From the NCBI GenBank assembly GCA_965226375.1, contig CBDDCX010000003.1, forward strand, positions 1 to 57,637: 57,637 bases of DNA, read 5' to 3'. Made by a program: the position numbers and the translations under genes. Shown one piece after another: positions 1-57,637 of this stretch (the first letter of the stretch is position 1; the number at the start of each line of letters is the position of its first letter). The notes beneath the pieces are model-generated. The model was not told where the DNA came from. It saw only the letters and a list, made by a program, of their open reading frames with translations, and did no database searches. Source of the stretch: Longimicrobiales bacterium. Its GTDB lineage: Bacteria > Gemmatimonadota > Gemmatimonadetes > Longimicrobiales > Gaopeijiaceae.

Positions 1-400
1 GGCCCGCCGCGGCTAAACCGCACAGCAGGTAAAACCCGAAGAAGCGAAGGTGCCCCATCGCGTCCTCCACGTTGTTACCGAAGATCGAGAGGAACCACAT
101 GTTACCGATGAGATGGAACCAGCCTCCGTGCAGAAACATCGATGTGATCGCCGTCGGCCACCAGGTCGAGGTGTCGCCCGTGACGCAGGCCGTGCCCGGC
201 CCCACGGGGAGCTGAGTGCCTGCCGGAACCGTCTGTAGCAACTCCCCTGGAATGAGGCCAAGACGACAGACCGACGTAGAGAGCGCTGGCTCCATGCCCG
301 CACCCTGCAAGTAGAACCAGGCCAACGCGTTGAAGGCCACAATAGCATACGTGGCATACGGCCGCAGAATCTGTGGATTGTCGTCTCGAATCGGGAACAT
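1..400 (-). CDS. Rhomboid-family intramembrane serine protease, 5' part (runs off the left edge)
   Basis: Absent from the ORF track (no stop in window). Manual translation from ATG 400: MFPIRDDNP...TSMFLHGGWFHLIGNMWFLSIFGNNVEDAMGHLRFFGFYLLCG, the rhomboid SMFLH-x4-H-x3-N motif. Confidence 0.93.
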   Translation of the reverse strand, partial: MFPIRDDNPQILRPYATYAIVAFNALAWFYLQGAGMEPALSTSVCRLGLIPGELLQTVPAGTQLPVGPGTACVTGDTSTWWPTAITSMFLHGGWFHLIGNMWFLSIFGNNVEDAMGHLRFFGFYLLCGLAAAG

Positions 401-923
401 TCAACCTCGCCTGAACGCCGAGCGCAAGCTGCTTCTTAGGTGTCGTTTTCCTCGGTGCGGCCTTCTTCCTCGAATCCACGCTCTCATTGTTTGGCCCGCC
501 TTCAATCGAGCGAATGAAGGGGGACGATCGACCGTGAACATCGCATGACCGTGTTTCCTGCCATCTCGGGCCAAAATATGTCTCGCCGCGCATAATGCGA
601 GAGCCCCCCTCCTGCCGGTCGAGGATAGGACAGAACGGCCACCGGTCGCAGGCCATAGAGCCATTGGCCCGGCTCGGGGGGGAGCTAGTAACGGCTCCGT
701 CTTTGAGTCGCAGGTGAGGTTGCGGTAGAGCCGCCGCCCCGGGGTTGGCGTTGGGGTCGCTTGCAGGATGACTACGCTCCCCGCTACGGTGGTGAAGCGC
801 CACGGCCTTTGGATGCTCTTCCGAGTCGAATCAAGCTTGGTTCCGGGGTCGTTTCAGGCGGCTCCTGGTCACCGACCGCCGAGCGGGTTTAGCTGTGGCG
901 GCCTTTTAGGGGGAGGACCGGAC

Positions 924-3027
924 GTGGCAACAAAAGGCGACCATCCCGACAACGATCCGAACAACGATCCGAAGATCGAGAAAGCGAAGGGTCTGATCGG
1001 CGAGACTTCGTCGGCGAGACTTCGTCAGGACGGGAGTTGCCGCCGGGCTGGGTTCTGGCGCTCTGTTGGAGTCAGACGAGGCGCAGGCTTCGGAGACCGG
1101 CTCCCAACAGAGTGCTTGGGACTACGAAGCCGATATCGTGATCGCGGGAGGTGGGTGCGCAGGCCTGACCGCTGCCATTCGCGCGAGGGATCTGGGGGCC
1201 AGCGTGCTGGTGGTCGATCAGAACTTCGACCTCGGCGGCCGGATGCTGCACAGCGCGGCTCGGATGTCACTCGGCGGGGGTGACCCGGTACAGCAGAGAG
1301 ACATGAAGGGCGAGAGCGACCGAGAGGGGCTCGTCACGGTAGCGCCCATCGAGGACCCGGAGGAGCTCGATGACAACATTGAGCTCCTCTTCACGGATAT
1401 GACCGACTGGTCGGTCGTCGACTCCAAAGGGCAAACCCCCTACCGGTACAACGAGCGGGAGCTGGCGCGTGCGTGGGCCGAGAACTGTCCGGCCACCCGG
1501 CAATTCCTGATCGACAACTACGTCAGGTTCTCGAGGGTCAGCGGCACGCATGGCGGGGGAGGCTTGTCCCGCGCGCGGTTGGCGACCTGCTTCCTCATAC
1601 TGGGCGACAAGACGGACATCAAGGCGGGAACCATCACGCCGGAGGACGCGGGCGTCGCCGATCCCGAGCGCTCGAGTGCGTTTGCGCCCGTGCAGATGAA
1701 CAACGCGAGCCGCTCCGCCGGACCCAACGCCGTGTCAAACGGTGCCGCCCTCTCGCGGTCGCTGGAGTTCTCGGCCCGCGAGAAGGGCGTCGAGTTCATG
1801 CTCCACCGCCGTTTCGACGAGGTCGTTCGTGAGGAGCGTTATGCGGGGAGGGTTCTTGGGCTAAGGGCACACTATTCGCCGCGTCAGCACCCCGAGACCG
1901 GCGAGGTCCTGCAGAGCCTTTGGCGGAACGGCAATATCGACGAGCGGCGGGAAACCGTAAGCATCAGGGCCCGCCAGGCCGTTATCCTCGCCAGTGGCGG
2001 TCACGCGGGAAATCCCGAGGTCCGCAGCATGTTCTACCCGGCCTTGCGGGAGCCCGCCTTCCCGACGAGCGGTCAGACCCTGCTCGGCCCTGGGGGTCAG
2101 GACGCATCAGCGCTCATCGCCGGACTGAGGGTCGGGGCCAACTTGGCGGGGATGCAACAGAACGTCTCGTATTTCACGACGTTTCACATCTCGACGCGCC
2201 TCGGTACCCGCGACGCGTATACCGGCATGATGCCCGGTCACCCGACGTTCGGTCTCCGCGGCTCCAGCGGGTTCAATGTCGGCAACGCGGGCTTCGAGGA
2301 GTTCATCGCCGTGAACCAAGTCGGGAAGCGTTTCTTCAACGAGGTCCGGCTTCCTGCAAGGCCCGGGCCCAGTGCATACCCGGGCGATGGTGGTGCCCCG
2401 GGGCGGGGACTCGCGCACACGCCGCTCGACTGGCGCAATTGTCGCAAGGAGTGGGTCCGGCAGATGTACGACTACGACCACGGCCTCGACGCCGCCCTGG
2501 CGATGAACGAGGGGTCCGAGGCTCCGGACTACTTCTCGGGGCCGCTCTGGGCGGTCTTCGATCAGGATGCGGTCGAGCGGACCGGTTGGGAGCTGCGCTA
2601 CCCTTACGTGTCCGACAACGGCTACTTCTTCAAAGCCGATACCATCGAGGAGTTGGCCGAAAAGATCTACGCGGGCCATGAGTTCCAGCGGGTGCCGCTG
2701 AGTTACTTGGCCGAGACCGTGGCTACCTGGAACGGCTACGTGGAAGCCGGTGCCGATCCCGAATTCGAGCGCGAGACGGAGGCTCCGATGAATCCCATCA
2801 TGACGCCGCCGTTCTATGCGCTTTCGATCATGGTGATCTGGCACGATTCCTACGGCGGCCTACGGGTCAACGGACGACAACAAGTCGTGGATATGCAGGG
2901 CCGGGTCATTCCCGGTCTCTATGCGGGAGGTGAGGCAGTGGGAGGCTTCAACAAGCACGGCCTCGGCAAGGGTCACGTCCACGGCTATATCGCCGGTACG
3001 CACGCCGTTGAAGAGCCGTCCAGCTAG
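924..3027 (+). CDS. FAD-binding oxidoreductase (flavocytochrome c / fumarate reductase / 3-ketosteroid dehydrogenase-like); Tat leader frameshifted
   Basis: DIVIAGGGCAG dinucleotide fold, VILASGG and GLYAGGE motifs in ORF 1066..3027. GGAGG (912-916) and GTG 924 are in a different frame because of a duplication at 997-1024 inside an RRDFV Tat motif. Confidence 0.85.
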
Positions 3028-3081
3028 TCGTCACACCGATTTTCGGTGGGGTTCCTATGCGCTCGGAGGGGAGCGCCTCAT

Positions 3082-3717
3082 ATGGCCGAAGACGACGAGA
3101 TGACGGGTGAGATTGAACCGCACGACACGCGGGTTGTCGTGTGGGACGTGCCGGCGACTGTCGAATGCGGCGAGACGTTCAGCGTCACGCTGGGGGTCAA
3201 GTGCTCGTCAGAGTGCCAGACCGACGGTTGGACGGTCGAGGTGCGTGACCACGAGGGGAAGAGGCGGGCGACGGCCCCGACCAGCGGCGAGCCATGGCCC
3301 GACACAACCGGACTCCACTATGTGAAGGCGGAGCTGAGCGCCCCGGAAGCGGAGGGACTCTACACGTGGGAAGCCAGGGCTCCCGCGGACGAGTCGGAGA
3401 TCCCGCACGCCGAAGGTGTCGGCCGTTTTGGCGTGAGAGCCGTTCCCACGCCCGAGTGTCTCTTGACGGTCGTCGCCATCGACGGAGAGAGTCAGGCGCC
3501 TGTCGAAGGGGCCAAGGTTGTGCTTCACCCCTACAAGACCTTCACCGACGAGCGTGGGGTGGCGAAGGTGAGGGTGCCGCAAGGCGAGTACCGACTCTTC
3601 GTTTCTGGAAAGAGGTATTTCCCCTTCCGCAGCGAATGTGACATCGGGGCGGACGTCACCATAAGGGCGGAGCTTTTTCTGGACCGAGAGCTTTCCGATG
3701 CCGATATCTGGTCCTGA
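3082..3717 (+). CDS. Hypothetical protein with C-terminal carboxypeptidase-regulatory-like domain
   Basis: GGAGG upstream of ATG 3082; C-terminal PVEGAKV...TDERG...GEYRLFV pattern; co-oriented between the flavoprotein and the cytochrome. Confidence 0.7.
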   Translation: MAEDDEMTGEIEPHDTRVVVWDVPATVECGETFSVTLGVKCSSECQTDGWTVEVRDHEGKRRATAPTSGEPWPDTTGLHYVKAELSAPEAEGLYTWEARAPADESEIPHAEGVGRFGVRAVPTPECLLTVVAIDGESQAPVEGAKVVLHPYKTFTDERGVAKVRVPQGEYRLFVSGKRYFPFRSECDIGADVTIRAELFLDRELSDADIWS

Positions 3718-3754
3718 TTCCAAACTCCGTCACGACAGGGGAGAGAACCCTCTG

Positions 3755-4492
3755 ATGTTGAAGCTCGTGGCTGGTGTGCTGTGTCTGGCGTTCGTCATCG
3801 CTCCCGCCGCCGGCGCTCAACAACGGTCCGAGCAGGGGCAGCAGCTCTACCAGCAGAACTGTGCGCTTTGCCATCGGGACTCGGGTGCCGGGGATCCGCC
3901 GACCTTCCCGGCTTTGAGAGGCAGTGACCAGCTCGGCGACCCGGCGCGGATCGTCCGCAGTATCCACACGGGCAGGAGGCGCATGCCTCCGTTCCCCGTC
4001 CTGACCGCGGAGGAAATCTCTTCCTTGTCAGATTACATCCGCAACGCGTGGGCGAACGAATTCGGCCGGGCGACCACCGAAGAAGTAGCCGCGGTGCTCG
4101 AGGGACTAGGGGACGCCGGCCCGATGGCATCCGTATGGGACGGGGTATTCACCGAGGCACAGGCGACACGGGGGCAGGCGGCGTATACGGGCGCCTGTGC
4201 TATCTGTCATGGTCGCAGGCTGAATGGCGCTCCGGACGATCCGGATATGCGGTCGACCCCGCCGCTCGCGCGCGCGAGGTTCCTCCGTGTCTGGGAGGGA
4301 AGATCGCTTGCCACGCTTTTCGAATACACGCGAGCGACGATGCCAGAAGACAACCCGAGCTCTTTGACCGAGCAGGAGTACGTCGATGTCGTCGCCTACA
4401 TGCTCACGGTCGGGGGGATGCCGGTGGGAGATGACGAGCTGCAAGCCGATCCGAGGAGTCTCGCCCGTGTCGTCATAGGACCGCAGCCGTAG
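3755..4492 (+). CDS. Diheme c-type cytochrome
   Basis: Signal peptide, two CxxCH motifs (CALCH, CAICH), each followed by an MP axial-ligand motif. Confidence 0.92.
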   Translation: MLKLVAGVLCLAFVIAPAAGAQQRSEQGQQLYQQNCALCHRDSGAGDPPTFPALRGSDQLGDPARIVRSIHTGRRRMPPFPVLTAEEISSLSDYIRNAWANEFGRATTEEVAAVLEGLGDAGPMASVWDGVFTEAQATRGQAAYTGACAICHGRRLNGAPDDPDMRSTPPLARARFLRVWEGRSLATLFEYTRATMPEDNPSSLTEQEYVDVVAYMLTVGGMPVGDDELQADPRSLARVVIGPQP

Positions 4493-4495
4493 GCG

Positions 4496-6601
4496 CTAAT
4501 CGCGGCCGGTACGCAGCTGCTCCAGGAGAGCCTGATAGCGCGCCGCGGCTTCCGCGACGCGAGGTTCCACCAAGGGACGCTGCCTCTCCCACTGCTCCAG
4601 AAGCGCCTCGCGCGTTTCCCACGGCTCCAGGTCTCGTTCGGGGTCGATGGGACTGGTGAGGAGCGACTGAAGCTGCTGACGTTGGTACTCTACCAGCTCG
4701 GGCACCGCATCCGCCTTCCAGAACGGCTCATCGCCGACTCGCACGTAAACGGGAGCGCTGTGCGCGATGTTGGTGCTGCGAGGCGCCGAAGGTTCACCCC
4801 AAGCTCGGATGGCCAGCCACAAACTGTGGTCAGCCGTCAGCTCGGCTCGCAGTTGGACTCGATCGCCAGACCCGGCCTGCTCCGTCGCGACCACCTCCCC
4901 ATGGACCACCAGCTCGACGCGATCGAGTCTTCCCAGGTCGGGGTTCAGCCGCGCCTCCGCGACGACCTCCAGAGGTGTGCCGCGCTCGACCCGCATCTCC
5001 TCGCCCATCTCGCGTCCGTTGACCGTCAGCTCGAGAAACGCACCGTTGGTCACGTAGACGCGCCCGCTACGGAAGCCGGAAATCCACGAGTCAGCTGTGA
5101 GCGGCCCGTCGAGCTTCACGTACGTGCGCTCCACGCCCGGGAGCGTAGGCCCGAAATAGGGGAAGTCGGCGCCGGCAACCGGCAACACCTTGTAACCGAG
5201 GTTCAGGAAGCGATACCAGATCTCTGTGTTGATCCGGCCGCCCTGCAGCACTTCAATGAAGTCGACAAGACCAAAGGGTACATCGAGGGCCAATCCTCGC
5301 GTGCCGTTGAAGAGTTCGCCGAGATGCGCGTACCCCGTCAGCCCGCCCTGCCGGCGTGACTCTTCGAAGATGCGATGGTACAGGAAGAAGTCGTCGGCCT
5401 CGTGCGTCGGTCTCGAGATGTTCCAGTGGATCGTGTGGCCGCGATGACCGGTCCTGGGATCTTCCTGTCCCGACATGATGATGTGACCATCGCGCTCGTA
5501 GCGGCCGGCGCGCCCCCATGCCGGTTGCTTGAAGTGAGTGCCTGCGATGTTGCCCATCTCTAGCAGATGTCCGACGTGCACATCCTCGGCGGCCACCTGT
5601 CCCCAGACGTCGAGGTCATCAGGCCGGTCCCGCATCAGGTGGATGTGCGAATCGCCCGAGTACCATCCTTGAGAGGGAAGATCGGCGTAGCGCTCGAGCG
5701 CTACGTCCACGGTGGCGGCCACACCGCGTCTAACCTCGAATCTTTCGGTGTGCGCTCGGTACTCGGGTCCGCGCGTCACCACCAGCTCGTAGGTCCCCAC
5801 GGGCAGCTGTGCCTCGTAGTTGCCATTCACGTAGAAGGCCAGCCGGTTCTCCGACGGCCAGAACGTACGAGGGCGCACCCACAAGAGCTGTATCTCGTCG
5901 ACAAAGCGATGCACGGTCAGCGCCTGATCCGTCGGGAGCGGTGCCCGACCCGTGGCATCGTAGAGGCCCACCCGGGCGGGCACCGTACGGCCCGACGCCG
6001 CGTCACGGATTCGCAGCTGCAGCGCTCCGAACTCCGTGGGGATCGGGGTGGTGCCACTCCTCTCCAGGCTAACGTGGCACACCGTGACGCCGTCCCGGCC
6101 ACCGACGACGATGTCCGTGCCGGCCACGCCGTGGCCCGAGAAGCGGGCACGATCGAGCGTCAACGTGACCTCGTGAAGCTCTGCACCCGCCGACGGTTGC
6201 AGGTCCTCGGAACGCGCGGACCCCTCGCCGCCGTTGCTGTCCCACGCCACCGCGAACGTCCCGCTGAACTCGGGCGCGTAGGTGAGGGTCAGGTCGACTG
6301 GCTCATCGATATCAAAGGCATAGGCGTCATCGACATCGAGCGCGATGAGTGGGCCGGTCACGCAGGATCGGCCTCCGACCGTTCGCAACTCGATCGGATC
6401 GCGGGAGCCCGGGAGCCCGAGCTCTGAGCGATTCGCCCCAAGAACGCGGGTGAAGTTGGGCCACGTCCACGGCACCGGCTGCACATTCCGGGCCTCGGAG
6501 CCGTGCGGTGGGAGGGGCGGTCGTGCCCGAAGCACGAGCGGACCGACGACCAACGCAGGAACGCACAAGCAAAGAGCTACCCGACGCTTCACATGACCCA
6601 T
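4496..6601 (-). CDS. CehA/McbA-type PHP-fold metallohydrolase with carboxypeptidase-regulatory-like domain
   Basis: GWYSGDSHIH, GYAH, WYRFLNLG, ERTYV and TNGAFL motifs; hydrophobic N-terminus. Confidence 0.82.
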   Translation of the reverse strand: MGHVKRRVALCLCVPALVVGPLVLRARPPLPPHGSEARNVQPVPWTWPNFTRVLGANRSELGLPGSRDPIELRTVGGRSCVTGPLIALDVDDAYAFDIDEPVDLTLTYAPEFSGTFAVAWDSNGGEGSARSEDLQPSAGAELHEVTLTLDRARFSGHGVAGTDIVVGGRDGVTVCHVSLERSGTTPIPTEFGALQLRIRDAASGRTVPARVGLYDATGRAPLPTDQALTVHRFVDEIQLLWVRPRTFWPSENRLAFYVNGNYEAQLPVGTYELVVTRGPEYRAHTERFEVRRGVAATVDVALERYADLPSQGWYSGDSHIHLMRDRPDDLDVWGQVAAEDVHVGHLLEMGNIAGTHFKQPAWGRAGRYERDGHIIMSGQEDPRTGHRGHTIHWNISRPTHEADDFFLYHRIFEESRRQGGLTGYAHLGELFNGTRGLALDVPFGLVDFIEVLQGGRINTEIWYRFLNLGYKVLPVAGADFPYFGPTLPGVERTYVKLDGPLTADSWISGFRSGRVYVTNGAFLELTVNGREMGEEMRVERGTPLEVVAEARLNPDLGRLDRVELVVHGEVVATEQAGSGDRVQLRAELTADHSLWLAIRAWGEPSAPRSTNIAHSAPVYVRVGDEPFWKADAVPELVEYQRQQLQSLLTSPIDPERDLEPWETREALLEQWERQRPLVEPRVAEAAARYQALLEQLRTGRD

Positions 6602-6804
6602 AGCTCACTCCCCGAGATCAGCGCACTTATCGGGTAGTCCACATCGCGAACCTACCAGCAAGCCGATGCTATGCTACGGGCTAGTCAGACGCAAGCCGAC
6701 GACCATGGGTGCCAGGTCAGCTAAGATCACGGCTCTCCGAGGGATTCGGGTCTCACTCGCCGACGTCAGCGGACTGGGGGCTAAACGTTGGCCAGTGCCC
6801 GAGC

Positions 6805-9518
6805 TCAGTCGGCCCGAAGCGACACCGTCGGATCAAGGCGTGAAGCGCGCAGCGCCGGAATCGCCAGGGCGGCGATCGCCACGCCGCCGAGAACTCCCAA
6901 CGCCGCCCCGTAGGTAGCGCCGTCGAGCGGCCGGATACCGTACAACAGGCTCGACAGCAGGCGACCCGTTGCGAACGCGCCACCCACGCCGAAGACCATG
7001 CCCAACAACACCGGCGTCATCCCCTGCCTGATTACGAGCGAGGCGACCGTCCCTGCTTCAGCCCCCAGCGCCTTGCGGATCCCCATCTCGCGCCGGCGTT
7101 GCGACACGACAAAAGACGTTACACCGTAGATACCGATCGCACCCAGCACGAGTGCGAGGGCCGCGAACACACCGATCAAGGCCATCACGAAACGGGACTG
7201 GGCGATGGAATCCCCGACCACCGATTCAAGTGAGGCCACACCCGTGAGCGGAAGTTGCGAGTCGACCCCGGCCACGACCTGGCGAAAAGGCTCTGCCAGG
7301 TCGAGTGGATCCTCAACCGCCGTGCGCACGACGAACACGCCGGAGCGCTCGAAGCCGGCGAGTGTGTTGTAAAGGGGAATCTGCTCCGTGAGTATGTAGT
7401 AAGTGGGTGACACTTCCTCTCCGAGCTGTGAGTACTGCACGTCGTCCACTACCCCGACGATGGTCCACCATGGTTGATCGTCGGAGCTACCGGACAGTCT
7501 CATGTGTTGCCCCACCGCCTCACGCCCTGCGAGAAAGCGATCGGCTAGCGCGCGACTTACGACGACGGCAGGCACGCCGTCGGCACGGTCGAGAAAGGAG
7601 TCGAAAGCCCGGCCCTCGAGCACCTCGATTCCCATCGTCTCGAAATAGTTGGCCCGTACGGAGGTGATTATCGCGTTCCAGTTCGGTTGTCCGGGACCCG
7701 GCTCCGGCAGCCCCTCGAGCGAGAAGTCAATCACGGGCTGACCTCCTCTCATGGGGAGACTCCCGACGTGCGTGATCGCTGTCACCCCCGGTAACGCGGA
7801 GGCTGCTTCCACCACCTCGTCCAGGAAGGTGATGGCGTCGCTCGTCGTCGGATAAGCGGCGGCCGGGAGGGAGAAATCGGCAACGAGGGCGCTTTCCGGA
7901 TCGAAGCCGGGATCTTCCGCGAGCAAGTTCATGAGGCTCCTCGCCATCAGGCCCGCCCCGATCACGAGAACGAACGAGAGCGCGACTTCACCTGCGATCA
8001 GAATGTTGCGAGTTCGGAGTCCTCGGCGCGTCGCTGTTCCGGACCGGCCCTCTTCGCGCAGACTACCGGCTGTGCGGTGTCCCAACCCCTGGAATGCCGG
8101 GGCAAGCCCGAACGCGAGCGCGGTGAGCACCGCCAGCGCCGCAGTGAACCCGAGCACCGAGCTGTCGACCTCGACGGGGTCGCCAGAGGTAGAACTCCGT
8201 CGTCCAACGCGAGCAGTCCGCGTACCCCGGGCCGAGCCATGACGAGGCCAAGAACCGCACCGGCGACGGCCAGAATCACGCTTTCCACGAGACCCAGTTG
8301 GACGACACGCCAACGGCTCGCCCCGAGCGCGCGCCTGACCGCCACCTCACCCAGCCGAGTGTGTCCTCGGACGAGGAGGAGGTTCGCTACGTTGGCACAC
8401 ACGACCAGGAGGACGAATCCCACGGCCCCCATCAGGAGCAGCAGTGCAGGACGGACGTCGGAGACCATCGCATCCTTCAGACCCTCGACGAAAAGGAAGT
8501 GGCCTGTGTGGATCTCCGGATAGTCCTCGGCCCAGTTCGCCATCATTCGATCGATGTCACCCTCGGCCGCTTCGATCGACACGCCATCAGCGAGCCGACC
8601 CACTACGCTGAGGTAGTGCGACATCATATTGGAGGGGTTGTCGCGAAGCTGGAGAGGGATGTATAGGTCCACGTCCGTGTCTGGAAACGCGAAGCTCCTC
8701 GGTAGCACACCGACGACCTGGAACAGCTCCCGGTTGAGATTGATCGTGGAGCCGACGAGCTCTGGGTTGGACCCGAAACGCGACTCCCATAGATCGTGGG
8801 ACACAAGCACCACTTTCGGTCCCTCCGCCACATCCTCCTCGGCCAAGAGGGTGCGTCCGATCGCTGCCTCCACGCCCAACAACTCGAAAAGATTCCAAGT
8901 CGTGTAGAGGCCGCTCCTGAGTTCCGCCTCTTCACCGTCTCCCGTGATCGTAACGCTCCGGGAGGTGTGCGCGGCCACGGCCTCGAATGAACCGTTGTTG
9001 TCCCGGAGGTCGAGGTACTCGGTGGGGTCCACGCTGAAGTAGGGGAAGTCGAAGCCGCTTTCTGGAAGAAAACGGCCCCAGACACGGGCGAGCTCGGAGG
9101 AGTCCTCGTAGGGGAGCGGACGCAGCAGCACGCTATTCACCACGGAAAAGATCGCGGCGTTGGCCCCCAAACCGAGTGCGATCGTGAGGATCGCCATGGT
9201 AGTAAAGGCCGGCGCCCTCCTGAGCCCGCGCAGGGCATATCGAATGTCCGAGAGTAGATTCCCCATCACGTTCCTCCTCATCGTCCCTTGTCTCGTGTCT
9301 TGGGCGCTTCGCCCCATCATTCGGTCCCACCAGACGCCACCCAGCGCGGCCAACAGGTCTCCAACTGCACCGGTCCAGTAGCGCGCACGACCTGACCATC
9401 CTGAGTCGATGCCCGGGCCGGAGTAGTCCCGCGTGAGCCCAGACTCGTGGAGGCGCCGGAAATCCTCGGGAAAGAGGCTCAGCAGGATCCGAACAGCAGC
9501 GGGCAGACGGTGTTTCAC
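6805..9518 (-). pseudogene. ADOP/MacB-FtsX duplicated ABC permease, frameshifted near 8183
   Basis: ORF 7998..9518 holds the N-half (DIRYALRGLRRAP, LLVVCANVANLLL). ORF 6805..8313 holds the C-half (GEVALSFVL, GIYGV, RRREMGIRKALGA). One missing base joins LPL to DPVEVDSS. Confidence 0.85.
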
Positions 9519-9850
9519 GCGGGCTTCTCGCGACCGGCGAGGATGTCATTCGCCACCGACGAGAGCAGTTGTGCCTCCGTAAGCAGGCCCGTCCTGCCCT
9601 GCTCGGTGATTTCGTAGTCGGTGCGTCGTTCGTCGTTCTTGGAGGGCCCGTCGTCAGCCGGCGAAATCAGCCGCATCCTGACCAGTCGGTCGAGGACCCG
9701 GTAGAGGGATCCCGGCCGGATGCTGACCTCACCCGCGGTCCGGCGTTTGATCTCTTGGACAATCCCGTAGCCGTGTCGAGGGCCGTCCGCGAGGACGGCG
9801 AGCACCAAGAACTCGATTCGATTCAGCGTGGTGGGGTTTCGAGGTGACAC
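9515..9850 (-). CDS. PadR-family transcriptional regulator
   Basis: LAVLADGPRHGYGI...GSLYRVLDRL...YEITEQG; overlaps the permease start (ATGA), the usual PadR-ADOP pairing. Confidence 0.93.
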   Translation of the reverse strand: MSPRNPTTLNRIEFLVLAVLADGPRHGYGIVQEIKRRTAGEVSIRPGSLYRVLDRLVRMRLISPADDGPSKNDERRTDYEITEQGRTGLLTEAQLLSSVANDILAGREKPA

Positions 9851-9856
9851 GAGCGG

Positions 9857-9916
9857 CTCCTTTGGATATGCGCATGTTGAGTATGCTCAAGTTACGTATA
9901 TATAGTCACCTGTCAA
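9857..9916 (-). promoter_or_regulatory. Putative sigma70 promoter, operator and RBS of the PadR operon
   Basis: Minus strand TTGACA (9916-9911), 16-nt spacer, TAACTT (9894-9889); inverted repeat TTGAG-N4-CTCAA at 9877-9890; GGAG at 9860-9857. Confidence 0.6.
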
Positions 9917-10061
9917 CGCGTGCAGCCCTTTCGGAGCGTTCGGTTCGAACCGGCGAGCGACTTGCGCATGGTTTGCGCGCCGCGCACTGACCGCCCAATG
10001 TTCCTCAGTCCGGCGCCGGCGGACGAGCCGCGGCGAAATCGACATTTGCGTGGGGGGGACT

Positions 10062-11204
10062 ATGTCATCGTTACGACTCCTGATGTCCGTGCTCTTTGGT
10101 GTCGCGATCCTCGCGGGGTGCGCCGCGGAGCCACCGGCTGCGACTGCGGGAGCTAACGCGATCACGGGTGAGGGACTCCCGAACCCGAACCCGACACGTA
10201 TCGGGAGCTGGGCGACCCTGCCCGAGGGACGGGAGTGGGGCTCCACCGCAGGCCTCGACATCGACCCGACGGACGGACAGGTCTGGGGGTACGAGCGCTG
10301 CGCAGCGGGGGGCCCGGCGGGTGGATCCGGGGTCAACTGCGACAACAACCCCGTGGACCCGATCTTCAAGTTCGACCGCAATACCGGGCAGATCCTCGCC
10401 AACTTCGGCGCCGGAATTTTCGTGACGCCCCACGGCATCTACGCGGACGACGAGGGCAACGTCTGGGCGACGGACTTCGCCGGCAACGACGAGGGCACGA
10501 AAGGTCATCAGGTCCACAAGTTCAGCCCAACCGGCGAGCTGCTCCTGAGCCTCGGTGTCGCCGGCCAGCCCGGGAACGACCAGGATCATCTCAACCAGCC
10601 CATTGACGTGATCGTTGCGCCCGACGGGAGCATCTTCGTCGCGGACGGCCACGCCGGTCAGAACTTGACGACAGACCAACAGATGGCGGAGGCCCGCGCG
10701 GCAGGCCTGACCGGCCGCATCGTCAAATACTCGCCCGACGGCGAGTACATCATGGAGTGGGGCGAGATCGGCACGGATCACGGTCAGTTCCGCACGCCAC
10801 ACGCCCTCGAGTTCGACGCTCAGGGCCGGCTCTGGGTTGCGGACCGGGGCAACCACCGCCTCGAGATCTTCGACCAGGAGGGCAACTACCTGGACTCACG
10901 CTATCAGTATGGGCGCATCAGCGACCTCTTCATCACCGAGGACGAGATGGTGTACGCCATCGACTCCGAGTCCAACCGGCTCCGGCACATCAACTGGAGG
11001 AACGGCGTCCGCATCGGGCCCGTCGATCGGGACGTGCTCGTGGGCTTCATTCCGCCGTGGGAGTCCGACAGCCGGCCGCACTCTGGCGTGACGGGTGAGG
11101 GCGTGGGAGTGGACGAGGACGGCAACGTCTACGTGGCCGAGGGACCGGCCTCGCTCAGCGATGCGGGCTCCGCGTTCACGAAGTATGTGGTGGCCGGTAT
11201 GTAA
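10062..11204 (+). CDS. NHL-repeat lipoprotein (peptidyl-alpha-hydroxyglycine lyase-like beta-propeller)
   Basis: LAGC lipobox; FVTPHGI, LNQPIDV, FRTPHAL and VADRGNHR NHL repeats. Confidence 0.88.
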   Translation: MSSLRLLMSVLFGVAILAGCAAEPPAATAGANAITGEGLPNPNPTRIGSWATLPEGREWGSTAGLDIDPTDGQVWGYERCAAGGPAGGSGVNCDNNPVDPIFKFDRNTGQILANFGAGIFVTPHGIYADDEGNVWATDFAGNDEGTKGHQVHKFSPTGELLLSLGVAGQPGNDQDHLNQPIDVIVAPDGSIFVADGHAGQNLTTDQQMAEARAAGLTGRIVKYSPDGEYIMEWGEIGTDHGQFRTPHALEFDAQGRLWVADRGNHRLEIFDQEGNYLDSRYQYGRISDLFITEDEMVYAIDSESNRLRHINWRNGVRIGPVDRDVLVGFIPPWESDSRPHSGVTGEGVGVDEDGNVYVAEGPASLSDAGSAFTKYVVAGM

Positions 11205-11251
11205 GTTGGGCGAAAGCCCGCCATGCTGTATGATGACGGCCATGCTCCCAT

Positions 11252-11275
11252 GGCCTTGAGGCCTTGAGGCCTTGA
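11252..11275 (+). repeat. Tandem repeat (GGCCTTGA)x3
   Basis: Three exact 8-bp units in the intergenic spacer. Confidence 0.9.
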
Positions 11276-11317
11276 GGCGGGGGTGGTCGACCTCATCCCA
11301 TTCGTGAGGAGGTAGAG

Positions 11318-12526
11318 ATGCGCCCGATCCGCTCATTCATCCCAACCATCGGCATCATGCTCGGCCTCTGGACCGCGTCCTCGGCCTGGGCCCAGGCGCC
11401 GGTCTACGAATCCGAGCGTGGACCCTACCGCGTCGTGACCGTCGTGGATGGTCTGCAGGACCCGTGGTCCATCGCCTTCCTCCCCGGGGGTGAGATGCTG
11501 GTCACGGAGAAGCCCGGGCGGCTGCGGATCGTGCGCAACGGGGTTCTCCAGCCGGAGCCCATTGCGGGCACGCCAGAGGTCCGGCACGTGGGGCAGGGCG
11601 GCCTCCTGGACGTGGTACTCCACCCGGACTACGAATCCAACCGGCTCATCTACCTCAGCTTCTCCAAGCCGAACGAAGATGGGAGCCAGGGTACGACCGC
11701 CGTGGTTCGAGGCAGGTTTGAGGGCAACCGCCTAGCCGATGTAGAGGAGATCTTCGAGGCGAAGGCGTGGAGCAGGACCGGAGGACATTATGGATCCCGG
11801 CTGGCCTTCGATGCCGAGGGCTACCTCTTCATAACGGTCGGCGACCGGCAGGCGCCTCCGGCGATGGAAACCGCGTATCTGCACGCTGCCCAGGATCTCA
11901 CCAACCATCAGGGGACGGTCATTCGCCTCCATGACGACGGAGGCGTCCCTGCGGACAATCCGTTCGTCGACCGAGCCGACGCACTGCCCGAGATCTGGAG
12001 CTACGGCCACCGCAGCCCGCAGGGCCTCGCCATCCATCCCGAGACGGGCGACATCTTCCAGAGCGAGCACGGGCCCCAGGGCGGAGACGAGCTGAATCTC
12101 ATCCTGCCGGGGCGGAACTATGGCTGGCCCGTCATCGGCTACGGCACGAACTATGGGGGGGGCCGCCTCTTCTCGACGAGGGAGGTCGACGGGATGGAAC
12201 AGCCGCTCCAGCACTTCACACCTTCCATCGCCCCCTCCGGGTTGATGGTTTATACCGGCGACCGCTTCCCGGAGTGGAAGAACAGCGTCTTCATGGGAGG
12301 AATGGCCGATCCACAAGTCGCCCGGCTGCCGCTCGTGGGTGCGGGTGAGGGTGTGTACGTGGGAAGGATGGAGCGGCCTCCATTGATGATCGGCTTCGGG
12401 CGCATCCGAGCCATCACGCAAGGGCCGGACGGCCTGATCTACATCGCGATCGACGACCGCCGGGGCGGCGGCCTCACGCCGATCGTGCGCCTCGAGCCCG
12501 GCGATGCGACCCAGGCTGCTGGATGA
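11318..12526 (+). CDS. PQQ-dependent sugar dehydrogenase (glucose/sorbosone dehydrogenase family)
   Basis: GQGGLLD, HYGSRLAF, EIWSYGHRSPQG, EHGPQGGDELN and NYGWP motifs; signal peptide. Confidence 0.93.
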   Translation: MRPIRSFIPTIGIMLGLWTASSAWAQAPVYESERGPYRVVTVVDGLQDPWSIAFLPGGEMLVTEKPGRLRIVRNGVLQPEPIAGTPEVRHVGQGGLLDVVLHPDYESNRLIYLSFSKPNEDGSQGTTAVVRGRFEGNRLADVEEIFEAKAWSRTGGHYGSRLAFDAEGYLFITVGDRQAPPAMETAYLHAAQDLTNHQGTVIRLHDDGGVPADNPFVDRADALPEIWSYGHRSPQGLAIHPETGDIFQSEHGPQGGDELNLILPGRNYGWPVIGYGTNYGGGRLFSTREVDGMEQPLQHFTPSIAPSGLMVYTGDRFPEWKNSVFMGGMADPQVARLPLVGAGEGVYVGRMERPPLMIGFGRIRAITQGPDGLIYIAIDDRRGGGLTPIVRLEPGDATQAAG

Positions 12527-13806
12527 TGGAACTCGTGATGTCCTCCTTCCGCGCTCGGTGGATCGCGGCGGTCTGGTTGCTGTTCGGAATCATCGCTGCC
12601 TCGCCGGTTTCCGGCGTGCAGCAGCCACAAGGCACCATCGTGCTACGCACCTCGCGGCTTCTGGACGGTCGGGGCGGGGTGCTCGTGAGCCGCGACCTGG
12701 TGATCAGGGGGGGCATGATCGTGGAGATCGTGCCGGGTGGCAGCGGGGTCGGGGACCTCGTCTACGACCTCACCTCGCTCACCGTGCTCCCCGGTTATAT
12801 CGACACCCACGTGCACATCAGCCGTCACTTCGATCCGGGCGGAAAGCTTCATCCTCCGGATGACCAGAGCGAGCCCGGTCATGTAACGCTGTACGGGGCG
12901 GAGAACGCGTACAACACCCTGATGAGCGGCGTGACGACGATTCAGAGCCTGGGTGGGCCCGAAGACGCGGACCTGAAGGAGTGGATCGCCCGAGGGACGA
13001 TTCCTGGGCCCCGGTTGCTCACGTCCCTCGGGTACGTGACCGAAAACACGGGATCGCCCGAGGAGATTCGCCGGTTCGTGCGTGACAACGCGGCCGCCGG
13101 CGCCGACGTGATCAAGATCTTCGCTTCCACGAGCATCCGCTTCGGCGGAGTGACCAACCTGTCTCTCGCACAGCTCCAGGCCGCGTGCGGAGAGGCACGG
13201 GCTCAGGGGTTGCGTTCGGTGGTGCACGCGCACCGCTCGGATGGTGTGGAGTTGGCGGCTCAGTCGGGCTGCACCCAGATCGAGCACGGTTGGCTGCTCG
13301 AGCCGCCGCCGCTCGAGCTGATCGCCGAGAGCGGAATGTATCTGGGCACCCAGATCGATCTCCTCTTCCGGAACTACGCCGAAAACGCGGAGCGTTACGC
13401 GGGCATCGCTAGCTACACGATGGACGGGTTCGCCAATCTCCAGGAAGCCCGGCCCGGAGCCCTGCGTACCTTCCAGGAATCGCTCCGCCTCCCTGGGCTC
13501 AAGCTCGTGTACAGCACCGACGCGGTGGCTGGTGGCCACGGCCGCAATGCCCAGGAGCTGGTCGCGTATGCCGAGATCGGGGGGATGAGTCCCATGGACG
13601 TCATCATCTCGGCAACTTCCCTGGCTGCGGAGTCGCTGGGGTTGGACGACCGGATCGGCTCGATCGCGCCGGGTCTGGAAGCGGACATCATCGGCGTGGA
13701 CGGTGATCCGCTCTCCGATGCTGCGGCCCTGGACCGGGTTGTCTTCGTCATGAGGGCGGGCAAGGTATACAAGAACGAGCCGGCGGTCTCTCGGCCGGAA
13801 AACTAG
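12523..13806 (+). CDS. Secreted amidohydrolase (Xaa-Pro dipeptidase-like)
   Basis: PGYIDTHVH, DVIKIFA, VHAH, IEHG, STDA and GSIAPGLEADII motifs. Confidence 0.9.
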   Translation: MMELVMSSFRARWIAAVWLLFGIIAASPVSGVQQPQGTIVLRTSRLLDGRGGVLVSRDLVIRGGMIVEIVPGGSGVGDLVYDLTSLTVLPGYIDTHVHISRHFDPGGKLHPPDDQSEPGHVTLYGAENAYNTLMSGVTTIQSLGGPEDADLKEWIARGTIPGPRLLTSLGYVTENTGSPEEIRRFVRDNAAAGADVIKIFASTSIRFGGVTNLSLAQLQAACGEARAQGLRSVVHAHRSDGVELAAQSGCTQIEHGWLLEPPPLELIAESGMYLGTQIDLLFRNYAENAERYAGIASYTMDGFANLQEARPGALRTFQESLRLPGLKLVYSTDAVAGGHGRNAQELVAYAEIGGMSPMDVIISATSLAAESLGLDDRIGSIAPGLEADIIGVDGDPLSDAAALDRVVFVMRAGKVYKNEPAVSRPEN

Positions 13807-13824
13807 AGGCGGGAGAGCCAAGGC

Positions 13825-15624
13825 ATGAGGTGTCGAAGGTCGATTCGCGAGGTCACCTCCTACCGTGTCGCGTCCCTCCTCGGATTCTTCTCCCTCCTCG
13901 GACTCTTCGGTACGCTTTCCCCCGCGGGCCCACAGTCACTCGGCGCACAGTCGCTTTTGGACAGCTATACGCCCGTGACCGAGGCCATGCTGCTCAGCCC
14001 ACCGGAGGGTGAGTGGCTGATGTGGCGGGGAACCTACGGCCACTGGGGCCATAGCCCCCTCGATCAGATCAATACGTCGAACGTGGGCACGCTCCGCTTG
14101 GCGTGGGCGTGGACCATGGAGCCAGGCAGGCAGGAGACGACCCCTTTGGTGCACGACGGTGTCATGTTCCTGCCCCAGTCCTGTGACTTCATCGAGGCCG
14201 TGGACGCCCGAGACGGAACCCTCCTCTGGGAATACCGGCGGGAGCGGGTCGAGCACCCGGCGAGCCTGGGGTGCGCCAACCGCAGCGCGGCTCTTTACGG
14301 CGACCAGGTCATCATCACCACACACGACGCCTATCTGGTCGCCCTCGACGCCCGCACGGGAGAGGTGACGTGGGAGCACCAGGTCGGCGATTGGACCATC
14401 GGACACCACTACTCCGGTGGACCCCAGATCATCAAGGGTCAGATCGTTGCAGGCATGTCGGGCTGCTACCACATCAACACGAGTTGCTGGATCTCGGCCC
14501 ACGACGTTGAGACGGGTGAAGAGCTGTGGCGCAGGCACACGATCCCACAGCAAGGAGAGCCCGGAAGCGAGACTTGGGGAGCCCTTCCGGACGAGCAGCG
14601 ACGAGGAGGCTCCGCTTGGATTGCCCCGAGCTACGATCCGGATCTGAACCTGATCTACGTCGGCGTAGCGGTCCCGATCCCGTGGGGAGCGGTCCAGCGA
14701 GACACAGGCGCTGGCGATGTCCTCTACACCAACTCGACGCTCGCCCTCGACGCCGACTCTGGAGAAATCGAGTGGTACTTCCAGCATCTGCCAGGAGACG
14801 AATGGGACCAGGACCACCCGTTCGAGCGCATCCTGGTGGAGACCGAAGTGGCGCCCGACCCGGATGCCGTCACCTGGCTGAATCCGGACATCACGCCGGG
14901 AGATCGTCGTAAGGTGGTCACTGGGATTCCAGGCAAGCCGGGCCTCGTATGGACGCTGGACGCGGCCACGGGAGACTTCCTCTGGGCGCGAGAGATGAGC
15001 TACCAGACCATCATCGTGGGTGTCGACGTGGAAGGACGAAAGGGAATCGCCAACCCGGACCTCAAGGGCCTTGCGATCGGGGAGGAGACCCTCGTCTGTC
15101 CGCACGTCAGCGGGGGTGGCATCAACTGGCAAACAGTCTCCTACAGCCCCCAGACCAACACCCTCTACGCCCCCACCAACAATACCTGCATGATCTGGAC
15201 ACTGCATCCGGTGGAGCCCACGCTCGGCGCATACCACGGCTCAGCGACCTATCAGCGGGTGCAGGTCCCGAACTCTGATGAGCAAGTGGGTCAGTTCACG
15301 GCGGTGGACGTGGCGACAGGGGAGACCCGTTGGGCGCTCCGCCAAAGGGCCGGGATCGGGGGATCGGTACTGAGCACGGGCGGCGGATTGGTTTTCGTCA
15401 CCGACGACGCGCGGCGTCTCCGCGCCTTCCACGCGGACACCGGGGAGATTCTTTGGGAGCAGGTCCTCAACTCGAGCGCGGGCGGGTTCCCGGTGAGCTA
15501 CATGGTGGACGGCGTTCAGTATATCGCCATCGCGGCCGGCGGCGGCGTGAACTACCGGAGCATCACGCGGGAGATCCGACAGAGGGGTGGCGGCAACACG
15601 CTCTTCGTGTTTCGGCTTCCGTAA
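13825..15624 (+). CDS. PQQ-dependent alcohol-dehydrogenase-like beta-propeller
   Basis: EWLMWRGTY, SPLDQINTSNV, ETTPLVHDG, WYFQHLPGDEWDQDHPFE and YMVDGVQYIA motifs. Confidence 0.9.
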   Translation: MRCRRSIREVTSYRVASLLGFFSLLGLFGTLSPAGPQSLGAQSLLDSYTPVTEAMLLSPPEGEWLMWRGTYGHWGHSPLDQINTSNVGTLRLAWAWTMEPGRQETTPLVHDGVMFLPQSCDFIEAVDARDGTLLWEYRRERVEHPASLGCANRSAALYGDQVIITTHDAYLVALDARTGEVTWEHQVGDWTIGHHYSGGPQIIKGQIVAGMSGCYHINTSCWISAHDVETGEELWRRHTIPQQGEPGSETWGALPDEQRRGGSAWIAPSYDPDLNLIYVGVAVPIPWGAVQRDTGAGDVLYTNSTLALDADSGEIEWYFQHLPGDEWDQDHPFERILVETEVAPDPDAVTWLNPDITPGDRRKVVTGIPGKPGLVWTLDAATGDFLWAREMSYQTIIVGVDVEGRKGIANPDLKGLAIGEETLVCPHVSGGGINWQTVSYSPQTNTLYAPTNNTCMIWTLHPVEPTLGAYHGSATYQRVQVPNSDEQVGQFTAVDVATGETRWALRQRAGIGGSVLSTGGGLVFVTDDARRLRAFHADTGEILWEQVLNSSAGGFPVSYMVDGVQYIAIAAGGGVNYRSITREIRQRGGGNTLFVFRLP

Positions 15625-15810
15625 GGGGTCGCACCACCCCCCATCGTTCAGGAGCGGCCGTCTTCTCGTTCGATGCGTACCGTCGTAGGACCGGGCCGGG
15701 GCGCCCAACAAGATGCTTGCCAGCACTCGGATCTCCGTCACATCGTTCAGTAACCGTCGATTCACGAAGCCGACCCCCCCCCCAACGACGCCAGGAGGAT
15801 GTAACGAGTC

Positions 15811-16272
15811 ATGGCCCCCCGGACTGAGCCGCTCATCTTCATTGTCGAGGACGAACCCGGCCATGCAGTACTGATAGATGCGGTACTCGACGCGAGCCTG
15901 GACCAAGCCAAGACCCATCGAGTGGTCACTGGTTGGGAGGCTCGGGTGTACCTCGCGGGGGAAGCGCCGTATGAGGACCGGGAGTGGAATCCACTTCCAA
16001 CGCTCATCGTCCTCGACCTCGGGTTACCGGATGGTGCCGGTTACGAGTCCGGTTTCGAGCTTCTGGCGTGGCTCGGGGAGCGAGAAGATCTCTCCCAGAT
16101 CCCGGCCATCGTATTCACGGGATCCGAGGATCCCGAGCACTAGCGGAGGGCCTACGCGTTGGGAGCGCGACGCTTCTTGCGGAAGGACAAGGATTACGAA
16201 CTGTTGACCCAAGCGGTCAAAGAAGAACTCGACCGGTGTGTCGAGACGCCCCAAGGCGAGGCCAGCCCCTGA
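15811..16272 (+). pseudogene. Single-domain response regulator (Rcp1-like receiver) with in-frame TAG at 16141
   Basis: IVEDE, LIVLDLGLP and IVFTGS motifs; the frame continues after the TAG as RRAYALGARRFLRK (conserved Lys) to TGA 16272. Confidence 0.85.
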
Positions 16273-16543
16273 TTCTCGCCGCGTAAAGTCGACGGCTACT
16301 CCCGGCCTTTCACTTTTTTACGCTTCCTCCATTGTGCTGCTGGCGCAAAGGGACACGTGGAAGAGACGGCTGGCCCCGCTTGCGGGAGTGGGGCGTATGG
16401 CGCTGAGCAACTACGGCAAGCTCCAACCCATGCGCCTGTATAGCTGAGGTCCTTGCCTCGGGGTGCATGCCGTCTATCATCAGGGCTTGAAGAAATGGAG
16501 CTTGATTCCCCGGCCCAAACCTTGATGCTCGAGGAGACCTGAG

Positions 16544-18529
16544 ATGAAGAAGAGCGACCGTGAGCTGGGCATGGACCGGGAGATCAACCGTCGCGACTTC
16601 CTGAACGGAGCGAGCATCGCGATCGCGGGAGCAGTCCTCGCGCCGGGCGCCTCGGGGGCGCAGGGGAAGGAAGCCTCACCGGCTCCGGCCGCGTCTCCAT
16701 TCATCGAAGGTTCTCCGAGCCAGGAGACGTACTATCCGCCGACACGCACGGGGATGCGGGGCAGCCATCCGGGCTCGTTCGAGGTGGCTCATGAGATGCG
16801 GTTCGGCAAGACGTGGGACGATGCGCAGGAGACGGGGGAGGCGTACGACCTGATCGTGGTGGGTGGTGGGCTGAGTGGTCTCGGGGCGGCCTACTACTTT
16901 CGGAAGGCGATGCCCGAGGCTCGCGTCCTGGTCCTGGACAACCACGACGACTTCGGAGGGCATGCCAAGCGGAACGAGCACGTGGTCGACGGGCGCCAGA
17001 TCATCGGCTACGGGGGCACGACGTACATCACGGGAGCCTATACGTACGAAGGCCTGGAGTTGCTCCACGACATCGGTCTCGACGCGGAGGAGTACAAGCG
17101 TGCGAACGTGGGAAGCCGCTTCCGAGCGAGAGAGCTGGGTTTAGGGAACGGGGTCTTCTTCGACGAGGAGACGTTCGGTGTGGATCGACTGGTGGTAGGA
17201 ACACCCCGATCGGACGAGTCCGAGTCGTGGACGCAGTGGCTTCGGAAGACGCCGCTCTCGGAGAGGGTGCGCAGTGATATCGCGAAGCTGTACCAGACGC
17301 AGGAGGATTACTTCCCCGGATTGTCGGTGGAGGAGAAGATCGCCCGGCTCCGGAAGATGAGCTATCAGGACTATCTGCTGAACGTCGTCGGCGTCCACCC
17401 GGACGTGATCCCCTTCTTCAAGCGCCGCGCCCCGGATGCCAATGGGTCGGCCGGCATCGATACGTTGAGCGGATGGGCTGCGTTCCGCTACAGCAGTTTA
17501 CCCGGGCTGCAGGGCCTCGGGCTCGGGGAGCCGCCGCCGAGAGACGGGTTCCCCGGGCTGGAGAATCCGTTCGACGGCCTGCACTTTCCGGACGGAAATG
17601 CTGGCATTGCGCGGCTGCTCGTGCGCTGGCTGATTCCCGATTCACTACCGGGCCACACGATGAACGATTCGGTGCCGGCGCGGGTCCGGTATTCGACCCT
17701 CGACCGGGCAGCAAACGACGTGAACATCCGCCTCAACAGCACGGTCGTGAGCGCTCGCCACGTGGGCGAGCGGGGACAGGCGAACGAGGTGGAGGTCACG
17801 TACGTACGGGACGGTCAGGCGCATCGCGTGCGAGGAGGCACCTGCGTGATGGCGTGCTACAACTCGGTGATTCCGTATCTGTGTCCCGACCTGCCGGAGG
17901 ACCAGAAGGAGCACCTGCACATGGCGGTGCGCAGACCCTTCGTTGCGACCAACGTCGTGATTCGCGACTGGCAAGCGTTCGAGCGGCTCGGTGTGGCGCG
18001 CATCCATTGCCCGGGCTTTTACTTCGAAAGTGTTGGTCTCGACGGTTACAGCAACAGCTTCGGGGAATACCAGACCAGCCAGTCACCCGACGAACCGGTC
18101 GTCGTGACGCTCTGGGCATCTCCGATCGCTCCGGGCCTTCCCGTGCGGGATCAGTGGCGGGCAGCACGGGAGGAGCTCCTGACCATGACGTTCGAGACGT
18201 TCGAGCGCAACATCAGGGATCAGATGGCTCGTGCCCTGGGGGAGGGAGGCTTCGATCCGGCCCGGGACATCGAGGCCATCTTCGTCAATCGCTGGCCCCA
18301 CGGGTACGCGGGCGCGGGCAACGACCTCTACGACCCCGACTGGGGGTACGACGAGGCTCCCTGGGTGTTGGGCCGCAAGCGGTTCGGGCGCATCGCCATC
18401 GCGAACTCCGACGCGGCCGCGACGTGCCTGACGCAGGCCGCCTTCGACCAGGCGCACCGTGCGGTCCAGGAGCTGATCACCGACGTCATCCGGCCCGAGT
18501 TCCAATATCCCTGGGCCGAGCGAACCTAA
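16544..18529 (+). CDS. Tat-exported FAD oxidoreductase, spermidine dehydrogenase (SpdH)-like
   Basis: NRRDFLNG Tat motif, YYPP..TGMRGSHPGSFEVAH, GGGLSG, DNHDDFGGHAKRNE, HFPDGNAGIAR and NRWPHGY motifs. Confidence 0.88.
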   Translation: MKKSDRELGMDREINRRDFLNGASIAIAGAVLAPGASGAQGKEASPAPAASPFIEGSPSQETYYPPTRTGMRGSHPGSFEVAHEMRFGKTWDDAQETGEAYDLIVVGGGLSGLGAAYYFRKAMPEARVLVLDNHDDFGGHAKRNEHVVDGRQIIGYGGTTYITGAYTYEGLELLHDIGLDAEEYKRANVGSRFRARELGLGNGVFFDEETFGVDRLVVGTPRSDESESWTQWLRKTPLSERVRSDIAKLYQTQEDYFPGLSVEEKIARLRKMSYQDYLLNVVGVHPDVIPFFKRRAPDANGSAGIDTLSGWAAFRYSSLPGLQGLGLGEPPPRDGFPGLENPFDGLHFPDGNAGIARLLVRWLIPDSLPGHTMNDSVPARVRYSTLDRAANDVNIRLNSTVVSARHVGERGQANEVEVTYVRDGQAHRVRGGTCVMACYNSVIPYLCPDLPEDQKEHLHMAVRRPFVATNVVIRDWQAFERLGVARIHCPGFYFESVGLDGYSNSFGEYQTSQSPDEPVVVTLWASPIAPGLPVRDQWRAAREELLTMTFETFERNIRDQMARALGEGGFDPARDIEAIFVNRWPHGYAGAGNDLYDPDWGYDEAPWVLGRKRFGRIAIANSDAAATCLTQAAFDQAHRAVQELITDVIRPEFQYPWAERT

Positions 18530-18635
18530 GCGAGTGGGTCGAGCGCCTGTTCTGGCACGTTGGATCCCGCCGGCGCTTGCGAAGAACAGTGACTCGTAGC
18601 AGGAGGCGGGCACTTCTACGGTAGAGGAGGAAGGT

Positions 18636-20150
18636 GTGAGGCACATGCGGAGTACTTCGACAGCTTCCCGGCCGACTTGCTCCAGCCCCTCGTGGCTTTT
18701 ACTGCTGCTCGGTCTTGCGACCCTGTTTCCCGCCGTAGCCGAGGCTCAAGAAGAGCGCGCAGGATCCTCACGCTACGTCGAAGAGAACAACCAGATTCGT
18801 CGGGACAAGTTCGACCTCATCCTGCCGCAGATCATGCGGAACCGTGGCATCGACATGTGGATCCATGTGATGCGGCGGGCGGTTCCCGATCCCTTCGGTG
18901 CAGAAGATCTGGGCAGCACGTCGGGCGTCTTCGTTTTCACGGACCGTGGCGGTGATCGGATCGAACGGGCGATTATCGGACGCCGCTGGGCAGCGCCACT
19001 GCCTGAGCGGAACCGCTCCGACTATGTGGATCCGATTCGAGAGCTCGGCGTCTATGACATCGTCGGCGACCCGCTCTTCGTAGGAGAGCCCCTGTCGAGC
19101 CCGATGACCGAGTACGACTACAGGTTCAAGGGCCTCGGGGACTTCGTCGAAGCCCGCGACCCTGAGCGTATCGCGGTGAATTATCGGGAGCATCTGGCAC
19201 CGTGGGCGACCTTTGGACAGCCGGACGACGGTATCTCACATGTCGACTACCGACTGTTGACCAAGGAGCTCGGTGAATATGCGGACAGGCTGGTTTCGTC
19301 TGAGTATCTGATCATGGACTACAACGTCAGTCCGGTGCCAAGCGAGGTCGAGCTGCTCAAGAAGATGCGTGCCGACGATCTCGAGCTCGTAGAGAAAGCT
19401 CTCGCAGGCATCGAGCCGGGCGTGACCAAGACCCGCGATGCGGGGGTCACCGTCATTCGCCGAATGCGCACCGAACGATCGGGCTGGGAAAACAGTGTGG
19501 TTCAAGGAGGCGACATCCTTGCCGCACCGACCCAGGGACGGTACGCGTATGTGCTCCGCGACGGAGAGACTGAACCGCCCGCCGACATCAAGAAGCTGTG
19601 GGCGGAACATCTGACGATCGACAAGATCCTGACGGAGACCATCCGGGCCGGCCTTACCCCCCGAGAAATAATGAGAAGCTACAAGCAGAAGCTTGAAGAC
19701 GTGGGCATCGTAGTAAGAGATCCGCGTTTGCCTATGGTGCAGCCGAACCTTTTCGAGAGCCTCTGCTTCCTCAAGCCGCTACTCGGCCAGTGGCAAGAGG
19801 GCTGGGAAGGGTGCTGGGACAACGGTTCTCACGTCTATCCCGAAAGCTTCGACCCCGAGAATACCCAAGTTGTTTTCGACCTCCACGGGGTGGGAAAGGG
19901 AGCGCGTGAGAATAGATTCGATCACGGGTTAGGGCCCAGAATGGGTTCCTATGGCCCGGATTGGACTCGCGATTTGCCGCTCGCGTCCAATTACCACTTC
20001 GTTCTGGAATACTTTTCCTATATGCCGTCGCCTGCCGACGTAGACGAAGGCCAATACTTGGTCTTTTGGCACCATGAGCAAGCGATCGCCACTGAAAATG
20101 GGGTCGAGCGTTTATCTCCACAGCAACAAGAGCTGTTGCTCATTCATTAG
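18636..20150 (+). CDS. Secreted M24 peptidase-like protein (divergent)
   Basis: Signal peptide; LPQIMRNRGIDMWI N-domain, YAYVLRDGETEPP, HGVG and HEQAIATENG motifs. Confidence 0.7.
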   Translation: MRHMRSTSTASRPTCSSPSWLLLLLGLATLFPAVAEAQEERAGSSRYVEENNQIRRDKFDLILPQIMRNRGIDMWIHVMRRAVPDPFGAEDLGSTSGVFVFTDRGGDRIERAIIGRRWAAPLPERNRSDYVDPIRELGVYDIVGDPLFVGEPLSSPMTEYDYRFKGLGDFVEARDPERIAVNYREHLAPWATFGQPDDGISHVDYRLLTKELGEYADRLVSSEYLIMDYNVSPVPSEVELLKKMRADDLELVEKALAGIEPGVTKTRDAGVTVIRRMRTERSGWENSVVQGGDILAAPTQGRYAYVLRDGETEPPADIKKLWAEHLTIDKILTETIRAGLTPREIMRSYKQKLEDVGIVVRDPRLPMVQPNLFESLCFLKPLLGQWQEGWEGCWDNGSHVYPESFDPENTQVVFDLHGVGKGARENRFDHGLGPRMGSYGPDWTRDLPLASNYHFVLEYFSYMPSPADVDEGQYLVFWHHEQAIATENGVERLSPQQQELLLIH

Positions 20151-20201
20151 TTATTGGCAACCCCTTGTCAAAGGCGGAGCGCGATTCCGCCCTTGGGGCG
20201 C

Positions 20202-20963
20202 TCAGCCGGCGACGCCACCACCGTCCACGACCAGAGAATCGCCGGTGACGAACGAAGCTTCGTCGGAAGCGAGGAAGACCACCGCGTCCGCTATCTCGTC
20301 AGCGGTGCCGATGCGGCCCAGCGGCCGGTCCGAAAACTCGGCGAGATACTCCTCCCACGGCATACCACGCTTGGCGGCGTCGTCGGGGAGCATCGGGGTA
20401 TCGACGTCGCCAGGACACACGCAGTTGACGCGAATGCCGTCGGGACCGTGGTCGATTGCCATCGCCTTGGCCATGATGACCAGGCCTCCCTTCGCAGCGC
20501 AGTACGCCGCCGCCTTGTCGCCTCCGAGGATGCCCCAGCCGGAGCTGGTGTGGATGATCGAACCGCCACCGTTCTCGATCATCGACGGGATGGCGTACTT
20601 CGACATGAGAAAGGCCCCTTTCAGGCTCGAGTCGATCGTCTCGTCCCACTCCTCCTCGGTGCACTCCGGCACGGTCTTCGGGTGAAACACCCCGGCGTTG
20701 TTGAACAGGATGTCGATTCGACCGAAGCGCTCCAGCGTCTGCTCGACCGCCTGTCTACAGTCCTCCGCGATGCGCACGTCCGAGCGAATGAACATCGCCT
20801 CGCCGCCCGCGTCGACAATCGACTGTGCGACGGCTTCGCCTCGCTCCGCGTTGCGTCCCGTCAGTGCCACGGATGCCCCCTCGCGCGCGAAGCGCACTGC
20901 CGTGGCGCTTCCGATGCCCGAGGTGCCGCCGGTGATCAAACCCACTTTGCCGTCCAATCTCAT
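20202..20963 (-). CDS. Short-chain dehydrogenase/reductase
   Basis: TGGTSGIG, NNAG and YCAAK motifs. Confidence 0.95.
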   Translation of the reverse strand: MRLDGKVGLITGGTSGIGSATAVRFAREGASVALTGRNAERGEAVAQSIVDAGGEAMFIRSDVRIAEDCRQAVEQTLERFGRIDILFNNAGVFHPKTVPECTEEEWDETIDSSLKGAFLMSKYAIPSMIENGGGSIIHTSSGWGILGGDKAAAYCAAKGGLVIMAKAMAIDHGPDGIRVNCVCPGDVDTPMLPDDAAKRGMPWEEYLAEFSDRPLGRIGTADEIADAVVFLASDEASFVTGDSLVVDGGGVAG

Positions 20964-21214
20964 GCGCGATTCCCCTTCTTGGTTAGCGGCTGCTCCGGCG
21001 TCCCGACCGGAACCGGTCCGCGTCTATTTATGCGTCATGGCGTCAGTGTACTCGGCCCGCTGCATCGGCGCCACGGGGAAGACCCCCCGGAGCGATCATA
21101 CAGACCTACTGGAGCGTTTTCTCGGCCGGTTCGAGAAGTACGTGAAGGAGGGACAGCCCGGTTCATGACGCCCCGGCGACCATCGCTTGGGCGACTCGCG
21201 TACGAACGAAGCTC

Positions 21215-22645
21215 GTGAACAGAAAGGTTCCCGTCGTGACGAAAAGCAAGTTCAAGGTCCCACACACGCTGGTTCTCCTCTTCGGGATGGTGATCCTGGC
21301 CCAGGTCCTCTCATACGTGCTTCCGGCGGGGGCGTTCGAACGAGCGGAGAATGCCGCCGGACGACTCCAGGTGGTGCCCGGCAGCTTCCAGCTCACCCCG
21401 GACGCTCCGGCGTTGTCGCCCCTGGCCAGCCTGACGGCCATTCCCAAGGGTCTCAGCGGGGCACACGAGATCATCTTCTTCGTCTTCATCATCGGGGGAG
21501 CGTTCGCCGTTCTCAAGGCCACGGGGGCCGTGGATGCCACCATGGGAGCCCTCCTCAGACGCTGGGCGGACCGACCCTTCTGGTTGGTGGTCGGCGGGGT
21601 CACCCTGTTTGCTCTCGGGTCGAGCACCATCGGGTTCGGCGAAGAGTATTTTCCCTTCGTGCCCGTCCTCGTCACCCTGGCTCTGGCCCTTGGATACGAC
21701 AGGGTCACGGCAGTGGGGATCATCATGGTGGGGTATGGCGTCGGCTACGGCGCTGCCCTCATCAACCCCTTCACCGTTCTCCTCGCCCAGGACATCGCGG
21801 GACTCCAACCCGCATCGGGGCTCTGGTACCGTATGGTGCTCATGGTCGTCTTCCTGCCGATTGGCATTCACCACGTCTGGTCCTATGCGAAGAAGGTGGG
21901 GCGGGATCCCGCGGCGAGCCTGGTGGCCGACGTGAGCGCGCCCGAAGGCATGTCGATCTCCAGTGGCGGAGATGGGGAGGCCGGGGCAGATCATCATCCG
22001 ATGACCATTACGCACAAGCTGATCCTGGCCGCCGTTGGCATCTCGCAGATCGTGCTTGTCTTCGGGCTGAGCCAGTGGCAGTGGTTTCTGGTCGAGATGC
22101 AAGCACTCTTCGTCGCTCTCACAGTGGTCATTGCCGTCATCGCCCGCATGAGCCCCGACCGCGCAGCGGTGGAGTTCGGCACGGGCGCAGCGAGCTTCAC
22201 AAGCGTTGCCCTGTTGATCGGTGTGGCCCGGGCCATCCAGGTGGTGCTGAGCGAGGGCGGCATCGTGGACACAGTGGTCCACGGCATCAGCCTTCCAATT
22301 CAGGAGCTGCCAGGGGCGCTCTCCGCTGTCGCGATGTTCTTCGTTCAGAGCCTCGCCAACTTCTTCATCCCCTCGGGAACCGGTCAGGCCTTTGTCACCA
22401 TGCCGATCATGGCGCCCCTGGCCGACCTCGCGGGCGTGAGCCGGCAGGTGGCGGTACTGGCCTTCCAGTTCGGCGACGGGTTCAGTAATATCCTGCTTCC
22501 CACCGAAGCCGTGCTCGTGGGAGTCCTGCTCCTGGCGGCGATCCCGTACGACCGATGGGTGCGATTCATCCTGCCCTTCATGGTGAAGATCTGGATCGTG
22601 GGCTCGATCGCATTGGCCGTGGCCGTATGGATCGGATATGCCTGA
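21215..22645 (+). CDS. YfcC-family (DcuC/AbgT-like) membrane transporter
   Basis: [31 protein letters not shown] and [10 protein letters not shown] motifs; many TM segments. Start may be GTG 21236. Confidence 0.9.
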
Positions 22646-22656
22646 GAAACGGGAGC

Positions 22657-23415
22657 TCAACGGCCAGCGGTCACGCCACCATCAATCGCTAGCGCGGCAC
22701 CCGTGACGTAACCCGCTTCGGATGAAGCCAGATAGAGGACCGCCTGACTGATCTCGGCTGGCGTTGCGATGCGCTTCATCGGCGCGTAGTCGATCATCGT
22801 CTGCTCGGCCGCGGCCGGGTCTTCCTTCTTGTCGATGTTGTCGCGGCGGATCATGTCGGTATCGACATAGCCCGGGCATACGCAATTGACCCGTACGTCT
22901 GGCGCGATCTCCAACGCCATGGCACGGGTCATGTTGACGACCCCTGCCTTCGCCGCGCAGTACACGGCGATCCCTGCAAACCCCATCAGCCCGGCATCCG
23001 AGGCGATGTTGACGATGTTGCCGTTGGACTTGCGCAATTCAGGCAATGCCGCGCGGTAGCAGAAGAAAGTGCCCTTCAGGTTGACGTCGAGTTGAGCGTC
23101 CCACATCGCCTCGTCGCTGTCCTCGATGGGTCTAGCCGACACGATACCGGCGCTGTTCACCAGAATATCGAGCCCGCCCAAGGCGTCGTACGCAGTGCCC
23201 ACTACCGACTCGCAGCCAGGAACGGTTCCGATATCGCCGGGCGCTGCGGCCAGGGGCGCACCATCGCCCAGTCTCTCCCTGGCGGCGCTCACGGAGTGCA
23301 TTGTTCTGCCGTTGATGGCGACGCGGGCGCCAGCGTCGACAAAGGCCTTGGTAATCGCAAAGCCGATGCCCCGACTGCTACCCGTTACCAAGACTCGCTT
23401 GTCGGTGAAATCCAT
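22657..23415 (-). CDS. Short-chain dehydrogenase/reductase
   Basis: TGSSRGIG, NSAG and YCAAK motifs. Confidence 0.95.
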   Translation of the reverse strand: MDFTDKRVLVTGSSRGIGFAITKAFVDAGARVAINGRTMHSVSAARERLGDGAPLAAAPGDIGTVPGCESVVGTAYDALGGLDILVNSAGIVSARPIEDSDEAMWDAQLDVNLKGTFFCYRAALPELRKSNGNIVNIASDAGLMGFAGIAVYCAAKAGVVNMTRAMALEIAPDVRVNCVCPGYVDTDMIRRDNIDKKEDPAAAEQTMIDYAPMKRIATPAEISQAVLYLASSEAGYVTGAALAIDGGVTAGR

Positions 23416-23474
23416 GTCGATTCCTCTGGAGGTTATCGAGATACGCGTCCGATCGTGACCGGTGGCTCAGTCCC

Positions 23475-23813
23475 GCGCGGCGCGCGGGTAGCCCTGCGCA
23501 CTCGAACGGTGATCGTGGTGGCTCGTCGCGCGGACGACGAAAGCACTGCACCGACCCTCCGCAAGGGAGTCGAGGACACGCTATTCACGTCGGCCGAACA
23601 GAACCAAATAGCCTCATGACTGTTGCCTTGCCAAGGAGGCGATTCGATGCGACCGTGGATCCGTCCGATCACCTTGATCGGAGCCGCAGCGTGCACCGAA
23701 GAGACTCCGCCCAGGCTCTGCGGGGAATGGAGCCGATGTCAGCGACGCGGACTGAGGGAGTAACGGTGGGATTCGTTCTCAAGACGGGAGAGGGTGAACC
23801 GCTGCTGAGCGGC
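23475..23813 (+). repeat. Diverged direct repeat, copy 1 (upstream region plus truncated cupin 5' end)
   Basis: Colinear with 28606-28943; homology stops abruptly after ...CCGCTGCTGAGCGGC. Confidence 0.93.
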
Positions 23814-23840
23814 TATGCGGGCCCAGCGTCGGAATCGCAA

Positions 23841-23858
23841 CAGTTTTTGGCACAGTTT
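23841..23858 (+). repeat. 18-bp motif CAGTTTTTGGCACAGTTT, putative integrase arm-type site (second exact copy 26642-26659)
   Basis: Exact 18-bp duplicate seen directly; the arm-site role is inferred. Confidence 0.7.
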
Positions 23859-23911
23859 AGGAAGCGTCCGCTCAGCAATAGGAGAATAAAGCATCGTGAA
23901 ATAAGGACTTA

Positions 23912-23952
23912 CGGGACGTGGCGCAGCTCGGTAGCGCACCTGAATGGGTTCA
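23912..23952 (+). pseudogene. tRNA-Pro 5'-half fragment (probable att core)
   Basis: CGGGACG-TG-GCGC-AGCTCGGTA-GCGC-A-CCTGA-ATGGGT-TCA gives the acceptor 5' strand, full D arm and anticodon arm (loop one base short). No T arm follows, even after removing IS630. Confidence 0.8.
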
Positions 23953-24033
23953 CCCTAGTGCTGTGTAGCCAAAGTCTCTTTCGCTTTGCTGACCTTGGCG
24001 ATGATGGATTGTGCAGAGGCGGTCCAGACAAAG

Positions 24034-25490
24034 GAAGCTGTCCCAACCGTAGTTGAAGGTTCCTGATAGGGGAGAAAGAAAAGTGGTGGCTCCGGGGGTC
24101 CCGGGCCGATAGGCTCGGGTAGGTAAAAACCCCAACACGGAGCCACCACGATGAAGAGAACGTACGAGGTAAGGGATCGGGCGGACAAGCGCGCGATCAG
24201 GGAGTTCCTGAAGCGGGAGGGGCAGTTTCTGCTTCCGATGCTTGAGCTCGTGGAGCAGACGGAGGTCGCGATCGACGAAGTCATCCAGGTGATGGGACGA
24301 GCGACGATCGAAGCGGTGCTGGAGATGAGCGCCGAGGGTGTGGCAGGCGTGAAGCAGGCAGGTCGGTCACGAGCGGAAGACGACACGGTGTGGTATGGCC
24401 GGCAGGGTGGTGTGGTTTACCTGTCGGACCGGAAGGTGCGTGTGGAGCGGCCACGGCTCAGGCGCCGGGGCGCCGGGGAGGGTGGCGAGGTCGAGGTGCC
24501 GGCGTACGCAGCGATGCGGAGACCGGGCGCCGTGGCGGATCGGATGCTCGAGGTCCTGATGGCGGGGGTGAGCACGCGGAAGTACGGCCGTGTGATCGGT
24601 GAGATGGCCGACACGGTCGGGGTGAGCAAGTCGGCGGTGAGCCGTGAGACGGTCGAGGCCTCGGAGCGCGTGCTGAAGGAGCTGATGGAGCGCCGGCTGG
24701 ATGCGTGGGACCTCCTGGTGATCTACCTGGACGGGATCCAGATGGGCTCGCACCACGTGCTTGCTGCGGTAGGCGTGGACTCAGACGGAAAGAAGCACGT
24801 GCTGGGCGTGAGGGAAGGAGCGAGTGAGAACGCCGAGGTGACCAGCGCGCTCCTAGAGGATCTGGTCGAGCGCGGCCTGGACCCGGGCAGGCGGCGGCTG
24901 TTCGTGATCGATGGCTCGAAAGCGCTCAGGAAGGCGATCGAGAAGGTGTTCGGCCAACGTCACCCCATCCAGCGCTGCCGCAACCACAAGCTCCGCAACG
25001 TGCTGGGTCATCTGCCGAAGGATCAGCATCCTCAGGTGAAGGCGGCGTTCCGGGCGGCGATGAAGCTGGACGCGAAGCAGGGCGAGCAGAAGCTCGAGCA
25101 GCTCGCCCGATGGCTCGAGCGCGACCACCCCTCGGCCTCGGCCAGCCTACGCGAAGGCCTCAGCGAGATGTTCACGATCAACCGGCTCGGCCTCCCGCCG
25201 CGGCTGAGGAAGTGCCTGGGCTCGACCAACCTGATCGACAGCACCCACTCGGGCGTAAGACAGAAGACCCGCAGGGTGACCAACTGGAAGAACGGAGCGA
25301 TGGCCTTGCGCTGGGCTGCGGCCTCGTTCGTGGAGACCGAGAAGAGCTACCGGAGGATCATCGGCTACGACCAGCTCTGGATGCTCAGGGCCCACCTCGA
25401 CGACCATGAACCGGTTGCCGAAATGAGAAAGGCAGGCTAACAAGGAGACTCTCCGGAGCCACCACCTTCAACTGTCAGCGGGACACCATC
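24034..25490 (+). mobile_element. IS256-family element, apparently intact
   Basis: 27-bp imperfect IRs (GAAGCTGTCCC...AGTTGAAGGT vs GATGGTGTCCC...AGTTGAAGGT); 8-bp TSD AGACAAAG at 24026-24033 and 25491-25498. Confidence 0.95.
24151..25440 (+). CDS. IS256 (Mutator-type) transposase
   Basis: GVSTRK, YLDG, VIDGSKAL, QRCRNHK and STNLIDS motifs. Confidence 0.95.
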   Translation: MKRTYEVRDRADKRAIREFLKREGQFLLPMLELVEQTEVAIDEVIQVMGRATIEAVLEMSAEGVAGVKQAGRSRAEDDTVWYGRQGGVVYLSDRKVRVERPRLRRRGAGEGGEVEVPAYAAMRRPGAVADRMLEVLMAGVSTRKYGRVIGEMADTVGVSKSAVSRETVEASERVLKELMERRLDAWDLLVIYLDGIQMGSHHVLAAVGVDSDGKKHVLGVREGASENAEVTSALLEDLVERGLDPGRRRLFVIDGSKALRKAIEKVFGQRHPIQRCRNHKLRNVLGHLPKDQHPQVKAAFRAAMKLDAKQGEQKLEQLARWLERDHPSASASLREGLSEMFTINRLGLPPRLRKCLGSTNLIDSTHSGVRQKTRRVTNWKNGAMALRWAAASFVETEKSYRRIIGYDQLWMLRAHLDDHEPVAEMRKAG

Positions 25491-26729
25491 AGACAAAGGG
25501 TGTGGGGTTATCGTTTCTGCGATCGATGTAGTGGTTGATCGCCTCGATTAGTTGGTCCACGCTGGTGACGGCGAGGCGCTTGAGCTGACGAGTCGTGAGT
25601 TCGCTGAAGAAGCGCTCGACGAGATTGAGCCAAGAGGATGAAGTGGGAATGAAGTGGAAGTGGACCCGAGGGTGTTTGTCGAGCCACGCCCTGACGGCCG
25701 GATGCTTGTGGGTGGCGTAGTTGTCGAGAATCATGTGGATGTCGAGTTCGGAAGCCACGCTGCGCTCGATCTTGCGGAGGAACCGCAGAAACTCCTGATG
25801 CCGGTGGCTCGGCAAGCACTCGTGGACGACCTCCCCGGTGGCTACGTCGAGGGCAGCAAAGAGTGTCGTCGTGCCGTGACGTTTGTAGTCATGGGTCATG
25901 GTTCCAGCGCGCCCCTTCTTGAGGGGAAGACCTGGCTGGGTGCGGTCGAGGGCTTGGATCTGGCTCTTCTCGTCGAAAGCGAAGACAACGGCCCGCTCCG
26001 GGGGATCGACGTAGAGACCCACCACGTCGCGCAACTTTTCAACGAAGTGAGGATCAGTGGACAGCTTGAAGTACTCGATGCGGTGGGGCTGTAGTCCATG
26101 AGCCCGCCAGATCCGCGAGATGGTGGTCGGATGGACGCCCACTTCCTTGGCCATGAGACGGCAACTCCAGTGCGTGGCGTCTGCGGGCTTCTCCTCGAGG
26201 GTCTTGCGGACGATCTCCGCTTCGTCGTCCGGAGTGATCTTGCGGGGTCGACCCGAGCGTGGTCGGTCCTCGAGCAGCTCTTCAACGCCACCTGCCTCGT
26301 ACCGGTCGAGCCACTGCGTGACCGTCGGCCTCGATACGTCCACCTCCCGGCAGATCGCCGACCCCGACCGTCCCTCGGCAGAGCAGAGAACGATGTTGGC
26401 CCTTTCGACCACGCGTTGCGGTGTGGTCCGTTTGTTCACCAATCGCTCCAAGCGCCTGCGTTCTCCTCGGCGCAACCGAATCCTACGCACTGGAAGTCCC
26501 ATGCGAAGAATCTATCGCATGTATTTGTTATGCAAAAGATTTCTGCTACACTATACTAGCGGCGTCGGTGGGCGTCGGCAGGCGTTGGAGTGACTAGAAA
26601 TCTGCGTCAGCGAAGTGTGCCAGAGTCGGCCGGTATCGACGCAGTTTTTGGCACAGTTTTGAATCGCCGGGCTTCAGGAGGTGCCACCGCGACGAGCACG
26701 TGGAGTTTCGGATCGAGCACCACGAAGAC

Positions 26730-27999
26730 TGAGGTGCCCCCAGTTGCGGTACCACTTCCTATGTTAGACCCCGAGCCATCGGTGGTCCCTGGAGTTGGGG
26801 CATCCTGAGGAACCAGGGCGATGGTTTTATCGTCTCTGGGGCGGGGGGTAGTCCGCCGTGGGCACGATGGGGTCGGACGGTATTGTACAGCCGCCTCCAC
26901 TGCTCGACGAGTACCGTTGCCTCGGGCAGTGTGTAGAAGATCTCTCCGTTCAAGAACTCGTCTCTCAGTTTGCCGTTGAAGCTCTCGTTGTAGCCGTTCT
27001 CCCACGGACTGCCCGGCGCGATGTAGAGGGTCTGGACCCGCAGCCTGGCCAGCCATCTCCGCACCAGTTTCGCCGTGAACTCTGGCCCGTTGTCCGAGCG
27101 CAGATGCTCGGGCGGACCGTGCCGAGCGAAGAGATCGGTGAGCACCTCGAGAACGTCGTGAGCTCGAGTCTTTCGACCGACCTTGATCGCCAGACACTGC
27201 CGCGTGTACTCGTCGAGCACGGTCAGAAGCTTCAGCGCACGGCCGTCATGGGTCCTCGTGCTTACGAAGTCGTAGGACCACACGTGATTCTTGTGCAGTG
27301 GCCTGAGCCGGATGCACGAGCCATCGTTGAGCCACAACCGACCCCGTTTCGGTTGCCGTCTGGGCACTTTCAGCCCCTCCTGCCTCCAGATACGCTCCAC
27401 ACGCTTGTGGTTCACCTCCCAGCCCTCGATACGCAGCAGGTTCGTGATCTGGCGATACCCGTACCTGCCGAACCGGCTCGCCAACCGTATCACGTCCGTG
27501 CGTAGCGCCTCCTCGTCGCCAGGTAGCTTCTTCACCCGGCGCTGCGTCGAGCGCGGCTGACCCAGTACGTGACACGCGTGACGTTCACTCGCCCCGAGTC
27601 GCTGACGTACATGCATCACGCACCTGCGTCGGCGCTCGGGGCTCAGAAGTTTCCCTTGGTCGCTTCCTCCAGGATCAGCTTGTCCACCGTCAGGTTCGCC
27701 ACCGCTCGCTTTAGCCGTGCGTTCTCCTTCTCCAGCTCCTTGAAGCGTCGAGCTTGATCCACCTTCATCCCCCCGAACTCCTGCCTCCACCGGTAGTACG
27801 TCTGCTCGCTGATCCCCAACTCCCGGCTCACCATCGCCACCGTTTTGCCGTTCGCCAGACCCACCTCCGCCTCTCTCAATGCCGTGATGATCTGCTCCGG
27901 CGTGTGTCGTCTCCTACTCATTCTGACCTCCTCCCTGATAGCTGCGACCAAAGCCGCATCCTAACATCAACTTTGGTCTCGTTTCAGGGGGTCACGTCA
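26730..27999 (-). mobile_element. IS3-family element (IS407-group-like)
   Basis: TG...CA ends with IRs TGACGTGACCCCC vs TGAGGTGCCCCC; orfA/orfB arrangement; no flanking TSD (AGAC vs CACC). Confidence 0.92.
26759..27921 (-). CDS. IS3 transposase OrfAB (orfA 27643-27921; orfB 26759 to about 27655; programmed -1 frameshift)
   Basis: OrfA HTH (ISEQTYYRW); GGGAAAC slippery heptamer at 27655-27649; Orf[14 protein letters not shown] and [10 protein letters not shown] motifs. Confidence 0.92.
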
Positions 28000-28456
28000 C
28001 ACCGTCGGTGGATTTGTAGACCCCGTCCCCGGGCGAAATGAACTGTCGTGGAAGCCCCTCACCCGTCCCCACGAAGATTACGTTGGGATCCGATAGGGAC
28101 ACGTCCAGGGCTCCCACAGATGGGAAATTGAAGAAGCCGTCGGACACGTTGCGCCAGTGCCTTCCAGCATCGGTGGTCTTCCAGACTCCGCCGTGGCCAG
28201 CCCCGAAATAGTAGACGAAGGGGTCGCTGGTATCTCCGGCCACTGCAACGACACGCCCTCCACGGTACGGCCCAACGAACCGCCACTCGAGGGCCGAGAG
28301 AAAGCTGGCATCCACGCTGGGGAACTCGGCGAGGACGCCTTCGCCCATGCCCGCGTCACTGGAGTTGCCACTGCATCCGAACAGGGAAAGGAGGGCAATA
28401 ACCGCACCGGAGCGCGTGATCGAGCCGACTCGAGTGACAAGGCGAATCACATTCAT
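28000..28456 (-). pseudogene. 5' fragment of a BNR/VPS10-repeat glycosyl-hydrolase-like lipoprotein, truncated at the IS3 end
   Basis: LFGC lipobox, WRFVGPYRGGR, GGVWKTTDAG, VGTGE and GVYKSTDG motifs; stops at the IS end. Homologues are normally about 1000 aa. Confidence 0.88.
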
Positions 28457-28605
28457 GGCCATCTCCATGGTCAGGGCGTGGAGACCCGGCCCAGGTTGGG
28501 CAATCTCACGCCGGATCTTCAGGGGAGAGAGACTAACTACTCTCGACGAACCTCGCATACAAGCAGGCCTTATCGGCAGCCATAGCATGGGTTTACAACA
28601 TGGTG

Positions 28606-28943
28606 GCGCGGCGTGCGGGTAGTCCTGCGCTCTCGAACGGTGATCGTGGTGGCTCGTGGTGCTGATGAAGAAAGCAGTGAACCGACCGTCCGCAAGGGAG
28701 TCGGAGACGCGCTATTCACGTCGGCCGAACACAACCAGACAGCCTCGTGATTGTTGCCTTGCCAAGGAGGCGATTCGATGCGACCGTGGATCCGTCCGAT
28801 CACCTTGATCGAGCTGCAGCGTGCACCGAAGAGACTCCGCCCAGGCTCTGCGGGAGATGAAGCCGATGTCAGCGAGGCGGACTGAGGGAGTAACGGTGGG
28901 ATTCGTACTCAAGACGGGAGAGGGTGAACCGCTGCTGAGCGGC
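28606..28943 (+). repeat. Diverged direct repeat, copy 2
   Basis: Colinear with 23475-23813 and continues into the cupin gene. Confidence 0.93.
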
Positions 28944-29339
28944 ATTGTCGTCAAAGCATCGCCGAAGACCGGGACGTTGGGCCCTTTTCTGGTTGAACAG
29001 ACATTCCAGCGGGGATTTACAACGAATCTTCACACTCACGAACAGGGCGACGAGTTGTTCTATGTCGTGTCAGGTCGGGGCACCGCGACGCTGGAGGACG
29101 AGACCGAAGCGATTGAGCCTGGTGACGTGTTCTTTGTGCCACAGAGCGCAGTTCACCGCATCGCGAACCTGGACGATGACGAGCCCCTAAAGGTCGTCTA
29201 TTTCATGGACAGTCCGGAATTGGTCGAGCAATTTCGGGCGCTTCACGAGCGCGCTACATCGGAGCCGGATCGACCGATTACGCCGGAAGAGAGGGCCGCG
29301 ATTGAAGAGCGAACTGGCGGTTCTACGGCGGTGCGATGA
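28821..29339 (+). CDS. Cupin-domain protein (start uncertain)
   Basis: HTHEQGDELFYVVSG...PGDVFFVPQSAVH cupin motifs. The AAGGAGG-ATG at 28778 is out of frame, so the leader may be frameshifted. Confidence 0.85.
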   Translation: MHRRDSAQALREMKPMSARRTEGVTVGFVLKTGEGEPLLSGIVVKASPKTGTLGPFLVEQTFQRGFTTNLHTHEQGDELFYVVSGRGTATLEDETEAIEPGDVFFVPQSAVHRIANLDDDEPLKVVYFMDSPELVEQFRALHERATSEPDRPITPEERAAIEERTGGSTAVR

Positions 29340-29373
29340 ATCCTTTGGCCATGTTTAACGCATCACCACCTGG

Positions 29374-32031
29374 GTGCGAAACGCTGAACCATTCCGACGG
29401 AGGTTTACCTTGATCGAAAGTCCCTGGCTGGACGCCCGAAGCATCGCATCCCTGCTTGTCGTGCTCATGAGCGCCACGGCGCCCGCCATCGCCCACGAGC
29501 CCGGCGGCCAAGTCGCTACTTCCGAGTCGCCTCCGTCAATCGAGGAGACGGTGGCCGGCATGGAAAAGCTCGATGGCCTCTTCCCACTCTATTGGGATGC
29601 GGCCGCCGGTACGCTCTACATGGAGATCGACAGGTTCGACGAGGATGTCCTCTACGTCCGCGGGCTGGCGGCGGGACTGGGCTCCAACGACATCGGGCTT
29701 GATCGAGGACAGGGCCGCGGCAGCGGCGATCTCGTAAGGTTCGAGCGCGTCGGCCCGAAGATCCTGATGCTGCAGCCGAACCTGAGGTACCGGGCCGACA
29801 GCGAAAACCCCGATGAGCGTGTGGCGGTCGAGGACGCGTTCGCGCAGTCGGTGCTTTGGGGCTTCACAGTCGCCGCCGCGACCGATGGCCGCACATTGGT
29901 CGACATGACCGAGTTTCTGGTGCGCGACACCCACGATGTCGCGACTACTCTGCAGCCGGCCCAGTATCGCCTCGACAGCTCGCGCAGCGTCATCTCGAGG
30001 CAACACACCAAGGCCTTCCCGAGGAACATCATCCTGAACGCTGTCCTCACCTTCACAACGCAGGGCGATGGAAGCGGAGGTGACGGGTTTGGGATGCAAC
30101 CCGGGCCGGGCGGCGGTTTCGGGCGCGGGGCGCTATCTGCGGTGGCCCCGAGCACCGAGGCGGTCACCGTTCGCACGCATCACCAGTTCGTGGAGTTGCC
30201 CGGCGGTGGCTACGAGCCACGTACCTTCGACCCGCGATCCGGCGCCTTCGGCCCTACGTACCAGGACTATGCGGTGCCGCTCGGCACATCGCTGACGAAG
30301 CGGCTCGTCAACCGACACCGGCTGCAGAAAGTCGACCCGACCGCCGAAGTCTCGGACGCCGTCGAGCCTATCGTTTACTACCTGGACCGCGGCACCCCCG
30401 AGCCCGTTCGCTCGGCGCTCCTCGATGGAGCACGCTGGTGGAACCAAGCGTTCGAGGCGGCCGGCTATCGCGATGCCTTCCAGGTGAGGATGCTGCCCGA
30501 GGGCGCCGACCCCATGGACGTGCGCTACAACATCATTCAGTGGGTGCATCGCTCGACGCGCGGCTGGAGCTACGGCTTCACGGTCAGCGACCCGCGCACC
30601 GGTGAGATCATCAAGGGTCGCGTCACGCTCGGGTCGCTGCGTGTGCGGCAGGATTACTTGATCGCGGAGGGCTTGTTGGCGCCATACGCGAACGGCACCG
30701 AGACCCCTCCCGAGTTGGCTGAATGGGCGCTGGCACGGCTGCGGCAGCTGTCGGCGCACGAGGTTGGCCATACCCTCGGCTTCAACCACAATCACTACGC
30801 CAGCAGCCTCGGGCGCATCTCGGTGATGGACTACCCGCATCCGCTGGTCGAGCTCACCGACGACCGCGAGTTCGACTACTCGGCGGTCTACGACGACAAG
30901 ATCGGCGAATGGGACAAAGTTGCGGTGATGTACTCCTACCAGGATTTCCGACCCGGGGCCGATGAGGCAGAGGAGCTTCGCGCCATCATCGATGAGGCCT
31001 GGGAGCGCGACGTCATTCATATGACCGATGAGTCCTTGTCGGCGCAGCCGCGCGTGCACCTATGGGCCAACGGCACTGATCCGGCCGCCGAGCTCAGCCG
31101 AATGATGAACGTTCGCCGGCGCGCTCTCGATCGCTTCGGAGACAACGCCATCAAGCTCGGGGCGCCGCTGGCGACGATCGAAGAAGCGCTGGTGCCGCTG
31201 TACATGCGTCATCGCTATCAAGTAGAAGCGACCGCCTCCGCCATCGGCGGCACGTACTCCCACTACGCGCTGCGCGGTGACGGCCACGGGAATGCCGCCG
31301 GTGCGGTGCCGCGCGGCGAGCAGATGGCGGCGCTGGAGGCCTTACTGGCCACGTTGCAACCGTCTGAGCTTACGGTGCCGCGCTCGGTCCTGGCACAGTT
31401 ACCACCGCGACCGTCGGGCTACGGGCACCACCGCGAGCTGTTTCCGCGCTACACCGGGATGACGTTCGACGCGATTACGCCGGCCGTGGTCGCCACGCAA
31501 CACGTCGTATCCAACATCTTCGACCCCGAGCGTGCCGCCCGCGTGGTGCAGCAGCACGCCCTCGACAGCTCGTTGCCCGGCCTGGACGAGGTGCTCGACG
31601 GCACCTTCCAGGCGGTGTTCGCCACAAGTGGCGGCGACGACTACGAGCAGGAGATCGCGCGCGCCGTGCAACGCACGCTCGTCGAGCAGCTGATGTCGGT
31701 GGCGGCGAACGCCACCATGCCGCAGGTGCGTGCGATCGTCACCGCCAGGCTCGACCGGATGACCAACCGAATCGGCGGGATGCTGGCAGATGCCGGGGAT
31801 CCGCTCGGACCCACACAGGCTCACCTGGCGCTGTTGAAGCGCGACGTGGGGCGCTTTCTGCAGCGCCCGGCCGATGCCTACGCGGCTCCGAGGCCGCAGG
31901 CGCCGCCGCCGGGCGCGCCGATCGGACAGATCGGCCCCTCATGGCTCGACAGCAACCTCATGGGCATCGATCTGCCGCCGGTCGGCTCGATGCTCGACCT
32001 TTTGCTACCCGCCGACGCGCATCATCGGTGA
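29374..32031 (+). CDS. Zinc-dependent metalloprotease (DUF5117/DUF4953 metzincin type)
   Basis: AHEVGHTLGFNH zinc motif, SVMDY Met-turn, DPRTGEIIKG; start uncertain. Confidence 0.92.
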   Translation: MRNAEPFRRRFTLIESPWLDARSIASLLVVLMSATAPAIAHEPGGQVATSESPPSIEETVAGMEKLDGLFPLYWDAAAGTLYMEIDRFDEDVLYVRGLAAGLGSNDIGLDRGQGRGSGDLVRFERVGPKILMLQPNLRYRADSENPDERVAVEDAFAQSVLWGFTVAAATDGRTLVDMTEFLVRDTHDVATTLQPAQYRLDSSRSVISRQHTKAFPRNIILNAVLTFTTQGDGSGGDGFGMQPGPGGGFGRGALSAVAPSTEAVTVRTHHQFVELPGGGYEPRTFDPRSGAFGPTYQDYAVPLGTSLTKRLVNRHRLQKVDPTAEVSDAVEPIVYYLDRGTPEPVRSALLDGARWWNQAFEAAGYRDAFQVRMLPEGADPMDVRYNIIQWVHRSTRGWSYGFTVSDPRTGEIIKGRVTLGSLRVRQDYLIAEGLLAPYANGTETPPELAEWALARLRQLSAHEVGHTLGFNHNHYASSLGRISVMDYPHPLVELTDDREFDYSAVYDDKIGEWDKVAVMYSYQDFRPGADEAEELRAIIDEAWERDVIHMTDESLSAQPRVHLWANGTDPAAELSRMMNVRRRALDRFGDNAIKLGAPLATIEEALVPLYMRHRYQVEATASAIGGTYSHYALRGDGHGNAAGAVPRGEQMAALEALLATLQPSELTVPRSVLAQLPPRPSGYGHHRELFPRYTGMTFDAITPAVVATQHVVSNIFDPERAARVVQQHALDSSLPGLDEVLDGTFQAVFATSGGDDYEQEIARAVQRTLVEQLMSVAANATMPQVRAIVTARLDRMTNRIGGMLADAGDPLGPTQAHLALLKRDVGRFLQRPADAYAAPRPQAPPPGAPIGQIGPSWLDSNLMGIDLPPVGSMLDLLLPADAHHR

Positions 32032-32236
32032 GGGGGCCTATCACTTAGGTGAGGTCGTTCTTCCGCTTTCGCGCATCCACGGGTTCCCATGCCCCTCCTC
32101 AGAAAGGCCCCTTCTCCCCGAGGGGGGCCTGCTTGAGCGACAACCCCCAGTGACGTAATGTCATCGCTCACGCAAACCAGTCTTCCCGCCGAGGCTTCCG
32201 GTGCTTCGCGGATAGTGGTAACACGGAACCTGTGCT

Positions 32237-33535
32237 ATGAAAACGAACAGACGAGCTTTCATCTCGAGTGCCGCTCTCGCGGGCGGTGCCGCAGCCCTCT
32301 CTCCTGTGCCGTCGTTTGGGTTCCAGGGTGACTCACAAGCTGGGTCCCCTGACTACGCGGCTCTCGACGAGGTCCTCAAGTTGCCTGTCTTGAAAAGGGA
32401 GCTCTTTTCTTCGCCGGTCATCATTGAAACGGTCGAGCTGCTCCAGGATCGGGACAACTTCATCTGCCGGGTTCGATCCAAGGATGGGGCCGAAGGGGTG
32501 TCGATTGGGCACCCGTTCATCTCGATGCAGGGATACCCCATGTTTAACACCGGCTTGCGCGATCGCTTCCTTGGCAAGGATGCACGCGACCTGGATGCGT
32601 TGGTGTTCGATGCCGCGGAGCGCAACGTGAAACGTCAGGGCATTCCTCTCTGTGTGCAGATCGCGACCCTGGAATTCGCTGTCCTCGACATGCTGGGTAG
32701 CATCGCCGACAAGCCCATTGGCCAGTTGGTCGGCGACATCCATCATCCTGAAATCGCCGTGTATCAGGGCACGCGCCTCTTGGAGTTGCGCAGGCAAGAA
32801 CCCGAGGCGTCGCTGGAGTTAGTCAGACAAGATTTGGAGGAAACCAAGGCAAAGGCCATCAAGATCCGGGCCGGTCGTGGAGACAATTTGGGTTCGGATA
32901 TCGACAGTGCCCCGGGCAGGACGGAAAAACTCATCCGGATGGCCCGTGAGATGTTTGGCGATGACATGGTGCTGATGATTGATGGCAATGGCTCCTATTC
33001 CGTGAAGGAGGCCATACGCATAGGCAGGATTCTGGAAGAGTACAACTACTATTTCTATGAGGAACCCACACCGTGGGACTGGTATGAAGAGCAAAAGCAG
33101 ATCGCTGACGCCATGACGATTCCCATGGCAGGAGGCGAGGAAGAGTTCGGCATTCACGCCTTCCGCTGGCTCATCGCCAACGATGCCTTCGAGATCATAC
33201 AACCGGATCAGTTCTATTTCGGTGGGATCATTCGGTCCATGCAAGTGACTCGGATGGCCGAAGCGGCGGGAAAAACCATCGTGCCGCATCTATCGGCCGG
33301 CGGACTGGGATACCTGTATCTGCTGCACTACGTCTCTGCCTGCCCCAATGCCGGTGAGTATCACGAATTCAAGCTCTTCGCCACCCAGGACGCCAACGGG
33401 ACCGACATACCGATCGAAAGTAAGACCGACCCCTTCACCAGCGTCGACGGCGTGGTCAAAGTCCCCACCGGTTCGGGCCTGGGGATTCGCATCGATCCTG
33501 ATTACATCAAGACCCATAGGGTTCTCTATGGGTAG
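32237..33535 (+). CDS. Tat-exported mandelate racemase / muconate lactonizing enzyme family protein
   Basis: NRRAFI Tat motif; KIR, DGN, EEP, GGEE, QPD and PH enolase-superfamily motifs. Confidence 0.9.
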   Translation: MKTNRRAFISSAALAGGAAALSPVPSFGFQGDSQAGSPDYAALDEVLKLPVLKRELFSSPVIIETVELLQDRDNFICRVRSKDGAEGVSIGHPFISMQGYPMFNTGLRDRFLGKDARDLDALVFDAAERNVKRQGIPLCVQIATLEFAVLDMLGSIADKPIGQLVGDIHHPEIAVYQGTRLLELRRQEPEASLELVRQDLEETKAKAIKIRAGRGDNLGSDIDSAPGRTEKLIRMAREMFGDDMVLMIDGNGSYSVKEAIRIGRILEEYNYYFYEEPTPWDWYEEQKQIADAMTIPMAGGEEEFGIHAFRWLIANDAFEIIQPDQFYFGGIIRSMQVTRMAEAAGKTIVPHLSAGGLGYLYLLHYVSACPNAGEYHEFKLFATQDANGTDIPIESKTDPFTSVDGVVKVPTGSGLGIRIDPDYIKTHRVLYG

Positions 33536-33753
33536 CTGAGGCGCTTCCCCCCTGCTGCTGCCGGATTGGCCTGCGGTCGCCTTCGGCGATCCTCGGTCGT
33601 CTCACGGAAATCTTGAGGATCTATCGAGGACTCGACTGACGCTCGGGTAGATCCTGGCCGGCTCACACGCCTTACACGCATGTTGTCGAGATCATGGCGA
33701 GCCCGAGTGAAGGTCCCCTCATCCGCTTCGCCCGCGAAATCCAGGTGCAGCTC

Positions 33754-35431
33754 ATGAGGTTCCGGCATCTCGGCTTGTGGGGCATGTGCTTGGCTCTGGA
33801 TGCCTGCCAATCGGGACCCGATATTTGGGCCGATCTCGTGGTCCTGAACGGGAACGTGATCACGGTCGACCGCGCCCGTCCGAGAGCCGAGGCGTTCGCG
33901 GTTCTCGGAGCCAAGTTCATCGCCGTGGGGTCAACGTCGGAGATGCGCCGCTGGATAGGTGAATCTACGACGGTGATCGATGCGGAAGGACGCACCATCA
34001 CTCCCGGTTTCATCGATGCGCACATGCATCCTCGGCCCACGTATCCGGAGTCGTCTCCCCTCGCTACGGTGGACCTTCGCCCGGTCAGCGTCGCTTCGAT
34101 GGCCGATGTGATCGATGCGCTAGCGGCCAAGGCAGCGCTGGTTCCTGAGGGCCAGTGGATTCGGGGCGTCCGTTACGAGGACACGAAGCTCGGCCGACAT
34201 CCCACCCGAGCGGATCTGGACCAGGCCTCCAGCAGACACCCCATCTATATCACGCACTCGAGTGGTCACCTCGGGGTTGCGAACTCCTTCGTACTCAGGG
34301 CTGCCGGGATCACCCGGGACACGCCGGACCCTCCCGGAGGAGCATTCGATCGAGGGGACGATGGAGTGCCGAACGGCGTCTGTCGTGAGGTCGCCTGCCG
34401 CGCTTTCCGCCAGGCGGTGCCCGAGACTCCGATCACGAGGCAGGACGAAGTGGAGGGGATCCAGCGGACGCTCCGGCAGTTCGCGAAGACCGGGATCACG
34501 ACGGTCGTCGACGCGGGTGGGAGCCCTGAGAAACTTGGACAGTTCCGGGCGGGGGTGGGTTCGGGACCGTTCGCGCGGTCATGATGGTCGGCAGTGCCTA
34601 CCTGGATGAATTCCGGGCGGGAGGACTCGGCACGGGCTTCGGGGACTCATGGGTCAAGGTCGGACCCATCAAGGCGTTCCACGGCAACTCTCTGTCAGGC
34701 AGGACCGCCTGGCTTTTCGAGCCCTACGACATGGTCAATCCCGCCACGGGCAAGCGCGACTACTACGGGATTCCGCCCGATCGGACGCAGAGCGAGCTGG
34801 ACTCCCTGATCTTCTCGATTCACGAGGCGGGATTCCAGGTAGGTGTGCACTCGAACGGTGACCGCGAGATCACGATGCTTCTCGAGGCGTTCGAGAAGGC
34901 CCTCACCAGGCTACCCAGACCGGACCACAGGCACCGAATCGAGCATTCCAGCGTGATGACTCCCGCCATACTCCAGAAAGTCAGGGAGCTCGAGCTCGTC
35001 CTCGCTCCCCACTCCTACGTCTACGAGCACGGCGACAAGATGGAAGCGTTCGGTGCCAACCGCTGGGGAATGATGCACCCCAACCGGACGGCGCTCGACA
35101 TGGGCATCCCGGTAGCCGGCAATTCGGACTACGGCGTCAGCGCTGCGATTCCCATGCTTCGCATTCAGAGCATGGTGACGCGCACGAGTGCGGAAGGGAA
35201 GGTCTACGGCCCCGAGCAGAGGATATCGCCCGAAGAGGCGATCCAGATTTGGACGATGGGAAGCGCCTTTTCGGTGTTCGAGGAAGACATCAAGGGATCG
35301 ATCGAGGTAGGCAAGTTGGCCGACTTCGCCATCCTGTCGGCAGACCCGACCGCGGTACCCGTCGACGAGATCAAGGACATTGTGGTCCACACACGACCGT
35401 CGTCGGTGGCCGGATCGTGTACGACCGCTGA
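33754..35431 (+). pseudogene. Amidohydrolase-3 (YtcJ-like), two frameshifts
   Basis: PGFIDAHMH, VHSNGD, RHRIEH and GSIEVGKLADF motifs. Frame breaks near 34560 and at CACACAC 35388-35394; the true C-terminus TTVVGGRIVYDR ends at 35431. Confidence 0.88.
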
Positions 35432-35546
35432 AGCCGTCGACGCCAATTTCGCCTGGCTCCAGCAGTCGGACCTACCCAAGATCCTTTTTCATCCTCACGA
35501 AATCGGCGAGGGAATCGCGAAGTGGTACCGTCGATTTCAAGGCTGA
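35432..35546 (+). pseudogene. Haloalkane-dehalogenase-like C-terminal remnant with internal deletion
   Basis: AWLQQSDLPKILF directly joined to PHEIGEGIAKW; both resemble separate C-terminal motifs of LinB/DhaA-type enzymes. Confidence 0.55.
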
Positions 35547-35749
35547 TAAGGCCCCGCGTCCTCGATTCCGCGTCAGCGATCTTGAAGACCGTACGAATGG
35601 ACTGTCAGTAGCCTATCCGGCGCGCGGCGTCTATTTTGGCTTCGTCGCCTAAGCTGGAGGTCCCGCGAGGATTGGGGCCGATGTCCGTCCCGGCATCCTT
35701 ATCGTGCGTTGGCCAGGACGAGCGTCCCCCTCACACAGGAGGATTGGAA

Positions 35750-37717
35750 ATGCCCCATCCGTCACGATGGATCAATTCGAGCTTGCTGGTGGTGGTGCTG
35801 TCCATCACAGCCTGTGGGGGATCCCCCGAGCAGCGGGATTGGACGTACTTCGGTGGTGACAAAGCGTTCACCCGGTACGCCCCACTCGAACAAATCGATC
35901 GCGATAACGTCGGCGACATTCAGATCCTGTGGCAACGCCCGGCCCTTGATGCCTCGTATGTAGAGGCGTATCCCGATCTCGTAGCTTCGGACCAACGCCC
36001 CGGCAGGCGGAATAATTTGAGATCGACGCCGATCCTCATCGACGGGGTCCTTTATGCGCCAAACGGTGTGGGCTTGGTCGAAGCCTTCGATCCTGCGAGC
36101 GGTGAGACCATTTGGCTCCAGGAGCCGTTTGCTCCCACGTTGGACGAGGTTGCCGGAAGGAGCTCTCGAGGGTTGGACTACTGGACCGATGGCACCGACC
36201 GGCGTCTGATTCTGGTCAAGGGAGGACATCTGTACACCCTCGACCCAGAGACCGGCAGCACAAATCCCGATTTCGGCGATGGCGGGAGGGTGAACCTCGT
36301 TCGGCCGCCGGCCCAGTCGTACCGCAACAGCTCGGGCCCCATCGTGGTGGGAGATGTCGTGGTCATCGCGGGCACCTTCGATGGAGCCGGCGACTCGGGC
36401 AATAAGTGGCGGGGAATCGTAAGCGAAGATGTGCGGGGATACGACGTGCGGAGCGGGGAGCTTCTCTGGACTTTCCACGTAGTGCCGCAGGAGGGTGAGT
36501 TCGGCGTGGACACGTGGGAAGAGGATTCCTGGAGGGAAGCAGGTGACCAGGGTTCCTGGTGTTGCCTCAGTGCGGACGAGGAGCTCGGATACGTGTACGT
36601 GCCGCTCGGCGCTCCTACGTCCGCGTACTATGGGGGTCATCGCCCCGGTGACAACCTGTTCTCGAACAGCCTCGTGGTCCTGGACGTGACGACGGGCGAG
36701 CGCGTGTGGCACTTCCAGATGGTCCACCACGATCTCTGGGAGTACGACACCGTGGGTCCGCCGAGCCTGGGCGAGATCACCGTCGACGGGAGGCGGATCA
36801 AGGCTGTGATGCAGCCGAGCAAGACCGGGTGGGTGTACGTCTTCGATCGGGTGACGGGTGAGCCGGTCTGGCCGATCGAAGAGCGACCGGTGCCCCAGTC
36901 TACGGTGCCCGGCGAGTACACGTCCCCGACGCAGCCGTTTCCCACCAAGCCTGCACCGTTCGCTCGCCAGGGTCTGACGGTGGACGATCTGATCGATTTT
37001 CCGGAGGTGCGCGACCGGGCTCTGGCCTTGGCCGACTCGTTCGTCATGGGCCCGATATTCACGCCACCGCCCCTCGCGGGTGATAACCCAGAGGGTAAGT
37101 ACGGTCTGATCCAGGTGCCGGGAATCTGGGGCGCCGCAAACTGGAACACGGGTGCCTTCGACCCGGAGACTGGCATGTACTACGCAGTCGCTCACACGCT
37201 CCCAAAGATCGTCCGGATCTCCAAGAGTGACGATCCCGACTCGGAGATGGAGTATTGGGCAGACATGGACTGGACGCCGGATGGCGGGGACGATCCCGCC
37301 ATCGACGGATTGCCGATCACGAAGCCGCCCTGGGGCCGGATCACCGCGATCGACATGAATACCGGCGACCACGCTTGGATGGCCGCGAACGGCGACGCCT
37401 TGCGCGACCATCCGGCTCTCGAGGGCCTGGACCTGCCTCCTCTCGGCATCAGCAGCCGTCCGGCGGCGTTGGTCACGAAGACGCTCCTGTTTCTCGGCGA
37501 CGGTGGCAACGTCTTCGGAGGCATCTATTCGAACATGTGGGGCAACAACTTCCGCGCCTACGACAAGGCGACGGGAGAGGTGATCTGGGAAATGGAGCTA
37601 CCGGCCGGAGTGACCGGCGGGCCGATGACCTACATGTCGGACGGCAAGCAATACATCGTCGCCTCCATCGGAGGATCGGACCACTCGGCCGAATGGGTAG
37701 CCCTCGGGCTTCCCTGA
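35750..37717 (+). CDS. PQQ-dependent quinoprotein glucose-dehydrogenase-like lipoprotein
   Basis: ITAC lipobox, YYGGHRPGDNLF, WHFQMVHHDLWEYD, PVWPIEERPVPQS and KPPWGRITA motifs. Confidence 0.92.
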   Translation: MPHPSRWINSSLLVVVLSITACGGSPEQRDWTYFGGDKAFTRYAPLEQIDRDNVGDIQILWQRPALDASYVEAYPDLVASDQRPGRRNNLRSTPILIDGVLYAPNGVGLVEAFDPASGETIWLQEPFAPTLDEVAGRSSRGLDYWTDGTDRRLILVKGGHLYTLDPETGSTNPDFGDGGRVNLVRPPAQSYRNSSGPIVVGDVVVIAGTFDGAGDSGNKWRGIVSEDVRGYDVRSGELLWTFHVVPQEGEFGVDTWEEDSWREAGDQGSWCCLSADEELGYVYVPLGAPTSAYYGGHRPGDNLFSNSLVVLDVTTGERVWHFQMVHHDLWEYDTVGPPSLGEITVDGRRIKAVMQPSKTGWVYVFDRVTGEPVWPIEERPVPQSTVPGEYTSPTQPFPTKPAPFARQGLTVDDLIDFPEVRDRALALADSFVMGPIFTPPPLAGDNPEGKYGLIQVPGIWGAANWNTGAFDPETGMYYAVAHTLPKIVRISKSDDPDSEMEYWADMDWTPDGGDDPAIDGLPITKPPWGRITAIDMNTGDHAWMAANGDALRDHPALEGLDLPPLGISSRPAALVTKTLLFLGDGGNVFGGIYSNMWGNNFRAYDKATGEVIWEMELPAGVTGGPMTYMSDGKQYIVASIGGSDHSAEWVALGLP

Positions 37718-37821
37718 GATCGGGATCAGAATCGGCTGGCTCTCGGAGGCAAGGATTTGCAGTGTCGACCGCGGACGAGGGCACGTGCGCCGTCATCGGC
37801 AATCCTAGCTCGTCTCGCGGA

Positions 37822-37909
37822 GAGCTGCCGGGGTTCAACAGCGGGAATAACGGCGGGTACAGCGGGAAAAAGAGCGGGAATCTCTACTCTCAAACCCACC
37901 CGTGCCCCC
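37822..37909 (+). repeat. 88-bp dispersed repeat, copy A (four GCGGGA-type boxes)
   Basis: Near-identical to 50153-50240; boxes start at 37841, 37853, 37862 and 37874. Confidence 0.93.
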
Positions 37910-38008
37910 CAAGAGACTCCGTATGGGTGTGATACCCTCACGCGAGTGTTTTTGGGGTTGGATTTAGTGATCAGTGAACATTGTTTGGGTGATGGCGCTT
38001 AGGGCGTG

Positions 38009-38201
38009 TGCCATCTATCATCAGAGCTTGAAGAAACGGAGTTGGATTCCGGGGCCTACACCTTGATCCTCGAGGAGACCTGAGAATGAAGAAGAGCGAC
38101 CGCGAACCGGCCATGGACCGGAAGATCAACCGCCGTGACTTCCTGAACGGAGCGAGCATCGCAATGGCGGGAACGGTTCTCGCGCCGGGGGCCTCGGGCG
38201 C
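38009..38201 (+). repeat. Copy of the SpdH-like promoter, RBS and Tat-leader module (16468-16659)
   Basis: Colinear DNA from TGCC(A/G)TCTATCAT through the signal peptide; 34 of the first 39 aa identical. Confidence 0.93.
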
Positions 38202-39369
38202 TAGCACCGCTCGGATGATACCAAGTCCTCCACCCATAGATGAACCTGTGCCAACAGGGGGTACCGGCCATTACCTGTATGTAGCGACTCCTGGTATCAT
38301 CGATCATTTGGGCTATGGGGGTCACGGATTGCTGGTTTTTGATATAGACAACAATCACAAATTCGTAAAACGAATTAGCACTAGGGGGTTCCATGAAGAT
38401 GGCAGCCCATCAAACGTCAAGGGCATTGATGTCAGTGTGCCGCTCAACAGTGTCTATATCACCACCTTGGAATCTATGCAGCGGATAGATCTGAGTACGG
38501 AAGAGGTGCTGTGGGAAATCGATTTTGAGGGTGGCTGTGACCGTATGTCGATTTCACCTGATGGGATGACCATGTATTTGCCATCATTAGAAAAAGAGTT
38601 TTGGAATGTCGTGAATACCGAAACCGGTGATATCATTGCCAAGATCGTAGTAGATACCAGTGCACACAACACGATTTACGGTCCTTCAGGAAATCGAGCA
38701 TATATGGCGGATTATAAATCTCCCTGGTTGCACGTTGCAGATACCAAAACGCACACAGTCGTACAGAAAATAGGCCCTTTTAGTGGAGCTGTTCGACCGT
38801 TTACCATGAAGAGCGACGAGTCGCTTGTGTTTGTGAACGTTGATGATTTGCTGGGATTTGAAGTGGGTGATTTGAAAACAGGAGAAAAGGTAGCGAGTGT
38901 TCGGGTCCAGGGTTGGGACAGAGGTCCCGTACAACGACATGGCAATCCAAGTCATGGTATAGCTTTGACCCCAGATGAAAAAGAGATATGGATTAGCGAT
39001 GGCCATAATATGCGAATGCATGTTTTTAGCGCAGAAGCCCCTTATCAACAGCTCACCACCATTGCACTACGTGATATGCCGGGTTGGGTCACTTTTAGTA
39101 TAGATGGTCAGTATGCCTATGCATCTAGTGGCGAAGTGATTGATGCCAAGACACGGAGAATTTTATACTTGTTGCAGGATGAAAATTACAATACCGTTTG
39201 CAGCGAAAAGATGATTGAGATGCATATGCAAGACGGCAAAGTAACCAAGGCAGGTGACCAATTTGGCTTGGGTAGATTGCCTGTAGCAGGAGATATAGGT
39301 TTGGTTAGAAATTCGGGCATCCGTCTCAACCGCTACATGCCAGCAATTCAGCCCCGCCCAAGGCCGTAA
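38086..39369 (+). CDS. YncE/YVTN-like beta-propeller protein with borrowed Tat leader; AT-rich body
   Basis: GCDRMSISPDG, AHNTIYG, VRPFT and SHGIALTPDEKEIW motifs; abrupt codon and GC shift after about 38215. Confidence 0.85.
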   Translation: MKKSDREPAMDRKINRRDFLNGASIAMAGTVLAPGASGASTARMIPSPPPIDEPVPTGGTGHYLYVATPGIIDHLGYGGHGLLVFDIDNNHKFVKRISTRGFHEDGSPSNVKGIDVSVPLNSVYITTLESMQRIDLSTEEVLWEIDFEGGCDRMSISPDGMTMYLPSLEKEFWNVVNTETGDIIAKIVVDTSAHNTIYGPSGNRAYMADYKSPWLHVADTKTHTVVQKIGPFSGAVRPFTMKSDESLVFVNVDDLLGFEVGDLKTGEKVASVRVQGWDRGPVQRHGNPSHGIALTPDEKEIWISDGHNMRMHVFSAEAPYQQLTTIALRDMPGWVTFSIDGQYAYASSGEVIDAKTRRILYLLQDENYNTVCSEKMIEMHMQDGKVTKAGDQFGLGRLPVAGDIGLVRNSGIRLNRYMPAIQPRPRP

Positions 39370-39417
39370 CCTCAAGCGGGGCAATCCCTTACGTGCCCCA
39401 TAATACGTTGAGCGGAT
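39319..39417 (+). other. attC-like imperfect palindrome
   Basis: ATCCG(T)CTCAAC...GTTGAGCGGAT outer arms (GTTRRRY at 39407-39413) and an inner GCCCCGC/GCGGGGC stem. Confidence 0.5.
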
Positions 39418-39451
39418 CGACACGTTGGTCCAACGGCATCAGGGAGCCCAC

Positions 39452-41521
39452 ATGACCCACCGCCTTCTCAGAAGGAATCTCCTGCCCGTAGCCATCGTGA
39501 CGGCGCTCCTCCTGGCCGATTGCCAGCCTGTTCAGGGAAACGTGGTGAGCGTGATCGTGGATCGGCGCGTGGACATCCTGGGCGGACGAGCCTTCGGACA
39601 AGCGGGGGCTTACGAGATGCTCGTGGGCCGGATCCTCTTCGCCTTCGAGCCCGCCAATCCGCAGAATCGAGCCATCGTCGATCTGGAGCTGGCGCCTCGG
39701 AACGCCGACGGTCTCGTGGAGGCGTGGGCGGATTTTCGCGCGTTCCAGCCGAAAGACCCGGCCCGGAGGCGAGGCATTGGCTTGGTGGAGGTCAGCAACC
39801 GGGGACGACTGGCCGCCTTCCAGTACCTCAACCTAGCAGATACGCGCGAGCCCGACCCATGGGCCCCCGAACACTTCGGCGACGGCTTGCTGATGGACCT
39901 CGGGCTCACGATCGTGATCATTGGATGGCAGTACGACATCCCCGAGGAGGGGCACGCTCTTGGACTGCGTGCTCCTTTCGCCCGGGAGGGTGCGGAGGCG
40001 GTCCGGGGCTTGGCACGCTCGGACTGGACGCTGGATCGGAGTGAAGACGTCCTGCTGCTCGGGCACATGAACCGCCCCGGGGCCTATCCTCCGGTCGCGC
40101 CCGGCAGAGCCGACGACGTTCTGACCGTCAGGGAAAGCCGGGAGGGCGCCCGGCAGGTCCTCCCCCGACAGAGCTGGGAGTTCATTCGTCTCCCGAGCCA
40201 GGAGAAGCTCGGTGCGATTCGGCTGGAGGGTGGTTTCCAGGCGGGGAAGATCTACGAGCTGGTGTACGAGGCGCAGGACCCACACGTCGTGGGCGTGGGT
40301 CTCGCGGCGGTGCGAGATGTCATCTCCTACGCGAAGTACGATCCGGAGGCGCTCTTTCCCGTCGAACGCGGAATCGCATTCGGCTTCTCCCAGACGGGGA
40401 GGTTCCTGAGGCACTTCCTGTACCAGGGGTTGAACACGGACGAACGTGGCCGGAAGGCCTACGACGGGATGCTCATCCAGGTCGCCGGAGCCGGCCGTGG
40501 TAGCTTCAACCATCGCTTCGCGCAGCCTTCCAGGGATGGACATCCCTACTCGGCGTTTTTCTATCCAAGCGACGTGTTCCCCTTCACGAGCCTGGATCAG
40601 GAGGATCCGCTCGATGGTTCGCGGGGTGGGCTGCTGAGCCAGCAGAGGGATGACCATGTGCCCCTGATCTTCCAGACCAACGCCGACTACGAGTACTGGG
40701 GGCGCGCCGCGTCCCTGATCCACACCTCCGCGGATGGCGCGCGGGATGTGCCCTTGCATCCGAACGAGCGGATCTATCTGCTCGCCGGTGGGCAGCACAT
40801 GATCACCTGGCTCGAACCATCCCACGAGTACCGAATCGCGAACACGCCCGCGTACCGCGGGAACCCGGTGGACTTCCGACTCACCCTCCGAGCCTTGACG
40901 CAGCGGTTGGTGGAGTGGGTGGACCGGGGTGTCGATCCGCCCCCGAGCACGTATCCTCACGTCGCCGATGGAACGCTCGTGCATCCCCCAGAGCTGGCCT
41001 TCCCGCCGATCCCCGGCGTGCGGGGACCGGGCGGCACGCCGCATGTGGCGTACCGTACGGATTACGGGCCACGGTTCGAGTCGGAAGGTGTGGTCACGAA
41101 TCAGCCGCCGGAGCTCGGTCCCTCGTTTCCGTCCCTGGTACCGCAGGTCGACGAGTTGGGCAACACCCAGGGCGGTATCCGCCCCTACGAGCTTCGTGCG
41201 CCGCTCGCCACCTACACGCCGTGGCTTCTCCGCGGGGGTCCGTGGAATCAGGGACCTGGCGAGCCCCAAGTCCTCGACAACTACATCGGGAGTTACATCC
41301 CGCTCCCCCGCACGGAGGCGGCGCGGCGTGCGACCGGCGACCCACGGCCTTCCCTGGAGGCGCTCTACGATTCGGCGGCCGAGTTCCTGGCAAGAGTCAG
41401 AGAAGCGGCCGAGGACCTCGTGGACGAGGGATTCTTGCTTCGGAGGGACGTCGATGTCGTGGAGGCCCGCGCCACGACCCACTGGAACTGGGTGATGGGA
41501 GTCGAGCTCGGTTCTCGGTGA
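39452..41521 (+). CDS. Secreted alpha/beta-hydrolase-domain protein
   Basis: EVSNRG, GFSQTGRFLR nucleophile elbow, RFAQPSR, EYWGRAASL and GGQH motifs. Confidence 0.88.
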   Translation: MTHRLLRRNLLPVAIVTALLLADCQPVQGNVVSVIVDRRVDILGGRAFGQAGAYEMLVGRILFAFEPANPQNRAIVDLELAPRNADGLVEAWADFRAFQPKDPARRRGIGLVEVSNRGRLAAFQYLNLADTREPDPWAPEHFGDGLLMDLGLTIVIIGWQYDIPEEGHALGLRAPFAREGAEAVRGLARSDWTLDRSEDVLLLGHMNRPGAYPPVAPGRADDVLTVRESREGARQVLPRQSWEFIRLPSQEKLGAIRLEGGFQAGKIYELVYEAQDPHVVGVGLAAVRDVISYAKYDPEALFPVERGIAFGFSQTGRFLRHFLYQGLNTDERGRKAYDGMLIQVAGAGRGSFNHRFAQPSRDGHPYSAFFYPSDVFPFTSLDQEDPLDGSRGGLLSQQRDDHVPLIFQTNADYEYWGRAASLIHTSADGARDVPLHPNERIYLLAGGQHMITWLEPSHEYRIANTPAYRGNPVDFRLTLRALTQRLVEWVDRGVDPPPSTYPHVADGTLVHPPELAFPPIPGVRGPGGTPHVAYRTDYGPRFESEGVVTNQPPELGPSFPSLVPQVDELGNTQGGIRPYELRAPLATYTPWLLRGGPWNQGPGEPQVLDNYIGSYIPLPRTEAARRATGDPRPSLEALYDSAAEFLARVREAAEDLVDEGFLLRRDVDVVEARATTHWNWVMGVELGSR

Positions 41522-41831
41522 CCTGGATCTCTCGGTAGAGGGACGAAGCTGGCTCTTGCGGCGGAGGGTGGCGCCTTTCCGGAGGCCGACCGGCTGACCT
41601 GCACACTTCCCGGAAGTCCGTGTAGGTCCTCACTTCATAGATGTCTCGAAGCATGCGGTTGAACCCCGCCACATCCGTCCCAAGCCGCCTCCAAGATCCA
41701 ATTGGGTGTCATGTATCACCTACCACGAGCACTATCGGCGCGGCCATGGAGGGCGACGTTGATGGTCGCAGTTGGCGTGCTCGAGGCATGTACTCGTGCG
41801 ACCTACCGGGAAGCCGATTAGGTTGCCGCTC

Positions 41832-42308
41832 ATGAAATGTAAGAAATATGAATGGCTCCTGGTGCCCATCCTCCTGTGCGGCTGCGCGCCCGACGCCGGC
41901 CGGCCCTTCACGGCGGTCGCTGATCTCCCAGACCTGATGATTACGGTCGTTGAGCCCGCGGCTGAGGTGTACTGGGACGCGGTCGGTTGGATCATCGACG
42001 CGAGTGGCACGACCGAAATCCGACCTGGCTCCCCCGAGGAGTGGGAGGCGGTGCGTAACGCCGCCTACCAGGTCGCCGAGTCCGGCAACCTCATGATGAT
42101 CGGGGACCGCGCGGTGGAAGAGGCGGCGTGGAACGGATTTTCGCAGGCGATGATCAGCGTGGGGCGTCGGGCGATCGAGGCGGCGGAAGCCCGAGACGAA
42201 CAGGGCGTCTTCGACGTTGGTGCCGAGATCTATGCCGTCTGCACGGGCTGCCACTCGACCTACGCGAGCGAGACGCTCCGGCCGAGCGACCGCAGTGAGG
42301 GAAACTGA
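41832..42308 (+). CDS. Lipoprotein cytochrome c'-like (C-terminal CxxCH)
   Basis: LCGC lipobox, helical body, CTGCH near the C-terminus. Confidence 0.82.
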   Translation: MKCKKYEWLLVPILLCGCAPDAGRPFTAVADLPDLMITVVEPAAEVYWDAVGWIIDASGTTEIRPGSPEEWEAVRNAAYQVAESGNLMMIGDRAVEEAAWNGFSQAMISVGRRAIEAAEARDEQGVFDVGAEIYAVCTGCHSTYASETLRPSDRSEGN

Positions 42309-42314
42309 GTTCTG

Positions 42315-42869
42315 GTGCATCGTTTTCTCGAGTGGGTCGGGGGCACACCGTGGAGCGTCGCACTCCTCGAGTCGTATTGGGTGTGGCCGCTCGTGGAGTC
42401 GACCCACGTCCTGTCTACGGCCCTGTTCTTTGGCACTGCCGTGATGATGGATCTCCGCCTCCTCGGCGTGGCGTTCAAGGGGACCCCCGTCTCCGAGTTC
42501 ACTGGTCGGATGCTGCCCTGGACCCGGGGCGGCTTCGCCATTCTGGCGTTGACCGGCCTCCTGATCTTTTACTCCGCCCCGGTCCGGTACTACCACAATG
42601 TCTTCTTTCGGATCAAGGTCGGGTTGCTGATCGTAGGAGGCCTCAACGCGTGGTGGTTCCACGCCAGAACACACCCAAGCGTCGCGACGTGGGATCGTGA
42701 CCCTGTGCCACCCCGTGCCGCTCGGGTCTCGGGCGCCACTTCCCTGTTCGTCTGGGCTTGGGTCATCATCACCGGACGGATGATCGCCTACAACTGGTTC
42801 GATTGTGACATCCAGCCGCAGACCGACTTCATCAACTGGGTGTCTGGGTGCGTCGTCCCCACTGATTAG
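42315..42869 (+). CDS. DUF6644-like membrane protein
   Basis: WPLVESTHV, DLRLLG, TGLLIF and GRMIAY motifs; four TM helices. Confidence 0.8.
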   Translation: MHRFLEWVGGTPWSVALLESYWVWPLVESTHVLSTALFFGTAVMMDLRLLGVAFKGTPVSEFTGRMLPWTRGGFAILALTGLLIFYSAPVRYYHNVFFRIKVGLLIVGGLNAWWFHARTHPSVATWDRDPVPPRAARVSGATSLFVWAWVIITGRMIAYNWFDCDIQPQTDFINWVSGCVVPTD

Positions 42870-42883
42870 AGAGGCGACCAACG

Positions 42884-43354
42884 GTGTTACTGCCCTTCTT
42901 CGAATGGTGCGAAGCCACCGCGCTCGGCCAGGTGGTTCGCCAGTCGCTCTGGCTTTTTCCGGTTATCGAAGCGGTGCATCTGGTTGGGCTCAGCCTACTC
43001 GCCGGATCGCTGCTGATTGTCGATCTCAGGCTCCTTGGCCTGGGCCTCAAGCGCCAAGGGATCGCCGAGATCGCGAATGGGGCCCGTCCTTGGCTTGTGC
43101 GAAGCGTCGTATTGATGATCGTGACCGGTCTCCTGCTCTTCCTCTCGGAGGCGGTCAAGGCCTACTACAACAGGTCTTTTTGGGTGAAGATCACGACGCT
43201 TCCGATCGCCCTCGTATTCACGTTCTTCGTCCGCCGCCGGATCGTCCGCGATGAGGAGCTGGACACTTCATGGCGCACGCACCTGCTCGGGGCCGTCTCG
43301 ATCGCGCTGTGGTTTACCGTTGCCGCGGCTGGACGCTGGATCGGCTTTTCCTAG
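42884..43354 (+). CDS. DUF6644-like membrane protein (paralogue)
   Basis: FPVIEAVHL, DLRLLG and GRWIGF motifs. Confidence 0.8.
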   Translation: MLLPFFEWCEATALGQVVRQSLWLFPVIEAVHLVGLSLLAGSLLIVDLRLLGLGLKRQGIAEIANGARPWLVRSVVLMIVTGLLLFLSEAVKAYYNRSFWVKITTLPIALVFTFFVRRRIVRDEELDTSWRTHLLGAVSIALWFTVAAAGRWIGFS

Positions 43355-43424
43355 CCAGCAGGAGACATCTCAAAAAGCACCTGAGCAAGACGCGGGATCA
43401 TCCTGCCTCCCGCGGCTGGCCCCG

Positions 43425-43892
43425 TCAGCACCTCCCGCGGCCGGAGGCGAAGGACCTGAGCTCGGCTCCGTCCTCCGGAGCGCCGGTACCTGAAGACCCC
43501 AGGAAGAACTTCGTGCCATCGGTGAACGTGACGTCACGGCCATTGGCCCGAGGAAGCGAGTGGTCCTTCGCCTGATACCCGTCGACGATCAAAACGGAGC
43601 CGATCGTCAGACACTCTCGGCGGAGCCCTCGGCGCAGAAGCACGTTGGGCGTGCCTCCCTCGATCATCCAGACTTGCGACGTCCCGTCATCATTCTTCAC
43701 GTCGATGTGAATCCACGAATGCGGGTTTACCCATTCGACCCTCACGATGGGGCCCTCGAGGCGAATCGGGGCATCCGGGTCGAACTCCGCCCCGAATGCG
43801 TGGTGGGCGACCGCCGGGGCCGCGACCGCAAAAAAGGCGACAGCCCCCGCCGCCAAAGGCCCGTAGATCAACCGTTTTGTGTTCATCACCAT
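43425..43892 (-). CDS. DUF6152-like secreted protein
   Basis: Signal peptide then AHHAFGAEFD; EWVNPHSWI and WMIEGG motifs. Confidence 0.85.
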   Translation of the reverse strand: MVMNTKRLIYGPLAAGAVAFFAVAAPAVAHHAFGAEFDPDAPIRLEGPIVRVEWVNPHSWIHIDVKNDDGTSQVWMIEGGTPNVLLRRGLRRECLTIGSVLIVDGYQAKDHSLPRANGRDVTFTDGTKFFLGSSGTGAPEDGAELRSFASGRGRC

Positions 43893-43901
43893 CGCCTCGA
43901 C

Positions 43902-44954
43902 TCAGTTCCGGCTTCTTTCGGCTTCCATTCGCTCTTGATACCGCGCCCCACGCAATACGTTCGACAGTGAATAATTACCCTCATGACACGCGTACTCGAA
44001 AAGTTGGTCGTCCATCGCCTTCATCGGGATCTGGGCTCCCCAGGGCTCGGTGTAGGTCGTCGGATCGTCGATCGTGAATTCGTACAGGATGGTCTCCTTG
44101 TCGGGGCGGCTGAACCGCTCGATCACCTTCAGATTGTCCGAGGGGGCACCACGGAACCGCTGCAGGGGATGGATGCTGGTGGTCTCGACCACCAGCACAT
44201 CGCCCTCCCAGTGGCCCCAGGAGTCGCCCATCCACGGGCGAACGTGAGGAGGCAGCCGCGGGCCGTCGCCGATTCGGATGATCCGAACGTCGTGCACCAT
44301 CTCCGCCATGATCATCACATGATCGGCGGTCTGCACGATCGTATAGTTATTGTTGTACCAGTAGTTGGGGACCATGGGAGGACCGGCACTGCTCCCGAAG
44401 GACATGAGACACCGTTGGCCGAGCGGCAGGACCTCGGGGTGGTCGTACTGGCCGAACTGGCTCCTGGACTCCCGATACTCGGCGGCCAGCCGCTCGGCCT
44501 CGGGCGTCCGCTCCGGCACGCGGCCGTCCAACGGAAACGTGATGAGCGAACTCCTGGGCTCGCCATTCACGACGGCCACCCGTTGACCTCGGTCCGTATA
44601 GACTTCGTTGTAGCATCCCGTCGCTGTATCAATACAGACCGGGAAGGTACCACCCTCCTCGGGCGGAGGTCGGTCCGGGTCGCTCGGCTGGGAGGTTGCG
44701 ATCACAACCTCGGCCCGCCCCTGCTCGATGGCGCGGACCTGCTCCCAGCTGAGGACGGCCTCTTGGTCCCGTGGGCGTTGGAGCGGGGTGAGCGTGGAGT
44801 TGCTCCAATTTCCCTGTAGATCCGGATGACCATCGGCCGTCCGGGGCATGACCCACCGGCCGGCCGGTGCCTGCGCCGACGCCGGGGCGCCCAGCCCCTC
44901 AGCTGCGATCCCTAGGCAAAGCATCAGAAATAAGGCGGAACAGCGCACGATCAT
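43902..44954 (-). CDS. Conserved secreted hypothetical protein (PDLxGxW ... EYACHEGN family)
   Basis: RTADGHPDLQGNW, GDSWGHWEGDVLV and FEYACHEGNY motifs; GGAGG upstream of ATG. Confidence 0.8.
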   Translation of the reverse strand: MIVRCSALFLMLCLGIAAEGLGAPASAQAPAGRWVMPRTADGHPDLQGNWSNSTLTPLQRPRDQEAVLSWEQVRAIEQGRAEVVIATSQPSDPDRPPPEEGGTFPVCIDTATGCYNEVYTDRGQRVAVVNGEPRSSLITFPLDGRVPERTPEAERLAAEYRESRSQFGQYDHPEVLPLGQRCLMSFGSSAGPPMVPNYWYNNNYTIVQTADHVMIMAEMVHDVRIIRIGDGPRLPPHVRPWMGDSWGHWEGDVLVVETTSIHPLQRFRGAPSDNLKVIERFSRPDKETILYEFTIDDPTTYTEPWGAQIPMKAMDDQLFEYACHEGNYSLSNVLRGARYQERMEAERSRN

Positions 44955-44987
44955 CTTTCTCCCTCCTTGGAGCCGACCAACGTCCTC

Positions 44988-45021
44988 CGGTACTGTCTTA
45001 CGGTACTGTCTTACGGTACTG
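44988..45021 (+). repeat. Tandem repeat (CGGTACTGTCTTA) x2.6 at a gene junction
   Basis: Units at 44988, 45001 and a partial unit at 45014. Confidence 0.95.
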
Positions 45022-45858
45022 CCCATACAAGAGCTCCTCTACGAACTCCACGCACTTGAACACTCCGAGCCGCGCATCGGCGTTGATGTGCTTGTACAGC
45101 GGCAGACGGATCGTCCAGGGGCGGGAGAAGGTACTGGGGTCCTCCATCGTGGCTTCGTACAGGATGTGGTAGGGGCTCGTCATCGTGTAACGCTCCACGA
45201 CCCGCAATTGATAACTCGCGTGGTTTCCAGCGCGGTCGAACCAGGCCTGACCGATGAACCCGTTCGCCTCGACCACGAACGTGTCGCCCTCCCATTGGCC
45301 GACCGACTGGCCCATCCAGGAATCCACCTGCGGCGGTCCCGGGTCCTCGAGATAGATATTGCGATCGGCGCCCGCATATTCATAAGTGATGAAGAACGCG
45401 CGCTCACTCTGAAAGATCTGGAACGGGAAGGGCATGTAGGTGGCGCGTGGGACCCCAGGGAGGTAGCACTTGACCACCGGGTCGCGGGTGACCCAGTTCT
45501 CCCGGTTCGCGTCCCTCATCGCGAGCGCCGCGGGAAGATAGGGGATCTCGCCCCCTTCGACGATGCCCATCCCCGGGGGCACAGCCCCAACCGCGCCAAA
45601 AGCGACCACCGCCTCGGCAGGCACGGGAACCACGGGGCCCGGGACCATCTGGAGCGCGGCCCGCGCCTGGTGCGGCTCGATATCCCAGTGGGCGTTTCCA
45701 AGCGCCTGCCATATACCGTTCATGTTCGGCCGCCCAGACACGGTCCTAGGGATGTCCGGACTCTGGGCCTCTGCGTAAACCGGCACGAGGGCTACCGCCA
45801 GCAGGCCGAGAATGACTTTCCCCAACGCGTACTTCGGAGATCTGACAGCGCTCGACAT
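44998..45858 (-). CDS. Conserved secreted hypothetical protein (same broad family)
   Basis: GRPNMNGIWQA, DPVVKCYLPGVPRA, GQSVGQWEGDT and FKCVEFVEELLYG motifs. Confidence 0.8.
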   Translation of the reverse strand: MSSAVRSPKYALGKVILGLLAVALVPVYAEAQSPDIPRTVSGRPNMNGIWQALGNAHWDIEPHQARAALQMVPGPVVPVPAEAVVAFGAVGAVPPGMGIVEGGEIPYLPAALAMRDANRENWVTRDPVVKCYLPGVPRATYMPFPFQIFQSERAFFITYEYAGADRNIYLEDPGPPQVDSWMGQSVGQWEGDTFVVEANGFIGQAWFDRAGNHASYQLRVVERYTMTSPYHILYEATMEDPSTFSRPWTIRLPLYKHINADARLGVFKCVEFVEELLYGQYRKTVP

Positions 45859-46014
45859 CGCTCAACCCTCCCGAAGGTCGTTGCACTTAAGCCATAATCA
45901 TATCGTTCTCAACCAGCCCTAGCCAGTTCCTGGCGACCGATGCAAACGGCCAGCATCGGTGCTATTGTTCTCCGTTCCGCACTCGCCGACCCGACCCGTC
46001 TTGCGGAGGACCAT

Positions 46015-47049
46015 GTGAAGACCGTGCCGACGCTCCCACGTCTCCCCCTCGCCGTCGCTCTCCTCTTGACGTGGTCCCTTCCCGCGCTAGGCCAGGATCT
46101 GCAGACGGCCGACCTCGGTACGTGCGTACTTGAGAGTGGGGAGGTTCTCAGGCCTTGCGCCCTCAGCTATCGAACCCTCGGCACGCTCAATGATGAGAGG
46201 GATAACGCCATTCTCGTACCGACCCGGTTCAGGGGCACCTCCGAAGGATCCCTGCGCTTCGCCACCGCGTTCGTGGACACCACAGCCTTCTACATGATCG
46301 TGGTCGACGCACTGGGCAACGGCGTGTCAACGTCGCCCAGCAACACTCCGACCCAGGGTGGCGAGTCCTTCCCAGAGATCTCGATCGGCGACATGGTCGC
46401 CACCCAGTATCGACTCGTGACCGACGTCTTGAACCTCGATGGGCTCTACGCCGTCACAGGTGCGTCGATGGGTGGGATGCAGACGTTTGAGTGGATGGTC
46501 GCACACCCGCGCTTCTTCGAGAAGGCAGTCCCGCTGATCGGAGCGCCAAAGCTTGGACCCTATGATGTGGCACTGTGGGAGACTGAGCTCCGGATTCTGG
46601 ATCTCTATGAGGCGTGTCGGTGCGTCGACGCCGCGGCCACGCTTGCGGGTGTCGGCATGCTTACTGGTTCTTCACCGGAAAGCGTCGATGCGCAGACAGA
46701 CCCGTCTGAGGTTGAGGCCTCCCTGCAAGCCGCTGCCGAGCGTATGATGGCGCGATCAGACGGATGGACTCATGACACTGCAAGCCAGCTCCACGCGATG
46801 ATAGGGCACGATGTCTCGCGGAACTTCGCTGGCGATATGGAGGCTGCCGCAGCTGCCACTCAAGCTGAACTCCTCTCAGTAGTCGTCGGGGCCGACCACG
46901 TGGTGACGCCCTGGTCTGCGATCGAGTTCGCCAAGATGGCTCGGGGAGAGTCCATGGTAATCGAGAACGCACGCGGGCACCGGGGAGTCTTCCTCCCAGG
47001 AACAGGCTTCGAGGAGCGGGTCCGGGTCTTCCTAGCGCGGGATCGCTGA
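46015..47049 (+). CDS. Secreted homoserine-O-acetyltransferase-like alpha/beta hydrolase
   Basis: YRTLGTLN, DALGNG.STSPSN, GASMGG, D...H triad pattern; signal peptide; GGAGG before GTG. Confidence 0.85.
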   Translation: MKTVPTLPRLPLAVALLLTWSLPALGQDLQTADLGTCVLESGEVLRPCALSYRTLGTLNDERDNAILVPTRFRGTSEGSLRFATAFVDTTAFYMIVVDALGNGVSTSPSNTPTQGGESFPEISIGDMVATQYRLVTDVLNLDGLYAVTGASMGGMQTFEWMVAHPRFFEKAVPLIGAPKLGPYDVALWETELRILDLYEACRCVDAAATLAGVGMLTGSSPESVDAQTDPSEVEASLQAAAERMMARSDGWTHDTASQLHAMIGHDVSRNFAGDMEAAAAATQAELLSVVVGADHVVTPWSAIEFAKMARGESMVIENARGHRGVFLPGTGFEERVRVFLARDR

Positions 47050-47200
47050 GGCAGAGCGTTGTTGGCGACGTAAGGCGACTCCGGTGGATCACTCGGAGCG
47101 AACCGCCCATCACCTTCGGGGCGGCGGCTTGACAGGTCCGGGTACCCCCGTCTACGCTGCGCGTGACCCAAGATGCGCATAACCTAAGAGAGGACTGCCA

Positions 47201-47719
47201 ATGACGATGCGAACCCTCCTGGTGCCGGTCGCACTCGCTGTCGTGATCGGCGGTCCGTCCCCGACCCTGGCACAGGGGTCGAGCTCGGCACAGCTCGAGG
47301 CCATCAGACAGAGATTCGTCGGCCACTACGAGCTCGTGACCTTCGAGTCGGTCCGGCCCGACGGCGAGACGGTCGACCGAAACTACATCGGCAGGATCAT
47401 GTACGACGAGCACGGCAACATGTCGGCCATCGGCATGCCGAAGGACCTGCCGGCTCGGGCCCGCGAGTCGACTGAGCGCGTGCAGGCCGGGTTCGCCTAC
47501 TGGGGGCGCGTTAGCTTCGACCTGCCCAGTGGGATCGTCATTCACCACGTCGAGGGTTCGCCGACGCGGGGGAGCTGGCCGGGGACGGACAACATCCGCT
47601 ATTTCGAGTTCACGGACGATGGCCTGCTCAAGCTGTCTATCAAAGACGCCGAGGGGCGGACGACCGGGACGCTGACTTGGCGCAGAATCGATCGTTGGAG
47701 GGTCCCGTCCTGCGCGTAG
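47201..47719 (+). CDS. Lipocalin-like domain protein
   Basis: FVGHYELV, GRIMYD..GNMS, AYWGR and LTWRR motifs; signal peptide. Confidence 0.82.
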   Translation: MTMRTLLVPVALAVVIGGPSPTLAQGSSSAQLEAIRQRFVGHYELVTFESVRPDGETVDRNYIGRIMYDEHGNMSAIGMPKDLPARARESTERVQAGFAYWGRVSFDLPSGIVIHHVEGSPTRGSWPGTDNIRYFEFTDDGLLKLSIKDAEGRTTGTLTWRRIDRWRVPSCA

Positions 47720-47835
47720 CAGTATCCGCAACGCACCGCTGATCGCCCCTCGCCGCCGCCTTCGAGGCTGAGTACGATCTCGCCTGTGGCTGGCTGCTTC
47801 TTTTTTTTCTCCCCAAGCATTTTCTCGTGATCCCT

Positions 47836-47874
47836 CTTGCAAAATGCAAGATACTATACCATACTGTATGGTAT
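47836..47874 (+). promoter_or_regulatory. Putative promoter with a perfect operator palindrome
   Basis: TTGCAA (47837), 17-nt spacer, CATACT (47860); ATACCATAC-T-GTATGGTAT at 47856-47874; CTTGCA-AAA-TGCAAG at 47836-47850. Confidence 0.65.
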
Positions 47875-47913
47875 TTTACGATCCGGGGTGCCGCCACATA
47901 CAGGAGGACCACT

Positions 47914-48282
47914 ATGAGGACGCGGACCCCACTAGCGCGGCGGGTGATCGCCGCACTCCTTATGGTGCTGGTGACGGCATGTCACAGCTAGCGACCTACG
48001 GCTGTCAGCCCGCAGCAATTGATCCCTGAAGAGCAGCCGTCATCCGTGCGCGCCACGCTGACGAGTGGAGAGACCATAACCGTCAAGGACCCGACAATGA
48101 GGAATGACTCCATCGTTGGTGCCACGGATGCGGGCATGGCAGCGGTGGCGTCACGAGATGTTGCCTTGCTTGAGGTTCGGCACTCTAGCCCTGGCAAGAC
48201 GATAGGACTCGTCGGTCTCACGACGGTGGTGGTAGCCGCGGCCGGATTCATCGCTTGGATATACTCTGTCGACTGGAACTAG
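47914..48282 (+). pseudogene. Small lipoprotein with in-frame TAG at 47989
   Basis: AGGAGG-ATG, MRTRTPLARRVIAALLMVLVTAC lipobox, HS*RP, then the same frame as ORF 48019..48282 with a C-terminal TM helix. Confidence 0.8.
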
Positions 48283-48328
48283 AAGTTCGTCTCTGCCGAT
48301 GCCGTTCTCGTCTGCCTGGGCGTCTGAC

Positions 48329-48369
48329 GGGCCTCTGCTTGCGCCCACTGCCCTACTCTCGGATGTTGA
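48329..48369 (+). repeat. 41-bp dispersed repeat (second copy 50758-50798)
   Basis: 33 of 41 positions identical without gaps by manual alignment; both end in CGGATGTTGA. Confidence 0.8.
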
Positions 48370-48450
48370 CCTCGGTCTGATCCCGGAGTCCGCTCCGTGC
48401 TCGCGAAGGTGCCGGTCCCGGCTTATCGTCTTTTCGAACCGGGAGGTGAG

Positions 48451-49986
48451 ATGTCCATGCGAGAGCCGTTCGTCATCGTCCTGCTTCTCACCTTCGGGGC
48501 CGCCAGTGAGGGTCGGGCGCAGATCACCGATCCGATCCCGGCGCGGATCGAGAAGCGCGGCCTCATGGTCGAGATCCGGGATGTCGCCCGTCTACCGATG
48601 ACTCGCGGGATGCGTCCCCCCGATCAGGACGTGAACCCGGCGGGTTGGGCGCGCGTGAGCTTCGTGCGCGAGCTTTCGGACGGTCGCCGTTTTGCCAACG
48701 ACTCACGGGGCTTCTTGTACCTGCTCGAGGGCGGCGACCGACCTACCCTCTACCTGGACTTCGTAGCCGCCTTCCCGTTGGCGATCTACAGCCGGCTGGA
48801 GAGCGGCTTCATCGGATTCGACTTCCACCCGGAATTCGCTCGCAACGGACTCTTCTACACCGTCCACGGCGAGTATGCGGCGGGCAACCCCGCCATTCCC
48901 GACTTCATCCCGCCGGGCTTCACGCCGGCCGACGTCATCCACCACAACGTCATCACCGAGTGGCGCGCGACGAACCCGGGCGCAAGCCGGTTCGAGGGCA
49001 CCCGGCGCGAGCTGCTCCGTGTGGCCCACGTCGTCGCGAACCTGACCCACCCGTTCGGTTACGTGGGGTTCGACCCGACCGCGCGCCCCGGCGAGCCGGA
49101 CTACGGCCTGCTGTACACGAGCGGCAGCGACCTGGGGTTCAGTAACGGCGGCGGGCCAAACGCGAACAATCCGAGCCAGGTCCAGCGTCTGGACACCGTC
49201 GTCGGCGCGATCCTGCGCATCGATCCGCGCACTCCTGCGGAGTCGGGCGGCACGAAGGGGCTCGGCGACTACACGATCCCCGCAATCAACCCGTTCGCCT
49301 CCGACGGCGACCCGAGCACGCTCGGCGAGATCTACGCGTACGGGTTCCGTAACGCCCACAGGCTCTCTTGGGACCCGACGGACCGGACGATGTTCGCGTC
49401 GGACATCGGCATGAACAACATCGAGGAAATCAACATCGTGCGCGCAGGCCAGAACTACGGCTGGATGCGCCGCGAAGGGTACTTCGAGAACGGCGTGACC
49501 CGCCCCGGTGGTGCGCTGCGGGAGCTGTTCCCCCTGCCTGCTGATGTCCTCGACGGGCGGACGGAGGACGAGTTCACCTATCCGGTGGCGATGTTCGACC
49601 ACAACGACGGCCAGGTCGTGTCCGGAGGATTCGCCTATTACGGTCGGATCGAAGCGCTCCGGGACAAGTTCGTGTTCGGCGACCTCGTGCGCGGCCGGAT
49701 CTTCGCCGTCGATCTCGCCGCGATGAAGGCGGCCGATGACGGCATTCCGCGCACGGTGGCGCCCATCGAAGAGATCCAGCTCTACGTGCGTAACTCGAGC
49801 GGCGACCGCGTCTACGTGTCGTTCCGGGAGCTGGTCGAAGCGGCGAACGGCGCCACCGCCTCACGCGCCGACATGCACATCACCATCAGCGGCGACGGCG
49901 AACTCTTCATCACGTCCCGGCAGGACGGCATGATCCGCATGCTCGTCCCGGACTCGGGTATGGAGGCGGCAAACGGGGAAAGGTGA
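48451..49986 (+). CDS. PQQ-dependent sugar dehydrogenase / GSDH-type beta-propeller
   Basis: FHPEFARNG, GAILRIDP, EIYAYGFRNAHR, EEINIV and GQNYGW motifs; signal peptide. Confidence 0.85.
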   Translation: MSMREPFVIVLLLTFGAASEGRAQITDPIPARIEKRGLMVEIRDVARLPMTRGMRPPDQDVNPAGWARVSFVRELSDGRRFANDSRGFLYLLEGGDRPTLYLDFVAAFPLAIYSRLESGFIGFDFHPEFARNGLFYTVHGEYAAGNPAIPDFIPPGFTPADVIHHNVITEWRATNPGASRFEGTRRELLRVAHVVANLTHPFGYVGFDPTARPGEPDYGLLYTSGSDLGFSNGGGPNANNPSQVQRLDTVVGAILRIDPRTPAESGGTKGLGDYTIPAINPFASDGDPSTLGEIYAYGFRNAHRLSWDPTDRTMFASDIGMNNIEEINIVRAGQNYGWMRREGYFENGVTRPGGALRELFPLPADVLDGRTEDEFTYPVAMFDHNDGQVVSGGFAYYGRIEALRDKFVFGDLVRGRIFAVDLAAMKAADDGIPRTVAPIEEIQLYVRNSSGDRVYVSFRELVEAANGATASRADMHITISGDGELFITSRQDGMIRMLVPDSGMEAANGER

Positions 49987-50009
49987 GGCGGGGTGGCTTT
50001 CACAAGAGT

Positions 50010-50036
50010 TCGGCTCCGACCTACGGTTGGGGCCGA
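50010..50036. terminator. GC hairpin after the GSDH gene (possible terminator)
   Basis: TCGGCTCCGACC-TAC-GGTTGGGGCCGA; no U-tract. Confidence 0.35.
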
Positions 50037-50152
50037 GTCGGCGACCCCCTGAACCCCGTTGACCTACCCGGATGGGCTAAATCACGGCAAGGAATCGTCT
50101 AAACCCTTACCGGGCTGCACGATCTGCCGCCCTTGCCGACATCTGATTCCGG

Positions 50153-50240
50153 GAGCTGCCGGGGTTCAACAGCGGGAATAACGGCGGGAACAGCGGGAAG
50201 AAGAGCGGGAGTCTCTACTCTGAACCCACCCGCTGCCCCC
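50153..50240 (+). repeat. 88-bp dispersed repeat, copy B
   Basis: GCGGGA at 50172, 50184, 50193 and 50205; same 12/9/12 spacing as copy A. Confidence 0.93.
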
Positions 50241-50329
50241 ATCTAGACTCGCACGATTGCTTGCAGCCACACACGCCCTAAGCACATCTTTGTTGAGCAT
50301 ATACGCCGTGACGAAGGGGCATCGCATCA

Positions 50330-50746
50330 ATGCAGAACTCTGAATGGCCCACGTGGAAATGCGCCTTATTCACTGGTTCGATCTGCGCCATACCGCTCTC
50401 CCTTCTTATTGTGGCATACCCGGCCGTTGGATTTTCAATGTTGGCGATTCTCATCTTGTTATATGTGGGATTGGTCAAGCTGTTCGGTACGGGTTTTGTG
50501 GTCGAAGGGGGGTGTATCGTAATCATTCCGGCGGTACTCATTTCCACGATAAGCCCAGCGTTCTTCGCTTCGCTATATGGTACCCCTGAGGGCGTTATTC
50601 CTGACCCGAATCCGGTCTCTCTCGTTGTGCTGGCCGCCTTGGTCGTCGTCTTTGTATGGTTTGGTCTCTCAGTCGTGCGCGACGTTCGCAACGATAGTCG
50701 GCTCAGGCGGCTCTACGAAGAGGCCGAAAAACCCGAAGACGCTTAG
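50330..50746 (+). CDS. Small hypothetical membrane protein, AT-richer than its neighbours
   Basis: About four hydrophobic segments and a charged tail; no family recognised. Confidence 0.6.
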   Translation: MQNSEWPTWKCALFTGSICAIPLSLLIVAYPAVGFSMLAILILLYVGLVKLFGTGFVVEGGCIVIIPAVLISTISPAFFASLYGTPEGVIPDPNPVSLVVLAALVVVFVWFGLSVVRDVRNDSRLRRLYEEAEKPEDA

Positions 50747-51036
50747 AACGCGATTCTGGGCTTCTGCTTGTGCCTACCGGTCCACTCACGGATGTTGAGC
50801 GCAGTCTGCGTGGGGCCATCATGTTCCGAAGCCGATCAGCACGGACATGAAGCGGTCACGACCCCTGAACCGGGCAGAAACGGGCTGGCGGGTGGATGGC
50901 CCCGCGTATAAGTTGTGTTTGTCGGGCCAGGTCCTCGGATCGGGGAGTTGGCGGCGGCTCTAGTTCCGCCAACGGCGACACGTTCGTAAGACCCGGACCA
51001 CCGGGAAGAGGGTTACAAAGCCTTTACAGGAGCCGG

Positions 51037-53469
51037 ATGAAAACGCTCACGCTCTGGGCCGTGTTGGCAGGGATCGGGCTGGTCGTTAGCGATCAGTCAG
51101 TCGAGATGTCCTTCGCCGAGTCCGGGGCAGGAGCGTCGGTTGCCTACCGCGTCACCCATGCGACCCAGCCGATGCCCGGCCCCCTCTCCACCCGAGCGGT
51201 CGACGACCTGACCGAAGTGGTCCAGCAGTACTGTGTGGACTGTCACAGTGACCGGCGGTTGAGGGGGAACCTGTCGCTCGAGGGTTTCTCGGTGGAGAAC
51301 GCCTCGGCCGAGGCGGAAACGGCCGAGAAGATGATCCGCAAGTTACGGGCGGGGATGATGCCGCCCCCCGGTAGGAGGCGGCCGGCCGGCGACACGCTCC
51401 TGGCGTTGGTGGAAGCGCTCGAGACCGATGTGGACGAAGCGGCAGTGGGGGCTCCGAACGTGGGCGTTCGTCGGTTTCAACGGCTGAGTCAGGCCGAGTA
51501 CGAGCACGTAATGGCGGATCTCTTTGGCCTCGAGGTCGACGCGAGCAAGTGGCTCCCCCCAGACGTTCTCGTGGGCAGCTTCGACAACATGTCCGCCGCG
51601 CAGGCGCTCTCGACCACCCTTCTGGACTCGTACCTGAGAGCGGCGGCCGACATCTCTCGCTTGGCGATCGGCAATCCCACGGTCACCTCCTCCACTACGA
51701 AGCACGGTAATCCGATGGAGGTCTCACAGCACGCGTGGGATCACATCGAAGGGACACCGTTCGGAACGCGTGGTGGCATGGTCGTGACGCACGACTTCCC
51801 GGCCGACGGCAAGTACGTCTTCCAGATCGGCACCGCCCAGGGCAGTGGCAACCAAACCTCGGTTGAGGATCTCGACATCTCGATCGACGGCGAGCCCGCT
51901 GCGCTCCTGATGCTCGAGCACAACGCGGCGGGATCGCTCCCGGCGATCGAGACAGAGCCGATCTTCGTTCGAGCCGGCCAACACAGGGTATCCGCCGCGT
52001 TCGTCAACCTTATCGAGGGTCCGTACGAGGATCGGTTCAGCCCGCCGGATTGGTCACGTGCGGGCACCGCGGGTCGAGGTTACGGAGTGACCGGCCTCAC
52101 CCACCTCACCGAGCTGCTGATCACGGGGCCCAGGGATGTGGTGGGTGTGTCGGACACCGAGAGCCGCACGAGAATCTTCACGTGCTACCCGGCCGCGCCC
52201 GTCGAAGAGCAGCCGTGCGCGGAGTCCATCTTCACGGAGCTGGCTGGGAAGGCGTATCGGCGGCCTGTTTCGGACGATGACGTAGCAGACCTGATGGCCC
52301 TCTACGACGCGGCTGCGCTGGACGGAGGGTTCGAGATCGGAGTACGTGAGGGATTGCAGGGCATCCTCATCTCGCCCGAATTCCTGTTCCGCCTGGAGAG
52401 GGAGCCAGCCGACGCTTCGGGCGAGCGCTACCCGCTGAGCGGCGTGGACCTGGCATCACGACTCTCCTTCTTCCTTTGGGCATCCGGTCCCGACGCCGAG
52501 TTGATCGACCTCGCCGGGAGCGGCCGGCTCACTGAGCCTGGCGTCCTCGAGCAGCAAGTCGAGCGCATGCTCGACGACCCGAGATCCGAGACCCTCGCGA
52601 CACGTTTTGCCCACCAGTGGCTTCGGCTGCAAGGTGTGGGTTTGGTATGGCCCGAGTCCTATCTCTACCCGGACTTCAGTAAGCAGCTCGCCGACGGCAT
52701 GGTCCGAGAGACCCAGCTCTTCTTCCATGCTCTGGTCCAGAATGACCGGAGCTTACTGGAGCTGTTCGACGCGGACTACTCGTTCCTCAACGAGCGGTTG
52801 GCCCAACACTACGGAATCGTTGGCGTCGAAGGGCCCGAGTTCCGCCGAGTCGAGTATCCGGACGACCGGCGTCGGGGGATACTCGGACACGGAAGCGTGC
52901 TGACTTTGACTTCGATGTCGGGGCGGACTTCTCCGGTTCTGCGCGGCAAGTGGGTCATGGAGGTACTCATGGGGACTCCTCCGCCTCCCCCACCGCCTAA
53001 CGTGCCGACGCTGGACGAGGTGGAGTCGGCAACGGACGGTCGCTTCTTGACCACACGTGAAAGAATGGAACAGCATCGCCGCTCTCCCGTGTGCAGCTCG
53101 TGCCACAACTTCATCGACCCCATCGGACTCGCCCTCGACAACTTCGACGCGACCGGTGCCTGGCGCATCCGAGAGAACAACGCGCCCCTAGATACGCACG
53201 GTGTCTACTACGACGGGACCGAGATCAGCACGCCCGCCGAGCTGGCGGACGTACTGTTGAAGCGTCCGATCTCGCTGGTCCGCAACTTCACCGAGCAGTT
53301 GCTGACGTATGCGATCGGGCGTCCCACGAACTACCTCGACCAGCCGACGATCCGAAGCATCGCGCGCACAGCTGAAGCGAACGAATACAGGATGTCATCT
53401 CTGATCTTGGGAATTGTGAAGAGCGATGCGTTTCGCATGCGGCGCACGCAGACCGCCACAGTGAATTGA
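51037..53469 (+). CDS. DUF1592-family (PSCyt/PSD) cytochrome-domain protein
   Basis: CVDCH and CSSCH; RLSQAEY, LASRLSFFLW and TSPVLRGKWV motifs. Confidence 0.92.
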   Translation: MKTLTLWAVLAGIGLVVSDQSVEMSFAESGAGASVAYRVTHATQPMPGPLSTRAVDDLTEVVQQYCVDCHSDRRLRGNLSLEGFSVENASAEAETAEKMIRKLRAGMMPPPGRRRPAGDTLLALVEALETDVDEAAVGAPNVGVRRFQRLSQAEYEHVMADLFGLEVDASKWLPPDVLVGSFDNMSAAQALSTTLLDSYLRAAADISRLAIGNPTVTSSTTKHGNPMEVSQHAWDHIEGTPFGTRGGMVVTHDFPADGKYVFQIGTAQGSGNQTSVEDLDISIDGEPAALLMLEHNAAGSLPAIETEPIFVRAGQHRVSAAFVNLIEGPYEDRFSPPDWSRAGTAGRGYGVTGLTHLTELLITGPRDVVGVSDTESRTRIFTCYPAAPVEEQPCAESIFTELAGKAYRRPVSDDDVADLMALYDAAALDGGFEIGVREGLQGILISPEFLFRLEREPADASGERYPLSGVDLASRLSFFLWASGPDAELIDLAGSGRLTEPGVLEQQVERMLDDPRSETLATRFAHQWLRLQGVGLVWPESYLYPDFSKQLADGMVRETQLFFHALVQNDRSLLELFDADYSFLNERLAQHYGIVGVEGPEFRRVEYPDDRRRGILGHGSVLTLTSMSGRTSPVLRGKWVMEVLMGTPPPPPPPNVPTLDEVESATDGRFLTTRERMEQHRRSPVCSSCHNFIDPIGLALDNFDATGAWRIRENNAPLDTHGVYYDGTEISTPAELADVLLKRPISLVRNFTEQLLTYAIGRPTNYLDQPTIRSIARTAEANEYRMSSLILGIVKSDAFRMRRTQTATVN

Positions 53470-53483
53470 GGGGACACAGAACG

Positions 53484-54905
53484 ATGAATGTCATTACTGG
53501 AAAGCACCTTTCGCGTCGGACCTTTCTCCGCGGTGCGGGGGCGTCGGTGGCCCTCCCGTTCATGAGTGCCATGGTTCCGGCGGGCCGAGGCTGGCGCGAT
53601 CCGGCGCAGGAGCAGTTCACCCGATTGCTGTGCGTGGAAGAGTCGATGGGGTGCGCCGGCGGCAACGACTGGGGAGATCAGCAGAACTTCTTCGCTCCGG
53701 CGAGGGTCGGCCGCGACTTCGAGTTCACGGACCAGAGCCAGCTCAAGCCGCTCGAGCCGTTCCGGGACTACCTGACAGTAGTCAGCAACACGGACGTCCG
53801 GATGGCGGAGCCCTATCAGGCCGCGGAAATCGGGGGTGATCACGATCGATCGACGGCTGTGTTCCTGACTCAATCCCATCCACTCCAAACGCAAGCGGAC
53901 ATCTTCATCGGTAAGTCGTTGGATCAAATCCATGCCGACCGGTTCGGGCAGGAGACCGTCTTGCCCTCGCTCGAGATCACGACCGAGCAGATGGATCGCG
54001 GCGGTGGGTGTGCCTACAACTATCACTGCGCCTACACGACGTCGCTGGCCTGGGCCTCCCCAACTGATCCGCTCCCGGCCATCCGGGAGCCACGGGTGGT
54101 CTTCGAGCGGCTCTTTGGAGCGGGCGATTCCATGGCGGACCGGTCCGCGCGGCTCCGCACGAGTCAGAGTCTGCTCGACTGGGTGATGGGCAAGTTGACG
54201 GATCTGAAGAGGGAGCTCGGGGCGCTCGACCGCCAGGCATTGGACCAGTACACGACCCATGTGCGGGAAGTGGAGCGGCGGATCCAGCTGATGGAGGCTC
54301 AGAACATCAGCGGTGAAGAGAGGGAGATGCCCGAGGCACCCTCAGGGATCCCCGACCGCTGGGAAGACCACATGCGGCTGATGTTCGACCTCCAGGTGCT
54401 GGCCCTTCAGGCCGACCTGACCCGGGTCGTCACGTTCAAGACCGGATTCGACCTTCAAAACAGCACGTTCCCGGAGAGCGGCTCGAGCAAGTCCTTCCAC
54501 GGTGCCTCACACCACGGGAACGTGCACGCGGCCGTCAGGGAGTTCAACACGATCAATACCTACCGGCTGAGCCAGATGGCGTACTTACTCGAGAAGATGA
54601 GGGACACGATGGAAGGTGGGACGTCGCTCCTCGACAAGACGGCCATCATCTGGGGCTCGCCGATGGGAGACCCGAATCTGCACAACCATCGACGCTGCCC
54701 CCTCCTCCTGATGGGCAAGGCGAATGGTGCACTGGAAGGGAACGTCCATCTGCGGGCCCCGGAGGGGACACCGATGGCCAATGTCTTCTTGAGCCTGATG
54801 CAACGTATGGGACACGACAACATGCCGAGCTTCGGTGACAGCACGGGTGAGTTCCCGCTGAGCTTCCCCATCGGAAGCTCAGCAGGTTCGAGGGGGGGGG
54901 CATGA
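53484..54905 (+). CDS. DUF1552-family protein
   Basis: LSRRTFLRGAG Tat-like motif, YHCAYT, PRVVFERLFG, HGASHH and PMAN...FGDSTG motifs. Confidence 0.92.
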   Translation: MNVITGKHLSRRTFLRGAGASVALPFMSAMVPAGRGWRDPAQEQFTRLLCVEESMGCAGGNDWGDQQNFFAPARVGRDFEFTDQSQLKPLEPFRDYLTVVSNTDVRMAEPYQAAEIGGDHDRSTAVFLTQSHPLQTQADIFIGKSLDQIHADRFGQETVLPSLEITTEQMDRGGGCAYNYHCAYTTSLAWASPTDPLPAIREPRVVFERLFGAGDSMADRSARLRTSQSLLDWVMGKLTDLKRELGALDRQALDQYTTHVREVERRIQLMEAQNISGEEREMPEAPSGIPDRWEDHMRLMFDLQVLALQADLTRVVTFKTGFDLQNSTFPESGSSKSFHGASHHGNVHAAVREFNTINTYRLSQMAYLLEKMRDTMEGGTSLLDKTAIIWGSPMGDPNLHNHRRCPLLLMGKANGALEGNVHLRAPEGTPMANVFLSLMQRMGHDNMPSFGDSTGEFPLSFPIGSSAGSRGGA

Positions 54906-56824
54906 GAGCACACATAGCGGTGCGCCCGGCAGGTGCCGTCCTGGCGCTGATCCTGCTGACGGGAGCCGCTCCAGGCGACACGCCGCTCCTCGACGCGGTC
55001 CAACGAGGAGACACCCAAGCCGTGCGGGCCCTGCTCGAGGACGGCGCCGATCCGGCGGCGGCTCGAGGCGACGGGGTTGCCGCCCTACATCTGGCGGCCC
55101 AAGAGGGATTCGATGAGATCGCCGGCCTGCTGCTCGGTGCTGGCGCGGACCCTGGGGCCGTGACACGCATAGGTGGTTACACACCGCTGCACATGGCCAG
55201 TGGAGGCGGTCATCTCGACGTGGTCCGCCAGCTTCTCGATGGTGGCGCCCATGTGAGCGCAACGACCACCACGACGGGGGTGACGCCACTCCATCTCGCC
55301 GCCAAGGCGCTGAATGGCGAACGCGTCGTGGGCCTCTTGCTCGAACGGGGTGCGCCCGTCGATGCGGTAGAGAGTTCGGCCGGTCAGACCCCACTGATGT
55401 TCGCGGCGGCTCAAAGCCGCGACGCCTCCGTGCTCGAGTTGCTCAGGCACGGAGCGGACCCCTCCATCCGCACCGAGGTGATCGACGTCCTCCAGAGGAT
55501 GGTGATCGATCGAGCGGCAGAGGGACGACTCCGTGAGGCACTCACCGAGCTCAGCGGAGGCTCAGAGACCAGCGGCGAGTGGACACCGGTGACCGCGACG
55601 GACGTGCAACGGGCCCTCGTGGTGCAGCGCGAGTTCTTGATGTCGGAAGAGATCGATGCGCTGCTCGCCGACTTCCACCCCGATGATCTGGCCACTCGGC
55701 GGCCCGCCTGGAACACGCCCTCGGGCTACAGGAGCGAGCTCCAAGTCCTCCGTCGACCCAGGATGGAAACGCTGGTCGGGAAGACGGGCGGGATGACGGC
55801 TCTGCTGCACGCGGTGCGAGAAGGCCATGTGAAGGTGGCGGAGGAGCTACTCGACCATGGAGCGGACATCGATCAGGTCAGCGGGGACGGGAGCAGCGCG
55901 CTGGTGCTCGCTGCCCTGAACGGCCAGTTCGACATGGCCAAGCTCCTGATTGAGCGTGGCGCCGATCCCAACGTGGTCACCACAACAGATGGGATCTCAG
56001 CGCTCTTCGCCGTGCTGCAAACCCAATGGGCTTTCAAGTTCACCGACCATCCGCAGCCAAGGGCCCAGGACAACCAGCGAACCCGCTACATGGAGGTGCT
56101 CAACGCCCTTCTGGAGGCTGGTGCAGACCCGAACGCGCCGCTCAGGACGCACCTCTGGCATGCGGACTTCCTGCGCGAGAAGCTGGGCCTGGACGTGACG
56201 GGCGCGACGCCGTTCTGGAGAGCGGCGTTCGCACAGGATATCGAGGCCATGAAGGCCCTGGTCGATCACGGAGCCGACCCGAACATCCCCACCACACTTC
56301 CGGAGGTCGGGATGAGGGCGGGGCGGCAAAACGACGGACGCCTCCAGCAGGACTCCGGAGTTCTGCCCCTTCCCGAGGGCACTCCGAACATGTACCCCAT
56401 CCACATCGCTGCCGGGGGCGGGTACATGGGCCTCGGCGCGTTCCAGATGAACAGCGTTCCGAACAACTTCCTGAACGCAGTGAAGTACCTGGTCGAGGAG
56501 CACGGGGCCGACGTCAACCTTCCGGACGGTTGGGGCTACACGCCCCTCCACTATGCCGCTGTTCGGGGCGGCAACGACGTGATCGAATACCTGGTCTCGA
56601 AAGATGCCAACGTGAAGGCCCTCAGTAGGCTTGGCCAATCCACGGCCGACATGGCCCGGGGTGGGCGTGCCGGGTACTTCTCGCGGCCGGCCTATCCGAC
56701 CACCGTCGAGTTGCTACAGAGCCTGGGGTCAACACTGGAGTGCTTGAACACCCACTTCCGCGGCACGGGTGACTTCTGCCCTGGCGTGGGTGTGCCACCC
56801 TTCGGGTCGGAGCTAAGGCCCTGA
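54902..56824 (+). CDS. Secreted ankyrin-repeat protein
   Basis: Multiple TPLH/TPLM..AA...LL..GAD repeats; signal peptide; ATGA coupling to DUF1552. Confidence 0.93.
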   Translation: MRAHIAVRPAGAVLALILLTGAAPGDTPLLDAVQRGDTQAVRALLEDGADPAAARGDGVAALHLAAQEGFDEIAGLLLGAGADPGAVTRIGGYTPLHMASGGGHLDVVRQLLDGGAHVSATTTTTGVTPLHLAAKALNGERVVGLLLERGAPVDAVESSAGQTPLMFAAAQSRDASVLELLRHGADPSIRTEVIDVLQRMVIDRAAEGRLREALTELSGGSETSGEWTPVTATDVQRALVVQREFLMSEEIDALLADFHPDDLATRRPAWNTPSGYRSELQVLRRPRMETLVGKTGGMTALLHAVREGHVKVAEELLDHGADIDQVSGDGSSALVLAALNGQFDMAKLLIERGADPNVVTTTDGISALFAVLQTQWAFKFTDHPQPRAQDNQRTRYMEVLNALLEAGADPNAPLRTHLWHADFLREKLGLDVTGATPFWRAAFAQDIEAMKALVDHGADPNIPTTLPEVGMRAGRQNDGRLQQDSGVLPLPEGTPNMYPIHIAAGGGYMGLGAFQMNSVPNNFLNAVKYLVEEHGADVNLPDGWGYTPLHYAAVRGGNDVIEYLVSKDANVKALSRLGQSTADMARGGRAGYFSRPAYPTTVELLQSLGSTLECLNTHFRGTGDFCPGVGVPPFGSELRP

Positions 56825-57375
56825 CGCCGACGTAACAGCATCCGCTCGAACTGAGCGGGGGGCCCACACGCCCGCAAGGGCCAAGTGAGCCCCACACGAT
56901 CCCGAGGTGCGCAGAAAGTCCCGGCGCGAGTGCACTGGGCTCGATGATCTCCACATGCTCTGTCTCCGGCAGGCATGAGTGGGATGTGAGACGCGGCCTA
57001 CACCCTAGGCTGCGGCAGTCGCGGGGCGCGTCCTAGCTCACGCCCCGCCGCGTGATCTTCAGGATCCGGTCGCCGTCCGAGGCTACCGGAGTCGGCGTGC
57101 GGCGCGTTCTCATGACCGTTTCGTCCCTGCCGTACAGACCCGCCGAACGCCCCTCACGACACCCGTATGCCTCGGCGCACGGCCATCGGCTGGCCATCGA
57201 ATACCTGGGCCATGCTCGTGGGAGATGACATGGCCATCCGTAGCCGAAGGAGGCACAAAGTACGCATTGGTCGGATGAACTTCAAAAGAGCTACTTACAA
57301 ATGTAGGCGAAACTGTGCACGAATCACCGAGAGAATCAGACTTACAGGTAATCACAGAGGCACCCGGAAACCTGG

Positions 57376-57637
57376 TGTCAACGCCGGTTGAAAAAGTTAC
57401 AAACGTGGCGGGTGAAAATGTTACACCCGGCGGAGGTGACGAGCCTCTAGTTCGTCGACTTCTCCTTTGCTCTTGCTCTCTTTCTCTTGGGGGGTAAAGG
57501 GCTCGGCTCCGCAGGAGGCGAGTGTAGGATCTTGGAAAGGTCGATGTGCTTGCGCATGCGGTAGCTGCTGCCGCGTATGTTGACGATATGACAGTGATGC
57601 AGCAAGCGATCGATGAGTGCAGCGGCCATGACCTCGT
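57376..57637 (-). mobile_element. IS21-family element, right end (runs off the window)
   Basis: Terminus TGTCAACGCC with internal repeats GAAAAAGTTACA and GAAAATGTTACA, next to the istB 3' end. Confidence 0.88.
57447..57637 (-). CDS. istB: IS21 ATPase IstB, C-terminal part
   Basis: AAALIDRLLHHCHIVNIRGSSYRMR motif. Confidence 0.93.
   Translation of the reverse strand, partial: EVMAAALIDRLLHHCHIVNIRGSSYRMRKHIDLSKILHSPPAEPSPLPPKRKRARAKEKSTN

Follow-up and report, generated by a model that had tools for sequence, protein, structure and literature searches.

The gene at 38086-39369 of the window (the whole 57,637-nt stretch of contig CBDDCX010000003.1 that was analyzed) is a chimera, in which the front of a gene encoding a Tat-signal NAD(P)/FAD oxidoreductase, here termed the flavoprotein, is joined to a seven-bladed beta-propeller. 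Sequence comparison establishes the chimeric structure, the Bacteroidota-type body, the flavoprotein-type leader and the lateral spread of the fused gene. Very probably, the chimera was made once by illegitimate recombination between a Bacteroidota body and an acidobacterial flavoprotein front and only later spread laterally. The features considered are listed in Table 1.

Table 1. Features in and around the chimeric gene, in window coordinates.
Feature	Position	Strand	Description
Front of the flavoprotein paralogue	16461..18529	+	Paralogous front (16461-16659) on native gene; 661-aa Tat-signal NAD(P)/FAD oxidoreductase
98-nt element	37822..37919	.	Four ~11-nt direct repeats of GCGGGAA; adjoins the transferred unit, not part of it; second copy at 50153-50250
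Upstream segment	37939..38001	+	Marks the 5' limit of the unit shared by lateral transfer
5' untranslated region	38002..38085	+	Common with flavoprotein gene front; TATCAT 38016-38021; Shine-Dalgarno GAGGAG 38072-38077
Predicted Tat (twin-arginine) leader, codons 1-39	38086..38201	+	MKKSDREPAMDRKINRRDFLNGASIAMAGTVLAPGASGA; of flavoprotein-family origin
Fusion junction	38200..38204	+	GC|TAG(C); within or right after the Ala39 codon; identical in all copies
Putatively imported body, residues 40-403	38203..39294	+	ASTA c-region kept from Sec signal, Pro-rich linker, predicted seven-bladed beta-propeller (residues ~56-397)
Read-through tail	39295..39369	+	Allele-specific; extra A at 39295 destroys native TAG; 24 codons (39295-39366) added, then TAA 39367-39369
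Imperfect palindrome	39351..39382	.	32 nt, GC-rich, around the stop codon; not attC-like
Abhydrolase_10 block	39391..41539	+	Single-gene block (gene 39425-41521) adjoining the chimera; 97-98% nt identity to genes at other places in G061 and G063

The first-pass annotation had reported a match of about 190 bp between the front of this gene and that of the gene at 16544, with 34 of 39 leader residues being identical. Both observations held. In a repeat search of the window, 16461-16544 was 85% identical in nucleotide sequence to 38002-38085 over 84 nt, and 16544-16659 was 88% identical to 38086-38201, the two leaders thus differing at five of 39 residues. When the 200-nt front (38002-38201) was used as a BLAST query against the whole 4.23 Mb genome, the flavoprotein paralogue was retrieved with an E value of 6e-62 and, besides this paralogue, no match exceeded 76% over 50 nt. 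As such, the idea that the leader might be found on other unrelated genes of the genome was not borne out, only the paralogue and the chimera carrying it. The 16544 gene, labeled SpdH-like in the first-pass annotation, matched Pfam NAD_binding_8 (3.5e-11) and otherwise gave DAO and FAD_binding_2 matches, all of them generic, and its protein-atlas clusters are named 'NAD(P)/FAD-dependent oxidoreductase' and 'Twin-arginine translocation pathway signal'. Some 35 flavoprotein paralogues are present in each of the Acidobacteriota genomes G061 and G063, where they align from residue 1-5; judged from such alignments, the leader is native to the flavoprotein family.

Of the expression signals that were said to have been grafted along with the leader, the GAGGAG ribosome-binding site was confirmed, lying 8 nt before the chimera ATG at 38086. 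The promoter was only partly demonstrated. While the TATCAT box is common to both genes, the -35 region of the chimera falls outside the stretch shared with the flavoprotein gene, and a consensus promoter scan that called a -35/-10 pair for the 16544 gene (TTGCCT-16-TATCAT, at 16453-16480) called no sigma-70-like -35/-10 pair upstream of the chimera. Further upstream, 37939-38001 was matched only in other chimera copies and in no flavoprotein gene front, and the surroundings of the flavoprotein genes in this genome, G061 and G063 likewise offered no match and hence no source. Similarity upstream of the chimera begins at 37939 in copy L024 and at 37961 in copy L026, and contigs from three sequencing runs begin at 37937-37939. 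A scan of the entire window at Rfam gathering thresholds returned zero hits, the 5' untranslated region and the 98-nt element matching no known RNA family.

The Tat consensus, (S/T)-R-R-x-F-L-K, is found at the border between the n- and h-regions of a signal. Residues 15-21 of the chimera, N-R-R-D-F-L-N, conform to the twin-arginine pattern. With the TIGR01409 (TAT_signal_seq) model, for which the cut-off is 16.7 bits, chimera residues 1-60 scored 20.8 bits and the flavoprotein leader 22.7 bits, and chimera copies L024 (15.7) and L026 (16.5), being RRDLL variants, fell just below. The motif is followed by a weakly hydrophobic h-region, GASIAMAGTVLAPGA, and then by ASGA and ASTA (residues 36-42), read here as offering A-x-A cleavage sites. 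It had been proposed that the match to the flavoprotein gene ends at the ASGA signal-peptidase site, at a CTAG. The CTAG is indeed present, at 38201-38204, although the site of cleavage may be ASTA (residues 39-42), contributed by the imported gene, rather than ASGA. TatC (PF00902) is encoded in the genome of the chimera (209.8 bits, C8:803449-804084), and the chimera product is probably routed to the periplasm through Tat.

Similarity to the paralogue stops at 38201, within the GCT codon of Ala39. From here, the four genomic chimera copies read GC-TAGCACCGCT, whereas flavoprotein genes go on GCGCAGGG, and an identical A-S-T-A join is seen in all 12 of the 12 metagenome propeller copies. A scan of base composition and codon usage revealed a break at the same point. 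In 200-nt windows, GC drops near 38200, from 0.60-0.62 to 0.45-0.49, and goes back up after 39300, and GC3 is 0.82 in the leader, 0.44 in the body (GC 0.47) and 0.71-0.82 in neighboring genes. Since 38086-39369 forms one open frame, the initial reading of an unrelated, AT-richer beta-propeller following in frame and without stops was correct. The crossover would lie in the Ala codon, with approximately 2-3 nt of microhomology, a placement drawn from genes more distant than the closest Sec-type relative, P0006. P0008 and P0009 are also among the nearest Sec-type proteins.

A search for relatives of the body yielded 6548 homologues at E<=0.001. Among the best 80 genome loci, 77 were without the leader, with matches beginning at residues ~39-63, and nearly all were labeled Bacteroidota or Verrucomicrobiota, the taxonomy of the nearest Sec-type rows being taken from MAG labels. 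The N-termini of these homologues are of the Sec type (...LLI(A/S)(S/G)TAW-I(I/V)P), their upstream DNA is AT-rich and lacks a Shine-Dalgarno sequence, and their GC3 is 0.42-0.54 (0.42-0.47 in Bacteroidota homologues). A gene from a Flammeovirgaceae MAG (L027) is 85.5% identical to the body in nucleotide sequence, similarity starting at 38204. The low GC of the body and the Sec-type signals of its Bacteroidota and Verrucomicrobiota relatives bear out the suggestion of a horizontally acquired gene.

The AF2 model of the protein (pLDDT 78 overall, mostly 85-97 over residues 61-390) contains 28 strands and is consistent with a YVTN/NHL-type seven-bladed beta-propeller fold. In a Foldseek search, the best match was the YVTN propeller 1l0q (E 1.3e-15, TMq 0.59) and all top matches were seven-bladed propellers; phmmer also retrieved 1l0q (3.1e-16). 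These structural matches were generic to propellers, such that no function was assigned. The general fold is the same as that of the YncE/YVTN seven-bladed beta-propellers (PDB 3vgz, 1l0q), and relatives are named 'YncE family protein' in source records, but sequence identity between these propellers and the chimera body is only 13-18%, and the body reached 21.6 bits with the YncE equivalog NF052280, for which the cut-off is 400. Across 76 Bacteroidota/Verrucomicrobiota loci, no conserved operon was found around the homologues, the variable neighbors (named by reading sequences, not by Pfam scan) including malate-synthase-like (16), Tat-signal Gfo/Idh/MocA-like (13), sulfatase (10), SusC-like (10) and enolase-superfamily (10) genes. 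Bacteroidota propeller genes were often seen to adjoin sugar-acid and oxidoreductase genes.

Examination of the 3' end of the gene revealed the A at 39295 to be present in the contig of DNA run X2 and missing in those of X5 and X6, that is, in two of three DNA runs; chimera copy L026 reads GGAGAT-TAG, also without the extra A. The resulting tail has a GC3 of 0.58 and is disordered in the AF2 model. RNA run X15 provided two short contigs, both within the body (38665-38892 and 38919-39103), too little to show transcription or the leader's lack of it.

The same fusion is found in three other Acidobacteriota MAGs, in 12 metagenome contigs and in contigs of three independent sequencing studies. In a midpoint-rooted tree from a quick IQ-TREE search, from which eight of 121 rows were left out for want of the anchor motif, the seven Tat-bearing rows of 113 form one clade (SH-aLRT 100) that has the Sec-type P0006 as its sister (89) and is nested among Sec-type rows, a topology that establishes, for the aligned sequences, a single origin of the Tat-bearing propellers. 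The chimera unit of approximately 1.35 kb is 95%, 91% and 88% identical in nucleotide sequence to those of G061, G062 and G063, respectively, with flanks being unrelated; the 3' flanks of the four chimera copies are also unrelated to each other. As rpoB of this genome gave only patchy matches of 68-78% identity to that of the MAGs, the 88-95% identity of the unit indicates that the finished chimera moves laterally. No close copy of the chimera was present in a 400-genome phylum sample. In this genome, G061 and G063, the chimera and the flavoprotein gene lie within 7.5-21.5 kb of each other, and, the flavoprotein orthologue apart, no synteny around the chimera was detected with G061 and G063. 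The first-pass annotation had held that close homologues already carrying the leader at a host-like GC would speak against its reading. Close homologues do carry the leader, but the bodies of these acidobacterial copies are still low in GC (0.46-0.50). Across the copies, GC3 climbs from a low of 0.44 to a high of 0.55, which is what amelioration of an imported gene would produce.

The following history can be proposed. A gene encoding a periplasmic seven-bladed beta-propeller, AT-rich, with a Sec-type signal and without a Shine-Dalgarno sequence, would have passed from Bacteroidota (Cytophagales-like) into an acidobacterial genome, the presumed place of fusion. There, all that lay upstream of the signal c-region of the propeller would have been swapped for the front of a resident gene encoding a Tat-exported NAD(P)/FAD oxidoreductase. 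This front would have brought with it a -10-like box, the GAGGAG ribosome-binding site, a start codon, and the twin-arginine n-region and h-region, with the crossover in the Ala codon (GC|TAGC) being in frame and keeping the imported ASTA cleavage motif. The foreign gene could thereby have become open to transcription and translation in a phylum whose start signals differ, and gain of expression signals would be the selective reason for the swap. The unit (37939 to ~39295) would then have moved laterally among distantly related Acidobacteriota.

A different place of fusion, albeit rather unlikely, is the lineage of this very genome, with its own flavoprotein gene, 21.5 kb away, having served as donor through a local duplication of the front, and with the other Acidobacteriota having received the chimera from it. 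The four genomic chimera fronts do resemble the window-type flavoprotein front (NGAS...PGASGA, plus upstream -84 to -31) and are unlike the flavoprotein orthologues of G061 and G063 themselves (SGTS...PGDVGA), which match only from -31; the proximity of the two genes in the three genomes also fits a local donor. Yet the contig region holding both genes has no counterpart in two same-genus genomes, nor does window 28-48 kb. Neither gene is found in those two genomes, which also contain no 'empty site' for the chimera; none of 313 same-family genomes contains the chimera, and among 30 relatives no flavoprotein orthologue exceeds 54% identity. Moreover, it is the window's own chimera leader that has diverged furthest from the flavoprotein leader of the window, with five amino acid changes as opposed to 0-3 in P0001, L139 and L147, and a window-type flavoprotein allele also occurs in another metagenome (L149). 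With the same junction in three distant Acidobacteriota MAGs and 12 metagenome contigs, and with both genes in a region lacking a same-genus counterpart, the earlier description of the leader as that of the host, and of the gene as having been domesticated here, was not upheld. It is more likely that the window copy, found in an accessory region, was imported ready-made rather than made in situ.

The Abhydrolase_10 gene next to the chimera appears, given its 97-98% identity to genes elsewhere in G061 and G063, to be another lateral block. The flavoprotein block shared with these genomes extends from 16513 to 18532. The propeller, flavoprotein and Abhydrolase_10 units each have their own short 5' region, end a few bases from the stop codon, and occupy unlinked sites with unrelated flanks, and they share 87-98% nucleotide identity with Acidobacteriota that are only 68-78% identical in rpoB. 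It is doubtful that these are self-contained gene-sized units from an undescribed process of single-gene exchange among marine Acidobacteriota. Were this so, such units would be neither classical integron cassettes nor recognizable IS elements or transposons, and success would fall to chimeras equipped with portable start and export modules. The motif TGCCCC(CC)A(A)TAAT, which lies close to the 98-nt element and also borders the Abhydrolase_10 block in G061 and G063, was rejected as a repeated site, occurring only 1-7 times in this genome.

Highly improbable is the more general process put forward in the first-pass annotation, namely recurrent gene capture by leader swapping, relying on an upstream element (88 bp as first drawn, 98 nt here) and a downstream attC-like site. 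It is true that the contig is pieced together from single-gene blocks with 87-98% identity to genes dispersed over G061 and G063, and that both occurrences of the 98-nt element precede a stretch of lower GC. The two copies of this element are 87-93% identical and both lie on this contig, with none elsewhere in this genome. The element is, however, absent upstream of chimera copies L024, L025 and L026, has no match in G061 or G063 at E<=1e-10, and folds no better than shuffles, and the role assigned to it is not supported. An integron-type integrase scoring above the TIGR02249 cut-off is encoded in the genome (C4:70278-71219), but this sole such integrase is found on contig C4, not on that of the chimera. 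Nor are there fixed cassette edges, given that the 5' limit of similarity varies among copies (37896, 37939, 37961, 38002-38072). attC sites are imperfect palindromes of 57-141 nt at the 3' end of a cassette, with R''/L''...L'/R' boxes and RYYYAAC...GTTRRRY sequences. When 39285-39400 was considered as such a site, only the 32-nt hairpin was found, with no R/L boxes, no RYYYAAC...GTTRRRY pair in attC order and folding z-scores of -0.5 and -1.1, no better than shuffles. This palindrome probably represents a local hairpin or a terminator; contig depth goes up at 39351-39382 in X2 and X6, and loose ends start at 39350. An approximately 190-nt multi-copy sequence after the G061 chimera, considered as a cassette-array repeat, proved to be the conserved start, 5' untranslated region and N-terminus alike, of a Ser/Thr-kinase-like paralogue family that has expanded, with 40 matches in this genome. 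Finally, the leader module is present in only two copies in this genome, each leader DNA match in G061 and G063 is a flavoprotein paralogue or the chimera, and the 13 metagenome contigs with the leader continue into the propeller (12) or the flavoprotein (one), and never into a third gene. With the leader on only two kinds of gene among all sequences searched, with the Tat-bearing propellers in one clade and with one junction, with the 98-nt element absent from the other chimera copies, and with no attC-like site, a general leader-swapping process is therefore unsupported.

The reverse direction, in which an originally acidobacterial propeller with a Tat leader passed to Bacteroidota and was there refitted with Sec signals, has nothing specific in its favor, the tree being unrooted in principle, and can hardly be credited: the Tat-bearing rows lie at the tip of a nested Sec-type series, body GC3 is close to that of the Bacteroidota homologues and unlike that of acidobacterial genes, the rise in GC3 among acidobacterial copies fits amelioration after import, and the propeller family is found in only three of the 400 phylum-sample genomes, at just 46-49% identity. 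That the junction reflects mis-joined reads of two organisms, as a sharp GC break and a repeat common to another gene at the join might suggest, is a negligible prospect, since the same junction was independently assembled in three MAGs, recurs in 12 metagenome contigs and is bridged, with more than 50 nt on both sides of ~38200, by contigs of three different studies (X2, 37937-39379, with one mismatch; X5, 37937-38422; X6, 37937-38250), such that the chimeric assembly initially feared is excluded. As for the contig itself, mis-binning is possible, but the contig end matches a same-genus genome at 99%. A repeat at 57376-57637 may be the end of a mobile element.

A single fusion followed by lateral spread thus remains the preferred reading. 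The chimera offers an unusually clean natural record of a gene crossing a phylum boundary at which start signals differ; to our knowledge, Bacteroidota genes lack Shine-Dalgarno sites and have their own promoter type. Because both parents, the exact join and graded copies (GC3 0.44 to 0.55) survive, the case can be used to address three questions, namely whether transfer between phyla is limited by expression signals and export route, how quickly a foreign gene is ameliorated, and whether Tat is tolerated or needed by a beta-propeller that normally relies on Sec. The case also draws attention to an accessory region containing several single genes that are nearly unchanged between very distant Acidobacteriota.

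The chimera represents a clean natural swap of a Sec for a Tat signal, together with the 5' region, upon inter-phylum transfer, and is an event of a known kind. Illegitimate joins in natural transformation typically show some 2-3 nt of microhomology. The chimera join resembles those of illegitimate and homology-facilitated illegitimate recombination in the ~2-3 nt of microhomology (GC of the Ala codon), and differs from the latter in that no homologous anchor or flavoprotein 3'-end remnant was found 3' of the chimera unit. The signal peptide of the BKC-1 carbapenemase is presented as catching an alien protein in the act of adjusting its export signal, with Tat being involved (PMC8262980). Like the chimera, BKC-1 is a laterally acquired periplasmic protein with an N-terminal signal remodeled in a new host; the BKC-1 signal was formed through a duplication inside the h-region itself and is functional with Sec as well as Tat (PMC8262980). 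In the chimera, by contrast, the whole n-region and h-region and the 5' untranslated region come from an unrelated resident gene, and Tat export is predicted from the sequence. In fused integron cassettes (gcuF1-blaOXA-28, blaGES-1/aacA4), as described in PMC8876359, the acquired gene similarly uses the translation start of the upstream unit and the signal peptide can change, with such fusions arising at attC/attI within integrons via integrase or slippage. Unlike these, the chimera brings along a 5' region of its own and is joined in frame by a swap at the signal c-region, with no attC/attI found and no integrase on the contig. The HGT-chimeric genes described from arthropods (PMC13389597) likewise join part of a resident gene to a horizontally acquired part. 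In the chimera considered here, unlike in those genes, both partners are bacterial, the resident part supplies no more than an expression and export module, and the fused gene is itself laterally mobile.

A leader grafted onto an AT-richer body had been described for the chimeric gene considered here, in which a flavoprotein-type 5' region and Tat leader precede a Bacteroidota-type beta-propeller. A repeat search of the window revealed 38002-38085 to share 85% identity with 16461-16544, and 38086-38201 to share 88% identity with 16544-16659, at the front of a flavoprotein gene, with pairwise alignment placing the end of this similarity at GGC GC|T AGC. GC content falls from ~0.62 to ~0.46 at 38200 and climbs back past 39300, while GC3 is 0.82 in codons 1-39 and 0.44 in codons 40-403, as compared to 0.71-0.82 in four neighbouring genes. 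The repeat, the junction and the compositional break therefore confirm the earlier observation. That a host promoter was also grafted was upheld in part: TATCAT is shared, whereas a sigma-70-type scan called a TTGCCT-16-TATCAT pair for the flavoprotein gene and no -35/-10 pair at the chimera front, given that the shared stretch begins just 14 nt 5' of TATCAT. The final 24 codons of the chimera ORF are read-through. Where the copy in Acidobacteriota MAG G063 (L026) reads GGA GAT TAG, the window reads GGA GAT A TAG; of the three DNA runs compared, two have contigs that lack this additional A (39295).

Features of contig C3, except where another locus is named
Feature	Position	Strand	Remarks
Chimera ORF	38086-39369	+	427 aa; start MKKSDREPAMDRKINRRDFLNGASIAMAGTVLAPGASGA|STARMIPSPPPIDEPVPTGGTGHYLYV
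98-nt element	37822-37919; 50153-50250		four ~11-nt GCGGGAA direct repeats
Palindrome 3' of chimera	39351-39382		32 nt
Mosaic blocks	16513-18532; 20166-23526; 28777-32000; 37939-39290; 39391-41539		80-98% to scattered G061/G063 places
Abhydrolase_10 gene block	39391-41539		adjoins chimera; 97-98% nt to single genes in G061 (C8) and G063 (C33)
Adjoining ORFs	33694-34584; 34581-35546		Amidohydro_3 (Pfam) profile 2-182 and 210-463
~70-nt motif	48320-48393; 50758-50808; L024:7332-7523		in window, 5' of ORFs 48397-49986 and 50896-53469
Lower-GC stretch	50260-50745		GC 0.51-0.52; small ORF with hydrophobic segments
Contig end	57376-57637		~260 nt

The native gene of the front encodes a 661-aa NAD(P)/FAD oxidoreductase (Pfam NAD_binding_8, DAO) with a Tat signal (TIGR01409, 22.7 bits; cut-off 16.7), and its Atlas cluster names are 'NAD(P)/FAD-dependent oxidoreductase' and 'Twin-arginine translocation pathway signal'; no test-based support was found for the earlier name 'SpdH-like'. 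Some 35 paralogues in each of two Acidobacteriota MAGs, G061 and G063, can be aligned from residue 1-5, and the Tat leader is native to this family. These Tat-signal paralogues, often clustered in the two MAGs and numbering only 2-3 in G000, the genome of the window, represent a large lineage-specific expansion.

The family of the propeller body is very large and highly conserved (6548 matches at E<=0.001 among 8000 candidates scored), with relatives named 'YncE family' or 'DNA-binding beta-propeller fold protein YncE' in their sources. The foreign origin proposed for the body was borne out by homology search, which returned mostly Bacteroidota relatives with native Sec-type N-termini. Of the best 80 loci, 77 lack the Tat leader, and nearly all of these carry Bacteroidota labels (Cyclobacteriaceae, Flammeovirgaceae, Dyadobacter, Chitinophagaceae and others), the exceptions being ~8 labelled Verrucomicrobiota, one Williamsia and one 'uncultured bacterium'. 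At the N-terminus the homologues have an ordinary signal of Sec type with the ending ...LLI(A/S)(S/G)TAW-I(I/V)P, and their GC3 is 0.42-0.54; upstream of the leaderless homologues the DNA is AT-rich and no Shine-Dalgarno was seen. From 38204 on, the window body shares 85.5% nucleotide identity with a gene from a Flammeovirgaceae MAG. Together, the Sec-type N-termini and this match show that the join exchanged the imported signal's n- and h-regions and left its c-region, A-S-T-A, in place. The crossover falls within or just past an Ala codon (GCN) common to both parents, corresponding to a probable 2-3 nt microhomology, as judged from Sec-type genes more distant than the closest, P0006.

Copies of the chimera in MAGs labelled Acidobacteriota, G061 (L024), G062 (L025) and G063 (L026), share 95% (37939-39278), 91% (38040-39291) and 88% (37961-39300) nucleotide identity with the window, in unrelated flanks. 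The MAG bodies are still low in GC (0.46-0.50) within flanks of 0.63, except for the G062 copy, whose short contig is low-GC throughout. The rpoB gene of G000 matches those of the three MAGs in 68-78% patches only, the chimera was not found in two same-genus or 313 same-family genomes, and a 400-genome phylum sample gave just three propeller matches (46-49%). Such a conserved unit, set against the rpoB values and the absence from relatives, shows that the chimera, once complete, spread laterally among distant Acidobacteriota. Across copies, body GC3 rises (0.44, 0.46, 0.51 and 0.55), as expected for amelioration after import.

In all of these genomes, the chimera front resembles the window-type flavoprotein front, -84 to -31 included, while the G061 and G063 flavoprotein orthologues match chimera fronts only from -31; the fusion therefore used a window-type allele. 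The window flavoprotein has its best relatives in G061 and G063 (84-87% amino acid, 87-89% nucleotide identity), with nothing above 54% in 30 relatives of G000, and was itself not inherited vertically. Spacing between flavoprotein orthologue and chimera, 7.5 kb in G061, 10 kb in G063 and 21.5 kb in G000, fits either a local-duplication origin or co-transfer. No flavoprotein 3' remnant was found after the chimera. Import of the ready-made chimera was rated above its having been made in this lineage.

The first-pass annotation also envisaged a leader-swapping process of gene capture, involving an upstream element and a downstream attC-like site. The Tat leader is present in 7 of 121 proteins (the window's, P0001-P0005 and P0007). 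A tree built from the mature parts (113 rows, eight without the anchor motif having been dropped; quick IQ-TREE search; midpoint-rooted) unites them in one clade (SH-aLRT 100), nested among Sec-type rows and sister to Sec-type P0006 (89). The junction, GC-TAGCACCGCT, is identical across the four genomic copies. Scanning metagenome contigs for a 26-nt leader pattern yielded 13 contigs, 12 of which run into the propeller at the same join and one into a window-type flavoprotein body, with none carrying the leader on a third gene type; in G061 and G063, each DNA match to the leader falls either on a flavoprotein paralogue or on the chimera. Likewise, the leader did not turn up on other unrelated genes of G000 (4.23 Mb, 8 contigs), where a 200-nt front module occurs in two copies (E 6e-62), with a weak 50-nt match in a third flavoprotein paralogue. 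The 98-nt element, of which G000 holds just two copies, was not found at the chimera copies of other genomes. The supposed attC-like site is a palindrome with no attC boxes that folds no better than shuffles, and the integron-type integrase of G000 is encoded on another contig (C4:70278-71219; TIGR02249, 308.6 bits vs. a cut-off of 265). Two gene kinds only, one clade, one junction, no attC and no 98-nt element at the other copies leave the idea of a leader-swapping capture system unsupported.

An assembly chimera at 38200 was ruled out, as contigs from three studies (X2, 37937-39379, 1 mismatch; X5, 37937-38422, with 38422-39900 also present in the same downstream context; X6, 37937-38250) and three independently assembled MAGs contain the join.

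Around the 98-nt element, a lower-GC stretch follows each copy, the one directly after the second being possibly another foreign insert. An inverted match, GCTTAGGGCGTGTG (~37999-38012) and CACACGCCCTAAGC (~50268-50281), lies 80 and 17 nt downstream of the copies, and contig depth was raised over 37820-37987 in two metagenome runs.

Contig C3, the whole of which is the window, is accessory. Same-genus genomes contain nothing equivalent to its 28-48 kb region, and matches to the rest in 12 relatives reach only 64-82%, the last 260 nt excepted. Outside the mosaic blocks, identity to G061 and G063 is at most 74%. The Abhydrolase_10 block, one of several lateral blocks of a single gene and the one with the highest similarity, has sharp edges (34 nt 5' of the start, 18 nt 3' of the stop), and its matches sit at unrelated places. 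The contig end is 99% identical to one place in same-genus G001 and 82-92% identical to further sites in G001 and on contigs C7 and C8 of G000; this dispersed repeat is the probable reason for the contig break. The adjoining Amidohydro_3 ORFs look like one amidohydrolase gene split by frameshift or assembly error. A conserved ~70-nt motif (…CTGCTTGCGCC.ACCGG.C..CTC.CGGATGTTGA…) stands 5' of many genes, at 40 places in G000, mostly before the N-terminus of a Ser/Thr-kinase-like paralogue (MSDP..RL..ALEGRYAIERELGEGGMATAYLA); 75-95% alike between G000 and distant G061, it may serve a large regulon as a common promoter or leader.

As to how the chimera might work, the imported gene would not have been expressible from Bacteroidota-type signals, and the graft would have provided a -10-like box, GAGGAG 8 nt 5' of the ATG and a Tat signal. 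With 20.8 bits, the leader of the chimera clears the TIGR01409 cut-off, and G000 encodes TatC. An AF2 model (pLDDT 78) presents a confident propeller between disordered residues 1-55 and 398-427. Foldseek returned only generic 7-bladed propellers (top, 1l0q; E 1.3e-15), in agreement with a sequence search of solved structures, and the chimera falls far below the threshold of the YncE equivalog model. Neighbors at Bacteroidota loci vary (malate-synthase-like, Tat-signal oxidoreductase, sulfatase, SusC-like and enolase-superfamily). Given such generic matches and variable neighbors, a periplasmic binding or catalytic propeller tied to the use of carbohydrates or organic acids is a guess at the biochemical role.

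Among its top-ranked results, a narrow literature search of an incomplete collection found no description of natural Sec-to-Tat signal replacement with 5' UTR capture upon inter-phylum transfer. The chimera is an unusually well-documented case of a known type of event, namely, chimeric gene formation after horizontal transfer. HGT-chimeric genes are described for arthropods (PMC13389597), and integron cassette fusions are described as borrowing upstream translation signals, with signal peptides at times disturbed (PMC8876359). The closest described case to the signal replacement seen here is BKC-1, an alien periplasmic protein whose signal was remodelled within its new host (PMC8262980).
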